Source: Nitrosovibrio sp. Nv4 (GTDB lineage: Bacteria; Pseudomonadota; Gammaproteobacteria; Burkholderiales; Nitrosomonadaceae). Taken from it: 54,575 nucleotides of DNA. Below the pieces are notes generated by a model. That model saw only the letters and a list, made by a program, of their open reading frames with translations, was not told the origin of the DNA and ran no database searches. The stretch covers positions 1 through 54,575 of the forward strand of contig CAMDAX010000001.1 in the NCBI GenBank assembly GCA_945888885.1, read 5' to 3'. Position numbers and translations under genes: made by a program. Of this stretch, positions 1-54,575 are shown piece by piece. How positions within the stretch are numbered: the stretch's first letter is position 1; the number at the start of each line of letters is the position of its first letter.

Positions 1-146
1 TATTCCCTTGCATGAGCGCACCGCGCAAGGAAGCCTTGCGCAACAAAAATAGCCAATTTAACAAACGCTCTCGCCAAACGCCCCAAGCATGCCATCCATG
101 CCAGCCTTGTTTGTGCCGCGAGCATTTGGGCACCGGACACCGATAC

Positions 147-233
147 CCAAAAGGTGAAGGCCAAATACTGCAAAAAATTACTATGTGTCATGGTGTTAAA
201 TTAAAAAACGAGCGGTCAACTACCGGATTTAGA
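147..233 (+). repeat. Copy 1 of a ~90-nt intergenic repeat; copy 2 lies at 19985..20080 in the same orientation
   Basis: By-eye alignment with 19985..20080. Shared blocks are ccaaaa(a)ggtgaa, aaatact, ttactatgtgtcatggtgttaaa, taaaaaacga and ccggatttag. Copy 2 has one ~7-nt insertion. Copy 1 ends 1 nt before the stop of the minus-strand ArsR gene. Confidence 0.8.
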
Positions 234-234
234 T

Positions 235-558
235 TCAACTATCCTTATCACAATAAAGACTGGATAAAGTCTGCATGATTTGAATCACCTCGCGGCCGGC
301 CAGGCTGTAATAAATGTATTTGCCTTTGCGCTCGGTTGTGACCAGCCCCTCTATGCGCAACACGGTAAGTTGTTGTGATAATGTAGGTTGGCGGATATCC
401 AGCAACTCTTCCAGCTCACCGACATTTCTGACGCCTTGAATAAGCTGACACAAGATAAGCAGCCTATCTGCGTTTGCCAGTACTTTCAGCATTGAACAGG
501 CTTCCGTCGCGGATGCGCGTATTACTGCAATGCTGGGTAGGTCTGGTTCCAATCTCAT
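235..558 (-). CDS. ArsR/SmtB-family transcriptional regulator, BigR/SqrR-like (107 aa from the internal ATG)
   Basis: The C-terminal 107 aa of ORF 235..840 read MRLEPD...LKVLANADRLLILCQL...ELLDIRQPTLSQQLTVLRIEGLV...YYSL, a winged HTH. An ATG at 558 is preceded by gaggtg. There is one Cys in helix 2 (LILC) and one near the C-terminus (LYC), and no ELCVCDL metal box. The upstream part of the ORF overlaps the next gene and looks spurious. Confidence 0.85.
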   Translation of the reverse strand: MRLEPDLPSIAVIRASATEACSMLKVLANADRLLILCQLIQGVRNVGELEELLDIRQPTLSQQLTVLRIEGLVTTERKGKYIYYSLAGREVIQIMQTLSSLYCDKDS

Positions 559-670
559 AGCGGCACCTCTAAGCATCCTCGTCTTTGGTGTAGTCCGTCC
601 CACAATCCCGCCATGGCACCGGGCTTGTTCAATAGTTTCTCGGTTGTACCGTGTTGCATGCCGATTTCCA

Positions 671-1117
671 TTAGATATGCCCTCCCATTTTGGGACGGTC
701 AACGAGTCTGGATCTTTCCAGAATTTCAAAAATCCCCATTCCCAGCAACATTGCCGCCACAAACACGATCCCTTTGCTACTGCCAGCTCCAAGCAGAACC
801 AGTGCCGGTCCGGGACAGATACCTGCCATTCCCCAGCCAATACCGAATGCGAGACTTCCCAGCATCAGGCGCTTATCGATCACCCGCGCAGTGGGCAGGT
901 GTATGGGTAACCCCAGATAACTGCGATTGCGCCTGCTGGCTACGGCAAAAGCAACCGATCCCACGGCAATCGCGCCCACCATGACCAATGCGAGAGAAGG
1001 ATCCCATGCACCGGTAATATCAAGAAATGCCAGAACCTTAGCCGGGTCCGCCATTCCCGCCAGAATAAGCCCTAACCCAAAGATCAGGCCCGCTAGCATT
1101 GCACTGATGTTGACCAT
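671..1117 (-). CDS. Half-size YeeE/YedE-family (sulfur-compound transport) membrane protein
   Basis: 148 aa, about four hydrophobic helices, with the GIGWGMAGICPGPA motif typical of YeeE/YedE repeats. It lies 24 nt downstream of its partner gene. Confidence 0.75.
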   Translation of the reverse strand: MVNISAMLAGLIFGLGLILAGMADPAKVLAFLDITGAWDPSLALVMVGAIAVGSVAFAVASRRNRSYLGLPIHLPTARVIDKRLMLGSLAFGIGWGMAGICPGPALVLLGAGSSKGIVFVAAMLLGMGIFEILERSRLVDRPKMGGHI

Positions 1118-1141
1118 TTTATTTCCCCTCCGCTGATGACG

Positions 1142-1576
1142 CTATCCGCCGAGCATATGCCGCATGATATAAACGGTGACGAAGCCTGTACCCATAAATA
1201 CCAGGGTGGCAATGATGGAGCGTGGCGACAACCGGGACAGCCCACAAACCCCATGACCGCTGGTACAACCGGAGCCATAGCGCGTGCCGATGCCGACAAT
1301 CAAACCAGCCAAAGCCAGAATGCCGTAGCCGGTATCAATCTGAAAAGTGGGCAGGCTATGAAACAGTTGCCATACCAGCGGTGCAGCGACTAGCCCCGCA
1401 ACAAAAGCAATACGCCAGCCTATATCACCAGTCTGCAATCTGAATAGTCCACCGGCTATGCCGGAAATTCCAGCAATACGTCCATTCAGCAATGCGAACA
1501 CCGCAACTGCGATACCGATAGTCATCCCGCCTGCCAGCGAAGACCACGGGGTAAAGTGACTCCAGTCAATCAGCAT
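1142..1576 (-). CDS. Half-size YeeE/YedE-family (sulfur-compound transport) membrane protein
   Basis: 144 aa and hydrophobic, with the GTRYGSGCTSGHGVCG conserved-Cys motif of YeeE/YedE/TsuA. An aagagga SD lies upstream of the ATG at 1576. Confidence 0.8.
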   Translation of the reverse strand: MLIDWSHFTPWSSLAGGMTIGIAVAVFALLNGRIAGISGIAGGLFRLQTGDIGWRIAFVAGLVAAPLVWQLFHSLPTFQIDTGYGILALAGLIVGIGTRYGSGCTSGHGVCGLSRLSPRSIIATLVFMGTGFVTVYIMRHMLGG

Positions 1577-1784
1577 TATTTATCCTCTTATTCCAATTCT
1601 ATTTCATCAGCGACACTTCGTTGATATCTTTGCTTGCGCCTTGCCCTACTATTCGCCCAGAAGAAAATCCTCCTGGGGGACGTACTGTCTGCGATATTCT
1701 CTCGTCATCACCTGGTTTCACTTTCGAACTGGAATTGAAATTACCCGATTTTGAAAAATGACTCTTTGCAGATCATTAATATTA

Positions 1785-1825
1785 TGTTGACGAATAATAT
1801 ATTAATCGATATATTGTTGTCAACA
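1785..1825. promoter_or_regulatory. AT-rich imperfect palindrome in the divergent YeeE / MBL intergenic region; candidate operator for the ArsR/BigR-type regulator
   Basis: tgttgac-g-aataatatat-taatcg-atatattgtt-gtcaaca. The arms are complementary apart from one mismatch and one indel. Confidence 0.4.
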
Positions 1826-1890
1826 CAGAAATAATTCTAATCCCAATTAGAAGCGCCACTAATTATCTACCACCAACCGCTCGCCCTGAT

Positions 1891-1928
1891 CCTTCGACTT
1901 TGCTCAGGACTGAAGGCCTTGTCGAAGG
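1891..1928. repeat. REP-like GC hairpin (ccttcgac ... gtcgaagg)
   Basis: Perfect 8-bp arms flank a 22-nt loop. The reverse-strand translation gives PFDKAFSPEQSRRIRASG, resembling the pseudo-peptides produced by common proteobacterial intergenic repeat elements (recollection, not searched). Confidence 0.35.
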
Positions 1929-2147
1929 GTGCGGTGTGGTTCGACATAACCAATGACTTGCCCAGCGTCTTTTGCTGGGTTAGTCAGATGACTGGTAGTT
2001 ATATCAGGCTCTGATGGAACAACTAAGTATTGACTAAGCACGATAACCCCGTGCCAAGTCACTACTTAACCACGAACGGGTTAGATTGTTGGTATTTCTA
2101 TCTGAAATTGAAATAAGACTGATCCATTTCGAATACAGGAGAAAAAG

Positions 2148-3008
2148 ATGTCCCCGCAGATCCAAGCGTTTTTTGACCCGGCTACCTGGACGGTTAGCTA
2201 TGTTGTATTTGACGAGTCAGGCGGAAGTTGCGCGATTATTGATCCCGTTCTGGATTACGAGCCAAAGTCTGCCAAGATCAGCACCTTATCTGCGGACAAG
2301 TTGGTTGCGTTCATCAACGACCAGCGGTTGACTGTCGCATGGATACTCGAAACGCATGCACACGCCGACCACATCTCATCGGCGCACTATCTCAGGGAGA
2401 AACTAGGTGGGAAAATTGCCATAGGCAATGAAATTCCCCGGGTGCAGGAGACTTTCAAAAAGATATTCAATCTCGGATCCGAGTTCATCCCGGACGGCAG
2501 GCAGTTTGATCACTTACTAGCTGATGCCGAAACTTTCAAGGTCGGCAAACTGAGCGCAACAGCCACTTCAGTTTCAGGCCATACGCCAGCCGATATGGCT
2601 TACCAATTCGACGATGCGATTTTTGTTGGTGATACGCTGTTCATGCCAGACGTAGGTACAGCGCGCGCTGACTTTCCCGGTGGAGATGCCCGCCGCCTGT
2701 TCCGCTCAATCCGCTATTTGCTCGCACAACCGCTAAAAACACGACTATTCATGTGCCACGACTATCCGCCCACAAACCGCTCCGCGCGGTGGGAAAGCAC
2801 GGTGGCCGAGCAGCGTGCACATAATATTCATGTGCATGATGGCATCAATGAAGACGAGTTTGTCGCCATGCGTGAGGCGCGGGATGCCACGCTCGAGATG
2901 CCAACGCTGTTACTGCCATCGGTGCAGGTCAATGTGCGGGCGGGAGAGATGCCACCGCCGGAAATGAACGGGATCTCGTATCTGAAAATACCCGTCAATG
3001 TGATTTGA
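2148..3008 (+). CDS. MBL-fold metallo-hydrolase, persulfide-dioxygenase (ETHE1/Blh)-like
   Basis: 286 aa with the HxHxDH motif (ETHAHADHISSA), followed by GHTPADM and FVGDTLF. An aggaga SD lies 6 nt upstream. It is divergent from the YeeE/ArsR genes. Confidence 0.8.
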   Translation: MSPQIQAFFDPATWTVSYVVFDESGGSCAIIDPVLDYEPKSAKISTLSADKLVAFINDQRLTVAWILETHAHADHISSAHYLREKLGGKIAIGNEIPRVQETFKKIFNLGSEFIPDGRQFDHLLADAETFKVGKLSATATSVSGHTPADMAYQFDDAIFVGDTLFMPDVGTARADFPGGDARRLFRSIRYLLAQPLKTRLFMCHDYPPTNRSARWESTVAEQRAHNIHVHDGINEDEFVAMREARDATLEMPTLLLPSVQVNVRAGEMPPPEMNGISYLKIPVNVI

Positions 3009-3053
3009 TAAAGTAGACCGGTTCGTAGCTGTAACGGCAGCGGACTTACCTCG

Positions 3054-5072
3054 TCATGCAGTTACTTTAGGATTGATTTCCAGAGTGATGGCCAACTCCT
3101 GTACTGTCGCTGGCCATTCCAGTTTTAGCGTCACCGCCTGCATGATTTTCTCGAATCCACCCTCGGACTGCGATACGGAATAATGTGGCTGCGCAGCCAG
3201 TGCCACCAGCGAGGAAACGTGCAATGTAATGCTCCCGGCCAGCACATCATCATCCAGCGTTATCTCATTCATTGCTGCCAGTTCAAACGGTTGACCAAAG
3301 CCGCCGGGGATTTGTCCCTGGTAAATATAGCGCCCACCCCAGCCGTCGCAACTGGGCATGGCGAGATTGATCTCGGTGCTGAATACGCCCTCTACTTCGC
3401 TGGTGAAGCGGTACGATACATGCAGCCGGTTACCCACAAGCTCGAAACTTTTGCTTACAGACGGGCACGATGTACCCACCTGGAAATGCACGCCACCAAC
3501 AATGAATGGCTCATGCCGGTAGTTCATGAACACACCATTCAGACGATCGACAAATAGTCCCCGTACATGATCGTCAGCCTCCATGTCTGCGGCATTTATT
3601 TTGTGCTTGAAATTGACTCGCTCATGCGCCGAAGCGATACCCGTATCACTGCGCTCGTTTAACCCCCCCTCGCCCTGTTGTTGAATTTGACGGTAATAGT
3701 GCTCAGCCTGACGTCGCAGAGTATCACCGAAATTATGTTTGAGCGCATAGGCATCAAGTTCGCAAATGCAGGCATTACCATCGAGCTTCAACACCGCCTG
3801 GAGTACGCCATTCTGCAGATATACCTCATCCACCCCGTCAAGATCAGTATCTTCCATGAAACGGGCTGGGCGCGGCGCACAGGTGTCCAGCATTGCTTCC
3901 AGCTCAACCATGTCGTTATATACTGCGCGCCGCAGGTGGGGCAGATACAAACCACCAAACAGGCCATGCCAGTAGGCGTCATTGGCCTGGGACTCGTAGA
4001 GCTTCTGCTGCATTGTGGTAGTACGTTGTTCCTGCGGTAGCGTGGCGAGGCGTGTGGAGAGCCCCAGCATGCGCTTGTGCATCCAGTTGGACTCGGGATA
4101 GAGCGAAAAGAAATTTTTCCAGATGCCACCGCGCAGAAATGCTTTATCGCGTTCGTACCGGCCATCCGTTTTTGCCTGCTGCACCAGATCGGCATAGTCA
4201 TTGGCGGGTTGTGCAGGAAGTGTCCACTCGTTCATCTCAATATAGGAGGTGGTAGGTAGATACACTATGCCACGAGTTTTTCCAGCTGCATGGTAATCGC
4301 GGTAGTGTTGGGTACGAATTCTTGGCGAGGCCAGCACACCTTGAATAAATTGATCGAGCCAGCCTTTTTCATATACCCATTGGTAAGTCTCTGGCCAAAT
4401 ACCGAATTTTTCGATGTCATCGAAATAAATCGCCGCGTTACCCCCGTCTACCGCACTACCATCGGCAAGAGACTCGATGTACGCCACTGCTTCGTGGGCC
4501 GGAGAAAACGGCAGTTTGTAGCGCAAGGTTTCAGAAATGGGAAACAGGTCAAGCGTGCGTCCATCCTCCTCGGTGGTGAAATAGCCATTCAATTCCGCCG
4601 TAGTTTTACCGGTGCAGAGAAAATGATAATCGTCCACAATCACATAGCGTATGCCACAATCGACCAGCGCCGGAACTACGGTTGCCTCCCACACCCGTTC
4701 TGTCAGCCACGCGCCATGGGGGCGCTGGCCTAATTTCATTTCCAGCTTGTAAGAAAAAGTCTGGATTTGCCCGATACGGTCACGGTTAGGGATCACTGCC
4801 AGCACTGGCTCGGTGTCGCCCGCGCCAAATAATTCTACTTGCCCCCGCGCCACCATTTCCCGTAAAAGTGCCATGTCTTCCGGATAATGTTCGATCAGGT
4901 AATCCAGCAACCAGCCGGAAAAATGTACCGCAAAGTGGAAATCCGGGTAGCGGTAGAGTACTCGCAGAAATGGCTTGTAACAGCGTAGGTGTGCATCTGT
5001 CAGCACTTCTGGAAAATTACCAACAGGCTGATGAGCATGAACACCGAAAAGCAGGGAAATAGGTTGGGACAT
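3054..5072 (-). CDS. GH57-family alpha-amylase / 4-alpha-glucanotransferase domain protein
   Basis: 672 aa. GH57 signature regions are present: HAHQPVGNF, WLTERVWE (nucleophile Glu region) and YFDDIEKFG (acid/base Asp region). It starts 4 nt after the upstream GH57 gene. Confidence 0.85.
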   Translation of the reverse strand: MSQPISLLFGVHAHQPVGNFPEVLTDAHLRCYKPFLRVLYRYPDFHFAVHFSGWLLDYLIEHYPEDMALLREMVARGQVELFGAGDTEPVLAVIPNRDRIGQIQTFSYKLEMKLGQRPHGAWLTERVWEATVVPALVDCGIRYVIVDDYHFLCTGKTTAELNGYFTTEEDGRTLDLFPISETLRYKLPFSPAHEAVAYIESLADGSAVDGGNAAIYFDDIEKFGIWPETYQWVYEKGWLDQFIQGVLASPRIRTQHYRDYHAAGKTRGIVYLPTTSYIEMNEWTLPAQPANDYADLVQQAKTDGRYERDKAFLRGGIWKNFFSLYPESNWMHKRMLGLSTRLATLPQEQRTTTMQQKLYESQANDAYWHGLFGGLYLPHLRRAVYNDMVELEAMLDTCAPRPARFMEDTDLDGVDEVYLQNGVLQAVLKLDGNACICELDAYALKHNFGDTLRRQAEHYYRQIQQQGEGGLNERSDTGIASAHERVNFKHKINAADMEADDHVRGLFVDRLNGVFMNYRHEPFIVGGVHFQVGTSCPSVSKSFELVGNRLHVSYRFTSEVEGVFSTEINLAMPSCDGWGGRYIYQGQIPGGFGQPFELAAMNEITLDDDVLAGSITLHVSSLVALAAQPHYSVSQSEGGFEKIMQAVTLKLEWPATVQELAITLEINPKVTA

Positions 5073-5076
5073 CAGA

Positions 5077-6783
5077 TTACTCCAACGTTGCTCGCCGCAT
5101 CGTACCGCCCGACTCAGGATGTCCGCTACCCTGACTGATAGGCTTAAGCACCTCTGCAGGTACCGGCAATTTCAGCAAACCGTAAAGATTAGCCAGATTG
5201 TCGCGGAATAGCTTGTCAAAGCTCTCCACCACATCCGGCGGATTGTAGTCGCCGAACCACCAGAACCAGTCCGAGCTCTCACAGGAAGCCAGTTGTCGGC
5301 TGGCTGCGACCTTTTCCTCATCCAGCAAACGCTCGCTTTGCATTACTCTGTCGTAACTATGCTTGGCGGCGCATAGCAGATCCCACGCATGATTTTTATC
5401 ATGGTCACCGATCCAGGTGGAAAATGTCCCATATACCCAGCTACCTGCCGTTAATACCGGCAGCACAGCAGCATCGGCATGTGCCGATGCTGCAACATAA
5501 TCCCGGTAGGTAGTGGCACAAATTGAAGGGTGATTTTCAAGAATTTCATAAAGGTCATTAAGAAAATAATAGCCGTTATAGGGGTAGTATTCCCAGGCAT
5601 TTTCGCCATCCAGAATTATGCTCACCACTTGACCCTCCCCCACCGGTGCCTTATGACCAATTTCCTCAAGAGAATGCACCAAGTGTTCGGCGGCATCACG
5701 CCCAAACCATTTTGAATATTCGAAACCGATCATGTCCGATAATTTATCGTCACGGAAAAAACAGGTCATGCCATCGGTCTTCCCCTGCACCCGGTAAGGA
5801 TGGTAAAGATAATGGTTTCGTTCCGGTAGCGGCTTGTCAGGATATGATTTGCGCAAACTATTGACCAACACACTCTCGCCGCTGGCACTCCATTGACAAC
5901 TTTGCTCTGCCAGGATTTCCAGCAAGGGCGACGATACCGCACCTTCCGCCGGCCATATGCCGACAGGCTTGATACCGAAACGCCGCACATGACTCTCGAT
6001 CGCCGATGTCACATGGAATGTGATACGACTGCGCCCTCCTGGGTAAATTCCCTCCATTGGCAAAGTGATGTCAGGCAGACTATCGCTGGCAGAATAGAAG
6101 TCAATCAACAGCGGCGAAAGTGGGTGGTAATGTGGCGTAGTGGACAGTTCGATCTGACCCGATTCAGCTAGCTTGCGGTAGCGCGGAATTAATCCTCGAA
6201 TCAATTCTCCAATCAGGTTAAACAATTCAATCCGGTCTTCATGGCTAAAACTCCCGCCTTGCGCCATTAATCGCGCTACGACCTCGTTGCCCCGGCGCAC
6301 GCTCTCGCCGGTCCATGCCAAGTGATACCACACCAGCAAGTCCGCCAGATATTGGCCCGAGAGATAAGTCAGCTCAGCTTCGCCGCGTCCACGCAGCATT
6401 TTATGCAGGTCATATAGGCGTTGGTACGCCGGATACGGCTGCATCATGGTGGCATGGTTGCTGCTAAAGCAACTGTTGAATACATGTTGACGGTCGCTCG
6501 CAGAAACCTGCCCCAGGTCGGCAGTGGCCAGAAAGCGCAATAGCGGATCGCGCATCTGCCCCAAGGCAAACTGTTCAACGTAATCTTCCAATTGATCCAG
6601 CAACACTGGTACAAAATTCACTACTGCCTTGATGCGAGGATGAGACTCAAGGTGATACGCCATATCGCTGTAATCTTTGATGGCATGTAGATATACCCAC
6701 GGCAGAGCAAATTCGCCAGTCTTGTAATTACGGTAATCTGGCTGGTGCATGTGCCACAGCAAGACAAGGTTTAGTGATTGCAT
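5077..6783 (-). CDS. GH57-family glycoside hydrolase (AmyC / branching-enzyme-like)
   Basis: 568 aa with WHMHQP, IWPAEGAVS and ILDGENAWEYY, the GH57 conserved regions. Confidence 0.85.
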   Translation of the reverse strand: MQSLNLVLLWHMHQPDYRNYKTGEFALPWVYLHAIKDYSDMAYHLESHPRIKAVVNFVPVLLDQLEDYVEQFALGQMRDPLLRFLATADLGQVSASDRQHVFNSCFSSNHATMMQPYPAYQRLYDLHKMLRGRGEAELTYLSGQYLADLLVWYHLAWTGESVRRGNEVVARLMAQGGSFSHEDRIELFNLIGELIRGLIPRYRKLAESGQIELSTTPHYHPLSPLLIDFYSASDSLPDITLPMEGIYPGGRSRITFHVTSAIESHVRRFGIKPVGIWPAEGAVSSPLLEILAEQSCQWSASGESVLVNSLRKSYPDKPLPERNHYLYHPYRVQGKTDGMTCFFRDDKLSDMIGFEYSKWFGRDAAEHLVHSLEEIGHKAPVGEGQVVSIILDGENAWEYYPYNGYYFLNDLYEILENHPSICATTYRDYVAASAHADAAVLPVLTAGSWVYGTFSTWIGDHDKNHAWDLLCAAKHSYDRVMQSERLLDEEKVAASRQLASCESSDWFWWFGDYNPPDVVESFDKLFRDNLANLYGLLKLPVPAEVLKPISQGSGHPESGGTMRRATLE

Positions 6784-6869
6784 TTTCGGCAGAAGCTCTA
6801 TGAAAACTCAATTAAATAACTTCAGGTATCGAGAATCATCATGTAACTCCATGATCTTAAGTTATTCGG

Positions 6870-8168
6870 CTATCTGACATAATGCACATTCTGCCCGAGC
6901 ATTTCCGGGGTAATAAGCGTAATACCTTTATCGGTAACATGAAACCGCTTCCGATCTTCTTCCGGATTAAATCCCACCGTCAATCCTTCAGGAATTATGC
7001 AATTCTTGTCTACTACTACCCGCCGCAGGCGCGCATGCCTGGCGATGTCGACGTTAGGCAATATTACGGAATCCTCGATACTGCTGTAGCTGCGGACTTG
7101 CACATTGGAAAACAGTATTGAGCGGCGTACCGTTGAACCGCTGATGATGCAGCCACCAGATACCATCGAATCCAGTGCTTGGCCACGTCGATCCTCATCA
7201 TCAAACACAAACTTGGCGGGTGGCAGCTGTTCCTGGTGAGTCCAGATTGGCCAGTCCTCGTCGTAGAGATTGAGATCTGGAGTCACATGAGTGAGATCAA
7301 GATTGGCCTCCCAGTAGGCATCGACCGTGCCCACATCCCGCCAATAGGGCTCACCTGAAACCATGTTGACGCAACTATCAAAAAAACGGTGGGCAAATAC
7401 CCGATGGCGAGGCACCAGATACGGAATCAGATCCTTGCCGAAATCATGGGACGAGTCGCGCTCATCATGGTCACGTATCAATTGCTCGAAAAGAAATGCA
7501 GCATTAAACACATAAATGCCCATGCTGACGAGGGCTTGCCTGGACTGGCCAGGAATGGGTATGGGATTCGTGGGTTTCTCGGCAAAACTGGTAATACGCC
7601 ATTCATCGCTGACGCTCATAACACCGAAACTACTCGCCTCTTCCAGCGGCACATCCAGACAGGCCACAGTCATATCGGCAGATTTTTCCACATGCTCGGC
7701 CAGTAGTTTACTGTAGTCCATTTTGTATATATGGTCGCCACCCAGAATCAGTACATATTTTGGCTCATGGCGACGCAGAATATCAAGATTCTGGAATACC
7801 GCATCAGCAGTTCCCTGGTACCAAGTCTCTTCAATCCGCTGCTGCGCAGGCAGCAATTCAACGAACTCGTTGAAGCGTCCATCAAGAAAACCCCAGCCGT
7901 GCTGGATATGCCTGATCAAGCTCTGTGCCTTGTACTGAGTGGCAACGCCGATGCGACGGATGCCAGAATTAACACAATTGGAAAGGGGGAAGTCAATGAT
8001 ACGAAACTTGCCGCCGAATGGCACTGCGGGCTTCGCGCGCCAGTCGGTGAGTTGCCGCAAGCGGCTGCCGCGCCCACCCGCCAGTATCAACGCTATCGCA
8101 TTACGCGTAATCTGACTGTGAACACGTAGATCTGAATCATGCTTCATCGGGTAAAAGTTCTCAAGCAT
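6870..8168 (-). CDS. glgC: Glucose-1-phosphate adenylyltransferase
   Basis: 432 aa. [43 protein letters not shown] is the GlgC N-terminal signature. A gggag SD lies 6 nt before the ATG at 8168. Confidence 0.93.
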
Positions 8169-8267
8169 ACATTGCTCCCATGATTATGCTACCGCGCTTC
8201 AGTCCATAACATATTTTTACATTATGGCACTTTCCTACAATAAAATTTGATCTGAATCAACAACCAT

Positions 8268-10511
8268 ATGCAAGCTATAATCCTACACATGCAATTCAGC
8301 CACGCAAAACCTGTCACATCCGCTAAAGGCGACCCGCTACTGAAAGCGTTACTGGCAGCACGGCTGCACGATCCTTTCGTTTATCTTGGCGCTCACGTGC
8401 AGCAAAACCATAGCTTGGTGCGAGTGTTTCGTCCCTATGCCAGCAACGTTTGGATCAATACGGCTGACGGCTTTAAGCCGATGACATGCGCCCATTCCAG
8501 TGGAATTTTCGAGTGGCATAGCGCAACTTTACCCGCTATGCCCTATCTACTTCGCGTTGAGGAAAATGACACAGCGCAGAATACGGCAGCATATGAAACT
8601 TACGATGCTTACGCTTTCCCGCCACAGATTTCCGATCATGACCTATATCTGTTCAACGAAGGCCAATTACGCCAGGCATACCGTACTCTAGGTGCTCACA
8701 CTACTGAAATCTACGGTATTGCGGGTGTGAGTTTCTCGGTGTGGGCGCCCAATGCTGAGCGAGTCAGCCTGGTAGGCGATTTCAACCGCTGGGATGGGCG
8801 AGTGCATCCTATGACGGTGCATGGCTCCAGCGGTGTCTGGGAATTATTTATCCCCGGTCTGCCACAGGACTCACTCTATAAGTATGAAATCCGCAACCGC
8901 GATAGCGGTAAAGTTCTGCTCAAAACCGACCCTTATGCCACACACTATGAGCTGCGCTCTGGTACCGCCGCGCGTACACCCGTTGATGCTGCTGCCAGCT
9001 GGCAGGATGCAAGATGGATGGCGAATCGCGCCGACTGGGACTGGCTGCACGCGCCGCTGAATATTTACGAAATTCATGCCGGCTCCTGGAAACGGCATCC
9101 GGATGGACGCTTTTATACTTATCGCGAACTTGCCCAGCATCTGATTCCTTACGTATTGGAAATGGGCCATACTCATATTGAATTGCTACCAGTGTCGGAA
9201 CATCCACTCGATGAGTCCTGGGGTTACCAGACCACCGGATATTTCGCTGCCACCAGCCGCTATGGTTCACCGGATGACCTGAAATTCTTCGTCGACACCT
9301 GTCACCAGGCAGGTGTCGGTGTGATTCTCGACTGGGTGCCAGCACACTTTCCGCAGGATGCCTTTGCCCTATCCCGTTTTGACGGTACTGCGCTGTATGA
9401 ACACGAAGACCCGCGTTTGGGATTCCACCAGGATTGGGGTACGTATATTTTTAATTACGGGCGCAATGAAGTTAAATCGTTTCTGCTATCCAGCGCCCAT
9501 TACTGGTTATCGGAGTTCCATTTTGATGGGCTACGGGTGGACGCAGTTGCATCTATGCTTTATCTGGACTATTCCCGCAAGCAAGACGAATGGCTACCCA
9601 ACAAATATGGCGGCAGGGAAAATCTCGAAGCCATAGAATTTCTGCGTGAATTGAACATCATGGTGCATGAAGAATTCCCCGGTGCGCTAACACTGGCTGA
9701 GGAGTCCACCTCATGGCCGGCCGTATCGCGCCCCACCTATGCTGGTGGACTTGGGTTCTCGATGAAGTGGAACATGGGTTGGATGAACGATACACTTGCC
9801 TACATGCTGCAAAACCCGGTGCACCGGCAGTTTCATCATAATCAGCTCACTTTCGGTCAGCTCTACGCCTATACCGAAAATTTTGTATTGCCGTTTTCAC
9901 ATGATGAAGTGGTGCATGGCAAGGGTTCGTTGCTGGACAAGATGCCGGGTGACGCCTGGCAGAAATTCGCCAACCTGCGCCTGCTGTTCGCATATCAAAT
10001 GACTTACCCCGGCAAGAAACTCAATTTCATGGGCAACGAATTTGCCCAAGGACGCGAATGGAGTGCCAGCCGGGAACTGGACTGGAGCCTGCTGGAGCAC
10101 GCACAGCACCGCGGTGTGCAGGCGGTACTGCGTGACCTCAATCATCTTTACAATAAGACTCCTGCATTGCATCAACTGGATTTTTCACCAGAAGGCTTTG
10201 CCTGGATCGACTGCCACGATGCTGGTAATTCCATAATCAGTTATCTGCGCCACGCACAGGATGGTTCATTCGTACTGGTAGCACTCAATTTTACCCCGGT
10301 ACCACGGGCAGGCTATCGTATTGGTGTTCCTGTTTCAGGAAGCTATCATGAAATGTTCAACAGCGACTCCACCTACTACGGTGGCAGTAATCTAGGCAAT
10401 CCAGGACACCTCACTACCACCGGTGAGTCATGGATGGGCCTGCCGGACTCTATTGTTATCACGCTGCCGCCGCTGGCAGGGATCATTCTTTCTCTGGAAG
10501 ATGTCGCGTAG
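8268..10511 (+). CDS. glgB: 1,4-alpha-glucan branching enzyme (GH13)
   Basis: 747 aa with the GH13 regions [25 protein letters not shown] and [10 protein letters not shown]. The start is ambiguous between 8268 and the ATG at 8289. Confidence 0.93.
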
Positions 10512-10614
10512 TGTCGCAATATTAACGGATGTAGTTTGCGGGTGATCCAGGGAAATTTGGCCATGAACGCGCATGAATAAAATAATATTGTTTTAAACAA
10601 ACCAAGAAAACTTC

Positions 10615-11799
10615 ATGAAAGCACGGGAAGTGGTGATATTGAGCGGCGTCCGTACCGCCATCGGCGATTACGGTGGCACGCTCAAGGATGTTGCCGCCAC
10701 AGAACTGGCGACAACAGTGGTGCGCGCAGCGGTGGCTCGTGCCGGGATCGATCCCAACGAAGCTGGACACCTGGTTTTCGGCAATGTGATACACGGCGAG
10801 GCCCGAGATCTATATCTCGCACGCGTAGCCTGCATCAACGCTGGCCTGCCGCAGAGTACCTCCGCACTGACCTTGAATCGCTTGTGCGGCAGCGGTCTGC
10901 AGGCAATCATCTCCGCCGCGCAAACCATCCTGCTGAGCGACACCGATGCGGCCGTTGCAGGCGGCGCGGAGTCCATGAGTCGCGGCGGGTATCTGCTGCC
11001 GGCGCTACGCTGGGGGCAGCGTATGAATGATGGCACTACTGTAGACATGATGGTAGGTGCACTGACCGACCCCTTCGATAACGTGCATATGGGTATTACC
11101 GCAGAAAACATCGCCATTAAATGGGACATCAGCCGCGCAGAGCAGGACAGATTTGCGCTGGAAAGTCACCGCCGCGCCATCAACGCCATCAGTAATGGCT
11201 ATTTCAAAGAACAAATACAGCCAATTGAGCTGAAAACCCGTAGCGGTACGGCAATTTTTGATACCGACGAGCATCCGCGTGCGAATGTGAGTGTCGAAGT
11301 CCTGGCCGGACTGCGCCCAGTGTTCCAAAAAAATGGCACGGTCACGGCTGGCAACGCTTCCGGTATCAGCGATAGCGCGGCGGCAGTAGTGCTGATGGAC
11401 CGCAGTTCCGCCGAGAAGCGCGGTCTCAAACCGATGGCGCGACTGGTATCCTACGCTCACGCCGGGGTCGATCCAAAATACATGGGCATCGGCCCGGTAC
11501 CAGCGGTGCAAAATGCCCTGAAGCGCGCCAACCTTACGGTGACTAACATGGACGTGATTGAGTCCAATGAGGCCTTTGCTGCTCAGGCATGCGCGGTAGC
11601 GAAAGAGCTGCATTTCGATCCGCTAAAAACCAATCCTAACGGCGGTGCGATAGCGCTGGGGCACCCTATAGGTGCGACCGGCTGCATCCTCACGATCAAG
11701 GCAATTTACGAGCTGCACCGCAGTGGCGGACGCTATGCGCTGGTGACCATGTGCATCGGTGGTGGTCAGGGCATCGCAGCGATATTCGAACGTCTGTAA
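10615..11799 (+). CDS. Acetyl-CoA C-acetyltransferase (thiolase II)
   Basis: 394 aa with [11 protein letters not shown] (active-site Cys), [21 protein letters not shown] and CIGGGQG. Confidence 0.9.
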
Positions 11800-11833
11800 C
11801 ACAAGTATTTTCCACAAACAGGAATGGAAAGAC

Positions 11834-13468
11834 ATGTCTACCCTTACTCAGTCTCCTGCCTGGCTTGCGTTGCAGGTCCACCAGCCAATCATGGCAGAGC
11901 AGCATTTGCGCGAATTATTTGCGCAGGATAACCGGCGCTTCGATAAATTCTCGTTGCAGTTTAACGATATTCTGCTGGATTACTCCAAGCATCCTGTCAG
12001 TATGGCGACTATCACTCTGCTGTTGACACTTGCCCGCCAACAAGGACTGGAGGACTGGATTGCTCAGATGTTTCGCGGAGAGAAAGTAAACAATACCGAA
12101 GGCCGTGCCGCTTTGCATAGTGCGCTGCGCGGCGAGAGTCCGGTGTTGGTAGACGGTATCGATGTCATGCCTGCGATCAGACGGGTGTTGACGCAGATGG
12201 AGGGATACTCGAACGCTGTGCGCAGCGGTGAGCTAAAAGGCTACTCCGGTAGTCCCTTTACCGATGTGGTCAATATTGGTATCGGCGGCTCCGATCTGGG
12301 GCCGGCGATGGTGGTCGAAGCACTCAGACCTTATGGCTCACCCCACCTTGTTTCACACTTCGTTTCAAATATCGACGGCACCCATCTTGCCGAAACGTTG
12401 CGGCGACTGAACCCTGAAACCACGCTGTTCATTATTGCCTCGAAAACTTTTACGACTCAGGAAACTATGGCCAATGCCCGCGCTGCGCGGGAATGGTTCC
12501 TTACCCACGGCGGCAAGGAACAGGATGTAGCCACTCATTTCGTTGCGATTTCCACCAACTGTATAGAGGTGGAAAAATTTGGTATCGATCCCGGCAACAT
12601 GTTTGAGTTCTGGGACTGGGTGGGCGGACGCTATTCACTGTGGTCGGCAATCGGCCTACCGATTGCACTTGCGACAGGCATGGAGAATTTTTATGCGCTG
12701 CTTGCTGGAGCAAGGGAAATGGACCAACATTTCACCGGTACACCGCTGGAACATAATCTACCAGTCATGCTCAGCCTCATCGGTATCTGGCAGATTAATT
12801 TCTGTGGCACCGGAACCCATGCGGTGCTACCTTATGATCAATATCTGCAACGCTTCCCCGCTTATCTGCAACAACTGGAGATGGAGAGCAATGGCAAACG
12901 TACAGACCGTGACGGCAACACGGTAGACTATAGTACCGGCGTGGCAGTATGGGGCGAGCCTGGAACCAACGGCCAGCATGCTTTTTACCAGTTGCTGCAT
13001 CAGGGCACGCAAACCATTTCGGCAGATTTCCTGGCGCCCTGCCAAAGCTACAATCCCATCGGCAACCATCATCGCCTGTTGCTGGCCAATTTCTTTGCTC
13101 AAACCGAAGCACTGATGCGTGGTAAGAGTACAAACGAAGCCCGTACCGAACTTGAAGCTCAGGGAATGGCCGGAGAACCACTGGAAAAGCTGCTGCCACA
13201 CAAGATTTTCCCCGGGAATCATCCCACCACTTCCATCCTGTTCAGGAAACTGGATCCCAAAACCCTGGGGTCGCTCATCGCCCTTTATGAACACAAGGTA
13301 TTTGTACAAAGTGTGATCTGGAACATAAACCCATTCGATCAGTGGGGAGTGGAACTGGGCAAACAACTCGCCGGAACAATCCTGACCGAACTAGAGCAGA
13401 ACGTACCAGTGACCACCCATGATGCCTCCACCAACGGGTTAATAAATTATTTCAAGGCAAATCGGTGA
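11834..13468 (+). CDS. pgi: Glucose-6-phosphate isomerase
   Basis: [19 protein letters not shown] and ELGKQLA motifs. I chose the ATG at 11834 ([10 protein letters not shown]) because the ORF-track start at 11759 overlaps the thiolase 3' end. Confidence 0.93.
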
Positions 13469-13570
13469 CACTAGGGAGGCAGTTCCGGTTTCGCTGATTG
13501 TTGCAGCATACGAACATCAGCGGGATCGGGCTAAAAATGCCAAATGAAACACAACGTATAAATTCACTCC

Positions 13571-15067
13571 ATGCCTCTTACCCCATCACGCTCCGATCTT
13601 AGTGTTCTGTTCATTACATCCGAAGTCCACCCTCTTAACAAAACCGGCGGTCTGGGTGATGTTAGTGCAGCCCTTCCGGCGGCGCTGCGGCAACTAGGAG
13701 TAGACGTACGCCTGCTGATTCCCGGCTATCCACAAGTGCTGGCAGGACTTAAATACAAGCGCAAAGTGACGGAGCTTGCTGGCCTATCGCAATTTCCACC
13801 AGCCGCGCTGCTATCCGCCAAACTGCCGGTAAGTGCATCCGTAGACGTTCCCGTATTCATCATTGACTGCCCCGGACTCTACCGGCGTGAAGGTGGTCCA
13901 TACATGGACGTGGCCGGACGTGACTGGCCGGATAATGCACTGCGTTTCGGTCTGCTCGCAAAAATCGGAGCAATTCTGGCATGTGACGCCAGTCCGCTCG
14001 CCTGGCGTCCGCAGGTGGTCCACTGCAACGACTGGCAAAGCGGCCTCACGCCAGCATATCTGCATTTTTATCGGGGAATAAAAGCAGCATCTCTGATGGC
14101 CATACATAACCTCGCTTTTCAGGGCATATTTCCACCCGGCACCATAACCCAGCTGGGGTTACCTATCTCCAGCTTCGACATCAACGGTGTTGAATACCAC
14201 GGGAGAATGTCATTTCTCAAGGCCGGGCTCTATTATGCCGATCACATCGTCAGCGTCAGCCCCACCTATGCCAGGGAAATCCAAACAGCACCACTGGGTT
14301 TTGGTTTTCAAGGCTTGCTGGCAGGACGCCGCAAACATCTCAACGGTATTATCAATGGCATCGATGCCGTTGAATGGGATCCCGCTACCGATCCCTGTCT
14401 TGTACGCAATTACACTGCTAACAAACTTGCTGCCAAGACTGCCAATAAACGTGCATTGCAACAGGCGCTGGGATTAACGGTAGATCCGGATATTTTATTT
14501 TTTGGCGCAGTAGGCCGCTTTACTCAACAAAAAGGTTACGACCTGCTGCTGCAGGTCGCGCCGCAATTGACCAAGATTCCCGCACAACTGGTCGTTCTAG
14601 GTAGCGGTGAAGCGGCGCTGCAACAGCAGATGACGATGTTGGCAAAAACTTACCCAGGGAAAATCGCTGTGCGCATCGGTTTTGACGAAACGCTATCGCA
14701 CTTGATCGAGGCAGGCGCCGATAGCTTTCTGATGCCATCACGCTTTGAACCTTGTGGTTTGAACCAGATGTACAGCCAACGCTACGGTACGCCACCACTG
14801 GTGCACGCCACTGGCGGTCTGCTCGACACGGTGGTGGACTGCACCCCGGCAACGCTCGCGGACGGAAGTGCCAGCGGTTTTCTATTCCATACCATGACCC
14901 CTGGTCATTTTCTCGCTGCCATCCGGCGCGTCGCTATCATCTACCACGACAAACCAACCTGGCGCCGTTTGCAGAAAAATGGTATGGCTAAAGATTTCAG
15001 TTGGCACCCCAGCGCTGCTGCCTACCGAGAAATATACTTGGCGCTGCTATCCCGTCTATCGAAATAA
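13571..15067 (+). CDS. glgA: Glycogen synthase (ADP-glucose type, GT5)
   Basis: 498 aa with SEVHPLNKTGGLGDV (the KTGGL motif) and PSRFEPCGLNQMY. Confidence 0.93.
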   Translation: MPLTPSRSDLSVLFITSEVHPLNKTGGLGDVSAALPAALRQLGVDVRLLIPGYPQVLAGLKYKRKVTELAGLSQFPPAALLSAKLPVSASVDVPVFIIDCPGLYRREGGPYMDVAGRDWPDNALRFGLLAKIGAILACDASPLAWRPQVVHCNDWQSGLTPAYLHFYRGIKAASLMAIHNLAFQGIFPPGTITQLGLPISSFDINGVEYHGRMSFLKAGLYYADHIVSVSPTYAREIQTAPLGFGFQGLLAGRRKHLNGIINGIDAVEWDPATDPCLVRNYTANKLAAKTANKRALQQALGLTVDPDILFFGAVGRFTQQKGYDLLLQVAPQLTKIPAQLVVLGSGEAALQQQMTMLAKTYPGKIAVRIGFDETLSHLIEAGADSFLMPSRFEPCGLNQMYSQRYGTPPLVHATGGLLDTVVDCTPATLADGSASGFLFHTMTPGHFLAAIRRVAIIYHDKPTWRRLQKNGMAKDFSWHPSAAAYREIYLALLSRLSK

Positions 15068-15131
15068 AGACATGCCAACTCGATTGCACCAAAACTAAAA
15101 CGAAAAGTGTAGCCCTCCTCTGATGATCACC

Positions 15132-17687
15132 TCATAGCCACACCATCATGCCCATTTCCAGCGGATGCGTCAGTAGCGGTTGATATGGATAAATGCGGAT
15201 GTAATATTCCAGTTTACCGCACAATTCCGGGGCAAGATTCAGTTTAAACAGATGCTCGCCCGTTTCCATCATGCCGCTGGACTCAAACCTGAAATGCTTG
15301 AAATCGCACAGCTTGCTCTTCTTTAACTGACGGCACATCAACAGTTCCACTATCACATCTTCAGGCTGTAAGCCATTCAGTCTTACGGCGATACTGAAAT
15401 CTACCACATCGCCAAAATTGATGCGTTTGCTCGGGGTATCCAGTCGGCGCAGCGTCACCCCACCCCACATATTTCTCACATTGGCCTTCCAGGCAGCAAC
15501 TCTCTTGGCGCCATCGAAACCGTTCTCAGTATAGAGCGCACCTTGATTGCTAGCTGGCAGATAGAAATTATTCAGGTATTCATCTAGCATGCGCATAGCA
15601 TTGTAACGCGGCAACAGTGACGCCATCGAATGCTTGGCCATTCCTACCCATTCTGGTGAGTAACCGAGTTTGTCACGATTGTAATAGAGCGGCACCACAC
15701 GATCCTGCAGAATTTCATAGAGAGTCTGACTCTCTTCTTTGTCGCGCAGTGTGGGCGGCATATCCTCTGGTCCAGGCTTGATAGCCCAGCCATTCTTGCC
15801 GTCGTAGCCCTCTCCCCACCAACCGTCGAGTACGCTCAGATTAATTGCCCCGTTGATGCCTGCCTTTATCCCTGAAGTACCGCTTGCCTCCAGTGGGTAC
15901 ACCGGGTTGTTGAGCCACACATCTACTCCTGCCACCAACCGCCGGGCAAGCCGCAGATCATAGCCTTCGATTAGCAGAAGCCGCCCTTCAAATTCTGGCA
16001 GTCGCGCGACCTGACTGATACGCCGGATCAAGTCCTGACCAGGGATATCCGCCGGATGCGCCTTGCCGGCAAAGATCAGCAGCACTGGACGTTCTTGGTC
16101 AAGAATAATTTTGCGTAACCAGTCGAGATTCTCAAATAGCAATGTAGCGCGTTTATAAGTAGCGAAACGACGGGCAAAACCGATGGTCAAAATATTTGGG
16201 TTAATTGGGTCGGTGAGCTTGAGCAATCGGTCAAGATGCGCTTCAGAGCCATGATTACGGGAATTCTGTGCGGCGAGATGGGAGTGTACGCCATAGAGCA
16301 TTTGCGATTTTAGCGACTGTCGCACGCTCCAGAATTGATGGTCAGGAATCGTCTCGATGCGCGACCAGTACTCGGTGTCGCACAGCATGTTACGCCACTC
16401 GTGACCGAGATGGCGGTCAAACAGGTCGGACCATTCCTGTGCCAAGAAAGTTGGCACATGCACACCATTGGTAATGTACCCCATCGGATTCTCTTCCGGC
16501 TCAATCTGCGGCCATAAATTCCGGCAGATGCGCGCCGATACATGCCCATGTATTTTGCTCACACCATTATGCGAGCGCGAGCTGTGGATGGCGAGCGTAG
16601 TCATGTTAAAGTCAGAGCTGCCGGGAGTAAGGCCCAGTGCCATGAACTCCTCACGGGCGATTCCAAGGTCACGGTAGAATCCTTCAAAATACGTCTGCAT
16701 CATATCTGCATTAAAATGATCGTGCCCTGCTGGCACTGCGGTATGAGTAGTGAACACCGTGCTCACTGCCACTGCTTCCAATGCGCTGGCAAAATCCAGA
16801 CCCTGCTGCACCAGATTACGCATGCGTTCCAGCATCATGAACGCAGCATGCCCTTCGTTGATATGCCACACCGTCGGCCGCAAGCCCACCGCTTGCAATG
16901 CGCGCACACCGCCGACACCAAGTATGATTTCCTGCTCGATACGCATGACTTCATTCCCACCGTAAAGCTGATGGGTGATATCGCGATCCTGCAAAGAGTT
17001 TTCCGGCAAGTCGACATCAAGCAGATAGAGCGTCACATGACCTACCTGCGCCTGCCACACTTTTATCTCCACCTTGCGCTGCGGCAATTCCACTTCTACC
17101 CGCACCTCCGAACCATCTGCGTGCAGCGCCGGTGCCACCGGCAAATCTTCGAAATCAGAATCGGTGTAGGTAACTTGTTGGTTACCCTGGGTATCGATAG
17201 TCTGGAAGAAATAGCCCTGACGGTAGAGCAGGCCGACTCCGACAAAAGGTAGATGTAGATCACTTGCTGCCTTGCAGTGGTCACCAGCCAAGATGCCAAG
17301 GCCACCAGAATAAATCGGAAAACTTTCATGAAAACCAAATTCGAAGCAAAAATATGCCACTTGATCATGTGGACGCAGGCCGTTGGTGCCGTTGTCCCGT
17401 AATTCCTCGGAATGATAAGAATCGTAAGATGATAAAATGCTGTTGTAATTAGCTAGGAATACTTGATCCTCCGCCGCTTTCAGTAGCAGAGACTCATCCA
17501 GGCGCTTGAGAAAAGCTTTAGGGTTATGCCCCACTGCCCCCCATAAACCAGGATCCAGACGGGAAAACAGTGAGCGTGTGGATCGATCCCAGCTGTACCA
17601 GAGATTATTGGCCAACTCCTCCAGACGCACCAGACGGCGGGGAATTTTTGGATTGACGGCAATGGTGAATACAGTACCGGAGGACAT
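15132..17687 (-). CDS. glgP: Alpha-glucan phosphorylase (GT35, alpha-glucan-family type)
   Basis: EASGTSGIKAGINGAINLSVLDGWW carries the PLP-Lys motif. The N-terminus reads NLWYSWD. The ATG at 17687 is preceded by aaggagag 6 nt upstream, so it is preferred over the ORF-track start at 17717. Confidence 0.9.
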   Translation of the reverse strand: MSSGTVFTIAVNPKIPRRLVRLEELANNLWYSWDRSTRSLFSRLDPGLWGAVGHNPKAFLKRLDESLLLKAAEDQVFLANYNSILSSYDSYHSEELRDNGTNGLRPHDQVAYFCFEFGFHESFPIYSGGLGILAGDHCKAASDLHLPFVGVGLLYRQGYFFQTIDTQGNQQVTYTDSDFEDLPVAPALHADGSEVRVEVELPQRKVEIKVWQAQVGHVTLYLLDVDLPENSLQDRDITHQLYGGNEVMRIEQEIILGVGGVRALQAVGLRPTVWHINEGHAAFMMLERMRNLVQQGLDFASALEAVAVSTVFTTHTAVPAGHDHFNADMMQTYFEGFYRDLGIAREEFMALGLTPGSSDFNMTTLAIHSSRSHNGVSKIHGHVSARICRNLWPQIEPEENPMGYITNGVHVPTFLAQEWSDLFDRHLGHEWRNMLCDTEYWSRIETIPDHQFWSVRQSLKSQMLYGVHSHLAAQNSRNHGSEAHLDRLLKLTDPINPNILTIGFARRFATYKRATLLFENLDWLRKIILDQERPVLLIFAGKAHPADIPGQDLIRRISQVARLPEFEGRLLLIEGYDLRLARRLVAGVDVWLNNPVYPLEASGTSGIKAGINGAINLSVLDGWWGEGYDGKNGWAIKPGPEDMPPTLRDKEESQTLYEILQDRVVPLYYNRDKLGYSPEWVGMAKHSMASLLPRYNAMRMLDEYLNNFYLPASNQGALYTENGFDGAKRVAAWKANVRNMWGGVTLRRLDTPSKRINFGDVVDFSIAVRLNGLQPEDVIVELLMCRQLKKSKLCDFKHFRFESSGMMETGEHLFKLNLAPELCGKLEYYIRIYPYQPLLTHPLEMGMMVWL

Positions 17688-17904
17688 TTGTAACTCTCCT
17701 TGACAGCGGGTAGACAATAGGTGCTATGGGCACCCCTAATAATCCGGATTTCGTCACAATACTTCGTTGCTCAAAAAAACGTTTCCTTACATATCCATCA
17801 TATGCCGGGTCTACATTTTTTGTTCCCGCCTTGTTTTGTTTAGAGCTTCGAATTATTAGAGGAGTCCTTATTTCAAGCTAGAAAGTAAATTGCGCATTGC
17901 ACTA

Positions 17905-18450
17905 CTACGCTCTGATGAAATGCTCGCGGTAATATTTCATTTCGATAATGGAGTCATAAATATCCGCCAGTGCTTCGTGCTTGCTTTGCTTGGTCAAACC
18001 GGCGGCAATTTCTGGTTTCCAGCGTTTGACCAACTCCTTCAGAGTGCTCACATCTAGATTACGATAATGAAAATATGCTTCCAGTCGTGGCATGGAACGT
18101 GCCAGGAAGCGGCGATCCTGGCAAATGGAATTGCCGCACATGGGAGAAGTCCCAGGTGGAACATGCTGCTGCAGAAATTCAATCATGCTTGCCTCCACTT
18201 CAGGTTCCGTCAGTTTTGACACCTTGATCTTGTCGATCAGACCGGATTTGGCGTGAGTGGATTTATTCCAGTTATCCATCCCATCCAACACCGCGTCTAG
18301 TTGATGTACTACCAGCACCGGTGCTTCCGCCACCACGTTCAACTGCGAATCGGTCACGACCAGAGCCACTTCGATGATGCAATCTCGATCCGGGCTGAGC
18401 CCGCTCATTTCCATGTCGATCCAGATGAGGTTACCGCTATCTTGTGCCAT
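17905..18450 (-). CDS. orn: Oligoribonuclease
   Basis: [11 protein letters not shown] (DEDDh exonuclease motif I) and [11 protein letters not shown] (motif III). The ATG at 18450 has an aggaaagg SD. Confidence 0.9.
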
Positions 18451-18549
18451 AATCCAACCCTTTCCTGAATTTTCAGAATGCAATTGTGTCATAACAGCAG
18501 CAGTCCGTCACGCTCACTGCCCTTTACTAACCTCTAGTCTCAATTGTCC

Positions 18550-19863
18550 ATGCAAATCTTCACCGCTATCTTTCTTGCCGCCCTGCTGCTCACCACCTCT
18601 GTCCGCATGTGGCTTGCAACGCGGCATATTCGCCACGTCCACGCCCACCGCGACAATGTACCCGACAGCTTTTCTGCGCTAATTGATCTGACAGCACACC
18701 AGAAAGCAGCTGACTATACTTGCGCCAAAACCCGTCTCGGTTATCTCAATATATTGCTGGAAACGGCACTGCTATTGGCGCTTACTCTAGGAGGCGGGTT
18801 GAATGCTTTAGCCGCTTTCTGGTCGGAATGGCTGGGTGTCCCAACTTCACTCGATGGAAGTTTATTGAATTACCCATTGATGCACGGCATGGCATTGATT
18901 ATCAGTACGATGCTGCTGATGAGTTTAGTAGAAATTCCCCTGAGTTACTATCGCACTTTTGTCATCGAGCAACAATTCGGTTTCAATAAAATGACACCTA
19001 CCATGTTTTTTGCTGATCTCATCAAGCAAACTGCGCTGGGTATGCTGCTCGGTATACCACTGCTGTTGGGTGTGCTGTGGATGATGGAGAAAATGGGCAT
19101 GCACTGGTGGCTCTACACCTGGTTCGCATGGATGGCATTCAACCTGCTGATTCTGACTATCTACCCCACCTGGATTGCACCGCTATTCAACAAATTCACG
19201 CCGTTGACAGATGCTGCACTCAAAGTTCGTATCGAACAACTACTACAAAAATGCGGCTTCAAGTCCAGTGGGCTGTTTGTGATGGATGGCTCGCGCCGCA
19301 GCAGTCACGGCAATGCTTATTTCACCGGCTTCGGCAAGACCAAGCGTATCGTTTTCTTCGACACTTTGCTTTCGCGTCTAGATGCACCTGAAATCGAAGC
19401 GGTTCTGGCACATGAACTGGGACATTTCAAACGCCGCCACGTCATTAAACGTATCATCTGGACTTTCGCCATGAGCCTGATATTCTTGTGGGGACTCGGC
19501 TACCTGATGCAGCAAGATTGGTTTTATCAGGGGTTGGGCGTGACCGTTGCAGCCGTACCTTCCACCGCGATAGCGCTATTGCTGTTTTTTCTGGTGATGC
19601 CCGCGTTCACGTTCATGTTGCAGCCGCTGTCCAGCCTATATTCACGCAAACACGAGTTCGAAGCCGACGAATACGCCGCAGGCAAGGCCTCTGCTACTGA
19701 TCTCGTCCGAGCGTTGGTAAAGCTCTACCAGGACAATGCCGCAACGCTGACTCCCGACCCGCTGCATTCAGCGTTTTATGATTCTCATCCGCCTGCTGCT
19801 TTAAGAATAGCGCGGCTGCAGAACCTGGCGCATAATCCTAAATCCGGCAGTTGGACGGGGTAG
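18550..19863 (+). CDS. M48-family (Ste24/HtpX-like) zinc metallopeptidase, polytopic membrane protein
   Basis: HELGHFKRRH (HEXXH) plus a downstream EFEADEYA, and multiple TM helices. The ORF track opens with TTG at 18544; the first ATG is at 18550. Confidence 0.8.
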   Translation: MQIFTAIFLAALLLTTSVRMWLATRHIRHVHAHRDNVPDSFSALIDLTAHQKAADYTCAKTRLGYLNILLETALLLALTLGGGLNALAAFWSEWLGVPTSLDGSLLNYPLMHGMALIISTMLLMSLVEIPLSYYRTFVIEQQFGFNKMTPTMFFADLIKQTALGMLLGIPLLLGVLWMMEKMGMHWWLYTWFAWMAFNLLILTIYPTWIAPLFNKFTPLTDAALKVRIEQLLQKCGFKSSGLFVMDGSRRSSHGNAYFTGFGKTKRIVFFDTLLSRLDAPEIEAVLAHELGHFKRRHVIKRIIWTFAMSLIFLWGLGYLMQQDWFYQGLGVTVAAVPSTAIALLLFFLVMPAFTFMLQPLSSLYSRKHEFEADEYAAGKASATDLVRALVKLYQDNAATLTPDPLHSAFYDSHPPAALRIARLQNLAHNPKSGSWTG

Positions 19864-19984
19864 AGTGTGCGGTTTTTTGGGTGCAGGGCAAGGCGCAACG
19901 ACGCGGAATGGTTGTTCCATTCCAAGAAGTTGCAACACAGCCATGTGCCGCAAAAACTATGCAATCTACCCTGTAGCAGACTTA

Positions 19985-20080
19985 CCAAAAAGGTGAAAGA
20001 TAAATACTACATACTACAAAAAGTTACTATGTGTCATGGTGTTAAACTAAAAAACGATCGATTAACTGCCGGATTTAGGA
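19985..20080 (+). repeat. Copy 2 of the ~90-nt intergenic repeat (see 147..233)
   Basis: Same sequence blocks and orientation as copy 1. It ends 20 nt upstream of the phhB ATG. Confidence 0.8.
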
Positions 20081-20099
20081 ATCACTAGCAGGAGAAACA

Positions 20100-20441
20100 A
20101 TGGGTACTTTCGTCTGTGATCTCGCAACCAAACAATGCAAACCCTGCGAAGGCGGCGTGCCGCCGCTCACGTCCATTGAAATTGCCATGCTAATGCCGCA
20201 GCTTGAAGGCTGGGAGCTTCTCGACAAACAGATCGGAAAAACCTACGACTTTAAAAACTATTACCAGACCATGGCATTCGTCAACGCAATCGCATGGGTT
20301 TCACACCGTGAAGACCATCACCCGGATATGACAGTCGGCTACAATAAGTGCCGCGTGGAATACACCACTCACGCCGTCAATGGATTATCTGAAAATGATT
20401 TTATTTGCGCGGCGAAGATCGATGCCCTGTTCCAGATTTGA
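20100..20441 (+). CDS. phhB: Pterin-4a-carbinolamine dehydratase (PCD/DCoH)
   Basis: 113 aa with the canonical spacing HHP-x5-Y-x9-H-x8-D (DHHPDMTVGYNKCRVEYTTHAVNGLSEND). An aggaga SD lies upstream. Confidence 0.85.
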   Translation: MGTFVCDLATKQCKPCEGGVPPLTSIEIAMLMPQLEGWELLDKQIGKTYDFKNYYQTMAFVNAIAWVSHREDHHPDMTVGYNKCRVEYTTHAVNGLSENDFICAAKIDALFQI

Positions 20442-21355
20442 GTCCGGCCCATAACTCCTCGTCTGCTTCACCATCACCTATTGCAGGACAGATAGTCGCT
20501 GCATTCGGCAGGCATTATCTAGTCGAAACCGAAAGCGGGGTAACTCTGTCCTGCGTGATGCGCGGTAAGAAAGGTGGTGCCGCCTGCGGCGACCGGGTGT
20601 TAGTCCAATCTACCACTCCCGAACAAGGTGTGATCGAAACTATTCTGCCGCGTACCACGCTACTGTACCGCAGCGACGCTTTCCGCGAAAAGCTAATCGC
20701 TGCCAATGTCACCCAAATCGTTATCGTAGTAGCCGCCGTTCCCAGCTTCAGTGAAGAACTGGTAAACCGTTGCTTCGCCGCTGCCGAAAGTCAGCGTATC
20801 AAAGCGTTAATTGTGCTTAACAAAGTGGATATTGTTGGCCCCACTCGCATTGCCGCTGCTTCTCTCTTACTCTATCGAGAACTGGGCTATCCTCTGCTGC
20901 AACTCAGCGCCAAGGATGATGTCACACCGCTGCTACCGTATCTGCAAGGCCAACTCAGTGTTCTGGTAGGACAATCAGGCATGGGCAAATCCACTCTCAT
21001 CAATGCGCTCATTCCGACTGCAGAACGCGCCACTGCCGAAATTTCTGTTGCCCTCGATACTGGCCGCCATACCACTACCCACGCGCGACTCTATCACCTT
21101 GATCAAAGTAGTCACCTCATCGACTCCCCCGGCATGCAGGAATTCGGTCTGCATCATATTGACAGCGCGGATTTAGCGTGGGGATTCGTCGAATTTCATC
21201 CCTATCTCGGACAATGCAAATTTAGTAATTGCCGTCACACTGGCGAACCCGGTTGCGCGCTGGCACAAGCGGCTGAAGAAGGAAGAGTCAATGTACGGCG
21301 GCTTGGTTTCTACCGGAAGCTGGCCGCATCACTGGGTGCTGCGCCACGTAAGTAA
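20438..21355 (+). CDS. rsgA: Ribosome small-subunit-dependent GTPase A
   Basis: VLNKVDI, GQSGMGKSTLINAL (circularly permuted GTPase) and a C-terminal zinc-finger CKFSNCRHTGEPGC. The start is uncertain. A TTG at 20438 overlaps the phhB stop, and there is no in-frame ATG before residue 52. Confidence 0.88.
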   Translation: MSPAHNSSSASPSPIAGQIVAAFGRHYLVETESGVTLSCVMRGKKGGAACGDRVLVQSTTPEQGVIETILPRTTLLYRSDAFREKLIAANVTQIVIVVAAVPSFSEELVNRCFAAAESQRIKALIVLNKVDIVGPTRIAAASLLLYRELGYPLLQLSAKDDVTPLLPYLQGQLSVLVGQSGMGKSTLINALIPTAERATAEISVALDTGRHTTTHARLYHLDQSSHLIDSPGMQEFGLHHIDSADLAWGFVEFHPYLGQCKFSNCRHTGEPGCALAQAAEEGRVNVRRLGFYRKLAASLGAAPRK

Positions 21356-21585
21356 GTACTGGCGTTTTAGTATGAAACTGTCGGCCCTTCCACCTAGAGG
21401 CAGTCTGAAATCAGGCACATGCCACGAAATTCCTTCAATCTGGAGCGTAGCGCCGTAACCACTTTCTGTGCCTGCTCTTCCTGGCAGGCGAGAATCTGGC
21501 ATGAACGACACAAAAAAGTGGTGCCACCAGCAACTCCGTCTTGAACTGGCGACATCGCTTGTTGTGGTCCCTGCTAAGCCGTTTT

Positions 21586-22644
21586 TTAAGCTACCGAGTT
21601 GGAAACCTTGTCCAAACGCTCCAGTACTTCAAATTTTCTCGTGTTCAGATCAGTGAATCCAGTAAGTATATTCAGGTGCGGCACCAGATCCGGAACCTTG
21701 ACTTTAATGACATCAAGCGAAAATTTGCTCAGGAATCTTGCTTTCTCCTTAGCCAGTTCGCGATCTGGACCAATTTCTCTGTAAGCGGCTGAAGTCATGA
21801 GCACAATGCCGCTTGGATCGATCCGGCTGTCGTCGATATTGCCTTTCAGCAGCATGGCCGCAGTTCCAATCGCATCGGAAAGGTTCGGGTCAAAAGGCCC
21901 CACAATGAAAGCGGTGTTGATGGCGTGCAGCCAGTCAAAGCCGCGCCCCACCCCCAAGACCCATTCCTTGTGGTAGGCATCTTCGATCGGCCTGTTGGTC
22001 GCACGGATCATTCGGACGTGTTTGATGTTTCCTTCGACCAACGGGATCAGATCCTTGAAAATCTGTTCCGGCATTGAGGGGTACAGCAAACGCAGCAAAC
22101 CTTGCAATTCGAGCCCGGATAAGTCTTCCTTAACTTCGGCTAGATCAACAACGCGACCGTCTTCGCCGTGCAGGATCAAGGCGTCGAGATCGGTCTCGAT
22201 ACCGCAAACAATTGGCACCACGGCGCCTTTGCCGTAAATGTTCTCAAACTGACTCTTGAGCCTTATGGCTGTGTCTCTGGCAGCATTGGTATCGTAATTG
22301 AATCCCCTGCAACCACGGTGAGCATCTCCGCGCGCGAAATGATAGGTCACAAAGATCAGGCAGTGTCTGCCACGACTGATGGCTTGCTGTGCCCATTGAT
22401 CCAGGGTTGCTTGAAAAAAGGGCCAGCCCAGATCAAACTTGCCACCCAGATTGCGAAAAGGTTGAACGATTCCGACTGCAGTTCGCGTCATGACCGGCAG
22501 GTTAAGCCGGCCATCCATGCATTTAAGCGCCGCTATTTCAGTAGGGTGCTCACCCCGGTATCTGCGGCGCTCCATGGCCAGATCAATAAAAGTTCGAGAG
22601 TGGCGTGCATTCAAATCAAGCAGGTAATCAATTCCGGTATTCAT
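21586..22644 (-). CDS. Divergent beta-carbonic-anhydrase-like protein with an unassigned ~200-aa C-terminal domain
   Basis: 352 aa. KCMDGR (C42-x-D44-x-R46), then 13 residues, then VQPFRNLGG, then H109-RG-C112. This reproduces the beta-CA CxDxR ... RN ... HxxC zinc-site pattern. A ggaga SD lies 7 nt before the ATG. Residues ~150-352 carry no motif I recognise. Confidence 0.6.
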   Translation of the reverse strand: MNTGIDYLLDLNARHSRTFIDLAMERRRYRGEHPTEIAALKCMDGRLNLPVMTRTAVGIVQPFRNLGGKFDLGWPFFQATLDQWAQQAISRGRHCLIFVTYHFARGDAHRGCRGFNYDTNAARDTAIRLKSQFENIYGKGAVVPIVCGIETDLDALILHGEDGRVVDLAEVKEDLSGLELQGLLRLLYPSMPEQIFKDLIPLVEGNIKHVRMIRATNRPIEDAYHKEWVLGVGRGFDWLHAINTAFIVGPFDPNLSDAIGTAAMLLKGNIDDSRIDPSGIVLMTSAAYREIGPDRELAKEKARFLSKFSLDVIKVKVPDLVPHLNILTGFTDLNTRKFEVLERLDKVSNSVA

Positions 22645-22670
22645 ACGCTCATCTCCATGTTGGATGCAAT

Positions 22671-22676
22671 ATTATA
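22671..22676 (-). promoter_or_regulatory. Possible -10 box (TATAAT) for the beta-CA-like gene
   Basis: The minus strand reads cgtTATAATattgcatccaacatGGAGAtgagcgtATG. The -35 region (tttctt) is poor. Confidence 0.3.
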
Positions 22677-22736
22677 ACGAAAGAAGGTCCCCAAAGAAAT
22701 GAGCTGTGGGGCACAAAAATTTCTAGTGGTTGCGCC

Positions 22737-24245
22737 CTAAGAAGATAGATTAAGTAGCCGCGACAACCATACCTCTGACGCCATTTGATTGATATGCAGC
22801 ACACTGTCCGGGAAGAACCCAAACACCAGAACCAGCAGAGCAGGAATACATAACAGGGCCAGTTCTCGCGGGGATAAATCCTGCGCCTGACTGACAACGG
22901 ATTGCGTGATCGGACCGAAAAACGCACGGCGGATATAGGACAGCATGTATGCGGCACCAAGGACTGCACCGACCAATGCAGCGATGCCAAAACTGGCGTG
23001 TGCTTTCAATGCACCGATAATCAACATTAGTTCAGCGGGGAAACCGCTGGTTCCTGGTACCCCGATACTCGCCAGGGTAAACAAGAAATAAAAACAGGTC
23101 AGCCGTGGCATCACTTTGGCCAAACCACCCAAGTGGATAATCTCGGTACTGCCCAGCCGGTGTTGAATCATGCCGGCAACCAGCATCAATGAACTGGCCA
23201 CTAAAGTGAAGTTAAGTAATTGGAAAATCGCACCCTGCAGACCCTGTATATTCAGGGACGCGATACCGACCACCACTAGGCCAACGTGACTGATACTGGC
23301 GTAAGCCAGCAGACGGCGCAGATTAGTCTGTTGTAAAGCAATCAACGCACCATATATAAGCGTAATCGTGCCCAGAATGCCCAATATCCAACTGTATTCG
23401 ACAGCCGCAGAAGGGGCTAGCGGCATGGCAAAACGCAAGATACCGTAAGCTCCCAGTTTCAGACCGGTCAGTATTGCTGTTATGTGTGCCGGGCCTTCCA
23501 TTGCAGCGGTAGGTAACCAGGTATGAAAGGGGACTAAAGGAGCTTTGACACCGAAACCAAGCAGTAACAATAAGAAAACCAATGTTTGCAAATCAGCCGC
23601 CAAAGGCGTTTCCAGCAGGACCGGCAAGCTGAAGGATAGCGCTTGGGGAATAGCGCCGCCTACTGTCACGGCGTGATTGGTCGCCAATATAACGATTGCA
23701 AATAGTAGCGACACTCCGCCAAACAGCATAAACAGCGTATATTTCATCGCAGCGCCACGGCGCTGCGAACCGATGCCCCATAAGCCGATTAAAAAGAAGA
23801 ATGGCGGCAGCGTCAGTTCCCAGAACAAAAAGAACAACACCGTATCCAGTGAGGTGAACACCCCGATGGTGATCCCTTCCAGTGCCAGCAATAAGACAAA
23901 ATGAAAGCGGGGGCTGTGTTGCACCGAATTCCATGAAGCAATGATCGCAGTCAGCGTTAACAGCGCTGACATTGGCAGAAATAACACCGAAATACCATCA
24001 ACACCGACCAGGTAATTGATATTCAGAAACGGTATCCAGGGATACTTTTCGACCAATTGAAAATCGCCGCTACCAGCATTGAATGACTGCACTATCAGCA
24101 GCGTCAGCAGCAGTTCGCAACCGGCAATTACCAGCGCGATCGCTTTGGCCAGTTTTACGGTAGGGGTGAACCCGGTGGCAATAGCACCCAGTAATGGCAA
24201 TAGAATGGCTAGACTCAGTAGCGGAAAACTTGCTTCACTCATCAT
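22737..24245 (-). CDS. Complex-I subunit M / MrpD-like proton-conducting membrane transporter (PF00361-type), paralog 3
   Basis: 502 aa and polytopic, with FWELTLPPFFFLI (TM5 Glu) and GVKAPLVPFHTWLPTAAMEGPAHITAILTGLKLGAYG (TM7 Lys / TM8). Its start overlaps the upstream gene by 11 nt (ATGATGAGTGA). Confidence 0.8.
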   Translation of the reverse strand: MMSEASFPLLSLAILLPLLGAIATGFTPTVKLAKAIALVIAGCELLLTLLIVQSFNAGSGDFQLVEKYPWIPFLNINYLVGVDGISVLFLPMSALLTLTAIIASWNSVQHSPRFHFVLLLALEGITIGVFTSLDTVLFFLFWELTLPPFFFLIGLWGIGSQRRGAAMKYTLFMLFGGVSLLFAIVILATNHAVTVGGAIPQALSFSLPVLLETPLAADLQTLVFLLLLLGFGVKAPLVPFHTWLPTAAMEGPAHITAILTGLKLGAYGILRFAMPLAPSAAVEYSWILGILGTITLIYGALIALQQTNLRRLLAYASISHVGLVVVGIASLNIQGLQGAIFQLLNFTLVASSLMLVAGMIQHRLGSTEIIHLGGLAKVMPRLTCFYFLFTLASIGVPGTSGFPAELMLIIGALKAHASFGIAALVGAVLGAAYMLSYIRRAFFGPITQSVVSQAQDLSPRELALLCIPALLVLVFGFFPDSVLHINQMASEVWLSRLLNLSS

Positions 24246-25854
24246 GCCCGCCCTTGGCCCCGATAGGCGCGGTCACGGTCACGGTGCCAGACTGTTGTGC
24301 ACCATGATGCGTGGAATTCAACACAGCCTCCAACTCGTTCACGGAGGCCACTACGTTCTGGTCTATCACATGCACCCAAGGTGACGTGTAGAAACCCGTG
24401 CCGATCAATAATGAGCAAATTATTACTGCAATAATCTGTTCCTTCTTGGCGGGTTTATGAGTACTGCTGTGATGCTGTAGAAATCGTTTCGGCGCGGCAA
24501 CAAATATCTGTTGAAAAGCACGCAGCAAAAGACCCGCAGCCAGGAGGTTTCCCAGCAATATCGCAGTGACGACCAGCCAACCGTATCTGGTAGCGGTGCC
24601 CTCAATCAGCAGATGTGCGCCGTCAAACCCTGGAGTACCAGGCATGACCATGGTGGTCAATGCAGAGATCACAAACAGAAATGCGATGGTGATGTTGGTG
24701 TCAAACAGCCCGCCCAGGCGCGGGATAATAGCAGTGCGAGTCCATTCATAAATTAGGCCGACACTGAAAAACATGCCCGCTGTCGCGAGTCCATAAGAAA
24801 CAGCTAACAGGATGGTGCCTTCCATGCCATATTCGTTTAAAGAAAAAATTCCGATAACCAGAATTCCCGTATGACTGACGACGGCGAAGGCCAGCAGACG
24901 GCGGATATTGATTTGCATCAGCGCCAGCAACGCACCGTAAATGATACTGATTAAACCCAGTGTCAGCACAAATCCAGACCATTGTTCGGCGGCCTCCGGA
25001 ATCAGCGGCAGGATAAAACGAATAGCCGCGTAAACACCCAGCTTCAGACCCACCAGAAAAATAGCCACACTTGCGACGGTGCCTTGTTCCGCCAAGGCCG
25101 GCAGCCAGCCATGAAATGGGAATATCGGCATACGAATGGCAAAACCAAAAAACAGGAGAAAGAAGATCAACGACTCATACTGTAACTGCGCATTACTGAC
25201 CTCTTTTAATTTCAGCCAGTCAAAAGTCAGTTCAGCGCCAGGTACTGCGTTCATTACGCCAACGGCGAGCAAGATGAAACCTGCCAGGGTCATCAATAAC
25301 CCGCCCAGCCAGTGTTGCAGCAATAATGCGACCACCCAATGCCGGTTTTGCCCGGTGCCGGCACGAATCGTCAACAGCACCACCGGGATCAGTTCCAGCG
25401 CGCACCATAGCCAGAACTGCATCAGATTCATCGCCGAGAACGCGCCGATCAGGATGCCTTCGTAACCCAACAAGCAGGCGATCTTAGTCCGATCAGTTGC
25501 GTGCCGGGTAATCGAGGTATAAACCAAAACCAGCAATGAAAAAATGGCCGTCAGTGGAATAAACAGGATATTGGCGCCATCAACGCCCACGCTGTAAGTA
25601 AAGCCAAGCTTGTGTATCTCTTCAGCCAATTGAATACCAGGACGATCAGCATCGAAAACGATCAGCAGGTAGAGGCTGAGCAATACCGTCGACAGTGCTC
25701 CGGCAAAACCGATACGCAATGCCACCGACGATGAGCGTGACAATAGAATAGCGGCCATCGTTGCCAGCGGGATAAGCGTCAGCATGGTCAGCAACGGGAA
25801 TGCTGCTGATTCCGACCATGCAGTAACAGCAGTAATAGTAGGAGTAATAGCCAT
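24235..25854 (-). CDS. Complex-I subunit M/N-like membrane transporter, divergent paralog 2
   Basis: 539 aa with AIRMPIFPFHGWLPALAEQGTVASVAIFLVGLKLGVYA and INIRRLLAFAVVSHTG. The TM7 position is Arg rather than Lys. There is a hydrophilic ~45-aa C-terminal tail. Confidence 0.75.
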   Translation of the reverse strand: MAITPTITAVTAWSESAAFPLLTMLTLIPLATMAAILLSRSSSVALRIGFAGALSTVLLSLYLLIVFDADRPGIQLAEEIHKLGFTYSVGVDGANILFIPLTAIFSLLVLVYTSITRHATDRTKIACLLGYEGILIGAFSAMNLMQFWLWCALELIPVVLLTIRAGTGQNRHWVVALLLQHWLGGLLMTLAGFILLAVGVMNAVPGAELTFDWLKLKEVSNAQLQYESLIFFLLFFGFAIRMPIFPFHGWLPALAEQGTVASVAIFLVGLKLGVYAAIRFILPLIPEAAEQWSGFVLTLGLISIIYGALLALMQINIRRLLAFAVVSHTGILVIGIFSLNEYGMEGTILLAVSYGLATAGMFFSVGLIYEWTRTAIIPRLGGLFDTNITIAFLFVISALTTMVMPGTPGFDGAHLLIEGTATRYGWLVVTAILLGNLLAAGLLLRAFQQIFVAAPKRFLQHHSSTHKPAKKEQIIAVIICSLLIGTGFYTSPWVHVIDQNVVASVNELEAVLNSTHHGAQQSGTVTVTAPIGAKGGHDE

Positions 25855-25862
25855 CAGGTTCT

Positions 25863-27431
25863 TCAGATCGCAGCTGCAAGCAGCAACACTGTGAATACAA
25901 ACACTACTAGGTAGCGGGGCTTCAGTATCAATTTCTCAAACTTATTGGCGGCATATCCCAGCTGGCGCCCCAGGTCGATCGCGTCTATGCTTATGCCCCG
26001 CAATACCAGCCGATCTTCAAACCAGTTGAAAATGTCCGCTGTCCATTGGAAAAGTTTTCCGGCCACACCACTGCTACGACTAAATTCGTTGGGATCATGT
26101 ACCGGCCCGGAACTCAGTATTTTTATTTCCAGTTGTGCCAGTGACGATATGGCACGGCCTGCGCGCGCAGGGGTGCCCATGATGCGATCAACGATATGGT
26201 CATCTAAATAGTCCAGGTCATGTCCCATCCCGTGAACCGGTCTTACCAAAGCCCGATCGGTAACTGGGTCCAGCCAGAAACGCTGTATTGATGCGGTATA
26301 TAGCCAGCGCAGCCCGGCAATATTGCGGGGCACTGGTTTCATCGGGTTGCCATGGACATAATGCAGAAACGACGGGGCGGTCAATACCTGATAGCAGCGC
26401 ACCACGGCATGAGCGCAAAGATGCCAGCTGGCCAGTTGCCACAAACCCAGACCGCATTCCAGAAACATCAAACCTAGTTGAGCTGATATGGCAAAACACA
26501 ACGAACTTTTGACATCAGTTTGAGTCAGTCCGACCACAAAGCTATAGATGGCGGTAATTAATCCCACAGCGACCAGCACTCCCATCGCAAATGGAGCCAT
26601 TTCAAAAAGTGGCTGCAGCAGGATTACCAGATAGACCCCGGCATGCGTCATGATTGCACCGTAGAACACCGCACTCGACGGCGTCGGCCCTTCCATCGCC
26701 CGCGCTAGCCATGGGGTGAATGGCAGTTGCGCCGATTTTGCAAAAGCGGCTGTGGCAAAACATAAGGCGATTACAGTGGCGGTAGGGGTGGTCAGTTGTT
26801 CTGTTACCGCGTTTAGATTGCCCCAGTCGATGGTCTCGGCATAAAAATAGCTCACGCCTATTCCCAGAATAAAACCGGCGTCACCGATGCGATTGGTGAC
26901 AAATGCGCGGGTTGCATTGATAGCGGCGATCGGACGGTCATAGGCAAAGACTATCAACAGATAGGAACATAGCCCGGCAATTTCCCAGCCGACAAAAGTA
27001 CCGACGGCATTACCCGATAACACCAGCAACAACATTGCCGAAGAAAACAGGCTCAGGATAAAAAAGAACCGGTAAAAACCAGGTTCTTTATGTAGATAGT
27101 TGATTGAGAAGCGAGTGACAATAACCAGCAGAATTGAAAATAGCGTCGCCAAGCCGACATTAAAACCCGTAGTGATAAAATTCATCTGTATGCTCAAGTT
27201 ATCACTGCCCAGCCACTGCCCCGCACTGAACGAGCCGGAGTTTTTGCCAAGCAAATCAGCGCCCAGCAAAGTCAAGGCCAATAGGCACGACAGGGTAATA
27301 GCCAAGGTAGCAATACTTGCAGCCATGGCTTCATCGGCCACGCCGCGAAGCATGCCGAATAGATGACCGGTACCGATAACCGCAGCTGCGATCAATGGTA
27401 GCAACGGGACCAGAACAACCAACGAATCCAT
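25863..27431 (-). CDS. dabB: DabB-like NuoL/NdhF-type membrane subunit
   Basis: 522 aa with FVGWEIAGLCSYLLI and AKSAQLPFTPWLARAMEGPTPSSAVFYGAIMTHAGVYL, both NuoL signatures. It begins 4 nt after the DabA stop. Confidence 0.75.
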   Translation of the reverse strand: MDSLVVLVPLLPLIAAAVIGTGHLFGMLRGVADEAMAASIATLAITLSCLLALTLLGADLLGKNSGSFSAGQWLGSDNLSIQMNFITTGFNVGLATLFSILLVIVTRFSINYLHKEPGFYRFFFILSLFSSAMLLLVLSGNAVGTFVGWEIAGLCSYLLIVFAYDRPIAAINATRAFVTNRIGDAGFILGIGVSYFYAETIDWGNLNAVTEQLTTPTATVIALCFATAAFAKSAQLPFTPWLARAMEGPTPSSAVFYGAIMTHAGVYLVILLQPLFEMAPFAMGVLVAVGLITAIYSFVVGLTQTDVKSSLCFAISAQLGLMFLECGLGLWQLASWHLCAHAVVRCYQVLTAPSFLHYVHGNPMKPVPRNIAGLRWLYTASIQRFWLDPVTDRALVRPVHGMGHDLDYLDDHIVDRIMGTPARAGRAISSLAQLEIKILSSGPVHDPNEFSRSSGVAGKLFQWTADIFNWFEDRLVLRGISIDAIDLGRQLGYAANKFEKLILKPRYLVVFVFTVLLLAAAI

Positions 27432-27435
27432 TGCT

Positions 27436-30400
27436 TTAAACTCCCAATTCTTCAGGCTGTTTAATCAATATGGGCGATACCGGCACCGATAGGCCCTGGT
27501 AACAATCCACCGATTTCTCACGAACCGGTAATTTTTCTACTTCCGCTTGCCATGGAACGAAACCCACGCCACGCTCAAAAACAGAAATTTCACCGCTATC
27601 AGGGTCTATCGCGCTCAACAGTACCCAGCCGCCGCCTATCAGTTCGCGCAAACTTTCTTGACGGGCATAGATCTCTCCGAGCATTGAAGTTTTCGCCTCG
27701 ACCACAATCTGCAAACGTACCGCTTCGTGAATCTCTACCATCTGTTTTGGCAGGCCGGTGCGTAAATCACTGCTGGCTCCTTCCATTACGCCGAACAGAC
27801 CGATGATGTTATGTGGGATTTTGGTGCCGCAGCCAAAACGTTCGTTGTTAATCGTGGAAAAGTAGTATTCCAGGTTAATCCCGGCACCGACAGGACCGAC
27901 GGTCAGCAGAACGTTTTCGAGCAGCTTACCTTCGGGATCCTGAGTTGCATCGTAGGAAATAAGAAAAGCGCGCCGATCGAGAAATATTCCCTGCGTGACG
28001 GAGCGTCGACCAATGACTGCTGAAGCATTGGTGGCATGTCCGTATTCGGGACGAACCTGACTCAGGTCATTGGAACGATTTGTCACATGGCGCATGGCTG
28101 CTGCTGGCGATGCCGGGTTGCGGGCTGAAATGAAACGGCGGCAGCGCTCCTGCGCGGAGGCCGCCCGAGCCTGCAAAACGCAGGCTTGACAGTCATCGAA
28201 GGCGGAGCGCAATTTTTGCGGGACGTCTTCTATGTCGTACCAGGTAACGACATCACTGGAAGTATCATGTTCGGCGCCGACAAACCAGCTATCTTCAGGA
28301 ACCACGATACCGTGCTGTACCAACAAGGCACGTACTCCGGGGCGGTTGGCCATCGCCGCAAATACGCGCGCATTCGGGCCGCCACGCCGTCCGCTGCAGG
28401 CACCACAATCATGGGCAGCTTCGTGCGGATTATTTTGACTGGTCGAACCATGCGCCATGAAACAAACGATCGGTGCAAACCCGTAGGCTAAGCCGGCATT
28501 GCGTAGGAATCCGGCAAGCCGATCAGCCTGTTCAGTGGTTGTAAAACCCAATCGTGGATGCTCAGGGGTTGCCGGGGCGGCAGTATTTGCGGCAGTAAAC
28601 AACAACTCAGTCGGTACTTTACGTAAGATATTTTGCCGCAGGTTGCCATTGGCCGCATTAAAATAGGTCGGCAGAAATGTTTTGCTTAACAGTGTAGCCA
28701 AAGTAAATGGAGCCAGTGCGTCAATAGCTGCATACGACAACAACATATTACGGCGAAGACTCTGGTTCAGCAAATAAGCGAGCCGCTTATAAAATTTGCG
28801 CCCTCTGTTATGTGCATGCAGCACTTCGTCGGTCCCCTTTCTCGGGATCTCGTCAACTTGATGAACTGGCGTCACGACCACCGGACACAGCGCCGTCGTG
28901 TGATGGTCGTCCAGCCCCTTATAATTCATCGGGATGCCAAAGAACCCGGCAGCACCCAATGTTTCAATGGCGGGATTGATTTCTTCCAGATGACGGCGAA
29001 TACTTTCTTCACGCTCATCAATACAGAATACTACTTGCGCTTGAGGACGCTTATCACGCCTGGCCCAGCGGCCGCGGTTATGATTGGCGCGCAATGCCTG
29101 AAAAAGATCTTCCCTGTAATGATACTCGTAGGCATCAAGCCAGACCTTGCTGCGCTCGGTCAGGTTGAACTCATCCAGTATTGCCAGCATCTGCTGTAGA
29201 TCTTTCTGCTGCAATTGTCGAATGTGCACAGCGTTGAGCCCCAGATGCTGGCATAAACGGAACAGACGCCAGCCATCATTGAACTCACAGTTTCCGGCAT
29301 TGGTTTCCGCCAATGGGCTGAACTGCCAGGTCCAGACCAGGTCGGCGAGCTGCTGCCAGTCAGCCTGCTTATGCCGTTCGGAACCGGTACGGCTTATCAG
29401 TGACTCCGCCGACTGGGTCAGGTATTCCGGCAGGCCGCCTTGATACAATTGGCTGCGCACCACGAATTCCGACAGGTTCTTACTGAAATAGAATTGCAGC
29501 GAACTCAGCTTGGCTTCGATTTTCCAGGTTTCGTAACAAGCCTGATCAAGCCAGAGTCTGTCCAATATCAGCCGGATAGCCAAATAATCCGCCAGATTAG
29601 GTGCCGCATCGTTCTCGGTATGGTATTGCGGATGCTGCTGCCGCCAGTTGACCAACCCCGACCAGCCCGGTAATTCCAGTGCCAGCCGCCGCAGATACCC
29701 TTCCCATTTGTCATGGGGTATTTCCAGATGGATCAGTTGCTGGATAATGGCATCGACCGCATCCTCTGGGGATTCGGCCACAATCTGCTGCCAGTTGGGC
29801 AAGTCATGCAGGAACGGGTTCGCGTCGTATTGTGCTGTCGCCCGCCAGGCTGCGTATAGACCCAAGCGGTTACGTTCGGGTAGTTGCCAGGCCGCTACGC
29901 CTTCGTCCAGAGCGGACGCACAGATGCGTATCATTTGCGGACGGACGGAGTAGAGAATATCAACCCCGCTCAATGCCAGGACAAAACCGCGTAGGGTGAT
30001 GCCATCGCCAATTTGGGTCAACAACTTGTCCAGCGAAATCGTTGCTTGTTGCCGCATGCGCTGATGCAGCGTAAGGCCGCTACTATCCGGATCACTGGAG
30101 TGAATTTTCTCCAGCCAGACTTCTGCCTGCTCCAGTGACAAATCAAGCATGTTCTCTGGGTGCAGGGCGATTTTCTCCAACCCAAGCTTGGCTGAAACAT
30201 TTTCCCACAACTGCCTAATGGCATCGCTTTGGTCGACGCTGCCTGCCAGCAACCGGCTGCGGACTTGCTCAGGTACATCAGCTTGCACTGTACCCAGCGC
30301 ATCCAATTCTTCTATTTGCCAGTTGAATTGACTGACAGTAAGGGCTTGCAGGTCAAACAGCATGGCGATGCGATAAATATCCTTGCGCGTAATCGTCAAG

Positions 30401-30720
30401 TCATTTGCCGTACAAACGAACTGCTCAGCCTGTAACTGCGGATTATGTGCGAGCGCCGCAAACAGATCCCGGTCATTAATACGCCCCTGTTGATAAAACT
30501 CACGGTTTTGTGCCTCAGGAAGATAGCCGAAAGTGCCGGTTAATGCTTCGTAGGCTGCCAGCGCCTGTTCAAACGGCAGATGCTGAAAACCATGGATAGT
30601 ATTGTGGTGGACGAAATCATGAATCGGTCCCTGCCCAGGAAGGACATGATCTAGATGATTGATCGCCGCGATGATCTGCTCGCGACTACCGGGGGATTCG
30701 GAATTTGCATGCATTGTCAA
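27436..30720 (-). CDS. dabA: DUF2309-family DabA-like protein (beta-CA-like subunit of DAB inorganic-carbon pumps)
   Basis: 1094 aa in the ORF-track numbering. The N-terminus reads [35 protein letters not shown] gives C566/D568/R570, and [24 protein letters not shown] gives H757/C772. The ORF track starts at TTG 30720; the likely ATG is at 30714. Confidence 0.85.
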   Translation of the reverse strand: [1094 protein letters not shown]

Positions 30721-30724
30721 TGTC

Positions 30725-32197
30725 CTATTGAATACGTTGACTGATCAGGCTGCTCATGTGGGACAGGGTTGCTGATGACAGGTCAATCAGCGGCTCAGGC
30801 AGCAAGCCAAACAACACAATGCCCGAAACCAGCAAACCGGCTGCCAGTAACTCGGGGGTACGCAAATCTTCGATCTCCCGCATCTGCGGCTTTACCGGGC
30901 CGGTGAATAATAGGCCGATGGTGCGGATGGCATAGGCGGAACTGATCAGGATGCTGAGGCTGAAAAACACCATCAAGCTGCCCCATTGCTGATAACCGCC
31001 GATAATGGCATGCAGCTCGGCAATAAAACCCACCGAACCCGGCAAGCCCATCGCCGCGAACAAGGTTAAAGTCATGAACAAGGCAAAACGTGGCATCACC
31101 TGAACCAGTGAGCTGTAATCCTGAATGTTACGGGTATGAGTGCGTTCATACAGTAGCCCAACCAGCAGAAACATCGCGCCCGCGATCAGTCCATGAGCGG
31201 TCATTTGCAAGACTGCACCGGTAATTCCTGTCTCATTCAAGGTTGCAATACCCAATAAGACAATACCCATGTGACTGACTGAAGAATAAGCCACCATCGC
31301 TTTAAGATCACTTTGCCGCCAAGCCAGTAAGCCACCGTAAATCATCCCGAATAACGCCAGAAAAACCAGCCATGGCTGTAATATTTGTGCGGCCTCCGGC
31401 AACATTACCACGACCCTTATCAAACCATAAGCACCCATCTTCAGCAAAATGCCGGACAGCAGAATACTGACCGGACTGGGCGCTTCGACGTGGGCCAAGG
31501 GCAGCCAGCCGTGCAGTGGGAAAATGGGCATCTTAACCCCAAAACCCATCAAAAAACCCAATAGTACCCAGACCTGCTCATCCCGTGGCATGCTTTGCGC
31601 CGCCTCACTCATCGAGGCCATCAATGAGCCGCCGTGTTCAGGCATGTAGTGACCAATCGCGAGCAAACTGATGAGCATGAAGATCGATCCGCCCATCGTA
31701 TACAACACAAAGTTGAGACTGGCTGTGTGTCGTCGCTTTCCACCCCAGCGGTCAATCAGAAAAAATAACGGGATTAAAGTCAATTCCCAGAATATATAAA
31801 ACAATGCCCAATCCTGCGCTAGAAACACGCCCAACATACCGAACTCCAACAACAGGATGCAAATATGAAAACTCTTGACACTGCTTGAAATAGTGAAAGA
31901 AGCAAGCAGTGCGATAGACGTGAGCAGAGTCGCCAGAACCACCATGGGCAATGACAGGCCGTCAACGCCCAAAGCGAAGGCGGTGCCCAGCTTTGGATTA
32001 AGCGTAAACTGTTCGCCGTATTGCAAGCCGCCATCAAGCTGATTATAAATAACGACCAGCCAGCAACTTAACAAAAAAGTGAGCCCAGCAAATAGATTAG
32101 CAAGGAACCGCATCCGATTGCTGTCCTGGCGTGACGTGAGTGCCAAGAGCAAAATCCCGACAACCGGAGTCCAGAGAAGTATGCTAAGTATCCCCAT
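30725..32197 (-). CDS. Complex-I subunit M (NuoM/NdhD)-like proton-conducting membrane transporter, paralog 1
   Basis: 490 aa with FYIFWELTLIPLFFLI and GVKMPIFPLHGWLPLAHVEAPSPVSILLSGILLKMGAYG, canonical NuoM motifs. It is the first gene of the operon, and its stop lies 4 nt before DabA. Confidence 0.82.
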   Translation of the reverse strand: MGILSILLWTPVVGILLLALTSRQDSNRMRFLANLFAGLTFLLSCWLVVIYNQLDGGLQYGEQFTLNPKLGTAFALGVDGLSLPMVVLATLLTSIALLASFTISSSVKSFHICILLLEFGMLGVFLAQDWALFYIFWELTLIPLFFLIDRWGGKRRHTASLNFVLYTMGGSIFMLISLLAIGHYMPEHGGSLMASMSEAAQSMPRDEQVWVLLGFLMGFGVKMPIFPLHGWLPLAHVEAPSPVSILLSGILLKMGAYGLIRVVVMLPEAAQILQPWLVFLALFGMIYGGLLAWRQSDLKAMVAYSSVSHMGIVLLGIATLNETGITGAVLQMTAHGLIAGAMFLLVGLLYERTHTRNIQDYSSLVQVMPRFALFMTLTLFAAMGLPGSVGFIAELHAIIGGYQQWGSLMVFFSLSILISSAYAIRTIGLLFTGPVKPQMREIEDLRTPELLAAGLLVSGIVLFGLLPEPLIDLSSATLSHMSSLISQRIQ

Positions 32198-32435
32198 CGT
32201 ATAGATTTTTCTTTACGTTCGTCGCTATTGGGTAATTTTAAAAATCAGGGAGGATTCAAGCCAGCTAGTTCACCTTAAATCCGAGTTTACGCCCTGACAC
32301 CAAAACATGTGGCGATAAGCTGCTTTCAGGCGGGAATAACAATCGCAATCGAGTTAATGTGATTGCTGAACTAGGCTGTGGTCACCTTGCGACCAAGTTA
32401 ACTATAGTGTTGTACAGTATAAAGTAATGGAAGAT

Positions 32436-32464
32436 AAAGCATGAAAAACCGGTTTTCATGCTTT
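32436..32464 (-). terminator. Hairpin downstream of the USP gene; probable intrinsic terminator separating it from the DAB-like operon
   Basis: aaagcatgaaaa-accgg-ttttcatgcttt forms a ~12-bp stem 26 nt after the USP stop. On the minus strand the stem ends in UUU followed by AUCUU. Confidence 0.5.
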
Positions 32465-32489
32465 ACTCCCTGCGCTCAAATTGAATGTA

Positions 32490-32879
32490 TTAGTGCAGAC
32501 GGACCAAGAGAATGGATGCCTCTATTTTACTTACCAGTTGTTCCGCCACCGAACCGATGACCAGACGTTCCAGGCCACGGCGATTAGATGTTCCCACTAC
32601 GACCAGATCGGCCTCCCATTCAGCGGCGGCATTGGCAACGGCCTCTGCTACGCTGCTCAGACCATATTCGGCATCTGCTTCAAGCAAGCGGGTCTCTACA
32701 TCGAGTACAGTGCCCGCAGCAATCCTGGCATTCTCCAGCAGGTTGGCGTCGTCCAGGTTGCTAGCAACATGAACGATGCATAGCTTAGCGCCATATGAGC
32801 CGGCAATGTGCAAGGCTTCCTGCAATGCGCTCTGGGACATTTCGCTATCGTCAATCGCCACCATGATCTTGTTGTACAT
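32490..32879 (-). CDS. Universal stress protein (UspA family)
   Basis: 129 aa with KIMVAIDDS and DLVVVGTSNRRGLERLVIGSVAEQLV (ATP-binding G-x2-G-x9-GS). An agaggag SD lies upstream. Confidence 0.85.
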   Translation of the reverse strand: MYNKIMVAIDDSEMSQSALQEALHIAGSYGAKLCIVHVASNLDDANLLENARIAAGTVLDVETRLLEADAEYGLSSVAEAVANAAAEWEADLVVVGTSNRRGLERLVIGSVAEQLVSKIEASILLVRLH

Positions 32880-32975
32880 GCTGACTCCTCTTTACGTATG
32901 TTTTGTAAAGGACAGCAGTTTCAACTCCTGCCCCCCCTGCGACCACAACTTTATGAAGCATGCATCAACCTCTCG

Positions 32976-34328
32976 TTACGGTCGGTTCATATCACCACCC
33001 TTGAGCCCATCAAAGTACTTTTCAATGATGGACTTGTGTGGGAGTTTATCGGCGTGGTAATAAACCATATAGTGAACGATGCCGTGCACGGCCATGGCGA
33101 TCAGCAAGCCCTCAAAGATTCCCACCTTGTAGACCAGACCACCGCATAAGACTGCGAGCATCAGTGGATAAGGGCCATAGTGGGTAACATGCACTAGCCC
33201 CAGGATCATTTTCCAGCCCGTGAATATCATGATCGCCGCCAGCGCAAACTTCGGCAGATATGCCAGATATTCCGAGTAAATCAAGAAGAAAGTAACGACA
33301 AGACCGATGATCAGTACGGAAAATTTAGTATAAGCCCCGGCCAGCCTGTTGGTGGTACTTTTTGCCAGACCGTCCAGATTGGTCATGCCACCGAAAAAAC
33401 TTGCACCCATGTTGGAAATCCAGATCGCCAACAGGCTATTATTACTGTTGCATTTGCGTCTCAATGGGTCTATTTTCTCGATCGCAGCGTTGCTCATCAC
33501 TTGTTCTATCACGTCAATCACCGCCAGCATCGCTGCAAAAAGTATCACATACACCCAGGTCAATGCGCTGTCAAACTGCGGGATCGGCAAGGCGAACTTG
33601 AGTTCCACATCTTCCACATATAGCATCTGTAAAGGCATGAATTGGGCCAATATCACGCCAGCGAGAATCAGCACAAAATAGGGAATGGCAGGCTGGCTGT
33701 CCTTGAATTTTGAAAACAGGTACACGAACATGGCAAAACCACCTAGCGATATCAGGCACATCTGGATGCGCGCCCCGTTCCAGAAGGATTCGGCGGATAC
33801 CTGGTCGACCGGCAGCTCATAAGTCATATCCATGAACTTCAACGCGATCTTCAAGCCCACCCCTGCCAGTAACCCCTCGACCAGATAACCCGGCACCGCG
33901 ATTAAAATGTAACGCTGCCAGTCGTATTTCCAGATAACGGCTTGCATGAGAGCGGTCAGGAAAATGACAAACGCCATATTTTCCATGCCGAAGCTAGCGA
34001 CGCCAATAGCCAGCACCGGCGCCAGGCCCGCCGCGATTCCGGGACTGCCAATAAAGTTTCCGGGTCTGATCCAGGCATTGATCCAACCGATCAAACAGGC
34101 AAAAGCAACCGTCGCCAGCCCCACCTTGATCGGGTAATCCGACATCATGGCGATGCCGACTGACAGGGGAATTGCCATTGCCCCAGTGATAATCCCCGCT
34201 TGGATGTCGCGCGCTAGGTACTTGACCTGAAATGCCGCTGATCCTGGGATGGTGACTGGCTCCATCGTGTTGCCGGACTCGTGGTCATGCGCTGGCGAAG
34301 CAGGCTTATCTATATTATGCGAGGTCAT
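32976..34328 (-). CDS. SulP-family-like anion permease lacking a STAS domain
   Basis: About 450 aa and polytopic. The N-terminal RDIQAGIITGAMAIPLSVGIAMMS resembles the SulP TM1 signature (DxxAGxTxxxxxxPxxxA). The protein ends about 35 aa after the last TM, so there is no STAS domain. The ATG at 34328 has a gggaga SD 9 nt upstream; the ORF track starts at TTG 34334. Confidence 0.65.
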   Translation of the reverse strand: MTSHNIDKPASPAHDHESGNTMEPVTIPGSAAFQVKYLARDIQAGIITGAMAIPLSVGIAMMSDYPIKVGLATVAFACLIGWINAWIRPGNFIGSPGIAAGLAPVLAIGVASFGMENMAFVIFLTALMQAVIWKYDWQRYILIAVPGYLVEGLLAGVGLKIALKFMDMTYELPVDQVSAESFWNGARIQMCLISLGGFAMFVYLFSKFKDSQPAIPYFVLILAGVILAQFMPLQMLYVEDVELKFALPIPQFDSALTWVYVILFAAMLAVIDVIEQVMSNAAIEKIDPLRRKCNSNNSLLAIWISNMGASFFGGMTNLDGLAKSTTNRLAGAYTKFSVLIIGLVVTFFLIYSEYLAYLPKFALAAIMIFTGWKMILGLVHVTHYGPYPLMLAVLCGGLVYKVGIFEGLLIAMAVHGIVHYMVYYHADKLPHKSIIEKYFDGLKGGDMNRP

Positions 34329-34402
34329 TAGCAATCATCTCCCGATTTCTTAAGCCCAAAAGATAACATAAGTAATGTGAAGAAAACATATTTTAAATGT
34401 GA

Positions 34403-35698
34403 TTAATTTGTGATGTCCACGGCGCTGCGGTCAGGGAAGGTGATATGGAAGGTTGAACCCTGCCAGGGCGTGCTGTCGACCTCGATGCGCCAGCCGTGGT
34501 AATCGCAGATACACTTGACGATGGCCAGCCCAATCCCCAGACCTTCTCCCTGGGCCGAACCCCGGAAAAAGCGCTCGAACAGGAAAGGCAGGTAAGAGGG
34601 CTCAATACCAATACCCGAATCGGAGATCGTGATTTCGCGGCCGCTGAATTTCACCCGGACAAAACCATGCGCGGTATATTGCACGGCATTGCGCAGCAGG
34701 TTCGCCAGGGCCGTGTGCAGCGCCTGCCGGTTGAGCATGAGGACGGCTTCCGGCGCCACTGCCACCTCGAAGTCGAGGTGTTTGCGCGCAATTTCCGGAC
34801 GCAAAGGCGCCACCGCATCGAACACGCATTCCGTAATTACGACCGGCTCCATCACGCCCAGCGCCTGTTCGCGCGCAAGAAACAGTAAAGCCTGCAATTG
34901 TTCGCCCATGCGGGTCGCTGCCGACTCAACCATGCCGATGCGGATGCGCACCTTTTCGGACAAATCCAGCTCGGTCGCCAACAACTCGCAACTCGTCAGA
35001 ATCGTGGTGATCGGGGTACGCATCTCATGGCTTACATTGGCCGTAAATTCCTGCTCGCGCTGCAGTATGCGTTTAATGCGGCTCTGGTAATCATCCAGTG
35101 CGCGTGCAAGCTGCGCCACTTCTTCGTCCATCCCCGGCTGTGTCAGCGTTACGCCCTGCTCGTTGCCGGGTGCAAGATGCCTTACCTTCTCGGCAAGGTC
35201 GGCGACCTCTCGGACGAGCAATCCGGCAAGCAGGTACCCCACCACCAGCGCAACGCCGACTAGCGAGATCAGCGACAGCCCGATCAGCAGCCCGAACTCC
35301 TGTTTGCGCTGCTCATGCAGCCCGATTTCATAAGCAACAAGAAACTTGGCCCCATCGAAGTGCCGTACCGCGACCCGGATTTCCTGGGGACCGCGAAATA
35401 CCATGTGACGCCTTAGGTCGAGATCCTGCAGGTAAGCGGGCAGCCGCAATTCCTCGGTGTGGTCACGCACGATATATTCTTCGAGGTTGGGGCCAGCTTG
35501 TGGAATAAAATTAGGCTGCTGACGATAGCGCTCAATGAGATGGTCCATCTCCATTTCAATGACCTGCTCGATGTGCGCCTCCTCGATATTGCCGGAAGCG
35601 ACATAAAGACTGATACCAAGGGTGCCGACGACGAATATGCAGAAGATTGCGAACGCCAGCGCAATACGCAGGCGCAGGCTGCGCTTAAGCTTGAGCAC
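34403..35698 (-). CDS. Sensor histidine kinase (two TM helices, HAMP, HisKA, HATPase)
   Basis: 431 aa with H-box VSHEMRTPITTI, N-box LLRNAVQYT, G1 DSGIGI and G2 GEGLGIGLAIV. The GTG start overlaps the response-regulator gene by 14 nt. Confidence 0.88.
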   Translation of the reverse strand: MLKLKRSLRLRIALAFAIFCIFVVGTLGISLYVASGNIEEAHIEQVIEMEMDHLIERYRQQPNFIPQAGPNLEEYIVRDHTEELRLPAYLQDLDLRRHMVFRGPQEIRVAVRHFDGAKFLVAYEIGLHEQRKQEFGLLIGLSLISLVGVALVVGYLLAGLLVREVADLAEKVRHLAPGNEQGVTLTQPGMDEEVAQLARALDDYQSRIKRILQREQEFTANVSHEMRTPITTILTSCELLATELDLSEKVRIRIGMVESAATRMGEQLQALLFLAREQALGVMEPVVITECVFDAVAPLRPEIARKHLDFEVAVAPEAVLMLNRQALHTALANLLRNAVQYTAHGFVRVKFSGREITISDSGIGIEPSYLPFLFERFFRGSAQGEGLGIGLAIVKCICDYHGWRIEVDSTPWQGSTFHITFPDRSAVDITN

Positions 35699-36368
35699 GA
35701 GTAATCAGGTGGTAGCCGAGGCCGTGGACAGTCCCGATCGGATCGTAGCCGCCAGCCCGAATCAGTGCACGGCGCAGTTCATGCATATGACTGCGCAGGG
35801 TGTCGCTGGTTTCCTGCGCCCCCCCCCACACTCCCGACTCGAGCTCTTTACGGCTGAATACGCGGCCGGGCTCGCCCATCATAAGTGCAAGCAGGCGGAT
35901 GCATTTTGGCGGCAATTTGACCCCTGAACCAGCGAAATTGATCGACATCATTTTCGGGTCGAACGTTAGATCGCCGGTTTCCAGCGTGCGGCTGGTAACT
36001 TTGCCGCCATGGCGTTTGTGCATCGCAACCAGACGTGCTTCGACTTCTCTCAGTGCAAACGGTTTGACCAGATAGTCATCGGCCCCGTGTTCGAAACCCT
36101 TCAGCTTGTCTTCCAGCGTGTCGCGCGCGGTCAACATCAGTATCGGCGTGTCCAGCTGCGCTTCCTGACGCAGCTTCCGGCACAATGTGATGCCGTCCAT
36201 ACCCGGCAAACCGAGATCAAGTAGAATGCCGTCAAAGCGCTGTGTAATCGCGAGATGCAGGCCGGTGATGCCGTCAGCCGCCGCATCGGGACTATGCCCG
36301 CAGACTTCCATAAAATCGTAGAGATTGGTAGCGATCGCTGGATCATCTTCGATTATGAGTATACGCAC
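35685..36368 (-). CDS. OmpR-family response regulator
   Basis: 227 aa. The receiver reads MRILIIEDD...ILLDLGLPGMDG...LTARD, followed by a winged-helix C-terminus (IGTVHGLGYHL). GTG start. Confidence 0.9.
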   Translation of the reverse strand: MRILIIEDDPAIATNLYDFMEVCGHSPDAAADGITGLHLAITQRFDGILLDLGLPGMDGITLCRKLRQEAQLDTPILMLTARDTLEDKLKGFEHGADDYLVKPFALREVEARLVAMHKRHGGKVTSRTLETGDLTFDPKMMSINFAGSGVKLPPKCIRLLALMMGEPGRVFSRKELESGVWGGAQETSDTLRSHMHELRRALIRAGGYDPIGTVHGLGYHLITRAQA

Positions 36369-36442
36369 GGATGAGTGTCCTGCTGAAACATTACAAAATA
36401 ACGAGGCACTGCGCTGAAATCTGAATTGTTAGAAGTGTCCCA

Positions 36443-37510
36443 TCAGCACTGGTGATATTTACGGCTAATGGCATGGACAGCTTCCGTCATGGTCAAGACG
36501 CTTTCTGGTGGCGTGAACTGGGAAATGCCGTGGCCAAGATTAAATACATGACCGCTGCCGTTACCGTAGTCAGCAAGAATTTTTTCCACCTCAGCGGTGA
36601 TAATCTCCGGTGTAGCAAATAATACTGCCGGATCGAGATTACCTTGCAGTGCAACCTTATGACCGATACGCCGACGCGCCTCAGCAATATCCACGGTCCA
36701 GTCGAGTCCTACAGCATCACAACCACTATTGGCAATGCTTTCCAGCCATAGTCCACCACCCTTGGTAAAAACAACAGCGGGGATACGCATGCCATCATGC
36801 TCACGTATTATTCCAGCCAGTATCTGTCTCATATAACGCAAGGAAAATTCCTGATAGGCGTTATGCGATAACGCCCCACCCCAAGTATCAAAAATCATCA
36901 CTGCCTGTGCGCCAGATTCGATCTGCGCATTCAGATAGGCGGTGACCGCTTGGGCATTGATGTTAAGAATATGGTGCAACAGGTCGGGCCGCTTATAAAG
37001 CATGGTTTTAATTTTCCGGAAATCGGTACCGCCACAGCCTTCCACCATGTAGCAGGCAAGCGTAAACGGACTGCCAGAAAAACCGATCAGCGGAACCTGG
37101 TTATCCAGTGTCTTACGAATCTGTGCCACCGCATCCATCACATAACGTAAATGTACGTTAGGATCTGGCACTGTAAGCGCACGAATTTCCCACTCCTCAC
37201 GCAAGGGACGCTCGAACTTGGGACCCTCGCCTTCGGCGAAATAAAGCCCCAGTCCCATCGCATCTGGAATGGTAAGGATATCGGAAAACAGTATCGCCGC
37301 ATCCAGTGGAAATCGTGCCAGTGGCTGCATGGTGACTTCGGTGGCAAAATCGGGGTTCTTACACAGCGAAAGAAAATCACCAGCACGTGCACGAGTCTGG
37401 TTATATTCAGAGAGATAGCGCCCAGCCTGACGCATCAACCATACGGGGGTATATTCAGTGGGTTGTCGCAGCAGCGCCCGTATCAGCGTATCGTTTTTTA
37501 GTTTTGTCAT
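36443..37510 (-). CDS. hemE: Uroporphyrinogen decarboxylase
   Basis: [12 protein letters not shown] signature. I chose the ATG at 37510 ([14 protein letters not shown]). Confidence 0.93.
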
Positions 37511-37709
37511 TCGTAAGCCTATCTCATCGTGGAACTTCAATCTAATATTACCAGCGATTGGCCTCTGCGTACACAGCACATCGTCCAACTGTCAGCCAAC
37601 ACATCATCCACGAGCAGTGCTCCGTAACGACCGATCTTGATACATGCGCTGCCGACTATCCACATTGCCGGAATAGCCGAATTATCTATTGTTTAGAACT
37701 ATCATTTAC

Positions 37710-38840
37710 TCAGTTTTCATCAATGGCGAATAACCGTTGGTATTCCCGGATTGCGTAACGATCTGTCATGCCAGCGATGTAATCAGCAATGGCCTGATGC
37801 CCATCCTGTTGGTACTTGACCTGGTGCTCCGGCGGAAGCAACTGGATATCCGAGCTAAATACATTAAACAGCATTTCGATAGTATGCCGTGCTTTGTTGC
37901 TCATGCGCATCACTTGATAATGCCGGTAAAGATGGTCGCGCAAAAATTTTTTCAATTTCTGCTGTTCCTGCCTGATTTCCTCGCTAAAGCCAATCAGCAG
38001 CGGGGCTATTCGTACCGCAGACAGTCCTTCTAACCGGGCAACAGTGATGTTGATTGCACTTTGTCTGGTCAAATCCGCCACCAGGGTGTTGATCATGCAG
38101 CGCACGGTTTCATGAATCAAACGCCGTCCCCGAATCTTGGGATAGGATTTTCTTACCATCGTCAGATGCCGTGAAAATAGGCCGACTTGCTCCAGTTGTT
38201 CCTGGACGATGAGACCGGAGCGCAAACCATCGTCCACATCATGATTGTTGTAGGCAATTTCATCGGCAAGATTGGCGAGCTGCGCTTCTAGTGATGGTCT
38301 TTGACTTACGAGGAAGCGCTCACCCACATCCCCAAGTTTCTTGGCATTCCTCTTTGCGCAATGTTTAAGTATACCTTCACGGGTTTCAAAGCATAGATTC
38401 AGGCCGTCAAATGCACCATAACGCTCCTCCAGCACATCAACCACGCGCAGGGACTGAAGATTGTGTTCAAACCCGCCGTGATTTTTCATGCAATCGTTCA
38501 GCGCATCCTGGCCAGCATGACCGAATGGTGTATGCCCCAAATCATGCGCCAAAGCAATGGCTTCAACCAGATCTTCGTTAAGGTGCAGATTGCGCGCGAT
38601 GGAACGACCAATTTGTGCCACTTCCAGGCTATGGGTCAAACGGGTACGAAACAGGTCCCCTTCATGATTGACGAAAACCTGGGTCTTGTATTCAAGCCGA
38701 CGGAATGCGGTGGAATGGATGATGCGATCGCGGTCGCGCTGAAATTCACTGCGCCCGAAAGGTGACTCCTCCTGGATACGGCGGCCGCGGGAGTTTGCCG
38801 ATGATACTGCGTAATGCGCAAACTCTTGCATTAAGGCCAC
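37710..38840 (-). CDS. dgt: dGTP triphosphohydrolase-like HD-domain protein
   Basis: [21 protein letters not shown] and [12 protein letters not shown] (HD domain). The start is either GTG 38840 or ATG 38831. Confidence 0.85.
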
Positions 38841-38841
38841 T

Positions 38842-39936
38842 TTAAATAATACATTCTACAAGGGTTTCAGTTAGTAGTGCTGCAGGTACCTCGGCATGGA
38901 TCACTGCCTTACCAATACACTCGAGAAGAATGAAACGTATTTTTCCATTCTCAATTTTTTTGTCCAACCCCATCAGGTGTAGATATTTTTCCGAGCCGAG
39001 ATTAGGGGCTATGACCGGGAGTCCAGCCTGCAAGTAAATTTTGCGAATGCGTTCAACTTCTTCCGTACTAATCATGTGCATGCGCTGTGACAATTCCGCA
39101 GCCAGCACTGTGCCTGCCGCCACCGCTTCACCGTGCAACCACATACCGTAGCCCATACCGTTTTCGATAGCATGAGCAAAGGTATGGCCAAGATTGAGCA
39201 GCGCCCGCACACCGCTTTCACGTTCGTCAGCTGCAACAACTTCGGCCTTATTCATGCAACTTCGCCAAATTGCTTCATTCAGCACATCAGGATCGCGCGC
39301 CAGAAGACTGCTCATATTCCGTTCCAGCCACTCAAAAAAAGCAGGATCCTGGATCAATCCATACTTGATGATCTCTGCAATGCCGGCACGTAGCTCTCGC
39401 TCAGGTAAAGTATCAAGTGTTGTACTGTCCACCAATACCACACGCGGCTGATAAAAAGCACCGATCATGTTCTTGCCGAGCGGATGATTAATGCCAGTCT
39501 TGCCGCCTACCGAAGAATCTACCTGCGCCAGCAGCGTGGTTGGAATCTGAATAAACGGCACCCCACGCAGATAAGTTGCGGCGGCGAACCCAGCCAAGTC
39601 GCCGATCACTCCGCCACCCAGCGCGATGACCGTAGTGTTACGCTCACAATGATTTGACAGAAGATCATCGAAAATGAGATTCAATGTTTGCCAGTTTTTA
39701 TGCTCTTCGCCGTCGGGAAGGACAATGGAGACAGACGCTACCCCATGGTCTTCCAGTCCCATGCGCAACCGTTTCAGATAAAGCGGCCCTACTGTGGAGT
39801 TGGTAACGATGGCAACCCGCTTCTGCGGCAGATAAGGCAGAATAAGATCGAGTTGATCCAATATACCAGCGCCGATATGTATCGGGTAGCTACGCTCGCT
39901 TGATGCAGAGACAAGCTCTACCGTAATAGTTTGCAT
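38842..39936 (-). CDS. aroB: 3-dehydroquinate synthase
   Basis: [28 protein letters not shown] and [11 protein letters not shown] chose the ATG at 39936; the ORF-track start at 39966 is a TTG. Confidence 0.93.
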
Positions 39937-40002
39937 GAGATATTCGTATGGATTTCGCAGTGTCAATATTGCAGCAGAGCCACCAATATTGGTTCGTTGA
40001 AG

Positions 40003-40605
40003 CTAATCTGTTTTAGTCTCATCTATTCTCAAGCCAGCGCCAGCCAATTGTTGTGCGAGTGAATGGGTCAGTTGACGGGTACTCTGTGTTCCACTCTCGA
40101 CAATGATATGCGCAGTTTCACAGTAAAGCAGGTTACGTTGCGCATAAAACTCAGCCAACTTAGCATGTGGATTCGGGGTCTGAAGTAGTGGTCGCCCTCT
40201 GTCGTGCCGGGTACGCCGCCATAAATCATCAACTGTCGCTTGCAGATAGACTACGGTACCATTGCACCTTAGTAGATCGCGATTCTCTGCACTCAGTACT
40301 GCACCCCCCCCTGTTGCAAGTACAATACTCTTGAATTTAACCAACTCCTGTAGCATCTCTGTCTCGCGTTTGCGGAAACCGGCCTCCCCTTCAATTTCAA
40401 AAATAACCGGTATGCTGACTCCGGTACGTTTCTGGATTTCACGGTCCGAATCAAAAAATGTTTTATCCAGATAGCTGGCCAAAGACTTACCAATGGTGGT
40501 TTTTCCCGCGCCCATCATGCCCACAAGAAAAATATTGCCACCTGCCTCTGCCGCAGCAGGTTTTTGCGTCATTGTCGCCGCCATTGTCACTTTAGCTGAA
40601 TTCAT
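40003..40605 (-). CDS. aroK: Shikimate kinase
   Basis: The Walker A motif is in NIFLVGMMGAGKTTIGK. In-frame ATG candidates lie at 40605, 40584 and 40572, so the start is uncertain. Confidence 0.88.
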   Translation of the reverse strand: MNSAKVTMAATMTQKPAAAEAGGNIFLVGMMGAGKTTIGKSLASYLDKTFFDSDREIQKRTGVSIPVIFEIEGEAGFRKRETEMLQELVKFKSIVLATGGGAVLSAENRDLLRCNGTVVYLQATVDDLWRRTRHDRGRPLLQTPNPHAKLAEFYAQRNLLYCETAHIIVESGTQSTRQLTHSLAQQLAGAGLRIDETKTD

Positions 40606-40692
40606 TCGGGCAATTGTAGCGGAAATACCTGCATCCGCATAAACACAAAAAATTATGCCAGGCGTTCCCTGCGCCAAGGAAATTCTCTATGG

Positions 40693-42831
40693 TCAGCGCA
40701 GATTAAGACTGTCTTTCAATATGCGCGGGGTAACAAAAATCAGTAATTCCGTTTTATTATCCCTTATTGCGTTATTCTTAAAGAGGTTTCCCAGTATCGG
40801 AATATTTCCCAATAGTGGCACCCTGTTGGTCAAGGTGCTTTCGTCCCGTTCGAAAATACCACCAATGACTACCGTCCCGCCATTTTCCACCAACACCTGC
40901 GTAGTGATCTGCTTGGTGTTAATGATCGGTGGTAACGTGAGACTTGTTTGCGCTCCAATGCTGTCTTGGTTAACGCTCAAGTTCATGATGATATTGTTGT
41001 CAGGCGTAATCTGTGGTGTGACTCTGAGGCGTAACGTTGCATCCCTGAAAACCACGCTGGTGGCACCGCTACTGGTCGCCTGCTGGAAGGGTACTCGCGA
41101 ACCCTGTTCAATAGTAGCTTCAACCTGGTCGGCAGTTACTATCCGCGGGCTGGCAACGACCTTGCCCCTGCCGTCAGTTTCCAGTGCAGATAGCTCCAGG
41201 TTGACCAGGGAGCCATTGTTGATCTTGATCAGACTGAGTCCTAGTGTAAATGGCCCACCCAATGCGGCAGCGGCACCTGTAGCACCGAGTGCTGGCATAT
41301 TGACATTATTAAGCAGGGTCGAACCGCTGGGGGATCCGCCAAGAGCCAAGGCACTGGAACCCGCCTGAGTGCCGGAAATTCCGAGGTTGTTGATGCCGGA
41401 ACTCTGGACACCGAAGCGGGCACCAAGATTGCGGCTGAATGTATCAATCGCCTCCACGATACGTGCCTCGATCATCACCTGCCTCACGGGTATATCTATT
41501 TTTACGAGCAGTCTGCGTAGCTCTTCCAGTTGCGTGGGCGCATCTCTAACAAACAAGGTATTAGTGCGAGCATCCATGGCTACGCTACCACGCTTGGACA
41601 ACATCTTCTGCACTGGATCGGCCAGCATTGTTCTGATCACATCAGCTTTCTGATAATTCATCTGAAAACTCTCGGTGTAGATCGGTTCCAGATCAGAAAT
41701 CTGCTGACGGGACTCCAAGTCAAGCTTCTCCTTGGTGGCAATTTCGTCACGTGGCGCAATCAAAATGACGTTACCAACCTGGCGCTGGCCTAATCCTTTG
41801 GCCTGAAGCATGATATCCAGTGCCTGATCCCAGGGAACATCTTTCAAGCGTAACGTAAGGTTGCCGGTGACTGTGTCACTGGTGATGATATTGAGTCCGG
41901 TAAAATCAGCGATTACCTGCAACACTGCGCGCACGTCTACGTTCTGAAAATTAAGCGACAGCTTGTCACCCTTAAAACCTCCACGACCGGATTTCCCACT
42001 CGCAAGTCTGTCGAGATCCTCTGCTACTGGTTTGACTTTAAGGATAAATTTGGTATCTGCCTGATAAGCTGAGTGTTCCCATAACCCCTTGGATTCGATT
42101 ACCATACGCACGTTTCCCCCATGAGTGAGGGTTTCGATAGTTTGTACTGGCGTGGCAAAATCCACCACGTCCAGTCGCCGCTCCAGGTTACGTGGCAAAG
42201 ATGCCTTGATAAATTCGACAATGATGTTTTTACCCTGCTGGCGGACATCAATCCCGATACCAGCATCCGACAGATCCACCTGTATTTGCCCTTCTCCATC
42301 GGCACCACGGCGAAAATCTACATCCCGTAAACTGAGAGGCTGTAACATGTCTGGCTTGATTTCAGAAAAATGTGCGGCCGGACCAGTCGCCGTAGGCTCG
42401 GCGATTATTCTCTGCAGAGTGATTAAAGCGACTTTATCTTCGATTGCAGCGACATAATTCATGGGTCGAGACAAATTCATCACCAAACGAGTACGGCCTC
42501 CAACCTCGACAATATTAAGGCTACGCAACCCACCTTCCTCAATTTTCAGGATATTCTTGCCCAGCGCGTTGGAAGTATTGAGGAAATCGAAATAAACCCG
42601 TACCAAGTCTGAGCTGCTCAGGGAAATGCCAACGGGAGTAGTAGTCAGGGGCTGATTCATTGTCACCTTGACCACCGTTATACCCTGTGTGGTGGAAACG
42701 CTGATATCTTCAATATTGTATTGCGCAGCAGCAACCGGTACCGTGTCAGCCGCGATTGCGGGCGGGAGCGCTGCCAATAACAAGGTGTACCCCAGCCACG
42801 CATAACGATTCATAACATTCGGTATGCTCAT
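40693..42831 (-). CDS. pilQ: Type IV pilus secretin
   Basis: 712 aa with an N-terminal signal peptide, AMIN-like repeats and a C-terminal secretin domain (VPLLGNIPILGNLFK, ELLIFVTPRI). Confidence 0.93.
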   Translation of the reverse strand: MSIPNVMNRYAWLGYTLLLAALPPAIAADTVPVAAAQYNIEDISVSTTQGITVVKVTMNQPLTTTPVGISLSSSDLVRVYFDFLNTSNALGKNILKIEEGGLRSLNIVEVGGRTRLVMNLSRPMNYVAAIEDKVALITLQRIIAEPTATGPAAHFSEIKPDMLQPLSLRDVDFRRGADGEGQIQVDLSDAGIGIDVRQQGKNIIVEFIKASLPRNLERRLDVVDFATPVQTIETLTHGGNVRMVIESKGLWEHSAYQADTKFILKVKPVAEDLDRLASGKSGRGGFKGDKLSLNFQNVDVRAVLQVIADFTGLNIITSDTVTGNLTLRLKDVPWDQALDIMLQAKGLGQRQVGNVILIAPRDEIATKEKLDLESRQQISDLEPIYTESFQMNYQKADVIRTMLADPVQKMLSKRGSVAMDARTNTLFVRDAPTQLEELRRLLVKIDIPVRQVMIEARIVEAIDTFSRNLGARFGVQSSGINNLGISGTQAGSSALALGGSPSGSTLLNNVNMPALGATGAAAALGGPFTLGLSLIKINNGSLVNLELSALETDGRGKVVASPRIVTADQVEATIEQGSRVPFQQATSSGATSVVFRDATLRLRVTPQITPDNNIIMNLSVNQDSIGAQTSLTLPPIINTKQITTQVLVENGGTVVIGGIFERDESTLTNRVPLLGNIPILGNLFKNNAIRDNKTELLIFVTPRILKDSLNLR

Positions 42832-43364
42832 TTACTTACCTCCTGATCTTCTAGCATTAGGGTGCTGACACGTTCAGCCCAATCACTGTTACTGTCTTGC
42901 ACGTTTTCTTTGAGTCTAACCTCTGACTCCGAGATCGCAGTTATCAACCCAAAATCCTGGCCTAGATAATCACCCACTTTGACCCGGTGGAGAGTATTGT
43001 CCGGTGCTCTGATCAATGCGTAGATCACCTTGTTTTGCTGTAGTGAGCCGACCATTTTCAGACTTTCCAGCGGAAAATTTTCCAAGAACTCTTTGCGGTC
43101 CTCGCGTCGCTTGAAATCTGGCTGGAGTCCGCCACCTTCACCTTTCATCAGCCTGATCCTGAGCGGATTGAATGGGTCTGGAATATCAAATGCGTTATAG
43201 GAATAGTATTCATAAGGCTTAATCGCAGGTGGAGGAGCTACTTTACCATGCAGGCTTTTTCCGGAATCTCTGATGAATTGATCCAAATCGCTGTAGGTGC
43301 CATCGCCACAAGCGGATAACGCTAATGGAATCACCAGCGGCAACAGACGAAACCACTTCATCAC
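42828..43364 (-). CDS. pilP: Type IV pilus assembly lipoprotein PilP
   Basis: 178 aa with a lipobox LALSAC. Its position between pilO and pilQ fits, and it has ATGA overlaps at both ends. Confidence 0.8.
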   Translation of the reverse strand: MMKWFRLLPLVIPLALSACGDGTYSDLDQFIRDSGKSLHGKVAPPPAIKPYEYYSYNAFDIPDPFNPLRIRLMKGEGGGLQPDFKRREDRKEFLENFPLESLKMVGSLQQNKVIYALIRAPDNTLHRVKVGDYLGQDFGLITAISESEVRLKENVQDSNSDWAERVSTLMLEDQEVSK

Positions 43365-43996
43365 TCTTTACCCCCAGCTGCCAGTGTGGCAGCCTTTTTC
43401 TGCTTTGCCACCTCCTCCTCATCAAGATAGCGAAACGTTTTGGCTGTGGCATCCAGCACTAGATTTCCTTTGGTACCGAGAGCAATGTTTATATTATTCA
43501 ACGTTACAATACGCGGCAACTGCGCAATGTCGCTGGCAAATGCACCAATGTCGTGGTAGCTGCCAGTGACACGAATAGTAATAGGCAGTTCGGCATAGAA
43601 CTCTGTAATAATCTCGCTGGTTGCCGGCCTGAATAATTCAAATTGCAATCCACGCCCCAGCCCCGCCTGATTGATGTCTATCAACAGCGCATCCATTTCT
43701 GACTTACTTGGCAACTGCTTCAACAATGTACTGAGAGACTTTTCGATGTCCTGCAATTGCTGTCGCAGGATATCCAGATTAACCACATCCATTTTCTTTG
43801 CCAGATAGGTTTTTTTCAGCTCCGTTTCTTCTGTCTTGGCCCGATCCAGAATTTCCCACTGTTCCCGCCAGTCCAGAGCTAAGCCAGCAGCAATGACTGC
43901 CATCAATAGCGTAGCGAGAGTACCAGCCTTTATACTTGCAGGCCAGCTTCCTGGATCCCGGGGATTAAGTTGATTTATTTCTTCGAACAGGCTCAT
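43361..43996 (-). CDS. pilO: Type IV pilus assembly protein PilO
   Basis: 211 aa with a single N-terminal TM followed by a coiled coil. The call rests on its position in the pilMNOPQ order. Confidence 0.8.
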   Translation of the reverse strand: MSLFEEINQLNPRDPGSWPASIKAGTLATLLMAVIAAGLALDWREQWEILDRAKTEETELKKTYLAKKMDVVNLDILRQQLQDIEKSLSTLLKQLPSKSEMDALLIDINQAGLGRGLQFELFRPATSEIITEFYAELPITIRVTGSYHDIGAFASDIAQLPRIVTLNNINIALGTKGNLVLDATAKTFRYLDEEEVAKQKKAATLAAGGKE

Positions 43997-44002
43997 GGTA
44001 AT

Positions 44003-44611
44003 TTAATCTTTCTTCTTTTCCACAGGCAGCTCTATCCCTGCGGAGAGAATCTCGTCATTGGCATTCTCGGATAAACGGGTAAGCTTTACATGAAGGTTGA
44101 ACTCGTTGAGGCGAGTGTTATTCACTGTGGCGGCCTTGATTTCAATCAATGACGGCGATTCCAGCCAGGGAGATGACTCCAGATTGCGCATCAGAACTGA
44201 CACCCGTGAATTGGACTGGGCGTATCCTGCCAAATTAATATCATGGTCGGTTTGCTTGATGCTTCTGAGATAAACTCCGTCGGGGAGCAGTCGTACCAGT
44301 TGGTCCAGCAAATGCACCACTTCAACACGGTCATCCTGCAAAATCTCAACCACTTTCTTACGCTCCAGCAGCGTATGGGTTAATACCTTGATTTTCTTGA
44401 TTTCTTCAATTTGCTTGTCGAGGATAACAATCTGGCCTTTCATATAGTCATTGCGTCCATTCTGGTGCTCAATCTGAGCGACGATCGCAATGTGGACTAC
44501 ACCGACGATTATGAGTCCCAGTATGAATGTCACCCCGGCCAGCACAGCAATTTGCTGCTGTTTTGCCTTACGCTTGAGTTCACGGTGAGGCAGCAGGTTA
44601 ATACGAATCAT
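44003..44611 (-). CDS. pilN: Type IV pilus assembly protein PilN
   Basis: The MIRINLLPHRE N-terminus is the PilN hallmark, followed by a single TM. Confidence 0.85.
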   Translation of the reverse strand: MIRINLLPHRELKRKAKQQQIAVLAGVTFILGLIIVGVVHIAIVAQIEHQNGRNDYMKGQIVILDKQIEEIKKIKVLTHTLLERKKVVEILQDDRVEVVHLLDQLVRLLPDGVYLRSIKQTDHDINLAGYAQSNSRVSVLMRNLESSPWLESPSLIEIKAATVNNTRLNEFNLHVKLTRLSENANDEILSAGIELPVEKKKD

Positions 44612-45711
44612 GATGGATAAAAACTTCGTAAAGCCAGACCGCAGGCGACCAGAAGCGAAGGAGCATCCGCACTCAGTTGTTTAGGCATAACACCACTGGA
44701 TAGTTCCATACCGATGAAAGGATTGGCAACCAGGGTACCGACCTGGGTACGAACCGCAATAATCTCATCCAACCCCGGGATGATGGCGCACTCCCCTGCC
44801 AGGAGAATATAATTGATAGCGGTAAACTGGGTCGAGGTAAAGAAAAATTGCAGGGCACGATCCACTTCCAGCGCCAGGATTTCGCGAAATGACTGCAATG
44901 TTCTTGTCTTATAATTGTTAGCGGGTTCATCGCCAGGCTTAGCGACTTCTACTTCTTCCGGTGAGAGATTGAAATAGCTTTGAATCTCCTGCGCGAGATG
45001 GTCGCCACCAAACGGTTGATTGCGCATATAGACCGACTGCCCGTTGTGCAGCACATTGATATTTATGCCGGTGGCACCAATATCGACAAGCGCGACAATC
45101 TGATCTTTTCCGCCGCCCGGCAACAGGTTTTCAATCAATGCAAAAGCAGCCTGCGCGGCATACGGCTCGGCATCCATGACCACAGCCTTCAAACCAGCTG
45201 CCAGCACCACAGCTACCCGCTCCTCCACTTTTTCCTTGCGTGAGGCGACAATTAGTACCTCCACCTCTTCCAGATTGCCGGGGGCCGGTCCCACTACTTG
45301 AAAATCGAGATTTGCCTCATCCAGCGCGAAGGGGATATATCTGTTAGCCTCGGTTTCGACCTGAAAAACCAAATCGTCTTCCTTTTGTCCTGCTGGAACG
45401 GTGATTTTCTTAGTAATCACCGCTGCCGCCGGTAACGCCAAGGCAACTGTCTTAAGCCGTGTCTCCATACGTTTCCAGCAACATCGAAGGCTCTCGCTTA
45501 CCGCTTCCAGATTAACTACATTACCATCCAGCATGGCGTCTTTGGGTAGGGGCTCAATCGCATAATGCTCAACCCGATAAACATTACTGTTCTTCCCTAC
45601 CATGGAAAGCTCAACCATCTTCACCGAAGACGAACCGATATCTACGCCTATCAGTGTTGGTAGCTTTGGCTGATGAAAGACAAAATTTATGTTGAACTTC
45701 CCGTTTAGCAT
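44608..45711 (-). CDS. pilM: Type IV pilus assembly ATPase-like protein PilM
   Basis: 367 aa with an actin-like fold (IGVDIGSSSVKMVEL, VDIGATG). Confidence 0.9.
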   Translation of the reverse strand: MLNGKFNINFVFHQPKLPTLIGVDIGSSSVKMVELSMVGKNSNVYRVEHYAIEPLPKDAMLDGNVVNLEAVSESLRCCWKRMETRLKTVALALPAAAVITKKITVPAGQKEDDLVFQVETEANRYIPFALDEANLDFQVVGPAPGNLEEVEVLIVASRKEKVEERVAVVLAAGLKAVVMDAEPYAAQAAFALIENLLPGGGKDQIVALVDIGATGININVLHNGQSVYMRNQPFGGDHLAQEIQSYFNLSPEEVEVAKPGDEPANNYKTRTLQSFREILALEVDRALQFFFTSTQFTAINYILLAGECAIIPGLDEIIAVRTQVGTLVANPFIGMELSSGVMPKQLSADAPSLLVACGLALRSFYPS

Positions 45712-46419
45712 TAGCTAGTTAGAAAAAATATCTATAAAGTAGATTAGTCTGAATTATTCGCAAAGAGAGAAAAGAGCACTGTAATAATTTGATGTAACAC
45801 GACTCATAAAGAAACTCCTACGTAAAACAGGTACAGGATTCTGTCCATCTCACATGCCATTTCAGAACGGCTACGTTTTTTAGCGGCTGTAAGCTTCACG
45901 GTCTGGGCCGATTTCAATGGAAAGCTTTCTTCCAGCCACAGGCTGCTGCTGCGAAGTGGGTTGCCAAATTGGGCTGACCACAGGCATTATCAGGGCCTCA
46001 TCCGTGGGCCTGTATGAAGAATTTACTATGCGGCAGCTCCTGGCCAACTTAATGCGCTTACAATTGCATGCTGCAGCCTGTTGGTTTGCATCAGCAGTTG
46101 CGTGCAGGGGTACCAACATACCGAACTCTTAACCGCACCGCCCGCCTCGGCCATCTTGAAACTATTCAAAATCGCCGTGCAGGTCAAACAGTACAAAGAT
46201 CGCCCCATCCTTCATCTGCCTTACCGCGTGTGCGGCAAAATACCTGCTTCTTAACCGTTCAACTCAAACTAATCTCATCCGGAGTAACTGACGTATTGCC
46301 AAAACTGACGCTTGCGATGGAAATCAATACAAAGTTATGCTCAGAACGATTTATGACACATTCAAATTAAATATCCTTGGCGACTATAGCGCATGTAGCG
46401 TATTTTTACCAACCATCCC

Positions 46420-46455
46420 GCTTATAATGTCATATGTCTATATGACATTATAAGC
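46420..46455. promoter_or_regulatory. Perfect 16-4-16 palindrome 87 nt upstream of mrcA
   Basis: gcttataatgtcatat-gtct-atatgacattataagc. Each arm contains TATAAT. Confidence 0.5.
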
Positions 46456-46541
46456 ATAGGCTGTTTTCGGAAAGATTGAGCATATATCCATTATAATTCA
46501 ATGATATTTATTTTTACCCTCCACTTCGAAGTTCCTTTTTT

Positions 46542-48857
46542 ATGAAAGCACGTTGGTGGCTTTATCCAATCGCGGCTTTGCTGGGGTTGAGTCTGCTCGG
46601 TACCCTGCTGGTTGGATTTGCGGTATTGGTCACCCTCCCCACACTACCATCGCTTGAAGCTCTGACCGATTACCGTCCGAAAATTCCGTTACGGATTTAT
46701 AGTGCAGAAGGTTTGCTAATGGGGGAATTCGGCGAGGAGCGCCGCGCTGTAGTGAAAATTAGCGAGGTACCGGAGCGCCTTAAACAGGCAATTCTGGCGG
46801 CAGAAGATGACCGCTTTTATCAGCATGGAGGGGTGGATTACTCTGGCGTACTACGCGCGGCTTATTCCAATTTCACCTCCGGCGGCATTCGTCAGGGTGC
46901 CAGCACCATCACCATGCAGGTAGCGCGGAATTTTTTCCTGACCAAGGAAAAAACTCTGGCACGAAAATTTAGCGAAGCTTTGCTTGCATTCAAGATTGAA
47001 CATAGCTTGAGCAAAGATGAAATCCTCGAACTCTATATCAACCAGATCTATCTCGGTCAGCGCGCCTATGGTTTCGCTTCCGCAGCACAGGTCTACTTCG
47101 GCAAAACTCTGGCCAATATCACTCTGGCTGAAGCTGCCATGCTGGCAGGCCTACCCAAAGCGCCCTCGCACTATAACCCGATAACCAATCCCAAACGCGC
47201 CAAGACGCGACAACTCTACGTGCTAAGACGTATGAATGAACTTGGTCACATCTCCAGCCTGGAACTCAAGGAAACGGGGGAGCAGTCATTACGAATCAAA
47301 CGAAAACCACAAGAATTCGCAATGCGGGCCGATTATATATCTGAGATGGCGCGCCAAGCGGTCTATGACCGTTATCAGGAAGAAACCTACACCAAAGGTT
47401 TCAAAGTCTATACAACCGTGAGGAAACTGGATCAGCAAGCGGCTTATCAGGCTCTGCGCCAAGGCGTAACGGATTATGACAGACGTCACGGCTATCGCGG
47501 CCCCGAAGCATCTGTTAATTTTCCAAAAAATAGCACATCTCAGGAAGAGATGCTGGAAGATGCGCTACAGAATGCAGTCGACAGCGATGATATTTATGCC
47601 GCCGTGGTGTTGACCGCCAACTCCAAATCCGTACATGCTTACCGGCGAGGGGGGGAGAACATCGAGATCACCGGAGATGGTCTTAAATTTGCGCATAAAT
47701 TCCTCACCGACACAGTAGCATCCGGTCGGCAGCGTATTCGCCCCGGGGCATTGATCCGTGTACAGAAAAATGAAAAAGGGATATGGCAAATTGTGCAACT
47801 CCCTCAAGTTGAAGCTTCGCTGGTTTCAATCGATCCGCAAGATGGGGCCATTCGCGCGCTGGTAGGTGGATTTGATTTCAACCGTAATCAGTTCAACCAT
47901 GTCACGCAGGCTTGGCGTCAACCAGGTTCCAGTCTGAAGCCTTTCATCTATTCAGCTGCGCTGGAAAAGGGTTTTACTCCGGCAACTGTCATTAACGATG
48001 CGCCAATTTCCTTTAGCGCTGCTGAAACGGGCAGCAAACTGTGGGAACCGAGGAATTTCGATGGCAAGTATGAGGGGCCATTACGCATGCGTGAAGCGCT
48101 TGCCAAATCCAAGAATATGGTGTCAATCCGTATCCTCCAGGCTATTGGCATCCACTATGCTCAGGATTATATCTCCCGTTTTGGTTTTGACCCCAGTCTG
48201 CACCCACCTTATATGACTATGGCATTGGGTGCGGGGTCGGTGACGCCAATGCAGATGGCAGTGGGTTACTCGACGTTCACCAATGGTGGCTTCCGTGTCT
48301 CACCCTATTTCATCGAGCGTATCGAGGATGAAAAAGGCAATATACTTGAACAGGCACAACCAGCACGGGCGACAAAAAATGCCGAGCTAGTCATAGACCC
48401 GCGTAATGCTTTTCTTATGACCAACATGATGCAGGATGTAGTGGAGCGAGGCACTGCGACCAGAGCAAAGCAGCTCAGTCGTACTGATCTGGCGGGAAAA
48501 ACCGGTACTACCAATGATCATATCGACGCTTGGTTTTGTGGTTACCAAGCCGATCTGGTCGCAGTAGTCTGGATCGGTTTCGACAATCCCAGATCATTGG
48601 GTGATAACGAAACCGGGGGTCGAGCTGCTTTACCTATATGGATGAATTATATGGGTAAAGTATTGCACAATATCCCCATGGCTATCTATACACCGCCAAG
48701 AGGCGTTACGATGGCCAGAATCAATCCGGCAACCGGCCTGAGAGAATCGCATGGCACAATGGAAGAGTACTTCCTTCAGGAACAACTGCCACCGGAAGCT
48801 GGCCGTGATGATGATGTCGCCAAACCGTCAGGAGGTATACCGGATCGGTTGTTTTAG
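46542..48857 (+). CDS. mrcA: Penicillin-binding protein 1A (bifunctional glycosyltransferase/transpeptidase)
   Basis: 771 aa with GT51 motifs (EDDRFYQHGGVD, GASTITMQ) and transpeptidase motifs SSLKP, SKN and KTGTT. Confidence 0.92.
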   Translation: MKARWWLYPIAALLGLSLLGTLLVGFAVLVTLPTLPSLEALTDYRPKIPLRIYSAEGLLMGEFGEERRAVVKISEVPERLKQAILAAEDDRFYQHGGVDYSGVLRAAYSNFTSGGIRQGASTITMQVARNFFLTKEKTLARKFSEALLAFKIEHSLSKDEILELYINQIYLGQRAYGFASAAQVYFGKTLANITLAEAAMLAGLPKAPSHYNPITNPKRAKTRQLYVLRRMNELGHISSLELKETGEQSLRIKRKPQEFAMRADYISEMARQAVYDRYQEETYTKGFKVYTTVRKLDQQAAYQALRQGVTDYDRRHGYRGPEASVNFPKNSTSQEEMLEDALQNAVDSDDIYAAVVLTANSKSVHAYRRGGENIEITGDGLKFAHKFLTDTVASGRQRIRPGALIRVQKNEKGIWQIVQLPQVEASLVSIDPQDGAIRALVGGFDFNRNQFNHVTQAWRQPGSSLKPFIYSAALEKGFTPATVINDAPISFSAAETGSKLWEPRNFDGKYEGPLRMREALAKSKNMVSIRILQAIGIHYAQDYISRFGFDPSLHPPYMTMALGAGSVTPMQMAVGYSTFTNGGFRVSPYFIERIEDEKGNILEQAQPARATKNAELVIDPRNAFLMTNMMQDVVERGTATRAKQLSRTDLAGKTGTTNDHIDAWFCGYQADLVAVVWIGFDNPRSLGDNETGGRAALPIWMNYMGKVLHNIPMAIYTPPRGVTMARINPATGLRESHGTMEEYFLQEQLPPEAGRDDDVAKPSGGIPDRLF

Positions 48858-48942
48858 CCATAGCAAACAGATCACCATGGGCATCTCTAAAAATTCAGAT
48901 TTCATCGCAATAATTAGAGCTTTGAATTTTTACAGCTACCCT

Positions 48943-50016
<1,074 letters not shown>

Positions 50017-50086
50017 CTATCTCTCATGGTTAGACGCTGTTTGATTGTCTCCCGCTTTCCCTCCCTTAGCGGGGCCTTAATACTTG

Positions 50087-50773
50087 TTAAGGCAGTTTGC
50101 CCCCGGTTTTATTCCCCTTTAACCGGGGGCTTTTTATTTCAGTCTTTGATGTCGGATTGGGTTCCTGAGTCAAAGTTGTATTCAATTCAAGCCAACCTCC
50201 AAGCACAGCAGAAGCCTCTTCGACACCTTCTTTTGCCATACTGGAAAACAGTTGTGCGCTGCACTGTGGATAGCTTTCCCGTAAAAAATCCTGTACGTCC
50301 GCAAGTGTTTTTCTACCCTGCTGCCGAGTGAGCTTATCTGCCTTAGTAAGTATCACATGCACCGATTTTCCAGTTGGCGCGAACCAGTTTAGCATTCGCC
50401 GATCAAGCGGGGTTAAAGGATGACGCACGTCCATGATAAGTACCATGCCGTGAAGCGGCTCACGGGTTTGCAGATAGGTGCTGAGCAGATGTTCCCAATG
50501 CAGGCGAATTTCCAGCGGCACCTTGGCGTAACCGTAACCAGGAAGGTCAACCAGAAAACGATCATTTCCCAGTTGAAAAAAATTGATATGCTGAGTACGG
50601 CCTGGTGTTTTGCTGACGAAGGCGAGACGGCCACGATTAGCAAGAGTGTTGATAACACTTGATTTTCCTGCATTAGAACGTCCGGCAAAAGCGATTTCCA
50701 CTCCTCCCGGTAGCGGTAAATCCCGCAGGTGGTTGACCGTGGTGTAAAAAGTCGCGTGCTGAAAAAGAGACAT
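50087..50773 (-). CDS. engB: Ribosome-biogenesis GTPase EngB/YihA
   Basis: 228 aa with [14 protein letters not shown] (G1), DLPGYG (G3) and TKADK (G4). It carries a Lys-rich ~25-aa C-terminal tail. Confidence 0.9.
50099..50139 (+). terminator. Strong GC hairpin plus T-tract on the plus strand, embedded in the last codons of minus-strand engB
   Basis: gcccccggtt-(12 nt)-aaccgggggc followed by tttttattt. No plus-strand gene lies upstream. Confidence 0.4.
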
Positions 50774-50847
50774 GAATTTCCGAATTAGACGTAGTGGAAC
50801 TGGAAAATTAATTGTTAGCTGTGTGGAAAGTATTTTCTGATTTTGAC

Positions 50848-51597
50848 TTACGGTAACGCCCTTGTGGTTTCTTCCGCAATAGCTACCAAACCTTCCAGCA
50901 CCAGATTATCTGCCATTCTAGCGGGAATATTAAGCCGCGCCAGCAACAGCGGTGCCGTACCGCCGCTAACGATGCAGTCAGGTACGTGACCCAAGGTGGC
51001 GGTGAGCTGCATAGCCATGCGTTCCACTGCGCCGGCCATCGCTTGCACCGCACCACTGTAGATAGCATCAGCGGTGCTATCCGGATAATCACAAAATTCT
51101 CCTTTTTCAAGTTTCAACGATGCAGTGTTTGTCGTCAACGTTTTCTGCGTCAATTCAAGACCGGGAACGATGATACCGCCAAGAAATTCGCCTGTATCGG
51201 ACAGCGCATCCACTGTCATGGCGGTACCGGCACTCACCACCAGGCATCCCTGTCGTTGCAACCTCCATGCCGCAACCAGCGCCGCCCAGCGATCGCTGCC
51301 GAGCTGCACCGGATCGGCATAGTAGTTGCGTACCCCGCACTGATATGCGCTGGCAACCGCCCATTGCGGCTCCGTTTCCCAACGGGAAAAAAATAATCCG
51401 GATAATTCCGTCTTCGTTTGCATGCCCGCCACGTTGGAAACCATAATACATGACGGTTCTGGCAGATCTTGCCATTCCCGCTCCAGCGCCGCTCTGCTGC
51501 TTTGCGCCACCACCCCCTGTTTTAGCCAGCCGCACCCATCATGCAACCCCCACTTGATACGGGTGTTGCCGGAGTCAACAGCCAGCAAATAGGTCAT
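50848..51597 (-). CDS. coaX: Type III pantothenate kinase
   Basis: [15 protein letters not shown] signature. The ATG at 51597 lies 1 nt after the birA stop. Confidence 0.9.
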
Positions 51598-51598
51598 A

Positions 51599-52588
51599 TC
51601 ATGCCACCCTGCGTAGCGTGATTTCACCACCGCTGTAACTACGATCACCTGCCGGAGTTTGCAATAGCAGCAAACCATCCATCCCCACGCCATGCACTAC
51701 ACCTTCCTGGCTTGAGCCATCGGGCAGGTGCAAAGTAACGCATTTATTCTCGAAACCGTGATAATGCACCCACTCATCTCTAAAAGGTGCAAAACCTTGG
51801 CATTCAAACTCTCTCAGCACCGTCACCAATTCGATCAGCAGTGCAGCCAGCAGCTTGTTACGGTCAGGTATTTCACCAGTAATGGAAAACAAGTCTGTCG
51901 CGCCCTGATTTATATGAGCTCTTATGCAGTCCGACTGCTTCAAGTTCATCCCAATACCAATTACAGCAACAGTGGGGCCAAGCATATCTCCTTGCAATTC
52001 TATCAGGATGCCCGCCAGTTTGCGGTAGTGGAACAATACATCGTTAGGCCATTTAAGCACCGCACCTCTGATCCCGGATGATTGCAGCACACGTATGATG
52101 GCTACCCCCACTGCCAGGCTCAAACCCGACAAGAGGTTTGCACCCTGCTGAAAACGCCACAGCAGAGAAAAAGTAAGACCATCGCCCAGACCAGAGTGCC
52201 ATTTCCGTCCGCGCCGCCCGCGTCCGCCAGTTTGCAGTTCAGTCACCACAACATGTACGGTGCCGCTACCAGAACTCATTTCCATTGCAGCCTTTTGCAA
52301 CAACAAGCTGTTAGTTGATTCGACCGTATCCAAAATTTCGAGACGAAAAATTTTTGTTTCCTTGTCGAGGTGCTTCAGGATCATCTCCCGTTCCAGCCAT
52401 TGCACCGGATCAGGCAGGCGATAACCACGGCCATGAATCTTATGCACCACCAACCCCACTTCATCCAAACCACGCAACGCATTGGACACACTGGCACGCG
52501 ACACACCAAGATTTCTGGCGATGGTCACACCGGAATGGAATTCGCCATCATTCAGCAAACGGAGAACGGAGAAAGTGAGGGGCTTCAC
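51599..52588 (-). CDS. birA: Bifunctional biotin-[acetyl-CoA-carboxylase] ligase / biotin operon repressor
   Basis: 329 aa with an N-terminal HTH (GVTIARNLGVSRASVSNALRGL) and the ligase motif GRGRRGRKW. GTG start. Confidence 0.9.
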   Translation of the reverse strand: MKPLTFSVLRLLNDGEFHSGVTIARNLGVSRASVSNALRGLDEVGLVVHKIHGRGYRLPDPVQWLEREMILKHLDKETKIFRLEILDTVESTNSLLLQKAAMEMSSGSGTVHVVVTELQTGGRGRRGRKWHSGLGDGLTFSLLWRFQQGANLLSGLSLAVGVAIIRVLQSSGIRGAVLKWPNDVLFHYRKLAGILIELQGDMLGPTVAVIGIGMNLKQSDCIRAHINQGATDLFSITGEIPDRNKLLAALLIELVTVLREFECQGFAPFRDEWVHYHGFENKCVTLHLPDGSSQEGVVHGVGMDGLLLLQTPAGDRSYSGGEITLRRVA

Positions 52589-52682
52589 AGTGAATTATCG
52601 GCAAGTGTCGAAATTATGAGGGCAACTATTCCAATATAGACTCTTATTCGCACTGAATCTGAATGGTTGGTTATTATATAAT

Positions 52683-54431
52683 GTGCTCTGCCATGCATGG
52701 CGAATTACCTCACGAGAAACCAACTTGAAAGATACACCTGTAATCACGCAGCCCATCGCCCCAATTGCGCCTGTTACCAATTTCATTCGCAACATCATCG
52801 ACGAGGATAATCGCACCGGTAAATGGGGCGGGCGCGTTGAAACCCGGTTTCCGCCTGAGCCAAACGGCTACTTGCACATCGGCCATGCCAAAAGCATCTG
52901 CCTCAATTTCGGTCTTGCTCATGATTACGGTGGCGTATGCCATCTACGTTTTGACGACACCAATCCGGAAAAAGAAGAACAGGAATACGTCGATGCGATA
53001 CTTGAATCAGTTAAATGGCTCGGCTTCGACTGGGGGCAGAGCCTTCATTATGCTTCCGACTATTTTGATAAATTATTTGCATTTGCTGAATACCTTATCA
53101 ACCGGGGTCAGGCGTATGTGGACAGTCTCACCGCTGAGGAAATCCGCGCGCTACGCGGCACCCTGACCGAAGCTGGCGAGAATAGTTCGTACCGTGAACG
53201 CAGCATTGCAGAAAATCTGGACCTGTTTCGCCGCATGAAGACGGGAGAGTTCGCTGATGGCACACACGTGCTGCGCGCCAAAATCGACATGTCTTCTCCC
53301 AATATTAACTTGCGTGATCCGATCATCTACCGCATTCGCCGAGCTCATCATCACCGCACTGGTGACAAATGGTGTATCTACCCGATGTACGATTACACCC
53401 ACTGCATTTCCGATGCGCTGGAAAACATTACCCACTCCATTTGTACGCTGGAATTTGAGGATCATCGCCCACTTTACGATTGGGTGCTGAATCAACTGCA
53501 GGATGTGGTTCCCTGCCATCCACAGCAAATCGAGTTTGCCCGATTGAATCTCACCTACACAGTGACGAGCAAACGCAAGCTGATGGAGTTGGTGGAGGGT
53601 GGCTTCGTGGATGACTGGGATGATCCGCGCATGAGCACTCTGGTGGGAGTACGCCGCCGTGGCTATACACCCGAGTCTATCCGCCTGTTCGCCGAGCGCA
53701 TCGGGGTTAGCAAAGCCGATTCATGGATAGACATGAGCGTAATGGAAGACTGTTTGCGCCAGGATCTGAACGAACGCGCCCCGCGCCGCATTGCCGTATT
53801 GAAGCCGCTGAAACTCATCATCGATAATTACCCGGAAGATGACGAGGAAGAATGTTTCGCTCCTAATCATCCGCAAAAACCTGAATGGGGAAAGCGTGTC
53901 GTACTGCTATCAAAAGTCATCTACATCGAACGCGATGATTTCATGGAAACACCTGCCAAAGGTTACTTCCGTCTTTCACCGGGAGCGGAAGTCCGCTTGC
54001 GGTATGCCTACATTGTGAAGTGCGTTAATGTAATGAAAAATGCTAACGGTGAGATCGAGGAAATTCACTGCACTTATGACCCGGACACTAAAAGCGGCAC
54101 TGCAGGCTCGGAAACACGTAAGGTCAAGGGCAATATCCACTGGCTCTCGGCCAGACATGCGCACTTGGGCGAGGTGCGACTATTCGATCGGTTGTTTGCC
54201 GACCCCCATCCCGATGCGGGTGGCAAGGACTACAAGACGTTCCTCAATCCGCACTCGAAGGAAGTCATTGCTGCTTATCTGGAGCCTGTGCTCAGTGAAG
54301 TCCAGCCGGAGGAATTTTTCCAGTTTGAGCGCCATGGTTATTTTATCGCCGACCGTGTGGATGCAACACCGGGCAGGCCCGTGTTCAATCGTACAGTGAC
54401 ATTGCGTGACTCGTGGGGGAAAAGTGCTTAG
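52683..54431 (+). CDS. glnS: Glutamine--tRNA ligase
   Basis: [25 protein letters not shown] (HIGH) and VTSKRKL (the KMSKS equivalent). The exact start is uncertain: GTG 52683 or a downstream TTG. Confidence 0.93.
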
Positions 54432-54500
54432 GGAAACACCGATTAAATGAGTTTTTAGCCATGGATGCAAGTTTGAATGAGCTCTCAGATTTAATTTATG

Positions 54501-54551
54501 CGAGCAAGCCATTTGTTCTTAATCAACCGTGCCGCTTGGCTCGGTTTTTTT
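54501..54551 (+). terminator. Candidate intrinsic terminator downstream of glnS
   Basis: cgagcaagc ... gcttggctcg forms a 9-bp stem with one bulge and a 24-nt loop, followed by gttttttt. Confidence 0.45.
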
Positions 54552-54575
54552 CCTTTCCATCTATTTTCGGGGGCC

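Follow-up and report, generated by a model that had tools for sequence, protein, structure and literature searches.

A CsoSCA2-type carbonic anhydrase gene at the end of a DAB-type pump gene string in Nitrosovibrio sp. Nv4

In models of CO2 concentration, an ordinary cytoplasmic carbonic anhydrase (CA) defeats a pump that accumulates bicarbonate. The DNA analysed here (the window, which is a whole 54.6-kb contig of Nitrosovibrio sp. Nv4) carries a CA-like gene at the end of a string of genes for a DAB-type pump, and the question raised is what kind of protein this gene encodes and what it would do beside such a pump. In ammonia oxidisers this pairing was found to be almost constant, though textbook models predict that it wastes energy; these bacteria, whose carbon supply is not well understood, are important in nitrification and as a source of N2O. 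A 2024 review noted that ammonia oxidisers encode both a CA and a pump, called this a ‘conundrum’ and suggested that the two are perhaps never expressed together (PMC10880623). The short-circuit paradox raised in a preliminary description of this locus is a genuine one, recognised in the literature.

The gene (21586..22644, minus strand) is an ATG-started ORF of 352 codons plus a stop codon, as first described. Its product matches Pfam family PF20686 (CsoSCA_cat) with 23.8 bits (cut-off 21.5), the match spanning residues 93-162 only, and several of its homologues carry a precomputed match to this family. A phmmer search of the PDB returned exclusively CsoSCA chains (E = 6e-6 for 8thm to 5e-4). 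An AF2 model of the protein (pLDDT 87.6, with dips to about 67-78 near the two ligand loops; pTM 0.86) had its best Foldseek matches in the CsoSCA structures 8thm, 9g4t and 2fgy (E = 4e-14 to 5e-12; TMq 0.64-0.71), with a TM of 0.70 over the full length and 357-390 aligned columns that cover both domains. These were followed by the tandem beta-CA 1ddz (E = 4e-6), the weaker matches being mostly ordinary beta-CAs with non-significant E values of 0.02-0.1. The beta-CA-type fold proposed earlier is thus borne out by the model, and by Pfam, phmmer, Foldseek and residue conservation (see below) the signature of a complete Cys-His-Cys and Asp-Arg site did not arise by chance. The canonical beta-CA family (PF00484), the profile that had been suggested as a check of the protein, gave no Pfam match at E <= 1; membership of it was rejected, the CsoSCA family being the better assignment. 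Nor is the protein an orphan, as had been thought: 1646 homologues were found at E <= 1e-3 (535 clusters at 50% identity), several of which are named ‘carboxysome shell carbonic anhydrase domain-containing protein’ by NCBI, and the family has already been named CsoSCA2 (PMC9164163).

Three regions are distinguished in the protein. Residues 1-35 (22540..22644, minus) form two helices by DSSP on the model (H5-21 and H23-32) and stand in place of the ~144-aa N-terminal domain of carboxysomal CsoSCA, which carries a Rubisco-binding peptide and a hook (PMC9164163, PMC11086599, PMC12646314). The catalytic beta-CA domain (residues ~36-224; 21973..22539, minus) contains C42, D44, R46, H102 and C112. 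It is followed by a second, degenerate beta-CA-like domain (residues ~225-345; 21610..21972, minus), recognised from alignments and from the full-length Foldseek match, in which residues 226-345 hold no Cys or His ligands, as in a zinc-less duplicate. Residues ~150-352, in which no motif had been recognised, therefore comprise the remainder of the catalytic domain and the degenerate second domain typical of CsoSCA. A scan of the protein (19-residue Kyte-Doolittle windows, maximum mean 1.58) found no hydrophobic segment, and no membrane-inserting element resembling the elbow/finger motif of DabA is present in it.

The motif KCMDGR supplies C42, D44 and R46 (22521..22507, minus), and R46 is followed, as described, by 13 residues and then VQPFRNLGG. 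H109-R-G-C112 does lie at 22320..22309 (minus), but the histidine of the zinc site is predicted to be H102 (22341..22339, minus; in Y-H102-F) and not H109 as had been proposed. In the PDB phmmer alignment (numbering of the 2fgy alignment corrected for a 28-residue tag), H102 and C112 (22311..22309, minus) align with His242 and Cys253 of CsoSCA, which are zinc ligands (PMC12646314), while H109 aligns with the non-ligand His250. Moreover, C42, D44, R46, H102 and C112 are each kept in 128/128 diverse homologues, against 71/128 for H109, which was rejected as a ligand on both grounds; the conservation expected of the ligands thus holds for C42, H102 and C112. It follows that the extra residues thought to precede the histidine fall between it and the second cysteine, the spacing being H102-x9-C112 here and H242-x10-C253 in CsoSCA. 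In a profile search of the PDB with the homologue alignment, the CsoSCA alignment was not extended over the region of C42, and C42-x-D-x-R is therefore assigned to C173/D175/R177 of CsoSCA by motif, invariance and fold position only.

H225 (21972..21970, minus), at the start of the second domain, is kept in 125/128 of these homologues and corresponds by alignment to His397 of CsoSCA, a proposed proton shuttle in whose place vectorial DabA has Leu (bioRxiv 10.64898/2026.05.01.722082). D237 (21936..21934, minus) corresponds by alignment to Asp409 of H. neapolitanus CsoSCA and Lys469 of Cyanobium CsoSCA, with D in 90/128 and E in 14/128 homologues at this position. An Asp here makes the H. neapolitanus enzyme constitutively active, whereas the Cyanobium enzyme with its Lys is RuBP-dependent (PMC11086599); the window protein matches the former and not the latter. 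Zinc would be held by C42, H102 and C112, with D44-R46 as the putative gate dyad and H225 as the probable proton-shuttle or bicarbonate-contact histidine, and the protein would consist of one working beta-CA domain fused to a degenerate copy of itself.

The predicted Cys-His-Cys site, the Asp-Arg dyad in C-x-D-x-R and the modelled alpha/beta fold place the protein in the beta-CA superfamily, and the profile match above threshold, the pseudo-dimer and the long His-to-Cys spacing place it in the CsoSCA family, formerly the epsilon class. Its compact size, its location outside cso loci, the two-helix N-terminus, the presence of all active-site residues and a position apart from the carboxysomal clade, to which identity is low, are those of CsoSCA2 variant 2. 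Judged from sequence and model, the protein is a member of the CsoSCA family in its compact non-carboxysomal form, CsoSCA2, with one putatively active and one defunct beta-CA domain. A true carboxysomal CsoSCA was rejected: the score for the NCBIfam equivalog TIGR02701 is 27 bits, where 241 are required, the N-terminal domain is missing and there is no cso context, since the genes of a cso operon (csoS2, cbbLS and shell genes) are absent from the whole window and, in the related loci that were sampled, from the flanking 10 kb.

CsoSCA2 was named in 2022 by Sutter, Kerfeld, Scott and co-workers for non-carboxysomal homologues of CsoSCA, described as an unstudied family (PMC9164163), and such proteins have also been termed ‘non-cso isoforms’ (PMC11086599). 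At the protein level no difference from variant 2 was found: both have ~350 amino acids, a two-helix N-terminus of ~35-40 residues, active and defunct beta-CA domains and all active-site residues, and variant 2 likewise occurs outside carboxysome loci, in Nitrosomonas and in candidate-phyla-radiation bacteria. With carboxysomal CsoSCA (H. neapolitanus 2FGY/9G4T, Cyanobium 8THM) the protein shares, besides the two-domain fold, the Cys/His/Cys ligands with their long spacing, the Asp-Arg dyad and the equivalents of His397 and Asp409, but identity is ~20%, loops are shorter, and the N-terminal domain and a cso operon are lacking. Canonical beta-CAs such as E. coli Can have in common with it the alpha/beta fold, C-x-D-x-R followed by 13 residues and an R-N motif, and a type I Cys-His-Cys zinc site (Asp held by Arg); in these, however, the His and second Cys are spaced H-x-x-C rather than 10 apart, and the place of the usual dimer partner is here taken by the second domain.

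Upstream of the CA gene lies the five-gene DAB unit, of which the CA gene was correctly described as the last in the string. The unit begins with a PF00361 antiporter-like subunit (490 aa; 30725..32197, minus), followed by a long DabA (1094 aa, PF10070 830 bits; 27436..30720, minus), a NuoL-like PF00361/PF00662 subunit in the DabB position (522 aa; 25863..27431, minus) and two NuoM-like PF00361 subunits (539 aa; 24235..25854, minus, and 502 aa; 22737..24245, minus), all identified by profile searches. DabA, aligned to H. neapolitanus DabA2 (PDB 9rd0), retains C-x-D-x-R, His and Cys, and therefore the locus carries two beta-CA-type zinc sites, as had been claimed. A spacer of 92 nt (22645..22736, minus), the length first given, separates the CA gene from the stop codon of the last NuoM-like gene on the same strand. 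It contains GGAG (22656..22653, minus) and TATAAT (22676..22671, minus), the latter conserved among the nearest relatives in alignment only. A consensus scan of this spacer and of the 3' flank of the gene gave no sigma-70 promoter or terminator above shuffled background. The CA gene may be co-transcribed with the pump genes, and it may also have an internal promoter. Further upstream are a SulP-family transporter (PF00916; 32976..34334, minus), a candidate bicarbonate transporter, and a two-component system heading the island (34403..36368, minus), which consists of a histidine kinase (34403..35698, minus) and an OmpR-type response regulator (35685..36368, minus). No Rubisco or cso genes were found within the window.

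DabA, the vectorial CA of DAB/DAC pumps, is encoded four genes upstream of the CA gene and has a beta-CA-type zinc site in common with its product, but is three times longer, inserts an elbow motif into DabB and has Leu where H225 stands here. Comparison of CsoSCA2 with the window DabA gave no signal of sequence relationship (hhalign probability 0.1%). By homology and co-occurrence CsoSCA2 does not qualify as a DAB/DAC subunit: there is no PF10070 or PF00361 match, hhalign gave nothing, and co-occurrence is not obligate. SulP-beta-CA fusions and neighbours and the CupA/CupS proteins of cyanobacterial NDH-1 are other cases in which CA-type activity is genetically tied to inorganic-carbon uptake or to complex-I-type subunits. 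The Cup proteins, however, show no sequence similarity to CsoSCA2, the CA here is separate and predicted to be soluble, and it is DabA that already provides the vectorial function.

The linkage proved strong among Nitrosomonadaceae. A homologue of the last NuoM-like gene lies directly upstream of the CA gene in 44/47 Nitrosomonadaceae-type loci, and all five pump genes (the antiporter-like gene, that of the long DabA, the NuoL-like gene and both NuoM-like genes) are present in 36 of the 38 such loci with enough DNA. In these loci the pump genes abut or overlap one another, while the CA gene is separated from them by a spacer of 31-346 nt. In 11 Nitrosomonas-type loci the gene directly downstream of the CA gene, in the same orientation, encodes a SulP homologue, and the islands of ammonia oxidisers include SulP and SbtA bicarbonate transporters. 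Homologues in Nitrosomonas oligotropha are 75% identical to the window CsoSCA2; a protein of this species is among the published CsoSCA2 examples (PMC9164163), the two being matched by species name and perhaps different genes.

A second CsoSCA2 lineage, 43-44% identical to the window protein, was identified in N. tenuis and Nitrosospira Nsp13, where it adjoins the unit at the same end; the identity of their DabA to that of the window is 64-65%. There the neighbouring CA gene is on the opposite strand, in a separate, convergent transcription unit made up of a response regulator, a histidine kinase and, 48-93 nt after the kinase, the second-lineage CsoSCA2; the regulator-kinase pair is the same that heads the island of the window. 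The presence of two CsoSCA2 lineages at one position argues for selection. In Methylococcales the five-gene unit occurs without any CsoSCA2 nearby. The CA gene is found beside the unit in Rubisco autotrophs and is absent beside it in Methylobacter-type methanotrophs. The latter assimilate carbon mainly without Rubisco. Homologues in Patescibacteria (48-60% identical) possess all catalytic residues, and no DabA or PF00361 gene was found within 10 kb of them. The protein belongs to a kind already known, but its operon link was not found described in the searchable open-access literature: the published account of CsoSCA2 mentions neither the end of the five-gene string, nor the second lineage there, nor the adjacency to ATP synthase genes in Patescibacteria. 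This linkage offers a first physiological handle on the widespread CsoSCA2 family.

On balance, CsoSCA2 is probably a soluble, free and conventional cytoplasmic CA that is co-regulated with inorganic-carbon uptake, rather than docked or vectorial. In Nitrosomonadaceae it would form part of an inorganic-carbon acquisition island, together with a two-component regulator, transporters of the SulP and/or SbtA type and a CO2-hydrating pump of the DAB type encoded by five genes, the CA gene usually being the last in the gene string of the pump. As a reversible, free-standing enzyme it would keep cytoplasmic CO2 and the bicarbonate delivered by pump and transporters in rapid exchange, so that both cytosolic Rubisco, which requires CO2, and carboxylases that use bicarbonate would receive their substrate at times of scarce external inorganic carbon. 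A free enzyme is favoured because there is no hydrophobic segment, H225 is retained and D237 matches the constitutively active CsoSCA; because the CA occurs without the unit in Patescibacteria and the unit without the CA in Methylococcales; and because the pump genes abut or overlap while the CA gene follows a spacer. The link to carbon uptake is drawn from the adjacency in 44/47 loci, the SulP neighbours, the second lineage and the pattern of Rubisco autotrophs. As a counterpoint, a free CA co-expressed with an energised bicarbonate pump should let CO2 escape and run down the gradient, and by simple diffusion arguments a carboxysome-free concentrating mechanism is costly in a small cell; the presence of both has been called ‘problematic’ (PMC10880623). 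That the two are never expressed together is unlikely, because the CA gene usually ends the pump gene string and a second lineage occupies the same spot.

The paradox would vanish if CsoSCA2 were docked on the cytoplasmic face of an enlarged DAB complex, for instance on one of the extra NuoM-like subunits, and served there as a second hydratase head, either energy-coupled or gated, that keeps free CA activity out of the cytoplasm. This was the view preferred in the preliminary description, which had also considered a vectorial or CupA-like hydratase, a sensor and a catalytically altered paralogue. The near-constant last position of the CA gene in the five-gene string of Nitrosomonadaceae and the second lineage at the same gene end are in keeping with docking. 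Moreover, CsoSCA is the closest structural relative of DabA (bioRxiv 10.64898/2026.05.01.722082), so that a fold of this type is able to function with a partner of the antiporter-like kind; in this locus a CsoSCA-type fold now stands next to DabA. Docking is nonetheless unlikely in view of the Methylococcales units without a CA, the Patescibacteria CAs without DabA and with their catalytic residues complete, and the opposite-strand, convergent CA genes of Nitrosovibrio and Nitrosospira isolates (N. tenuis and Nsp13). The lack of a hydrophobic segment or DabA-like membrane-inserting motif, the absence of any profile-profile signal with the window DabA, the retention of H225 where vectorial DabA has Leu, and the Asp at D237 also speak against docked, vectorial or altered forms. 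A spatial separation of pump and internal CA, as in the classical concentrating mechanism, would be achieved if CsoSCA2 were encoded in trans and packaged into carboxysomes in relatives whose cso operon lacks csoSCA. This is highly improbable, since the whole N-terminal domain with the Rubisco-binding peptide and hexamer ‘hook’ is missing, the TIGR02701 score is far below its cut-off and the window is devoid of cso and Rubisco genes. Many Nitrosomonas and Nitrosospira isolates are not known to have carboxysome genes, and such isolates could carry the CA-pump operon. For strain PY1, the absence of carboxysome genes has been reported (PMC10472526). In favour of packaging, csoSCA was not found in the cso operon of some freshwater Nitrosospira bins (PMC9239080), carboxysome loci without csoSCA are known (PMC9164163), and H. 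neapolitanus CsoSCA is capable of non-specific binding to shell hexamers (PMC12646314). The least probable reading is that of a CA-fold protein which reports CO2/bicarbonate status to the adjacent two-component system and is not a bulk catalyst. The second-lineage gene is third in a regulator/kinase/CA string in N. tenuis and Nsp13, and the same regulator pair heads the window island, but all catalytic residues, the proposed proton-shuttle His among them, are conserved in the 128 diverse homologues, the pattern of an enzyme selected for catalysis, and such regulators are absent near the Patescibacteria homologues.

The remaining alternatives to a free cytoplasmic CA concern proton machines. 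It is conceivable, but distinctly unlikely, that CsoSCA2 is no free enzyme and that it acts as a detachable module docked on membrane complexes which translocate protons (the four-antiporter DAB unit of ammonia oxidisers, F1Fo of Patescibacteria), with local channelling of protons or bicarbonate; were it so, the carbon pump of ammonia oxidisers would have two heads, and CsoSCA2 would look like a free-living ancestor of DabA. Very unlikely, too, is a local proton/bicarbonate buffer, in which the CA equilibrates CO2, HCO3- and H+ at the cytoplasmic face of a proton-moving complex, namely the DAB unit of ammonia oxidisers or, for Patescibacteria, the F1Fo ATP synthase; quick supply or removal of protons would then serve pH and proton-motive-force homeostasis and not carbon supply. 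This reading draws solely on gene adjacency, the ends of highly expressed housekeeping operons commonly receive unrelated genes, and SulP and SbtA in the islands of ammonia oxidisers point to carbon supply. It would account for one CA family downstream of two unrelated proton machines, since the CA gene of ammonia oxidisers comes after a string of four complex-I-type proton-channel subunits and that of Patescibacteria-type loci adjoins ATP synthase genes in 14/31 cases, following them on the same strand in 12, against other neighbours in 17/31. At locus L048 the CA gene is located directly after atpC, in the order atpF-H-A-G-D-C-CA.

The carbonic anhydrase (CA) gene of the window occupies 21586..22644 on the reverse strand. 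The open reading frame proposed in the preliminary description is real: it starts with ATG, has GGAG 8 nt 5' of the start and encodes 352 aa. The motif positions were all correct on re-check, with C42, D44 and R46 at nt 22521..22507, VQPFRNLGG starting 13 residues past R46, and H109-R-G-C112 at nt 22320..22309. The protein had been regarded as an orphan, which proved wrong, as a search of a 5.8-billion-protein collection returned 1646 homologs (E <= 1e-3) and profile searching against cluster representatives showed a family of 535 clusters at 50% identity. Several homologs carry the NCBI name 'carboxysome shell carbonic anhydrase domain-containing protein'. In Pfam, canonical beta-CA families gave no match; CsoSCA_cat (PF20686) covers residues 93-162 (23.8 bits, cut-off 21.5). 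With the NCBIfam equivalog for genuinely carboxysomal CsoSCA the protein reaches 27 bits, where 241 are required. Significant PDB sequence matches were CsoSCA chains only (8thm, E = 6e-6; 9skx, 2fgy, 9g4t and 9skr). An AlphaFold2 model made from 24 homologs was confident (pLDDT 87.6, pTM 0.86), and its best structural matches were three CsoSCA structures (E = 4e-14 to 5e-12, TMq 0.64-0.71) with alignments spanning 357-390 columns, essentially the whole model. The next match was the tandem-duplicated red-algal beta-CA 1ddz, with ordinary beta-CAs matching at E = 0.02-0.1 only. Because the CsoSCA matches run over the whole length, the roughly 130 extra residues and the C-terminal part, previously described as motif-free, are predicted to form a second, degenerate beta-CA-like domain without a zinc site, the hallmark of CsoSCA.

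The name 'CsoSCA2' was given to non-carboxysomal CsoSCA homologs by Sutter, Kerfeld, Scott and co-workers (PMC9164163), and Pulsford et al. (PMC11086599) mention 'smaller uncharacterized non-cso isoforms'. The second CsoSCA2 variant has been described as having some 40 N-terminal residues arranged as two short helices, shorter loops, and one active and one defunct domain with all catalytic residues present; its distribution spans many phyla, with Nitrosomonas and candidate-phyla-radiation bacteria among its hosts (PMC9164163). That work states that CsoSCA2 had not been studied as of 2022, and leaves DAB genes unmentioned. The window's CA is alike, with helices modelled at residues 5-21 and 23-32 followed by the catalytic domain, and is a further member of this named, experimentally untouched family.

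The zinc ligands of Halothiobacillus neapolitanus CsoSCA are Cys173, His242 and Cys253 (PMC12646314). HMMER alignment to 2fgy, allowing for the 28-residue tag in its residue numbers, pairs H102 (within Y-H-F) with His242 and C112 with Cys253, whereas H109, formerly proposed as the ligand, pairs with the non-ligand His250. Among 128 diverse family members C42, D44, R46, H102 and C112 are each kept in 128/128, but H109 in only 71/128, and one of 24 close homologs has Gln there. Owing to this pairing and conservation, H102 is assigned as the putative zinc histidine. It lies 60 residues from C42, close to the spacing of 56 between C42 and H98 in E. coli Can (ligands C42, H98 and C101). The extra residues earlier placed ahead of the histidine sit instead between it and the second cysteine, an insertion shared with CsoSCA. 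H225, kept in 125/128 homologs, aligns with CsoSCA His397, a suggested proton shuttle whose place is taken by Leu in vectorial DabA (bioRxiv 10.64898/2026.05.01.722082). D237 corresponds in the alignments to Asp409 in H. neapolitanus CsoSCA, which is constitutively active, and to Lys469 in the Cyanobium enzyme, which depends on RuBP (PMC11086599); this position is Asp in 90/128 and Glu in 14/128 homologs. No hydrophobic segment was found in the protein sequence. With these sequence features the CA resembles an ordinary type-I beta-CA, soluble and unregulated, that would bind zinc and be active.

The five-gene DAB-type unit (22737..32197, reverse strand) ends 92 nt from the CA gene, as previously reported, with a NuoM-like gene (502 aa, PF00361, 22737..24245) directly 5' of it. 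Also upstream on this strand are genes for a second NuoM-like protein (539 aa) and a NuoL-like protein (522 aa), DabA (1094 aa; PF10070, 830 bits) and a 490-aa PF00361 protein (Pfam). This architecture is unusual: DabA is longer than H. neapolitanus DabA2 (about 830 aa), and it is flanked by four PF00361 antiporter-like genes, not one DabB, an arrangement not described in the DAB structure papers compared. Alignment to the H. neapolitanus DabA2 structure 9rd0 showed C-x-D-x-R, His and Cys all kept, in agreement with the earlier suggestion that the locus would carry two beta-CA-type zinc sites, in DabA and the CA; profile-profile comparison detected no relationship between CsoSCA2 and the window's DabA. 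A SulP transporter gene (32976..34334, reverse strand) precedes the unit, and genes for a response regulator and a histidine kinase lie in turn ahead of SulP. Elsewhere in the window, genes for glycogen metabolism cluster at 3054-17717 (two GH57 enzymes, glgC, glgB, glgA and glucan phosphorylase) with interleaved thiolase and pgi genes, apparently unrelated to the CA.

Scanning a single genome for each species gave 79 CA loci with 10-kb flanks, which were compared with the window proteins by tblastn. CAs at least 70% identical to the window's were present in 49 loci from Nitrosospira, Nitrosovibrio, Nitrosomonas and relatives. The last NuoM-like gene lies directly 5' of the CA on the same strand in 44 of the 47 with upstream DNA, and all five genes occur in the window's order in 36 of 38 whose upstream DNA reaches at least 9.4 kb, a strong co-occurrence in Nitrosomonadaceae. 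The spacer ahead of the CA is 31-346 nt, and the pump's five genes adjoin directly or overlap; SulP follows the CA in 11 loci. Three loci (L023, L029 and L032) carry CAs 74-77% identical to the window's without the unit. L032 (contig CAYNQD010000001.1, 594 kb) is labelled 'Candidatus Saccharibacteria' and its Nitrosomonas-like CA adjoins clpB, which may reflect a binning or labelling problem, or recent transfer.

A scan of the window's 92-nt spacer yielded no promoter or terminator call. A perfect TATAAT (22676..22671, reverse strand) with only a weak -35 lies about 27 nt 5' of the CA start codon, and is kept in 6/7 aligned nearest-relative loci (TACAAT in L007). Being common to the nearest relatives, it may be an additional internal promoter giving some CA expression independent of the pump genes. 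A GTG-started 169-aa frame antisense to the CA (22168-22677, forward strand) is most likely spurious.

A DabA search followed by contig inspection identified a second CsoSCA2 lineage in the Nitrovibrio-type isolates Nitrosovibrio tenuis and Nitrosospira sp. Nsp13 (L083:18230-21380 and L085:18197-21346). At the same chromosomal site in both, flanked by URO-D and an HD-domain gene (also RsgA in Nsp13), a CsoSCA-family gene (372-373 aa) comes after the five-gene unit and converges with it; this gene is the third of a response-regulator/histidine-kinase/CA string. SbtA with its P-II partner lies nearby in both, as does SulP in Nsp13. The CAs share only 43-45% identity with the window's, versus 64-65% for the DabA proteins. 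That two distinct lineages stand beside the same end of the unit is good evidence that the association is selected and functional, and their convergent orientation shows that it needs no shared transcript. Patescibacteria proteins (P0086, P0089, P0091 and P0097; 57-60%) resemble the window's CA more closely than this second ammonia-oxidiser lineage does, which suggests that the gene was transferred between Patescibacteria and ammonia oxidisers, in either direction.

CA and unit also occur apart. Three Methylococcales contigs (L081, L082 and L086; two labelled Methylobacter) carry the unit, their DabA being 65-68% identical to the window's; within 10 kb of it no gene of the CsoSCA family was found. 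Conversely, no DabA or PF00361 gene was found in the flanks of 31 loci with CAs 47-59% identical, mostly Patescibacteria and some bins labelled Gammaproteobacteria. The CA adjoins F1Fo ATP synthase genes in 14 of these, lying 3' of them on the same strand in 12 (L048, L049, L050, L052, L058, L066, L067 and L071-L075), for example directly after atpC of an atpF-H-A-G-D-C string (L048:4618-11071); L051 and L076 show another arrangement.

The preliminary description objected that a free CA would short-circuit a bicarbonate pump, and the objection is real: a Scott laboratory review (PMC10880623) describes it as 'problematic' that cytoplasmic CA and inorganic-carbon transporters occur together, counting ammonia oxidisers as 6 of 14 autotrophs with both. 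The ways out offered there are differential expression, modelling that allows low-to-moderate co-expression, and compensation for N2O inhibition. The operon arrangement at the CA loci argues against strict differential expression. A stoichiometric subunit, or a docked or vectorial one as preferred earlier, is disfavoured, as CA and unit are each found alone and H225 stands in place of the DabA-type Leu. A free-standing conventional enzyme, co-regulated with inorganic-carbon uptake in ammonia oxidisers, is favoured because of these separate occurrences, the convergent second lineage and the ordinary beta-CA-like sequence. The most economical role is exchange for both carboxylase types: the pump, SulP and SbtA transporters would deliver bicarbonate, the CA would hold it in fast exchange with CO2, and cytosolic Rubisco and bicarbonate-using carboxylases would both be supplied. 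The CA stands beside the unit in Rubisco autotrophs and is absent beside it in methanotrophs, a pattern of two lineages only that fits this role; to our knowledge, methanotrophs carrying the unit do not depend on Rubisco.

Four other readings each conflict with at least one observation. A second head docked to an enlarged DAB complex is improbable in view of the separate occurrences. The ATP-synthase adjacency suggests a local proton/bicarbonate buffer for proton-translocating machines, and cso operons without csoSCA in some freshwater Nitrosospira bins (PMC9239080) a carboxysomal CA encoded in trans; neither is likely, and a sensor for the adjacent two-component system is likewise given little probability. 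The free-standing enzyme beside the DAB unit does not amount to a new kind of system; to specialists in carbon-concentrating mechanisms the linkage offers a sharper and testable form of a puzzle already recognised. The searchable literature yielded no description of the near-constant attachment of CsoSCA2 to the five-gene unit in Nitrosomonadaceae, of a second lineage occupying that position, or of the CA adjoining ATP synthase genes in Patescibacteria.

In 10 Patescibacteria-type loci an unannotated protein of about 190-220 aa without a Pfam match adjoins CsoSCA2 (L068:55-726, with similar ORFs within about 200 nt of the CA in L051, L059, L065-L067, L071, L072 and L078). Its 'VCPDG' and 'SHWPCG' motifs are reminiscent of a C-x-D ... 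H-x-x-C metal site.

Follow-up and report, generated by a model that had tools for sequence, protein, structure and literature searches.

A five-gene DAB-type locus with a putative extended membrane arm in Nitrosovibrio and other Proteobacteria

The window analysed here, 54,575 nucleotides of Nitrosovibrio sp. Nv4 DNA (contig CAMDAX010000001.1), contains five tightly packed genes for a DabA, a NuoL-like DabB and three NuoM-type proteins, here called M1, Mx and M2. With a probability of about 60%, they encode a vectorial carbonic anhydrase of the DAB type, driven by an ion gradient and equipped with an extended membrane arm, in which M1 and M2 would be conducting and more than one ion would be used per CO2. 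A sequence-only reading of the locus had presented the five-subunit architecture as not known to be characterised, and a literature search likewise found no functional or structural study of this form. The architecture had nevertheless been noticed before, having been described in 2017 as the COGNAT 'clade C' (PMC5700660).

Results

Gene content and junctions

All five genes are on the minus strand, and their coordinates agree exactly with those first read (Table 1). By direct reading the M1/DabA junction is TAG-gaca-TTG (4 nt), the DabA/DabB junction TAA-agca-ATG (4 nt) and the DabB/Mx junction TGA-agaacctg-ATG (8 nt), and Mx and M2 overlap by 11 nt (ATGATGAGTGA). The median gaps over the surveyed loci were 4, 0, 1 and -4 nt, and independent gene calls on a closed Nitrosomonas chromosome gave an identical five-gene layout. 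An alternative ATG at 30714, two codons downstream of the TTG, is probably the true DabA start since the resulting 1092 aa equals the length of the closest homologs. A domain search placed PF10070 in DabA, PF00361 in the other four proteins and PF00662 in DabB, with E-values far past chance, and the four TM7-TM8 signatures quoted in the sequence-only reading were recovered as written in the alignment.

Table 1. Features of the five-gene locus and its surroundings (window coordinates), in order of transcription.
Feature	Position	Strand	Length	Description
SulP-family permease	32976-34334	-	452 aa	PF00916 1.9e-24
Universal stress protein (USP)	32490-32879	-	129 aa	PF00582 3.7e-25
Upstream intergenic spacer	32198-32489	-	292 nt	Strong terminator-like hairpin ~32436-32470 directly after USP gene
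M1	30725-32197	-	490 aa	PF00361 1.7e-69; opens five-gene block
DabA	27436-30720	-	1094 aa	PF10070 3e-249, entire model covered
DabB	25863-27431	-	522 aa	PF00361 8.7e-38 and PF00662
Mx	24235-25854	-	539 aa	PF00361 2.2e-39
M2	22737-24245	-	502 aa	PF00361 2.2e-63; closes conserved block
CA352	21586-22644	-	352 aa	Stand-alone CsoSCA-type beta-carbonic anhydrase; 92 nt after M2

Small complex I or Mrp subunits had been reported missing, and this was borne out: neither the cluster nor the upstream spacer offers room or an ORF for NuoA/H/J/K-like or MrpB/C/E/F/G-like genes, and 0/14 annotated flanking ORFs encode such products. The spacer also contains no plausible small ORF, no significant sigma-70 match and no sequence conservation with the corresponding regions of the two loci compared (L001 and L002). 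Its hairpin has a folding energy of -21.6 kcal/mol (z = -5.3), matched by 0/200 shuffles.

Distribution and inheritance

If the additional PF00361 genes belong with the long DabA, as had been proposed, the two should co-occur in related genomes. The neighbourhood survey agreed with this: the order M1-DabA-DabB-Mx-M2 was complete in 52/80 loci, with 26 loci cut by contig ends and 2 exceptions, and was kept by 52/54 reference-genome loci of sufficient length. Its carriers belong to six or more orders of Proteobacteria (Nitrosomonadales, Methylococcales, Thiotrichales, Chromatiales, Rhodocyclales and Magnetococcales), and it persists down to 41-45% DabA identity. Pairwise-distance matrices of the five proteins were strongly correlated (r = 0.86-0.95), which indicates that they are inherited together as a unit.

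The five-gene form is common among nitrifiers, methanotrophs and sulfur oxidisers. Marine carriers include Nitrosomonas marina, Thiodiazotropha and Cocleimonas, and freshwater and soil nitrifiers and methanotrophs carry the family just as commonly. Many of the carriers are RuMP-pathway methanotrophs, so the physiological role may be something other than concentrating CO2 for autotrophy. In two Methylomicrobium loci (L023 and L028) a two-gene DAB is located beside the five-gene DAB, which indicates that the latter is not redundant with the simple form. In one Thiothrix locus (L051) the long DabA-DabB pair is duplicated in tandem, and in another (L078) neither Mx nor M2 is present within 8.4 kb of it; the DabA-DabB core may therefore function alone.

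DabA and DabB

By homology DabA is a PF10070 beta-carbonic-anhydrase-like cytoplasmic subunit, matching DabA2 of known structure (9rd0_A) over the CA-like domains with E-values of 1.7e-79 (single-sequence search) and 3.4e-96 (profile search). The zinc site residues C566, D568, R570, H757 and C772 are invariant (48/48), and C566, D568, H757 and C772 align with C351, D353, H524 and C539 of DabA2, the four active-site residues all being conserved; judged from these residues the zinc site is intact. His895 occupies the position of Leu658 in DabA2. Relative to two-gene-type DabA, family-specific insertions are located at about 84-249 and 366-522, and hydropathy indicated a hydrophobic hairpin at about 655-690.

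DabB consists by hydropathy of TM1-11, about 150 aa of amphipathic helices and one C-terminal TM, and NuoL models cover residues 3-361 only. Among solved structures it scored highest against NdhF1 (6hum_F, 198 bits), followed by DabB2 (9rd0_B, 119 bits) and NdhF3 (6tjv_F, 112 bits). E150, D184, K232, H341 and R345 are invariant (62/62), R345 occupying the TM11 Lys position, and H263 and H337 are present in 59/62 and 60/62 sequences. In the AF2 model TM1-11 are confident and residues 371-507 are helical at pLDDT <50; this C-terminal region might strap the subunits together. In other organisms (P0364, P0409 and L039:11566-14573) DabB and Mx form a single fused polypeptide in which a short linker joins the C-terminal TM of DabB to TM1 of Mx, and this places the two subunits side by side.

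The NuoM-type subunits

All three additional proteins exceeded the TIGR01972 (NuoM) cut-off of 263.8 bits, with 480.6 bits for M1, 281.1 for Mx and 465.7 for M2. Against solved NuoM/ND4/NdhD chains they scored 290, 176 and 268 bits, respectively, the chain concerned being NuoM 8qby_M for M1 (its best solved match) and for M2, and against MrpD or NuoN chains only about 80-93 bits (MrpD about 91-93). On these scores M1, Mx and M2 are all classified as NuoM-type, neither MrpD nor NuoN, and the earlier labels 'NuoM/N-like' and 'NuoM/MrpD-like' should both be changed accordingly.

The three proteins differ in their channel residues. M1 is better conserved than the other four proteins (mean pairwise distance 0.37), and its six NuoM channel residues (E138, K222, K253, H309, H335 and E394) show no variation in 70/70 sequences; M2 retains five of the six (E143, K234, K263, H320 and E405) in 51/51 sequences, although both sequence sets diverge to about 50% identity. 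The TM11 His position of M2 is always Phe (F346, 51/51), a substitution that counts against a full channel reading of this subunit. M1 and M2 are 34-36% identical to E. coli NuoM, which equals their likeness to each other.

In Mx the position of the TM5 Glu holds only A/L/V/F/M/I/G/S/T, and that of the TM12 Glu/Lys only A/V/I/T/M (57/57 each); the TM7 Lys is replaced by Arg in 57/57 and the TM8 Lys is retained. Mx is thus a conserved degenerate module, probably a connector adjoining DabB, and since it has no charge at TM5 or TM12, three and not four of the antiporter-like modules look conductive. The original proposal of a free-standing arm of four equivalent modules serving DabA was therefore only partly sustained: a free-standing arm is well supported by gene co-occurrence, co-inheritance, the DabB-Mx fusions and the lack of small subunits, but the modules do not appear equivalent.

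Neighbouring genes

CA352 shows a weak PF20686 match and belongs to a family named 'carboxysome shell carbonic anhydrase domain-containing protein' at NCBI. C42, D44, R46, H102 and C112 are invariant, and the AF2 model (pLDDT 91.6) had CsoSCA as its best Foldseek match (8thm, E 6.6e-17, TMq 0.72-0.77; next 2fgy and 9g4t). In 10 loci a gene of this type comes after M2 in the same orientation, in 4 others it is convergent nearby, and the distance from M2 is 15-131 nt in Nitrosomonas-type loci. The gene is a lineage-specific sixth gene added in Nitrosomonas-type loci, where the earlier notion of a single CA-like head for the arm becomes uncertain. A co-expressed soluble CA352 would tend to dissipate an accumulated HCO3- pool unless regulated or compartmentalised.

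The SulP and USP genes are candidate co-located inorganic-carbon genes outside the conserved five-gene core. L003, L005 and L008 also have this pair upstream, and in L005-L008 and L083/L084 a SulP gene is located downstream; CA352 and SulP are lacking in most loci.

Discussion

Proposed mechanism

As a member of the DAB family, the five-protein machine would be redox-independent, with an ion gradient driving cytoplasmic hydration of CO2 to HCO3-. The catalytic and coupling core would be DabA with the NuoL-like DabB, by analogy with the DAB1 and DAB2 structures; Mx would be located directly beside DabB, in the place of DAB1 DabC, and serve chiefly as a connector. M1 and M2 would be working ion channels that lengthen the arm, and if they conduct, the entry of H+ (or of another cation) would exceed one per hydrated CO2. 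That the five proteins form one complex, where M1 and M2 are positioned in it, the inward ion flow and the higher stoichiometry are what we infer from the sequences.

At a higher energy cost, such gearing would allow either a steeper HCO3-/CO2 disequilibrium or the capture of CO2 when its concentration or the membrane potential is lower. By calculation one H+ at about 150 mV provides about 14.5 kJ/mol, corresponding to an approximately 350-fold disequilibrium, and the cost of tens of mM HCO3- against about 1 uM CO2 exceeds one H+. In complex I the charges in TM5 and TM12 pass the coupling from one subunit to the next. Mx has neither charge, and if it separates DabB from M2, the electrostatic chain may be interrupted and both M1 and M2 might be uncoupled from DabA altogether. 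For DAB1 the proposed cost is one H+ via DabB and one H+ generated in the cytoplasm (10.64898/2026.05.01.722082).

The main competitor is a single five-protein DAB complex with the DAB1/DAB2 stoichiometry, in which only DabB conducts and the NuoM-type subunits are a DabC-like scaffold or allosteric elements. The NuoM-like DabC of DAB1 is non-conducting and yet essential, the Mx channel is degenerate, M2 has lost the TM11 His, and a single H+ may thermodynamically suffice in many conditions. A mere scaffold should however drift, as Mx and DabC did, whereas M1 is the most constrained of the five proteins and the channel residues of M1 and M2 are kept without a single exception; we therefore regard this explanation as unlikely. 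It is still less probable that M1, Mx and M2 assemble separately, for instance as spare or alternative NuoM subunits of respiratory complex I or with the CsoSCA-like protein or SulP, next to an ordinary DabA-DabB, and this is the explanation to which we give least credence. The two Thiothrix loci would fit it, as would M1 and M2 being no closer to each other than to E. coli NuoM; against it, Mx is tied to DabB by the fusion proteins, the genes invariably stand with M1 ahead of DabA and Mx-M2 behind DabB at translational-coupling distances, co-inheritance is strong, and CA352 and SulP are missing from most loci.

Two further alternatives concern the ion and the direction of flow. The sequence-only reading had suggested a link between Na+/H+ antiport and DIC uptake, and the arm could in principle couple DIC uptake to Na+ instead of H+, or combine Na+/H+ antiport with CO2 hydration, given that Na+ use has been argued for the DAB homolog MpsAB (the Na+/HCO3- proposal), that some carriers are marine and that Mrp subunits are PF00361 proteins. 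Nothing in the locus supports such a link: the additional subunits score 176-290 bits against NuoM and far lower against MrpD, the Mrp small subunits are missing, the family is equally frequent in freshwater and soil nitrifiers and methanotrophs, and DAB2 did not rescue a Na+-transporter-deficient strain, which makes Na+ coupling quite improbable. Reverse operation, in which CO2/HCO3- interconversion or another exergonic DabA reaction drives multi-channel ion export for energy conservation or pH homeostasis, was in essence the COGNAT hypothesis of 2017, as worded in its clade C passage before the function of DabA was known (PMC5700660). Methanotrophs and nitrifiers make CO2 or acid internally, and His895, in place of the Leu of the vectorial DabA1 and DabA2, could make gating differ. 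All tested DAB/DAC systems, on the other hand, accumulate DIC in a membrane-potential-dependent manner, near-equilibrium CO2 hydration yields little free energy for several ions, and this form shares its active site and its coupling residues in DabB with the importers that have been characterised; export is accordingly very improbable.

Comparison with known systems

The statement that characterised systems comprise one DabA and one antiporter-like subunit, given earlier as established knowledge, is out of date, since DAB1 of Thermocrinis albus and Halothiobacillus neapolitanus is a DabABC heterotrimer in a cryo-EM preprint, with the half-size, non-conducting NuoM-like DabC at the NuoM position next to DabB (10.64898/2026.05.01.722082). 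In DAB1 and the five-gene form alike, DabA is a long PF10070 protein that has a beta-CA zinc site, and DabB is NuoL-like with a TM11 His/His/basic motif coupling to DabA; DabB E150, D184, K232, H263, H337 and H341 are kept as described for DAB1 and DAB2. Compared by description, DabC resembles Mx as an additional NuoM-related subunit beside DabB with hydrophobic 'channel' positions, and both are sometimes fused to DabB (DabC is listed as 'fused' in Aquificae). However, DabC is half-size and falls in no Pfam family, whereas Mx is a full-length PF00361/NuoM-type protein, and the five-gene form adds the full-length M1 and M2 with 6/6 and 5/6 channel residues. Furthermore, the L825/L658 position of DAB1/DAB2 DabA is His895, the third TM11 position of DabB is Arg and not Lys, the single hydrophobic segment past TM11 suggests that the DAB1-type TM12-15 bundle is missing (hydropathy), and the DabA gene precedes DabB.

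DAB2 of H. neapolitanus is a DabA2-DabB2 heterodimer encoded by a two-gene operon (PDB 9rd0; PMC13144422). DAB2/MpsAB are likewise redox-independent with a PF00361 NuoL-type DabB partner, but DabA2 has 827 aa, the five-gene DabA being about 270 residues longer mostly through two N-terminal-domain insertions, and the five-gene DabB is nearer to NdhF1/NuoL than to DabB2. The COGNAT 'clade C' ybcC operons of Klimchuk et al. (2017, Biol Direct 12:26, PMC5700660) represent the same neighbourhood, with ybcC (COG3002) upstream of a nuoL homolog and extra NuoM (COG1008) and SulP (COG0659) genes, and more membrane subunits were there proposed to translocate more ions. The clade C remark is purely comparative-genomic and predates the function of DabA, the authors surmising that ion export was driven by an exergonic reaction; the passage itself gives no subunit number or order, residue-level analysis, degenerate Mx, fusions or link to CO2 uptake.

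In NDH-1MS/MS' (NdhF3/NdhD3/CupA, 6tjv) a NuoL-type and a NuoM-type subunit also serve a cytoplasmic vectorial carbonic anhydrase, but on a complete redox-driven NDH-1 scaffold, whereas the five-gene cluster contains no other NDH-1 genes; CupA is unrelated to DabA, and the five-gene DabB and M subunits score higher against NdhF1/NdhD1 and NuoL/NuoM than against NdhF3/NdhD3. Mrp (Mnh/Pha) is similarly a redox-independent complex of PF00361 subunits, although the matches to MrpA and MrpD are weak (about 85-124 bits) and MrpB/C/E/F/G genes and the MrpA C-terminal domain are missing in the five-gene form. The arm also has a parallel in complex I, where NuoL-M-N form a chain of homologous antiporter-like subunits and where the nuoL-M-N gene order is mirrored by DabB-Mx-M2; an extra NuoM in the '2M' complex I was reportedly proposed by Chadwick et al. 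(2018, ISME J) to raise ion stoichiometry. The five-gene form differs from complex I in having no NuoA/H/J/K, Q-module or NuoN-type subunit, and its DabB appears to differ from NuoL in having no TM12-16 or canonical long lateral helix. While complex I performs redox-driven ion export, the five-gene DAB would hydrate CO2 powered by ion influx.

Results

Gene layout and family assignment

Five minus-strand ORFs had been placed in one block by the sequence-only reading, with three gaps (4, 4 and 8 nt) and a single 11-nt overlap, and both the ORF positions and the spacing were reproduced exactly when read directly from the sequence. The junctions are TAG-gaca-TTG between M1 and DabA (4 nt), TAA-agca-ATG between DabA and DabB (4 nt) and TGA-agaacctg-ATG between DabB and Mx (8 nt), and Mx and M2 share the 11 nt ATGATGAGTGA. 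An alternative DabA ATG at 30714, two codons past the TTG, gives a protein of 1092 aa and is probably the true start, as the two closest homologs are equally long.

Coordinates of the features discussed, in the window and in homologous loci from other genomes (L handles)
Feature	Sequence	Position	Strand	Remarks
CA352	window	21586-22644	-	352 aa
M2	window	22737-24245	-	502 aa
Mx	window	24235-25854	-	539 aa
DabB	window	25863-27431	-	522 aa
DabA	window	27436-30720	-	1094 aa from TTG
M1	window	30725-32197	-	490 aa
Upstream spacer	window	32198-32489		292 nt
Hairpin	window	32436-32470	-	probable terminator
Universal stress protein (USP)	window	32490-32879	-
SulP permease	window	32976-34334	-	452 aa, short; PF00916 alone, no STAS-domain match
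Histidine kinase and OmpR-type response regulator pair	window	34403-36368	-	upstream of SulP gene
anti-hemB RNA	window	50048-50137	+	RF02837, Burkholderia RNA 7; 69.8 bits, E 2.4e-14
Two-gene DAB	L023 (Methylomicrobium)	3295-7814	-	DabA 871 aa
Two-gene DAB	L028 (Methylomicrobium)	3298-7800	-
Inserted cassette	L039	4609-11488		about 7 kb
DabB-Mx fusion ORF	L039	11566-14573
Duplicated core	L051 (Thiothrix)	8439-23111
DabA-DabB pair	L078 (Thiothrix)	1020-5815

Pfam models matched all five proteins. PF00361 was found on M1, DabB, Mx and M2 (E-values 1.7e-69, 8.7e-38, 2.2e-39 and 2.2e-63), DabB also matched PF00662, and PF10070/DabA was covered over its whole length by the 1094-aa protein (E 3e-249). 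The four TM7-TM8 signatures quoted earlier were all seen in the alignment. The claimed absence of small NuoA/H/J/K-like or Mrp-like subunits held as well, there being no room or ORF for them in the block or the 292-nt upstream spacer and none among 14 annotated flanking ORFs. The labels NuoM/MrpD-like and NuoM/N-like had to be given up: all three extra subunits are NuoM-type, with TIGR01972 (NuoM) scores of 480.6 (M1), 281.1 (Mx) and 465.7 bits (M2) against a cut-off of 263.8 and best scores to solved NuoM/ND4/NdhD chains of 290, 176 and 268 bits, respectively. Scores to MrpD or NuoN chains were only about 80-93 bits, and an Mrp-type or NuoN-type identity was ruled out by these family-model and PDB scores.

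Conservation of the block across genomes

Long DabA proteins (about 1085-1126 aa) have more than 1400 relatives, the named ones coming from Nitrosomonas, Nitrosospira, Nitrosovibrio, Methylobacter and other Methylococcales. One genome per species was scanned, giving 80 loci (the top one from a Nitrosomonadales MAG, 91% identity), in which each ORF was assigned to the best-matching window protein and the contig ends were then checked. By its top match the window belongs to a Nitrosomonadales bacterium. The order M1-DabA-DabB-Mx-M2 on one strand was found in 52 of the 80 loci, a contig end interrupts 26, and two are exceptions: L043, with a frameshifted DabA and nothing downstream, and the Thiothrix locus L078, with a long DabA-DabB pair and no Mx or M2 within 8.4 kb downstream. 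The sequence-only reading would have failed had the extra PF00361 genes not co-occurred with DabA; the 52 complete loci show that they do. In a second Thiothrix locus (L051) the core is tandemly duplicated, M1-DabA-DabB-DabA'-DabB'-Mx-M2, and the two Thiothrix loci together suggest that the core may be mobile or duplicated independently.

The carriers include Nitrosomonas, Nitrosospira, Nitrosovibrio, Ca. Nitrotoga, Sulfuricellaceae and Thiobacillus, then Methylobacter, Methylomicrobium, Methylomonas, Methylovulum, Methylococcus and Crenothrix, and also Thiothrix, Thiolinea, Cocleimonas, Chromatiaceae, Thiohalophilus, Ca. Thiodiazotropha, Sedimenticolaceae, Rhodocyclaceae, Tepidiphilus and Magnetococcales, with DabA identity to the window falling to 41-45% at the lowest. 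Median junction gaps across the loci are 4, 0, 1 and -4 nt. In a closed 3.1-Mb Nitrosomonas chromosome, independent gene calls gave proteins of 490/1090/522/527/501 aa with identical Pfam content. The pairwise-distance matrices of the five proteins are correlated at r = 0.86-0.95, an indication that the five genes are passed on together, by descent and evidently also by transfer.

Two loci were unusual in other respects. L045 (contig JAIVTC010000400.1), binned as Candidatus Bathyarchaeota archaeon, carries M1-DabA-DabB with a DabA 47% identical to that of the window and is most likely a mis-binned proteobacterial contig. In L039 a cassette lies between DabA and a fused DabB-Mx gene; it has one of a pair of paralogous AAA_22/AAA_35 ATPase genes at either end, includes genes for an aminotransferase, a CHAP-domain protein, a lipase and FabA, and looks like an insertion into the operon.

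Both Methylomicrobium loci L023 and L028 have a two-gene DAB (DabA and DabB) as the divergent neighbour of the five-gene DAB. The presence of both forms side by side speaks for distinct operating regimes, comparable to the split between the low- and high-affinity systems of cyanobacteria. Ammonia-oxidiser lineages also differ in DAB type, given that Nitrosomonas eutropha C91 (Neut_0801) has a DAB1-type system with DabC (Supplementary Table 6, 10.64898/2026.05.01.722082) and the five-gene form is present in other Nitrosomonas (oligotropha, communis, marina and Nm132).

The DabA-DabB core

Window DabA matched DabA2 (chain 9rd0_A) with E 1.7e-79 in a single-sequence comparison and 3.4e-96 in a profile comparison. 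Residues C351, D353, H524 and C539 of the DabA2 active site correspond to C566, D568, H757 and C772, a beta-carbonic anhydrase-like zinc site on a PF10070 protein, and C566, D568, R570, H757 and C772 were invariant in 48/48 divergent sequences. Compared with the two-gene-type Methylomicrobium DabA (871 aa, 39% identity over the carbonic anhydrase-like part), window DabA is enlarged by two insertions, at about residues 84-249 and 366-522, both within the N-terminal helical domain. A membrane-inserting "elbow/finger" hairpin of DabA wedged into DabB is among the features of DAB pumps (10.64898/2026.05.01.722082; PMC13144422), and a hydrophobic segment, 660-678, inside the poorly conserved stretch 641-725 between the carbonic anhydrase-like halves, is a sequence-level candidate for it, being where the hairpin is expected.

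The zinc-site neighbourhood differs at one position. In DabA2, L658 replaces the canonical Gln/His near the zinc and is strictly conserved in 150 homologues (PMC13144422), and L825 of T. albus DabA is described as the counterpart of CsoSCA H397, a proposed proton shuttle (10.64898/2026.05.01.722082). The equivalent residue of window DabA is His895 (RPEYGHATNA vs RPEWGLAGNA), and His was found in all 48 long DabAs. The two-gene-type Methylomicrobium DabA of L023 has His at the same position. The Leu by which both structure papers mark out a vectorial DabA is not found in every DabA.

DabB adjoins DabA and has the proton-path residues of TM5, TM7, TM8 and TM11 expected of a NuoL-type PF00361 subunit: E150, D184, K232, H341 and R345 were invariant in 62/62 sequences, H263 was present in 59/62 and H337 in 60/62. 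Arg345 replaces the Lys found at NuoL K342 and T. albus DabB K316. Among solved structures DabB scored higher against NdhF1 (198 bits) than DabB2 (119 bits), and its likeness to NuoL/NdhF stops at TM11, NuoL models covering residues 3-361 only. Past TM11 follow about 150 amphipathic, non-hydrophobic residues and then one C-terminal TM. In an AF2 model from 44 sequences this tail is predicted as long helices, but at pLDDT below 50, and the hydrophobic moment hints at amphipathicity; a NuoL-like "strap" or lateral helix is possible.

The three NuoM-type subunits and the DabB-Mx fusions

Channel residues were scored in an alignment with E. coli NuoL/M/N and then in 51-70 orthologs per subunit, with NuoM E144, K234, K265, H322, H348 and E407 as the reference. 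In M1 all six have counterparts (E138, K222, K253, H309, H335, E394), invariant in 70/70 orthologs, and in M2 the corresponding E143, K234, K263, H320, F346 and E405 were invariant in 51/51, the NuoM TM11 His being lost. Mx was degenerate in all 57 orthologs, with a hydrophobic or small residue in TM5, Arg in TM7 (57/57), Lys in TM8 (57/57) and A/V/I/T/M in TM12. Judged by these patterns, M1 and M2 have the appearance of working channels, and Mx is a conserved degenerate module.

An exhaustive search with Mx of 1.84 billion representative proteins recovered two long DabB-Mx fusion proteins, P0364 (1040 aa; 19-509 is DabB, 47% identity, and 539-1039 is Mx, 40%) and P0409 (936 aa; a DabB part and an Mx part with a shorter N-terminus). 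In L039 a single unbroken ORF contains both parts with two PF00361 stretches, and its junction runs from the DabB C-terminal TM through a short linker to Mx TM1. Over-long ORFs in L038, L056, L064 and L079 proved to be upstream read-through of the longest-ORF rule, leaving L039 as the only real fusion among these loci. Such "Rosetta-stone" evidence places DabB and Mx next to each other in one complex. It agrees with the topology of DabB: after 11 TM and a helical region in the cytoplasm, a last TM brings the chain back to the outside, where the N-terminus of a NuoM-type protein begins.

DabC of DAB1, the DabABC heterotrimer of T. albus and H. neapolitanus, is a half-size, essential, NuoM-like protein with hydrophobic "channel" positions that sits at the NuoM position beside DabB, and it is listed as "fused" in Aquificae (10.64898/2026.05.01.722082). 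The fusion and adjacency of Mx to DabB parallel this arrangement, and by analogy we propose that Mx may be the full-length counterpart of DabC. The second DAB of L023 was tried as a source of a DabC; it has none, the candidate ORF being a shadow of a desaturase gene.

CA352 and the flanking genes

CA352 lies 92 nt downstream of M2. Its AF2 model (pLDDT 91.6) has the CsoSCA structures 8thm, 2fgy and 9g4t as best Foldseek matches (E 1e-15 to 1e-17, TMq 0.68-0.77) and shows both the catalytic and the pseudo-catalytic fold, and C42, D44, R46, H102 and C112 (a Cys/His/Cys zinc site and an Asp-Arg dyad) are invariant. The N-terminal domain is missing (352 aa vs about 460 aa in solved CsoSCA chains), TIGR02701 gave 27 bits vs a cut-off of 241, and the annotated window ORFs include neither carboxysome nor RuBisCO genes. 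As modelled, CA352 is a genuine CsoSCA-type beta-carbonic anhydrase of a stand-alone kind. A homolog follows M2 on the same strand in 10 loci at 15-131 nt (15-49 nt in seven of them) and is convergent nearby in 4 more; in Nitrosomonadaceae the gene is effectively the sixth of the operon. Proteins of this family (about 350 aa) are encoded by Nitrosomonas and Nitrosospira as well as, with 55-60% identity, by Patescibacteria/CPR genomes (Doudnabacteria, Jorgensenbacteria, Uhrbacteria), which is odd for a "carboxysomal" enzyme.

The five-gene block has its own start. Just past the USP stop lies a near-perfect 18-bp hairpin (-21.6 kcal/mol, z = -5.3) with no clean U-tract, which is probably the terminator of the SulP-USP unit. 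Scans for sigma-70 sites and terminators gave site counts below or no higher than those in shuffled sequence, Rfam gave no match near the operon, and the upstream spacer is not conserved relative to the homologous loci L001 or L002 and has no plausible small ORF. The sole Rfam match in the window was anti-hemB, in keeping with a betaproteobacterial origin. The SulP gene lies 0.8 kb upstream of the block, and in other loci, too, SulP genes are found near the block.

Discussion

Proposed mechanism and alternatives

By analogy with the solved structures, the five-gene product would most likely be a DAB-type vectorial carbonic anhydrase with DabA and DabB as the coupling core, Mx would act as a connector and M1 and M2 as additional ion channels. 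We infer that all five proteins join in a single complex, and likewise where M1 and M2 sit in it, which way the ions flow and at what stoichiometry. For DAB1 the proposed cost per HCO3- is one H+ through DabB and one H+ generated in the cytoplasm (10.64898/2026.05.01.722082). By our own estimate one H+ at about 150 mV is worth about 14.5 kJ/mol, or about a 350-fold displacement from equilibrium, and holding tens of millimolar HCO3- against micromolar CO2 costs more than this. Extra channels would widen the working range and would be dearer energetically. Our tentative reading, to which we give a probability of roughly one in three, is that the block encodes a free-standing, redox-independent complex-I-like arm (NuoL-like DabB, two working NuoM-like channels and a degenerate NuoM-like connector that would be the full-length form of DabC), which as a "geared" vectorial carbonic anhydrase would move two to three or more ions per CO2 for high-affinity CO2 capture in nitrifiers, methanotrophs and sulfur oxidisers.

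Three observations speak against the proposed mechanism: Mx is without the charges that relay coupling between neighbours in complex I, the TM11 His is gone from M2, and the Thiothrix loci L051 and L078 suggest that the DabA-DabB core can stand alone. The M subunits might serve as a scaffold only, which we consider unlikely, being hard to square with channel residues that are perfectly conserved in M1 and M2. A coupling to Na+ or a link to Mrp-like antiport is quite improbable given that the block has no Mrp features. Operation in the reverse, energy-conserving direction, as guessed in the 2017 COGNAT study before the function of DabA was known, is a still slighter prospect, and two separate machines encoded by one block would be the least probable, the DabB-Mx fusions and the fixed gene order contradicting it.

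If the geared-arm reading is true, the five-gene form would be an evolutionary bridge from complex I/Mrp-type arms to the minimal DabABC and DabAB pumps, and it offers a plausible evolutionary origin for the enigmatic DabC. With the extra, apparently functional NuoM-type channels it would be possible to test directly how carbonic anhydrase gating and ion translocation are coupled and whether added modules tune stoichiometry, a question shared with complex I research. Among non-photosynthetic autotrophs, DAB pumps are the main CO2-uptake systems known, and they are candidates when CO2-concentrating mechanisms are to be engineered. In ammonia oxidisers and methanotrophs, which control the fluxes of N2O and CH4 and about whose acquisition of inorganic carbon little is understood, the five-gene form is a candidate high-affinity inorganic-carbon system. 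The DAB coupling mechanism was addressed structurally only in 2026, for the two- and three-subunit forms only (10.64898/2026.05.01.722082; PMC13144422).

Comparison with known systems

The defining features of complex I, Mrp and NDH-1MS were looked for and not found, so that the block is not a module of any of them. A complex I/NDH-1 arm has NuoL/M/N together with NuoA/H/J/K and a quinone/peripheral module, none of the latter being in or beside the block; its NuoL has TM12-16 and a long lateral helix, whereas the window DabB match ends at TM11, and there is no NuoN-type subunit. An Mrp antiporter has MrpA with its C-terminal domain, MrpD and the small MrpB/C/E/F/G, for which the block has no ORFs; NCBIfam Mrp models fell far under their cut-offs and PDB Mrp chains scored about 85-124 bits vs 176-290 for NuoM. 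The cyanobacterial NDH-1MS uses CupA/CupB (ChpY/X), NdhF3/F4 and NdhD3/D4, whereas no Cup-like protein is among the annotated ORFs, TIGR01960 (ndhF3_CO2) gave 152.5 bits vs a cut-off of 588.7, and chains F and D of 6tjv scored below NdhF1/NdhD1 and NuoL/NuoM.

The closest published neighbourhood is clade C of the ybcC (COG3002, DabA homolog) operons, in which ybcC precedes a nuoL homolog with extra NuoM (COG1008) and SulP (COG0659) genes (Klimchuk et al. 2017, COGNAT, PMC5700660). The window has the same layout, with three NuoM-type genes in the block and the SulP gene upstream. The study also holds the idea that multiple membrane subunits move several ions; it pre-dates the known function of DabA and guessed the opposite direction of energy flow (PMC5700660). 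Our literature search found DabA/DAB with full-length NuoM partners nowhere but in COGNAT, DUF2309 with Nitrosomonas gave no match, and the DAB literature found does not mention the five-gene form. The earlier statement that the architecture had not been characterised stands insofar as the search found no experimental or functional study of it; the neighbourhood and the "more ions" idea were published in 2017. The five-gene variant is real, it is widespread in biogeochemically important bacteria, and it is informative on mechanism. That it exists, and that it might move "more ions", had been anticipated, and its function is one we infer.

On its core features, a zinc-site DabA and a NuoL-type DabB, the five-gene system is by sequence a member of the DAB family. 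The window operon encodes DabA, DabB and three full-length NuoM-type proteins. Schmid et al. 2021 is reportedly among the sources for fused, two-subunit and three-subunit DAB compositions. In the DAB literature found, the described forms are the fused one, the DabAB heterodimer and the DabABC heterotrimer only (10.64898/2026.05.01.722082; PMC13144422). From these characterised forms the five-gene system differs in its subunit composition, in the His in place of Leu, in the DabB tail and in the DabA insertions.
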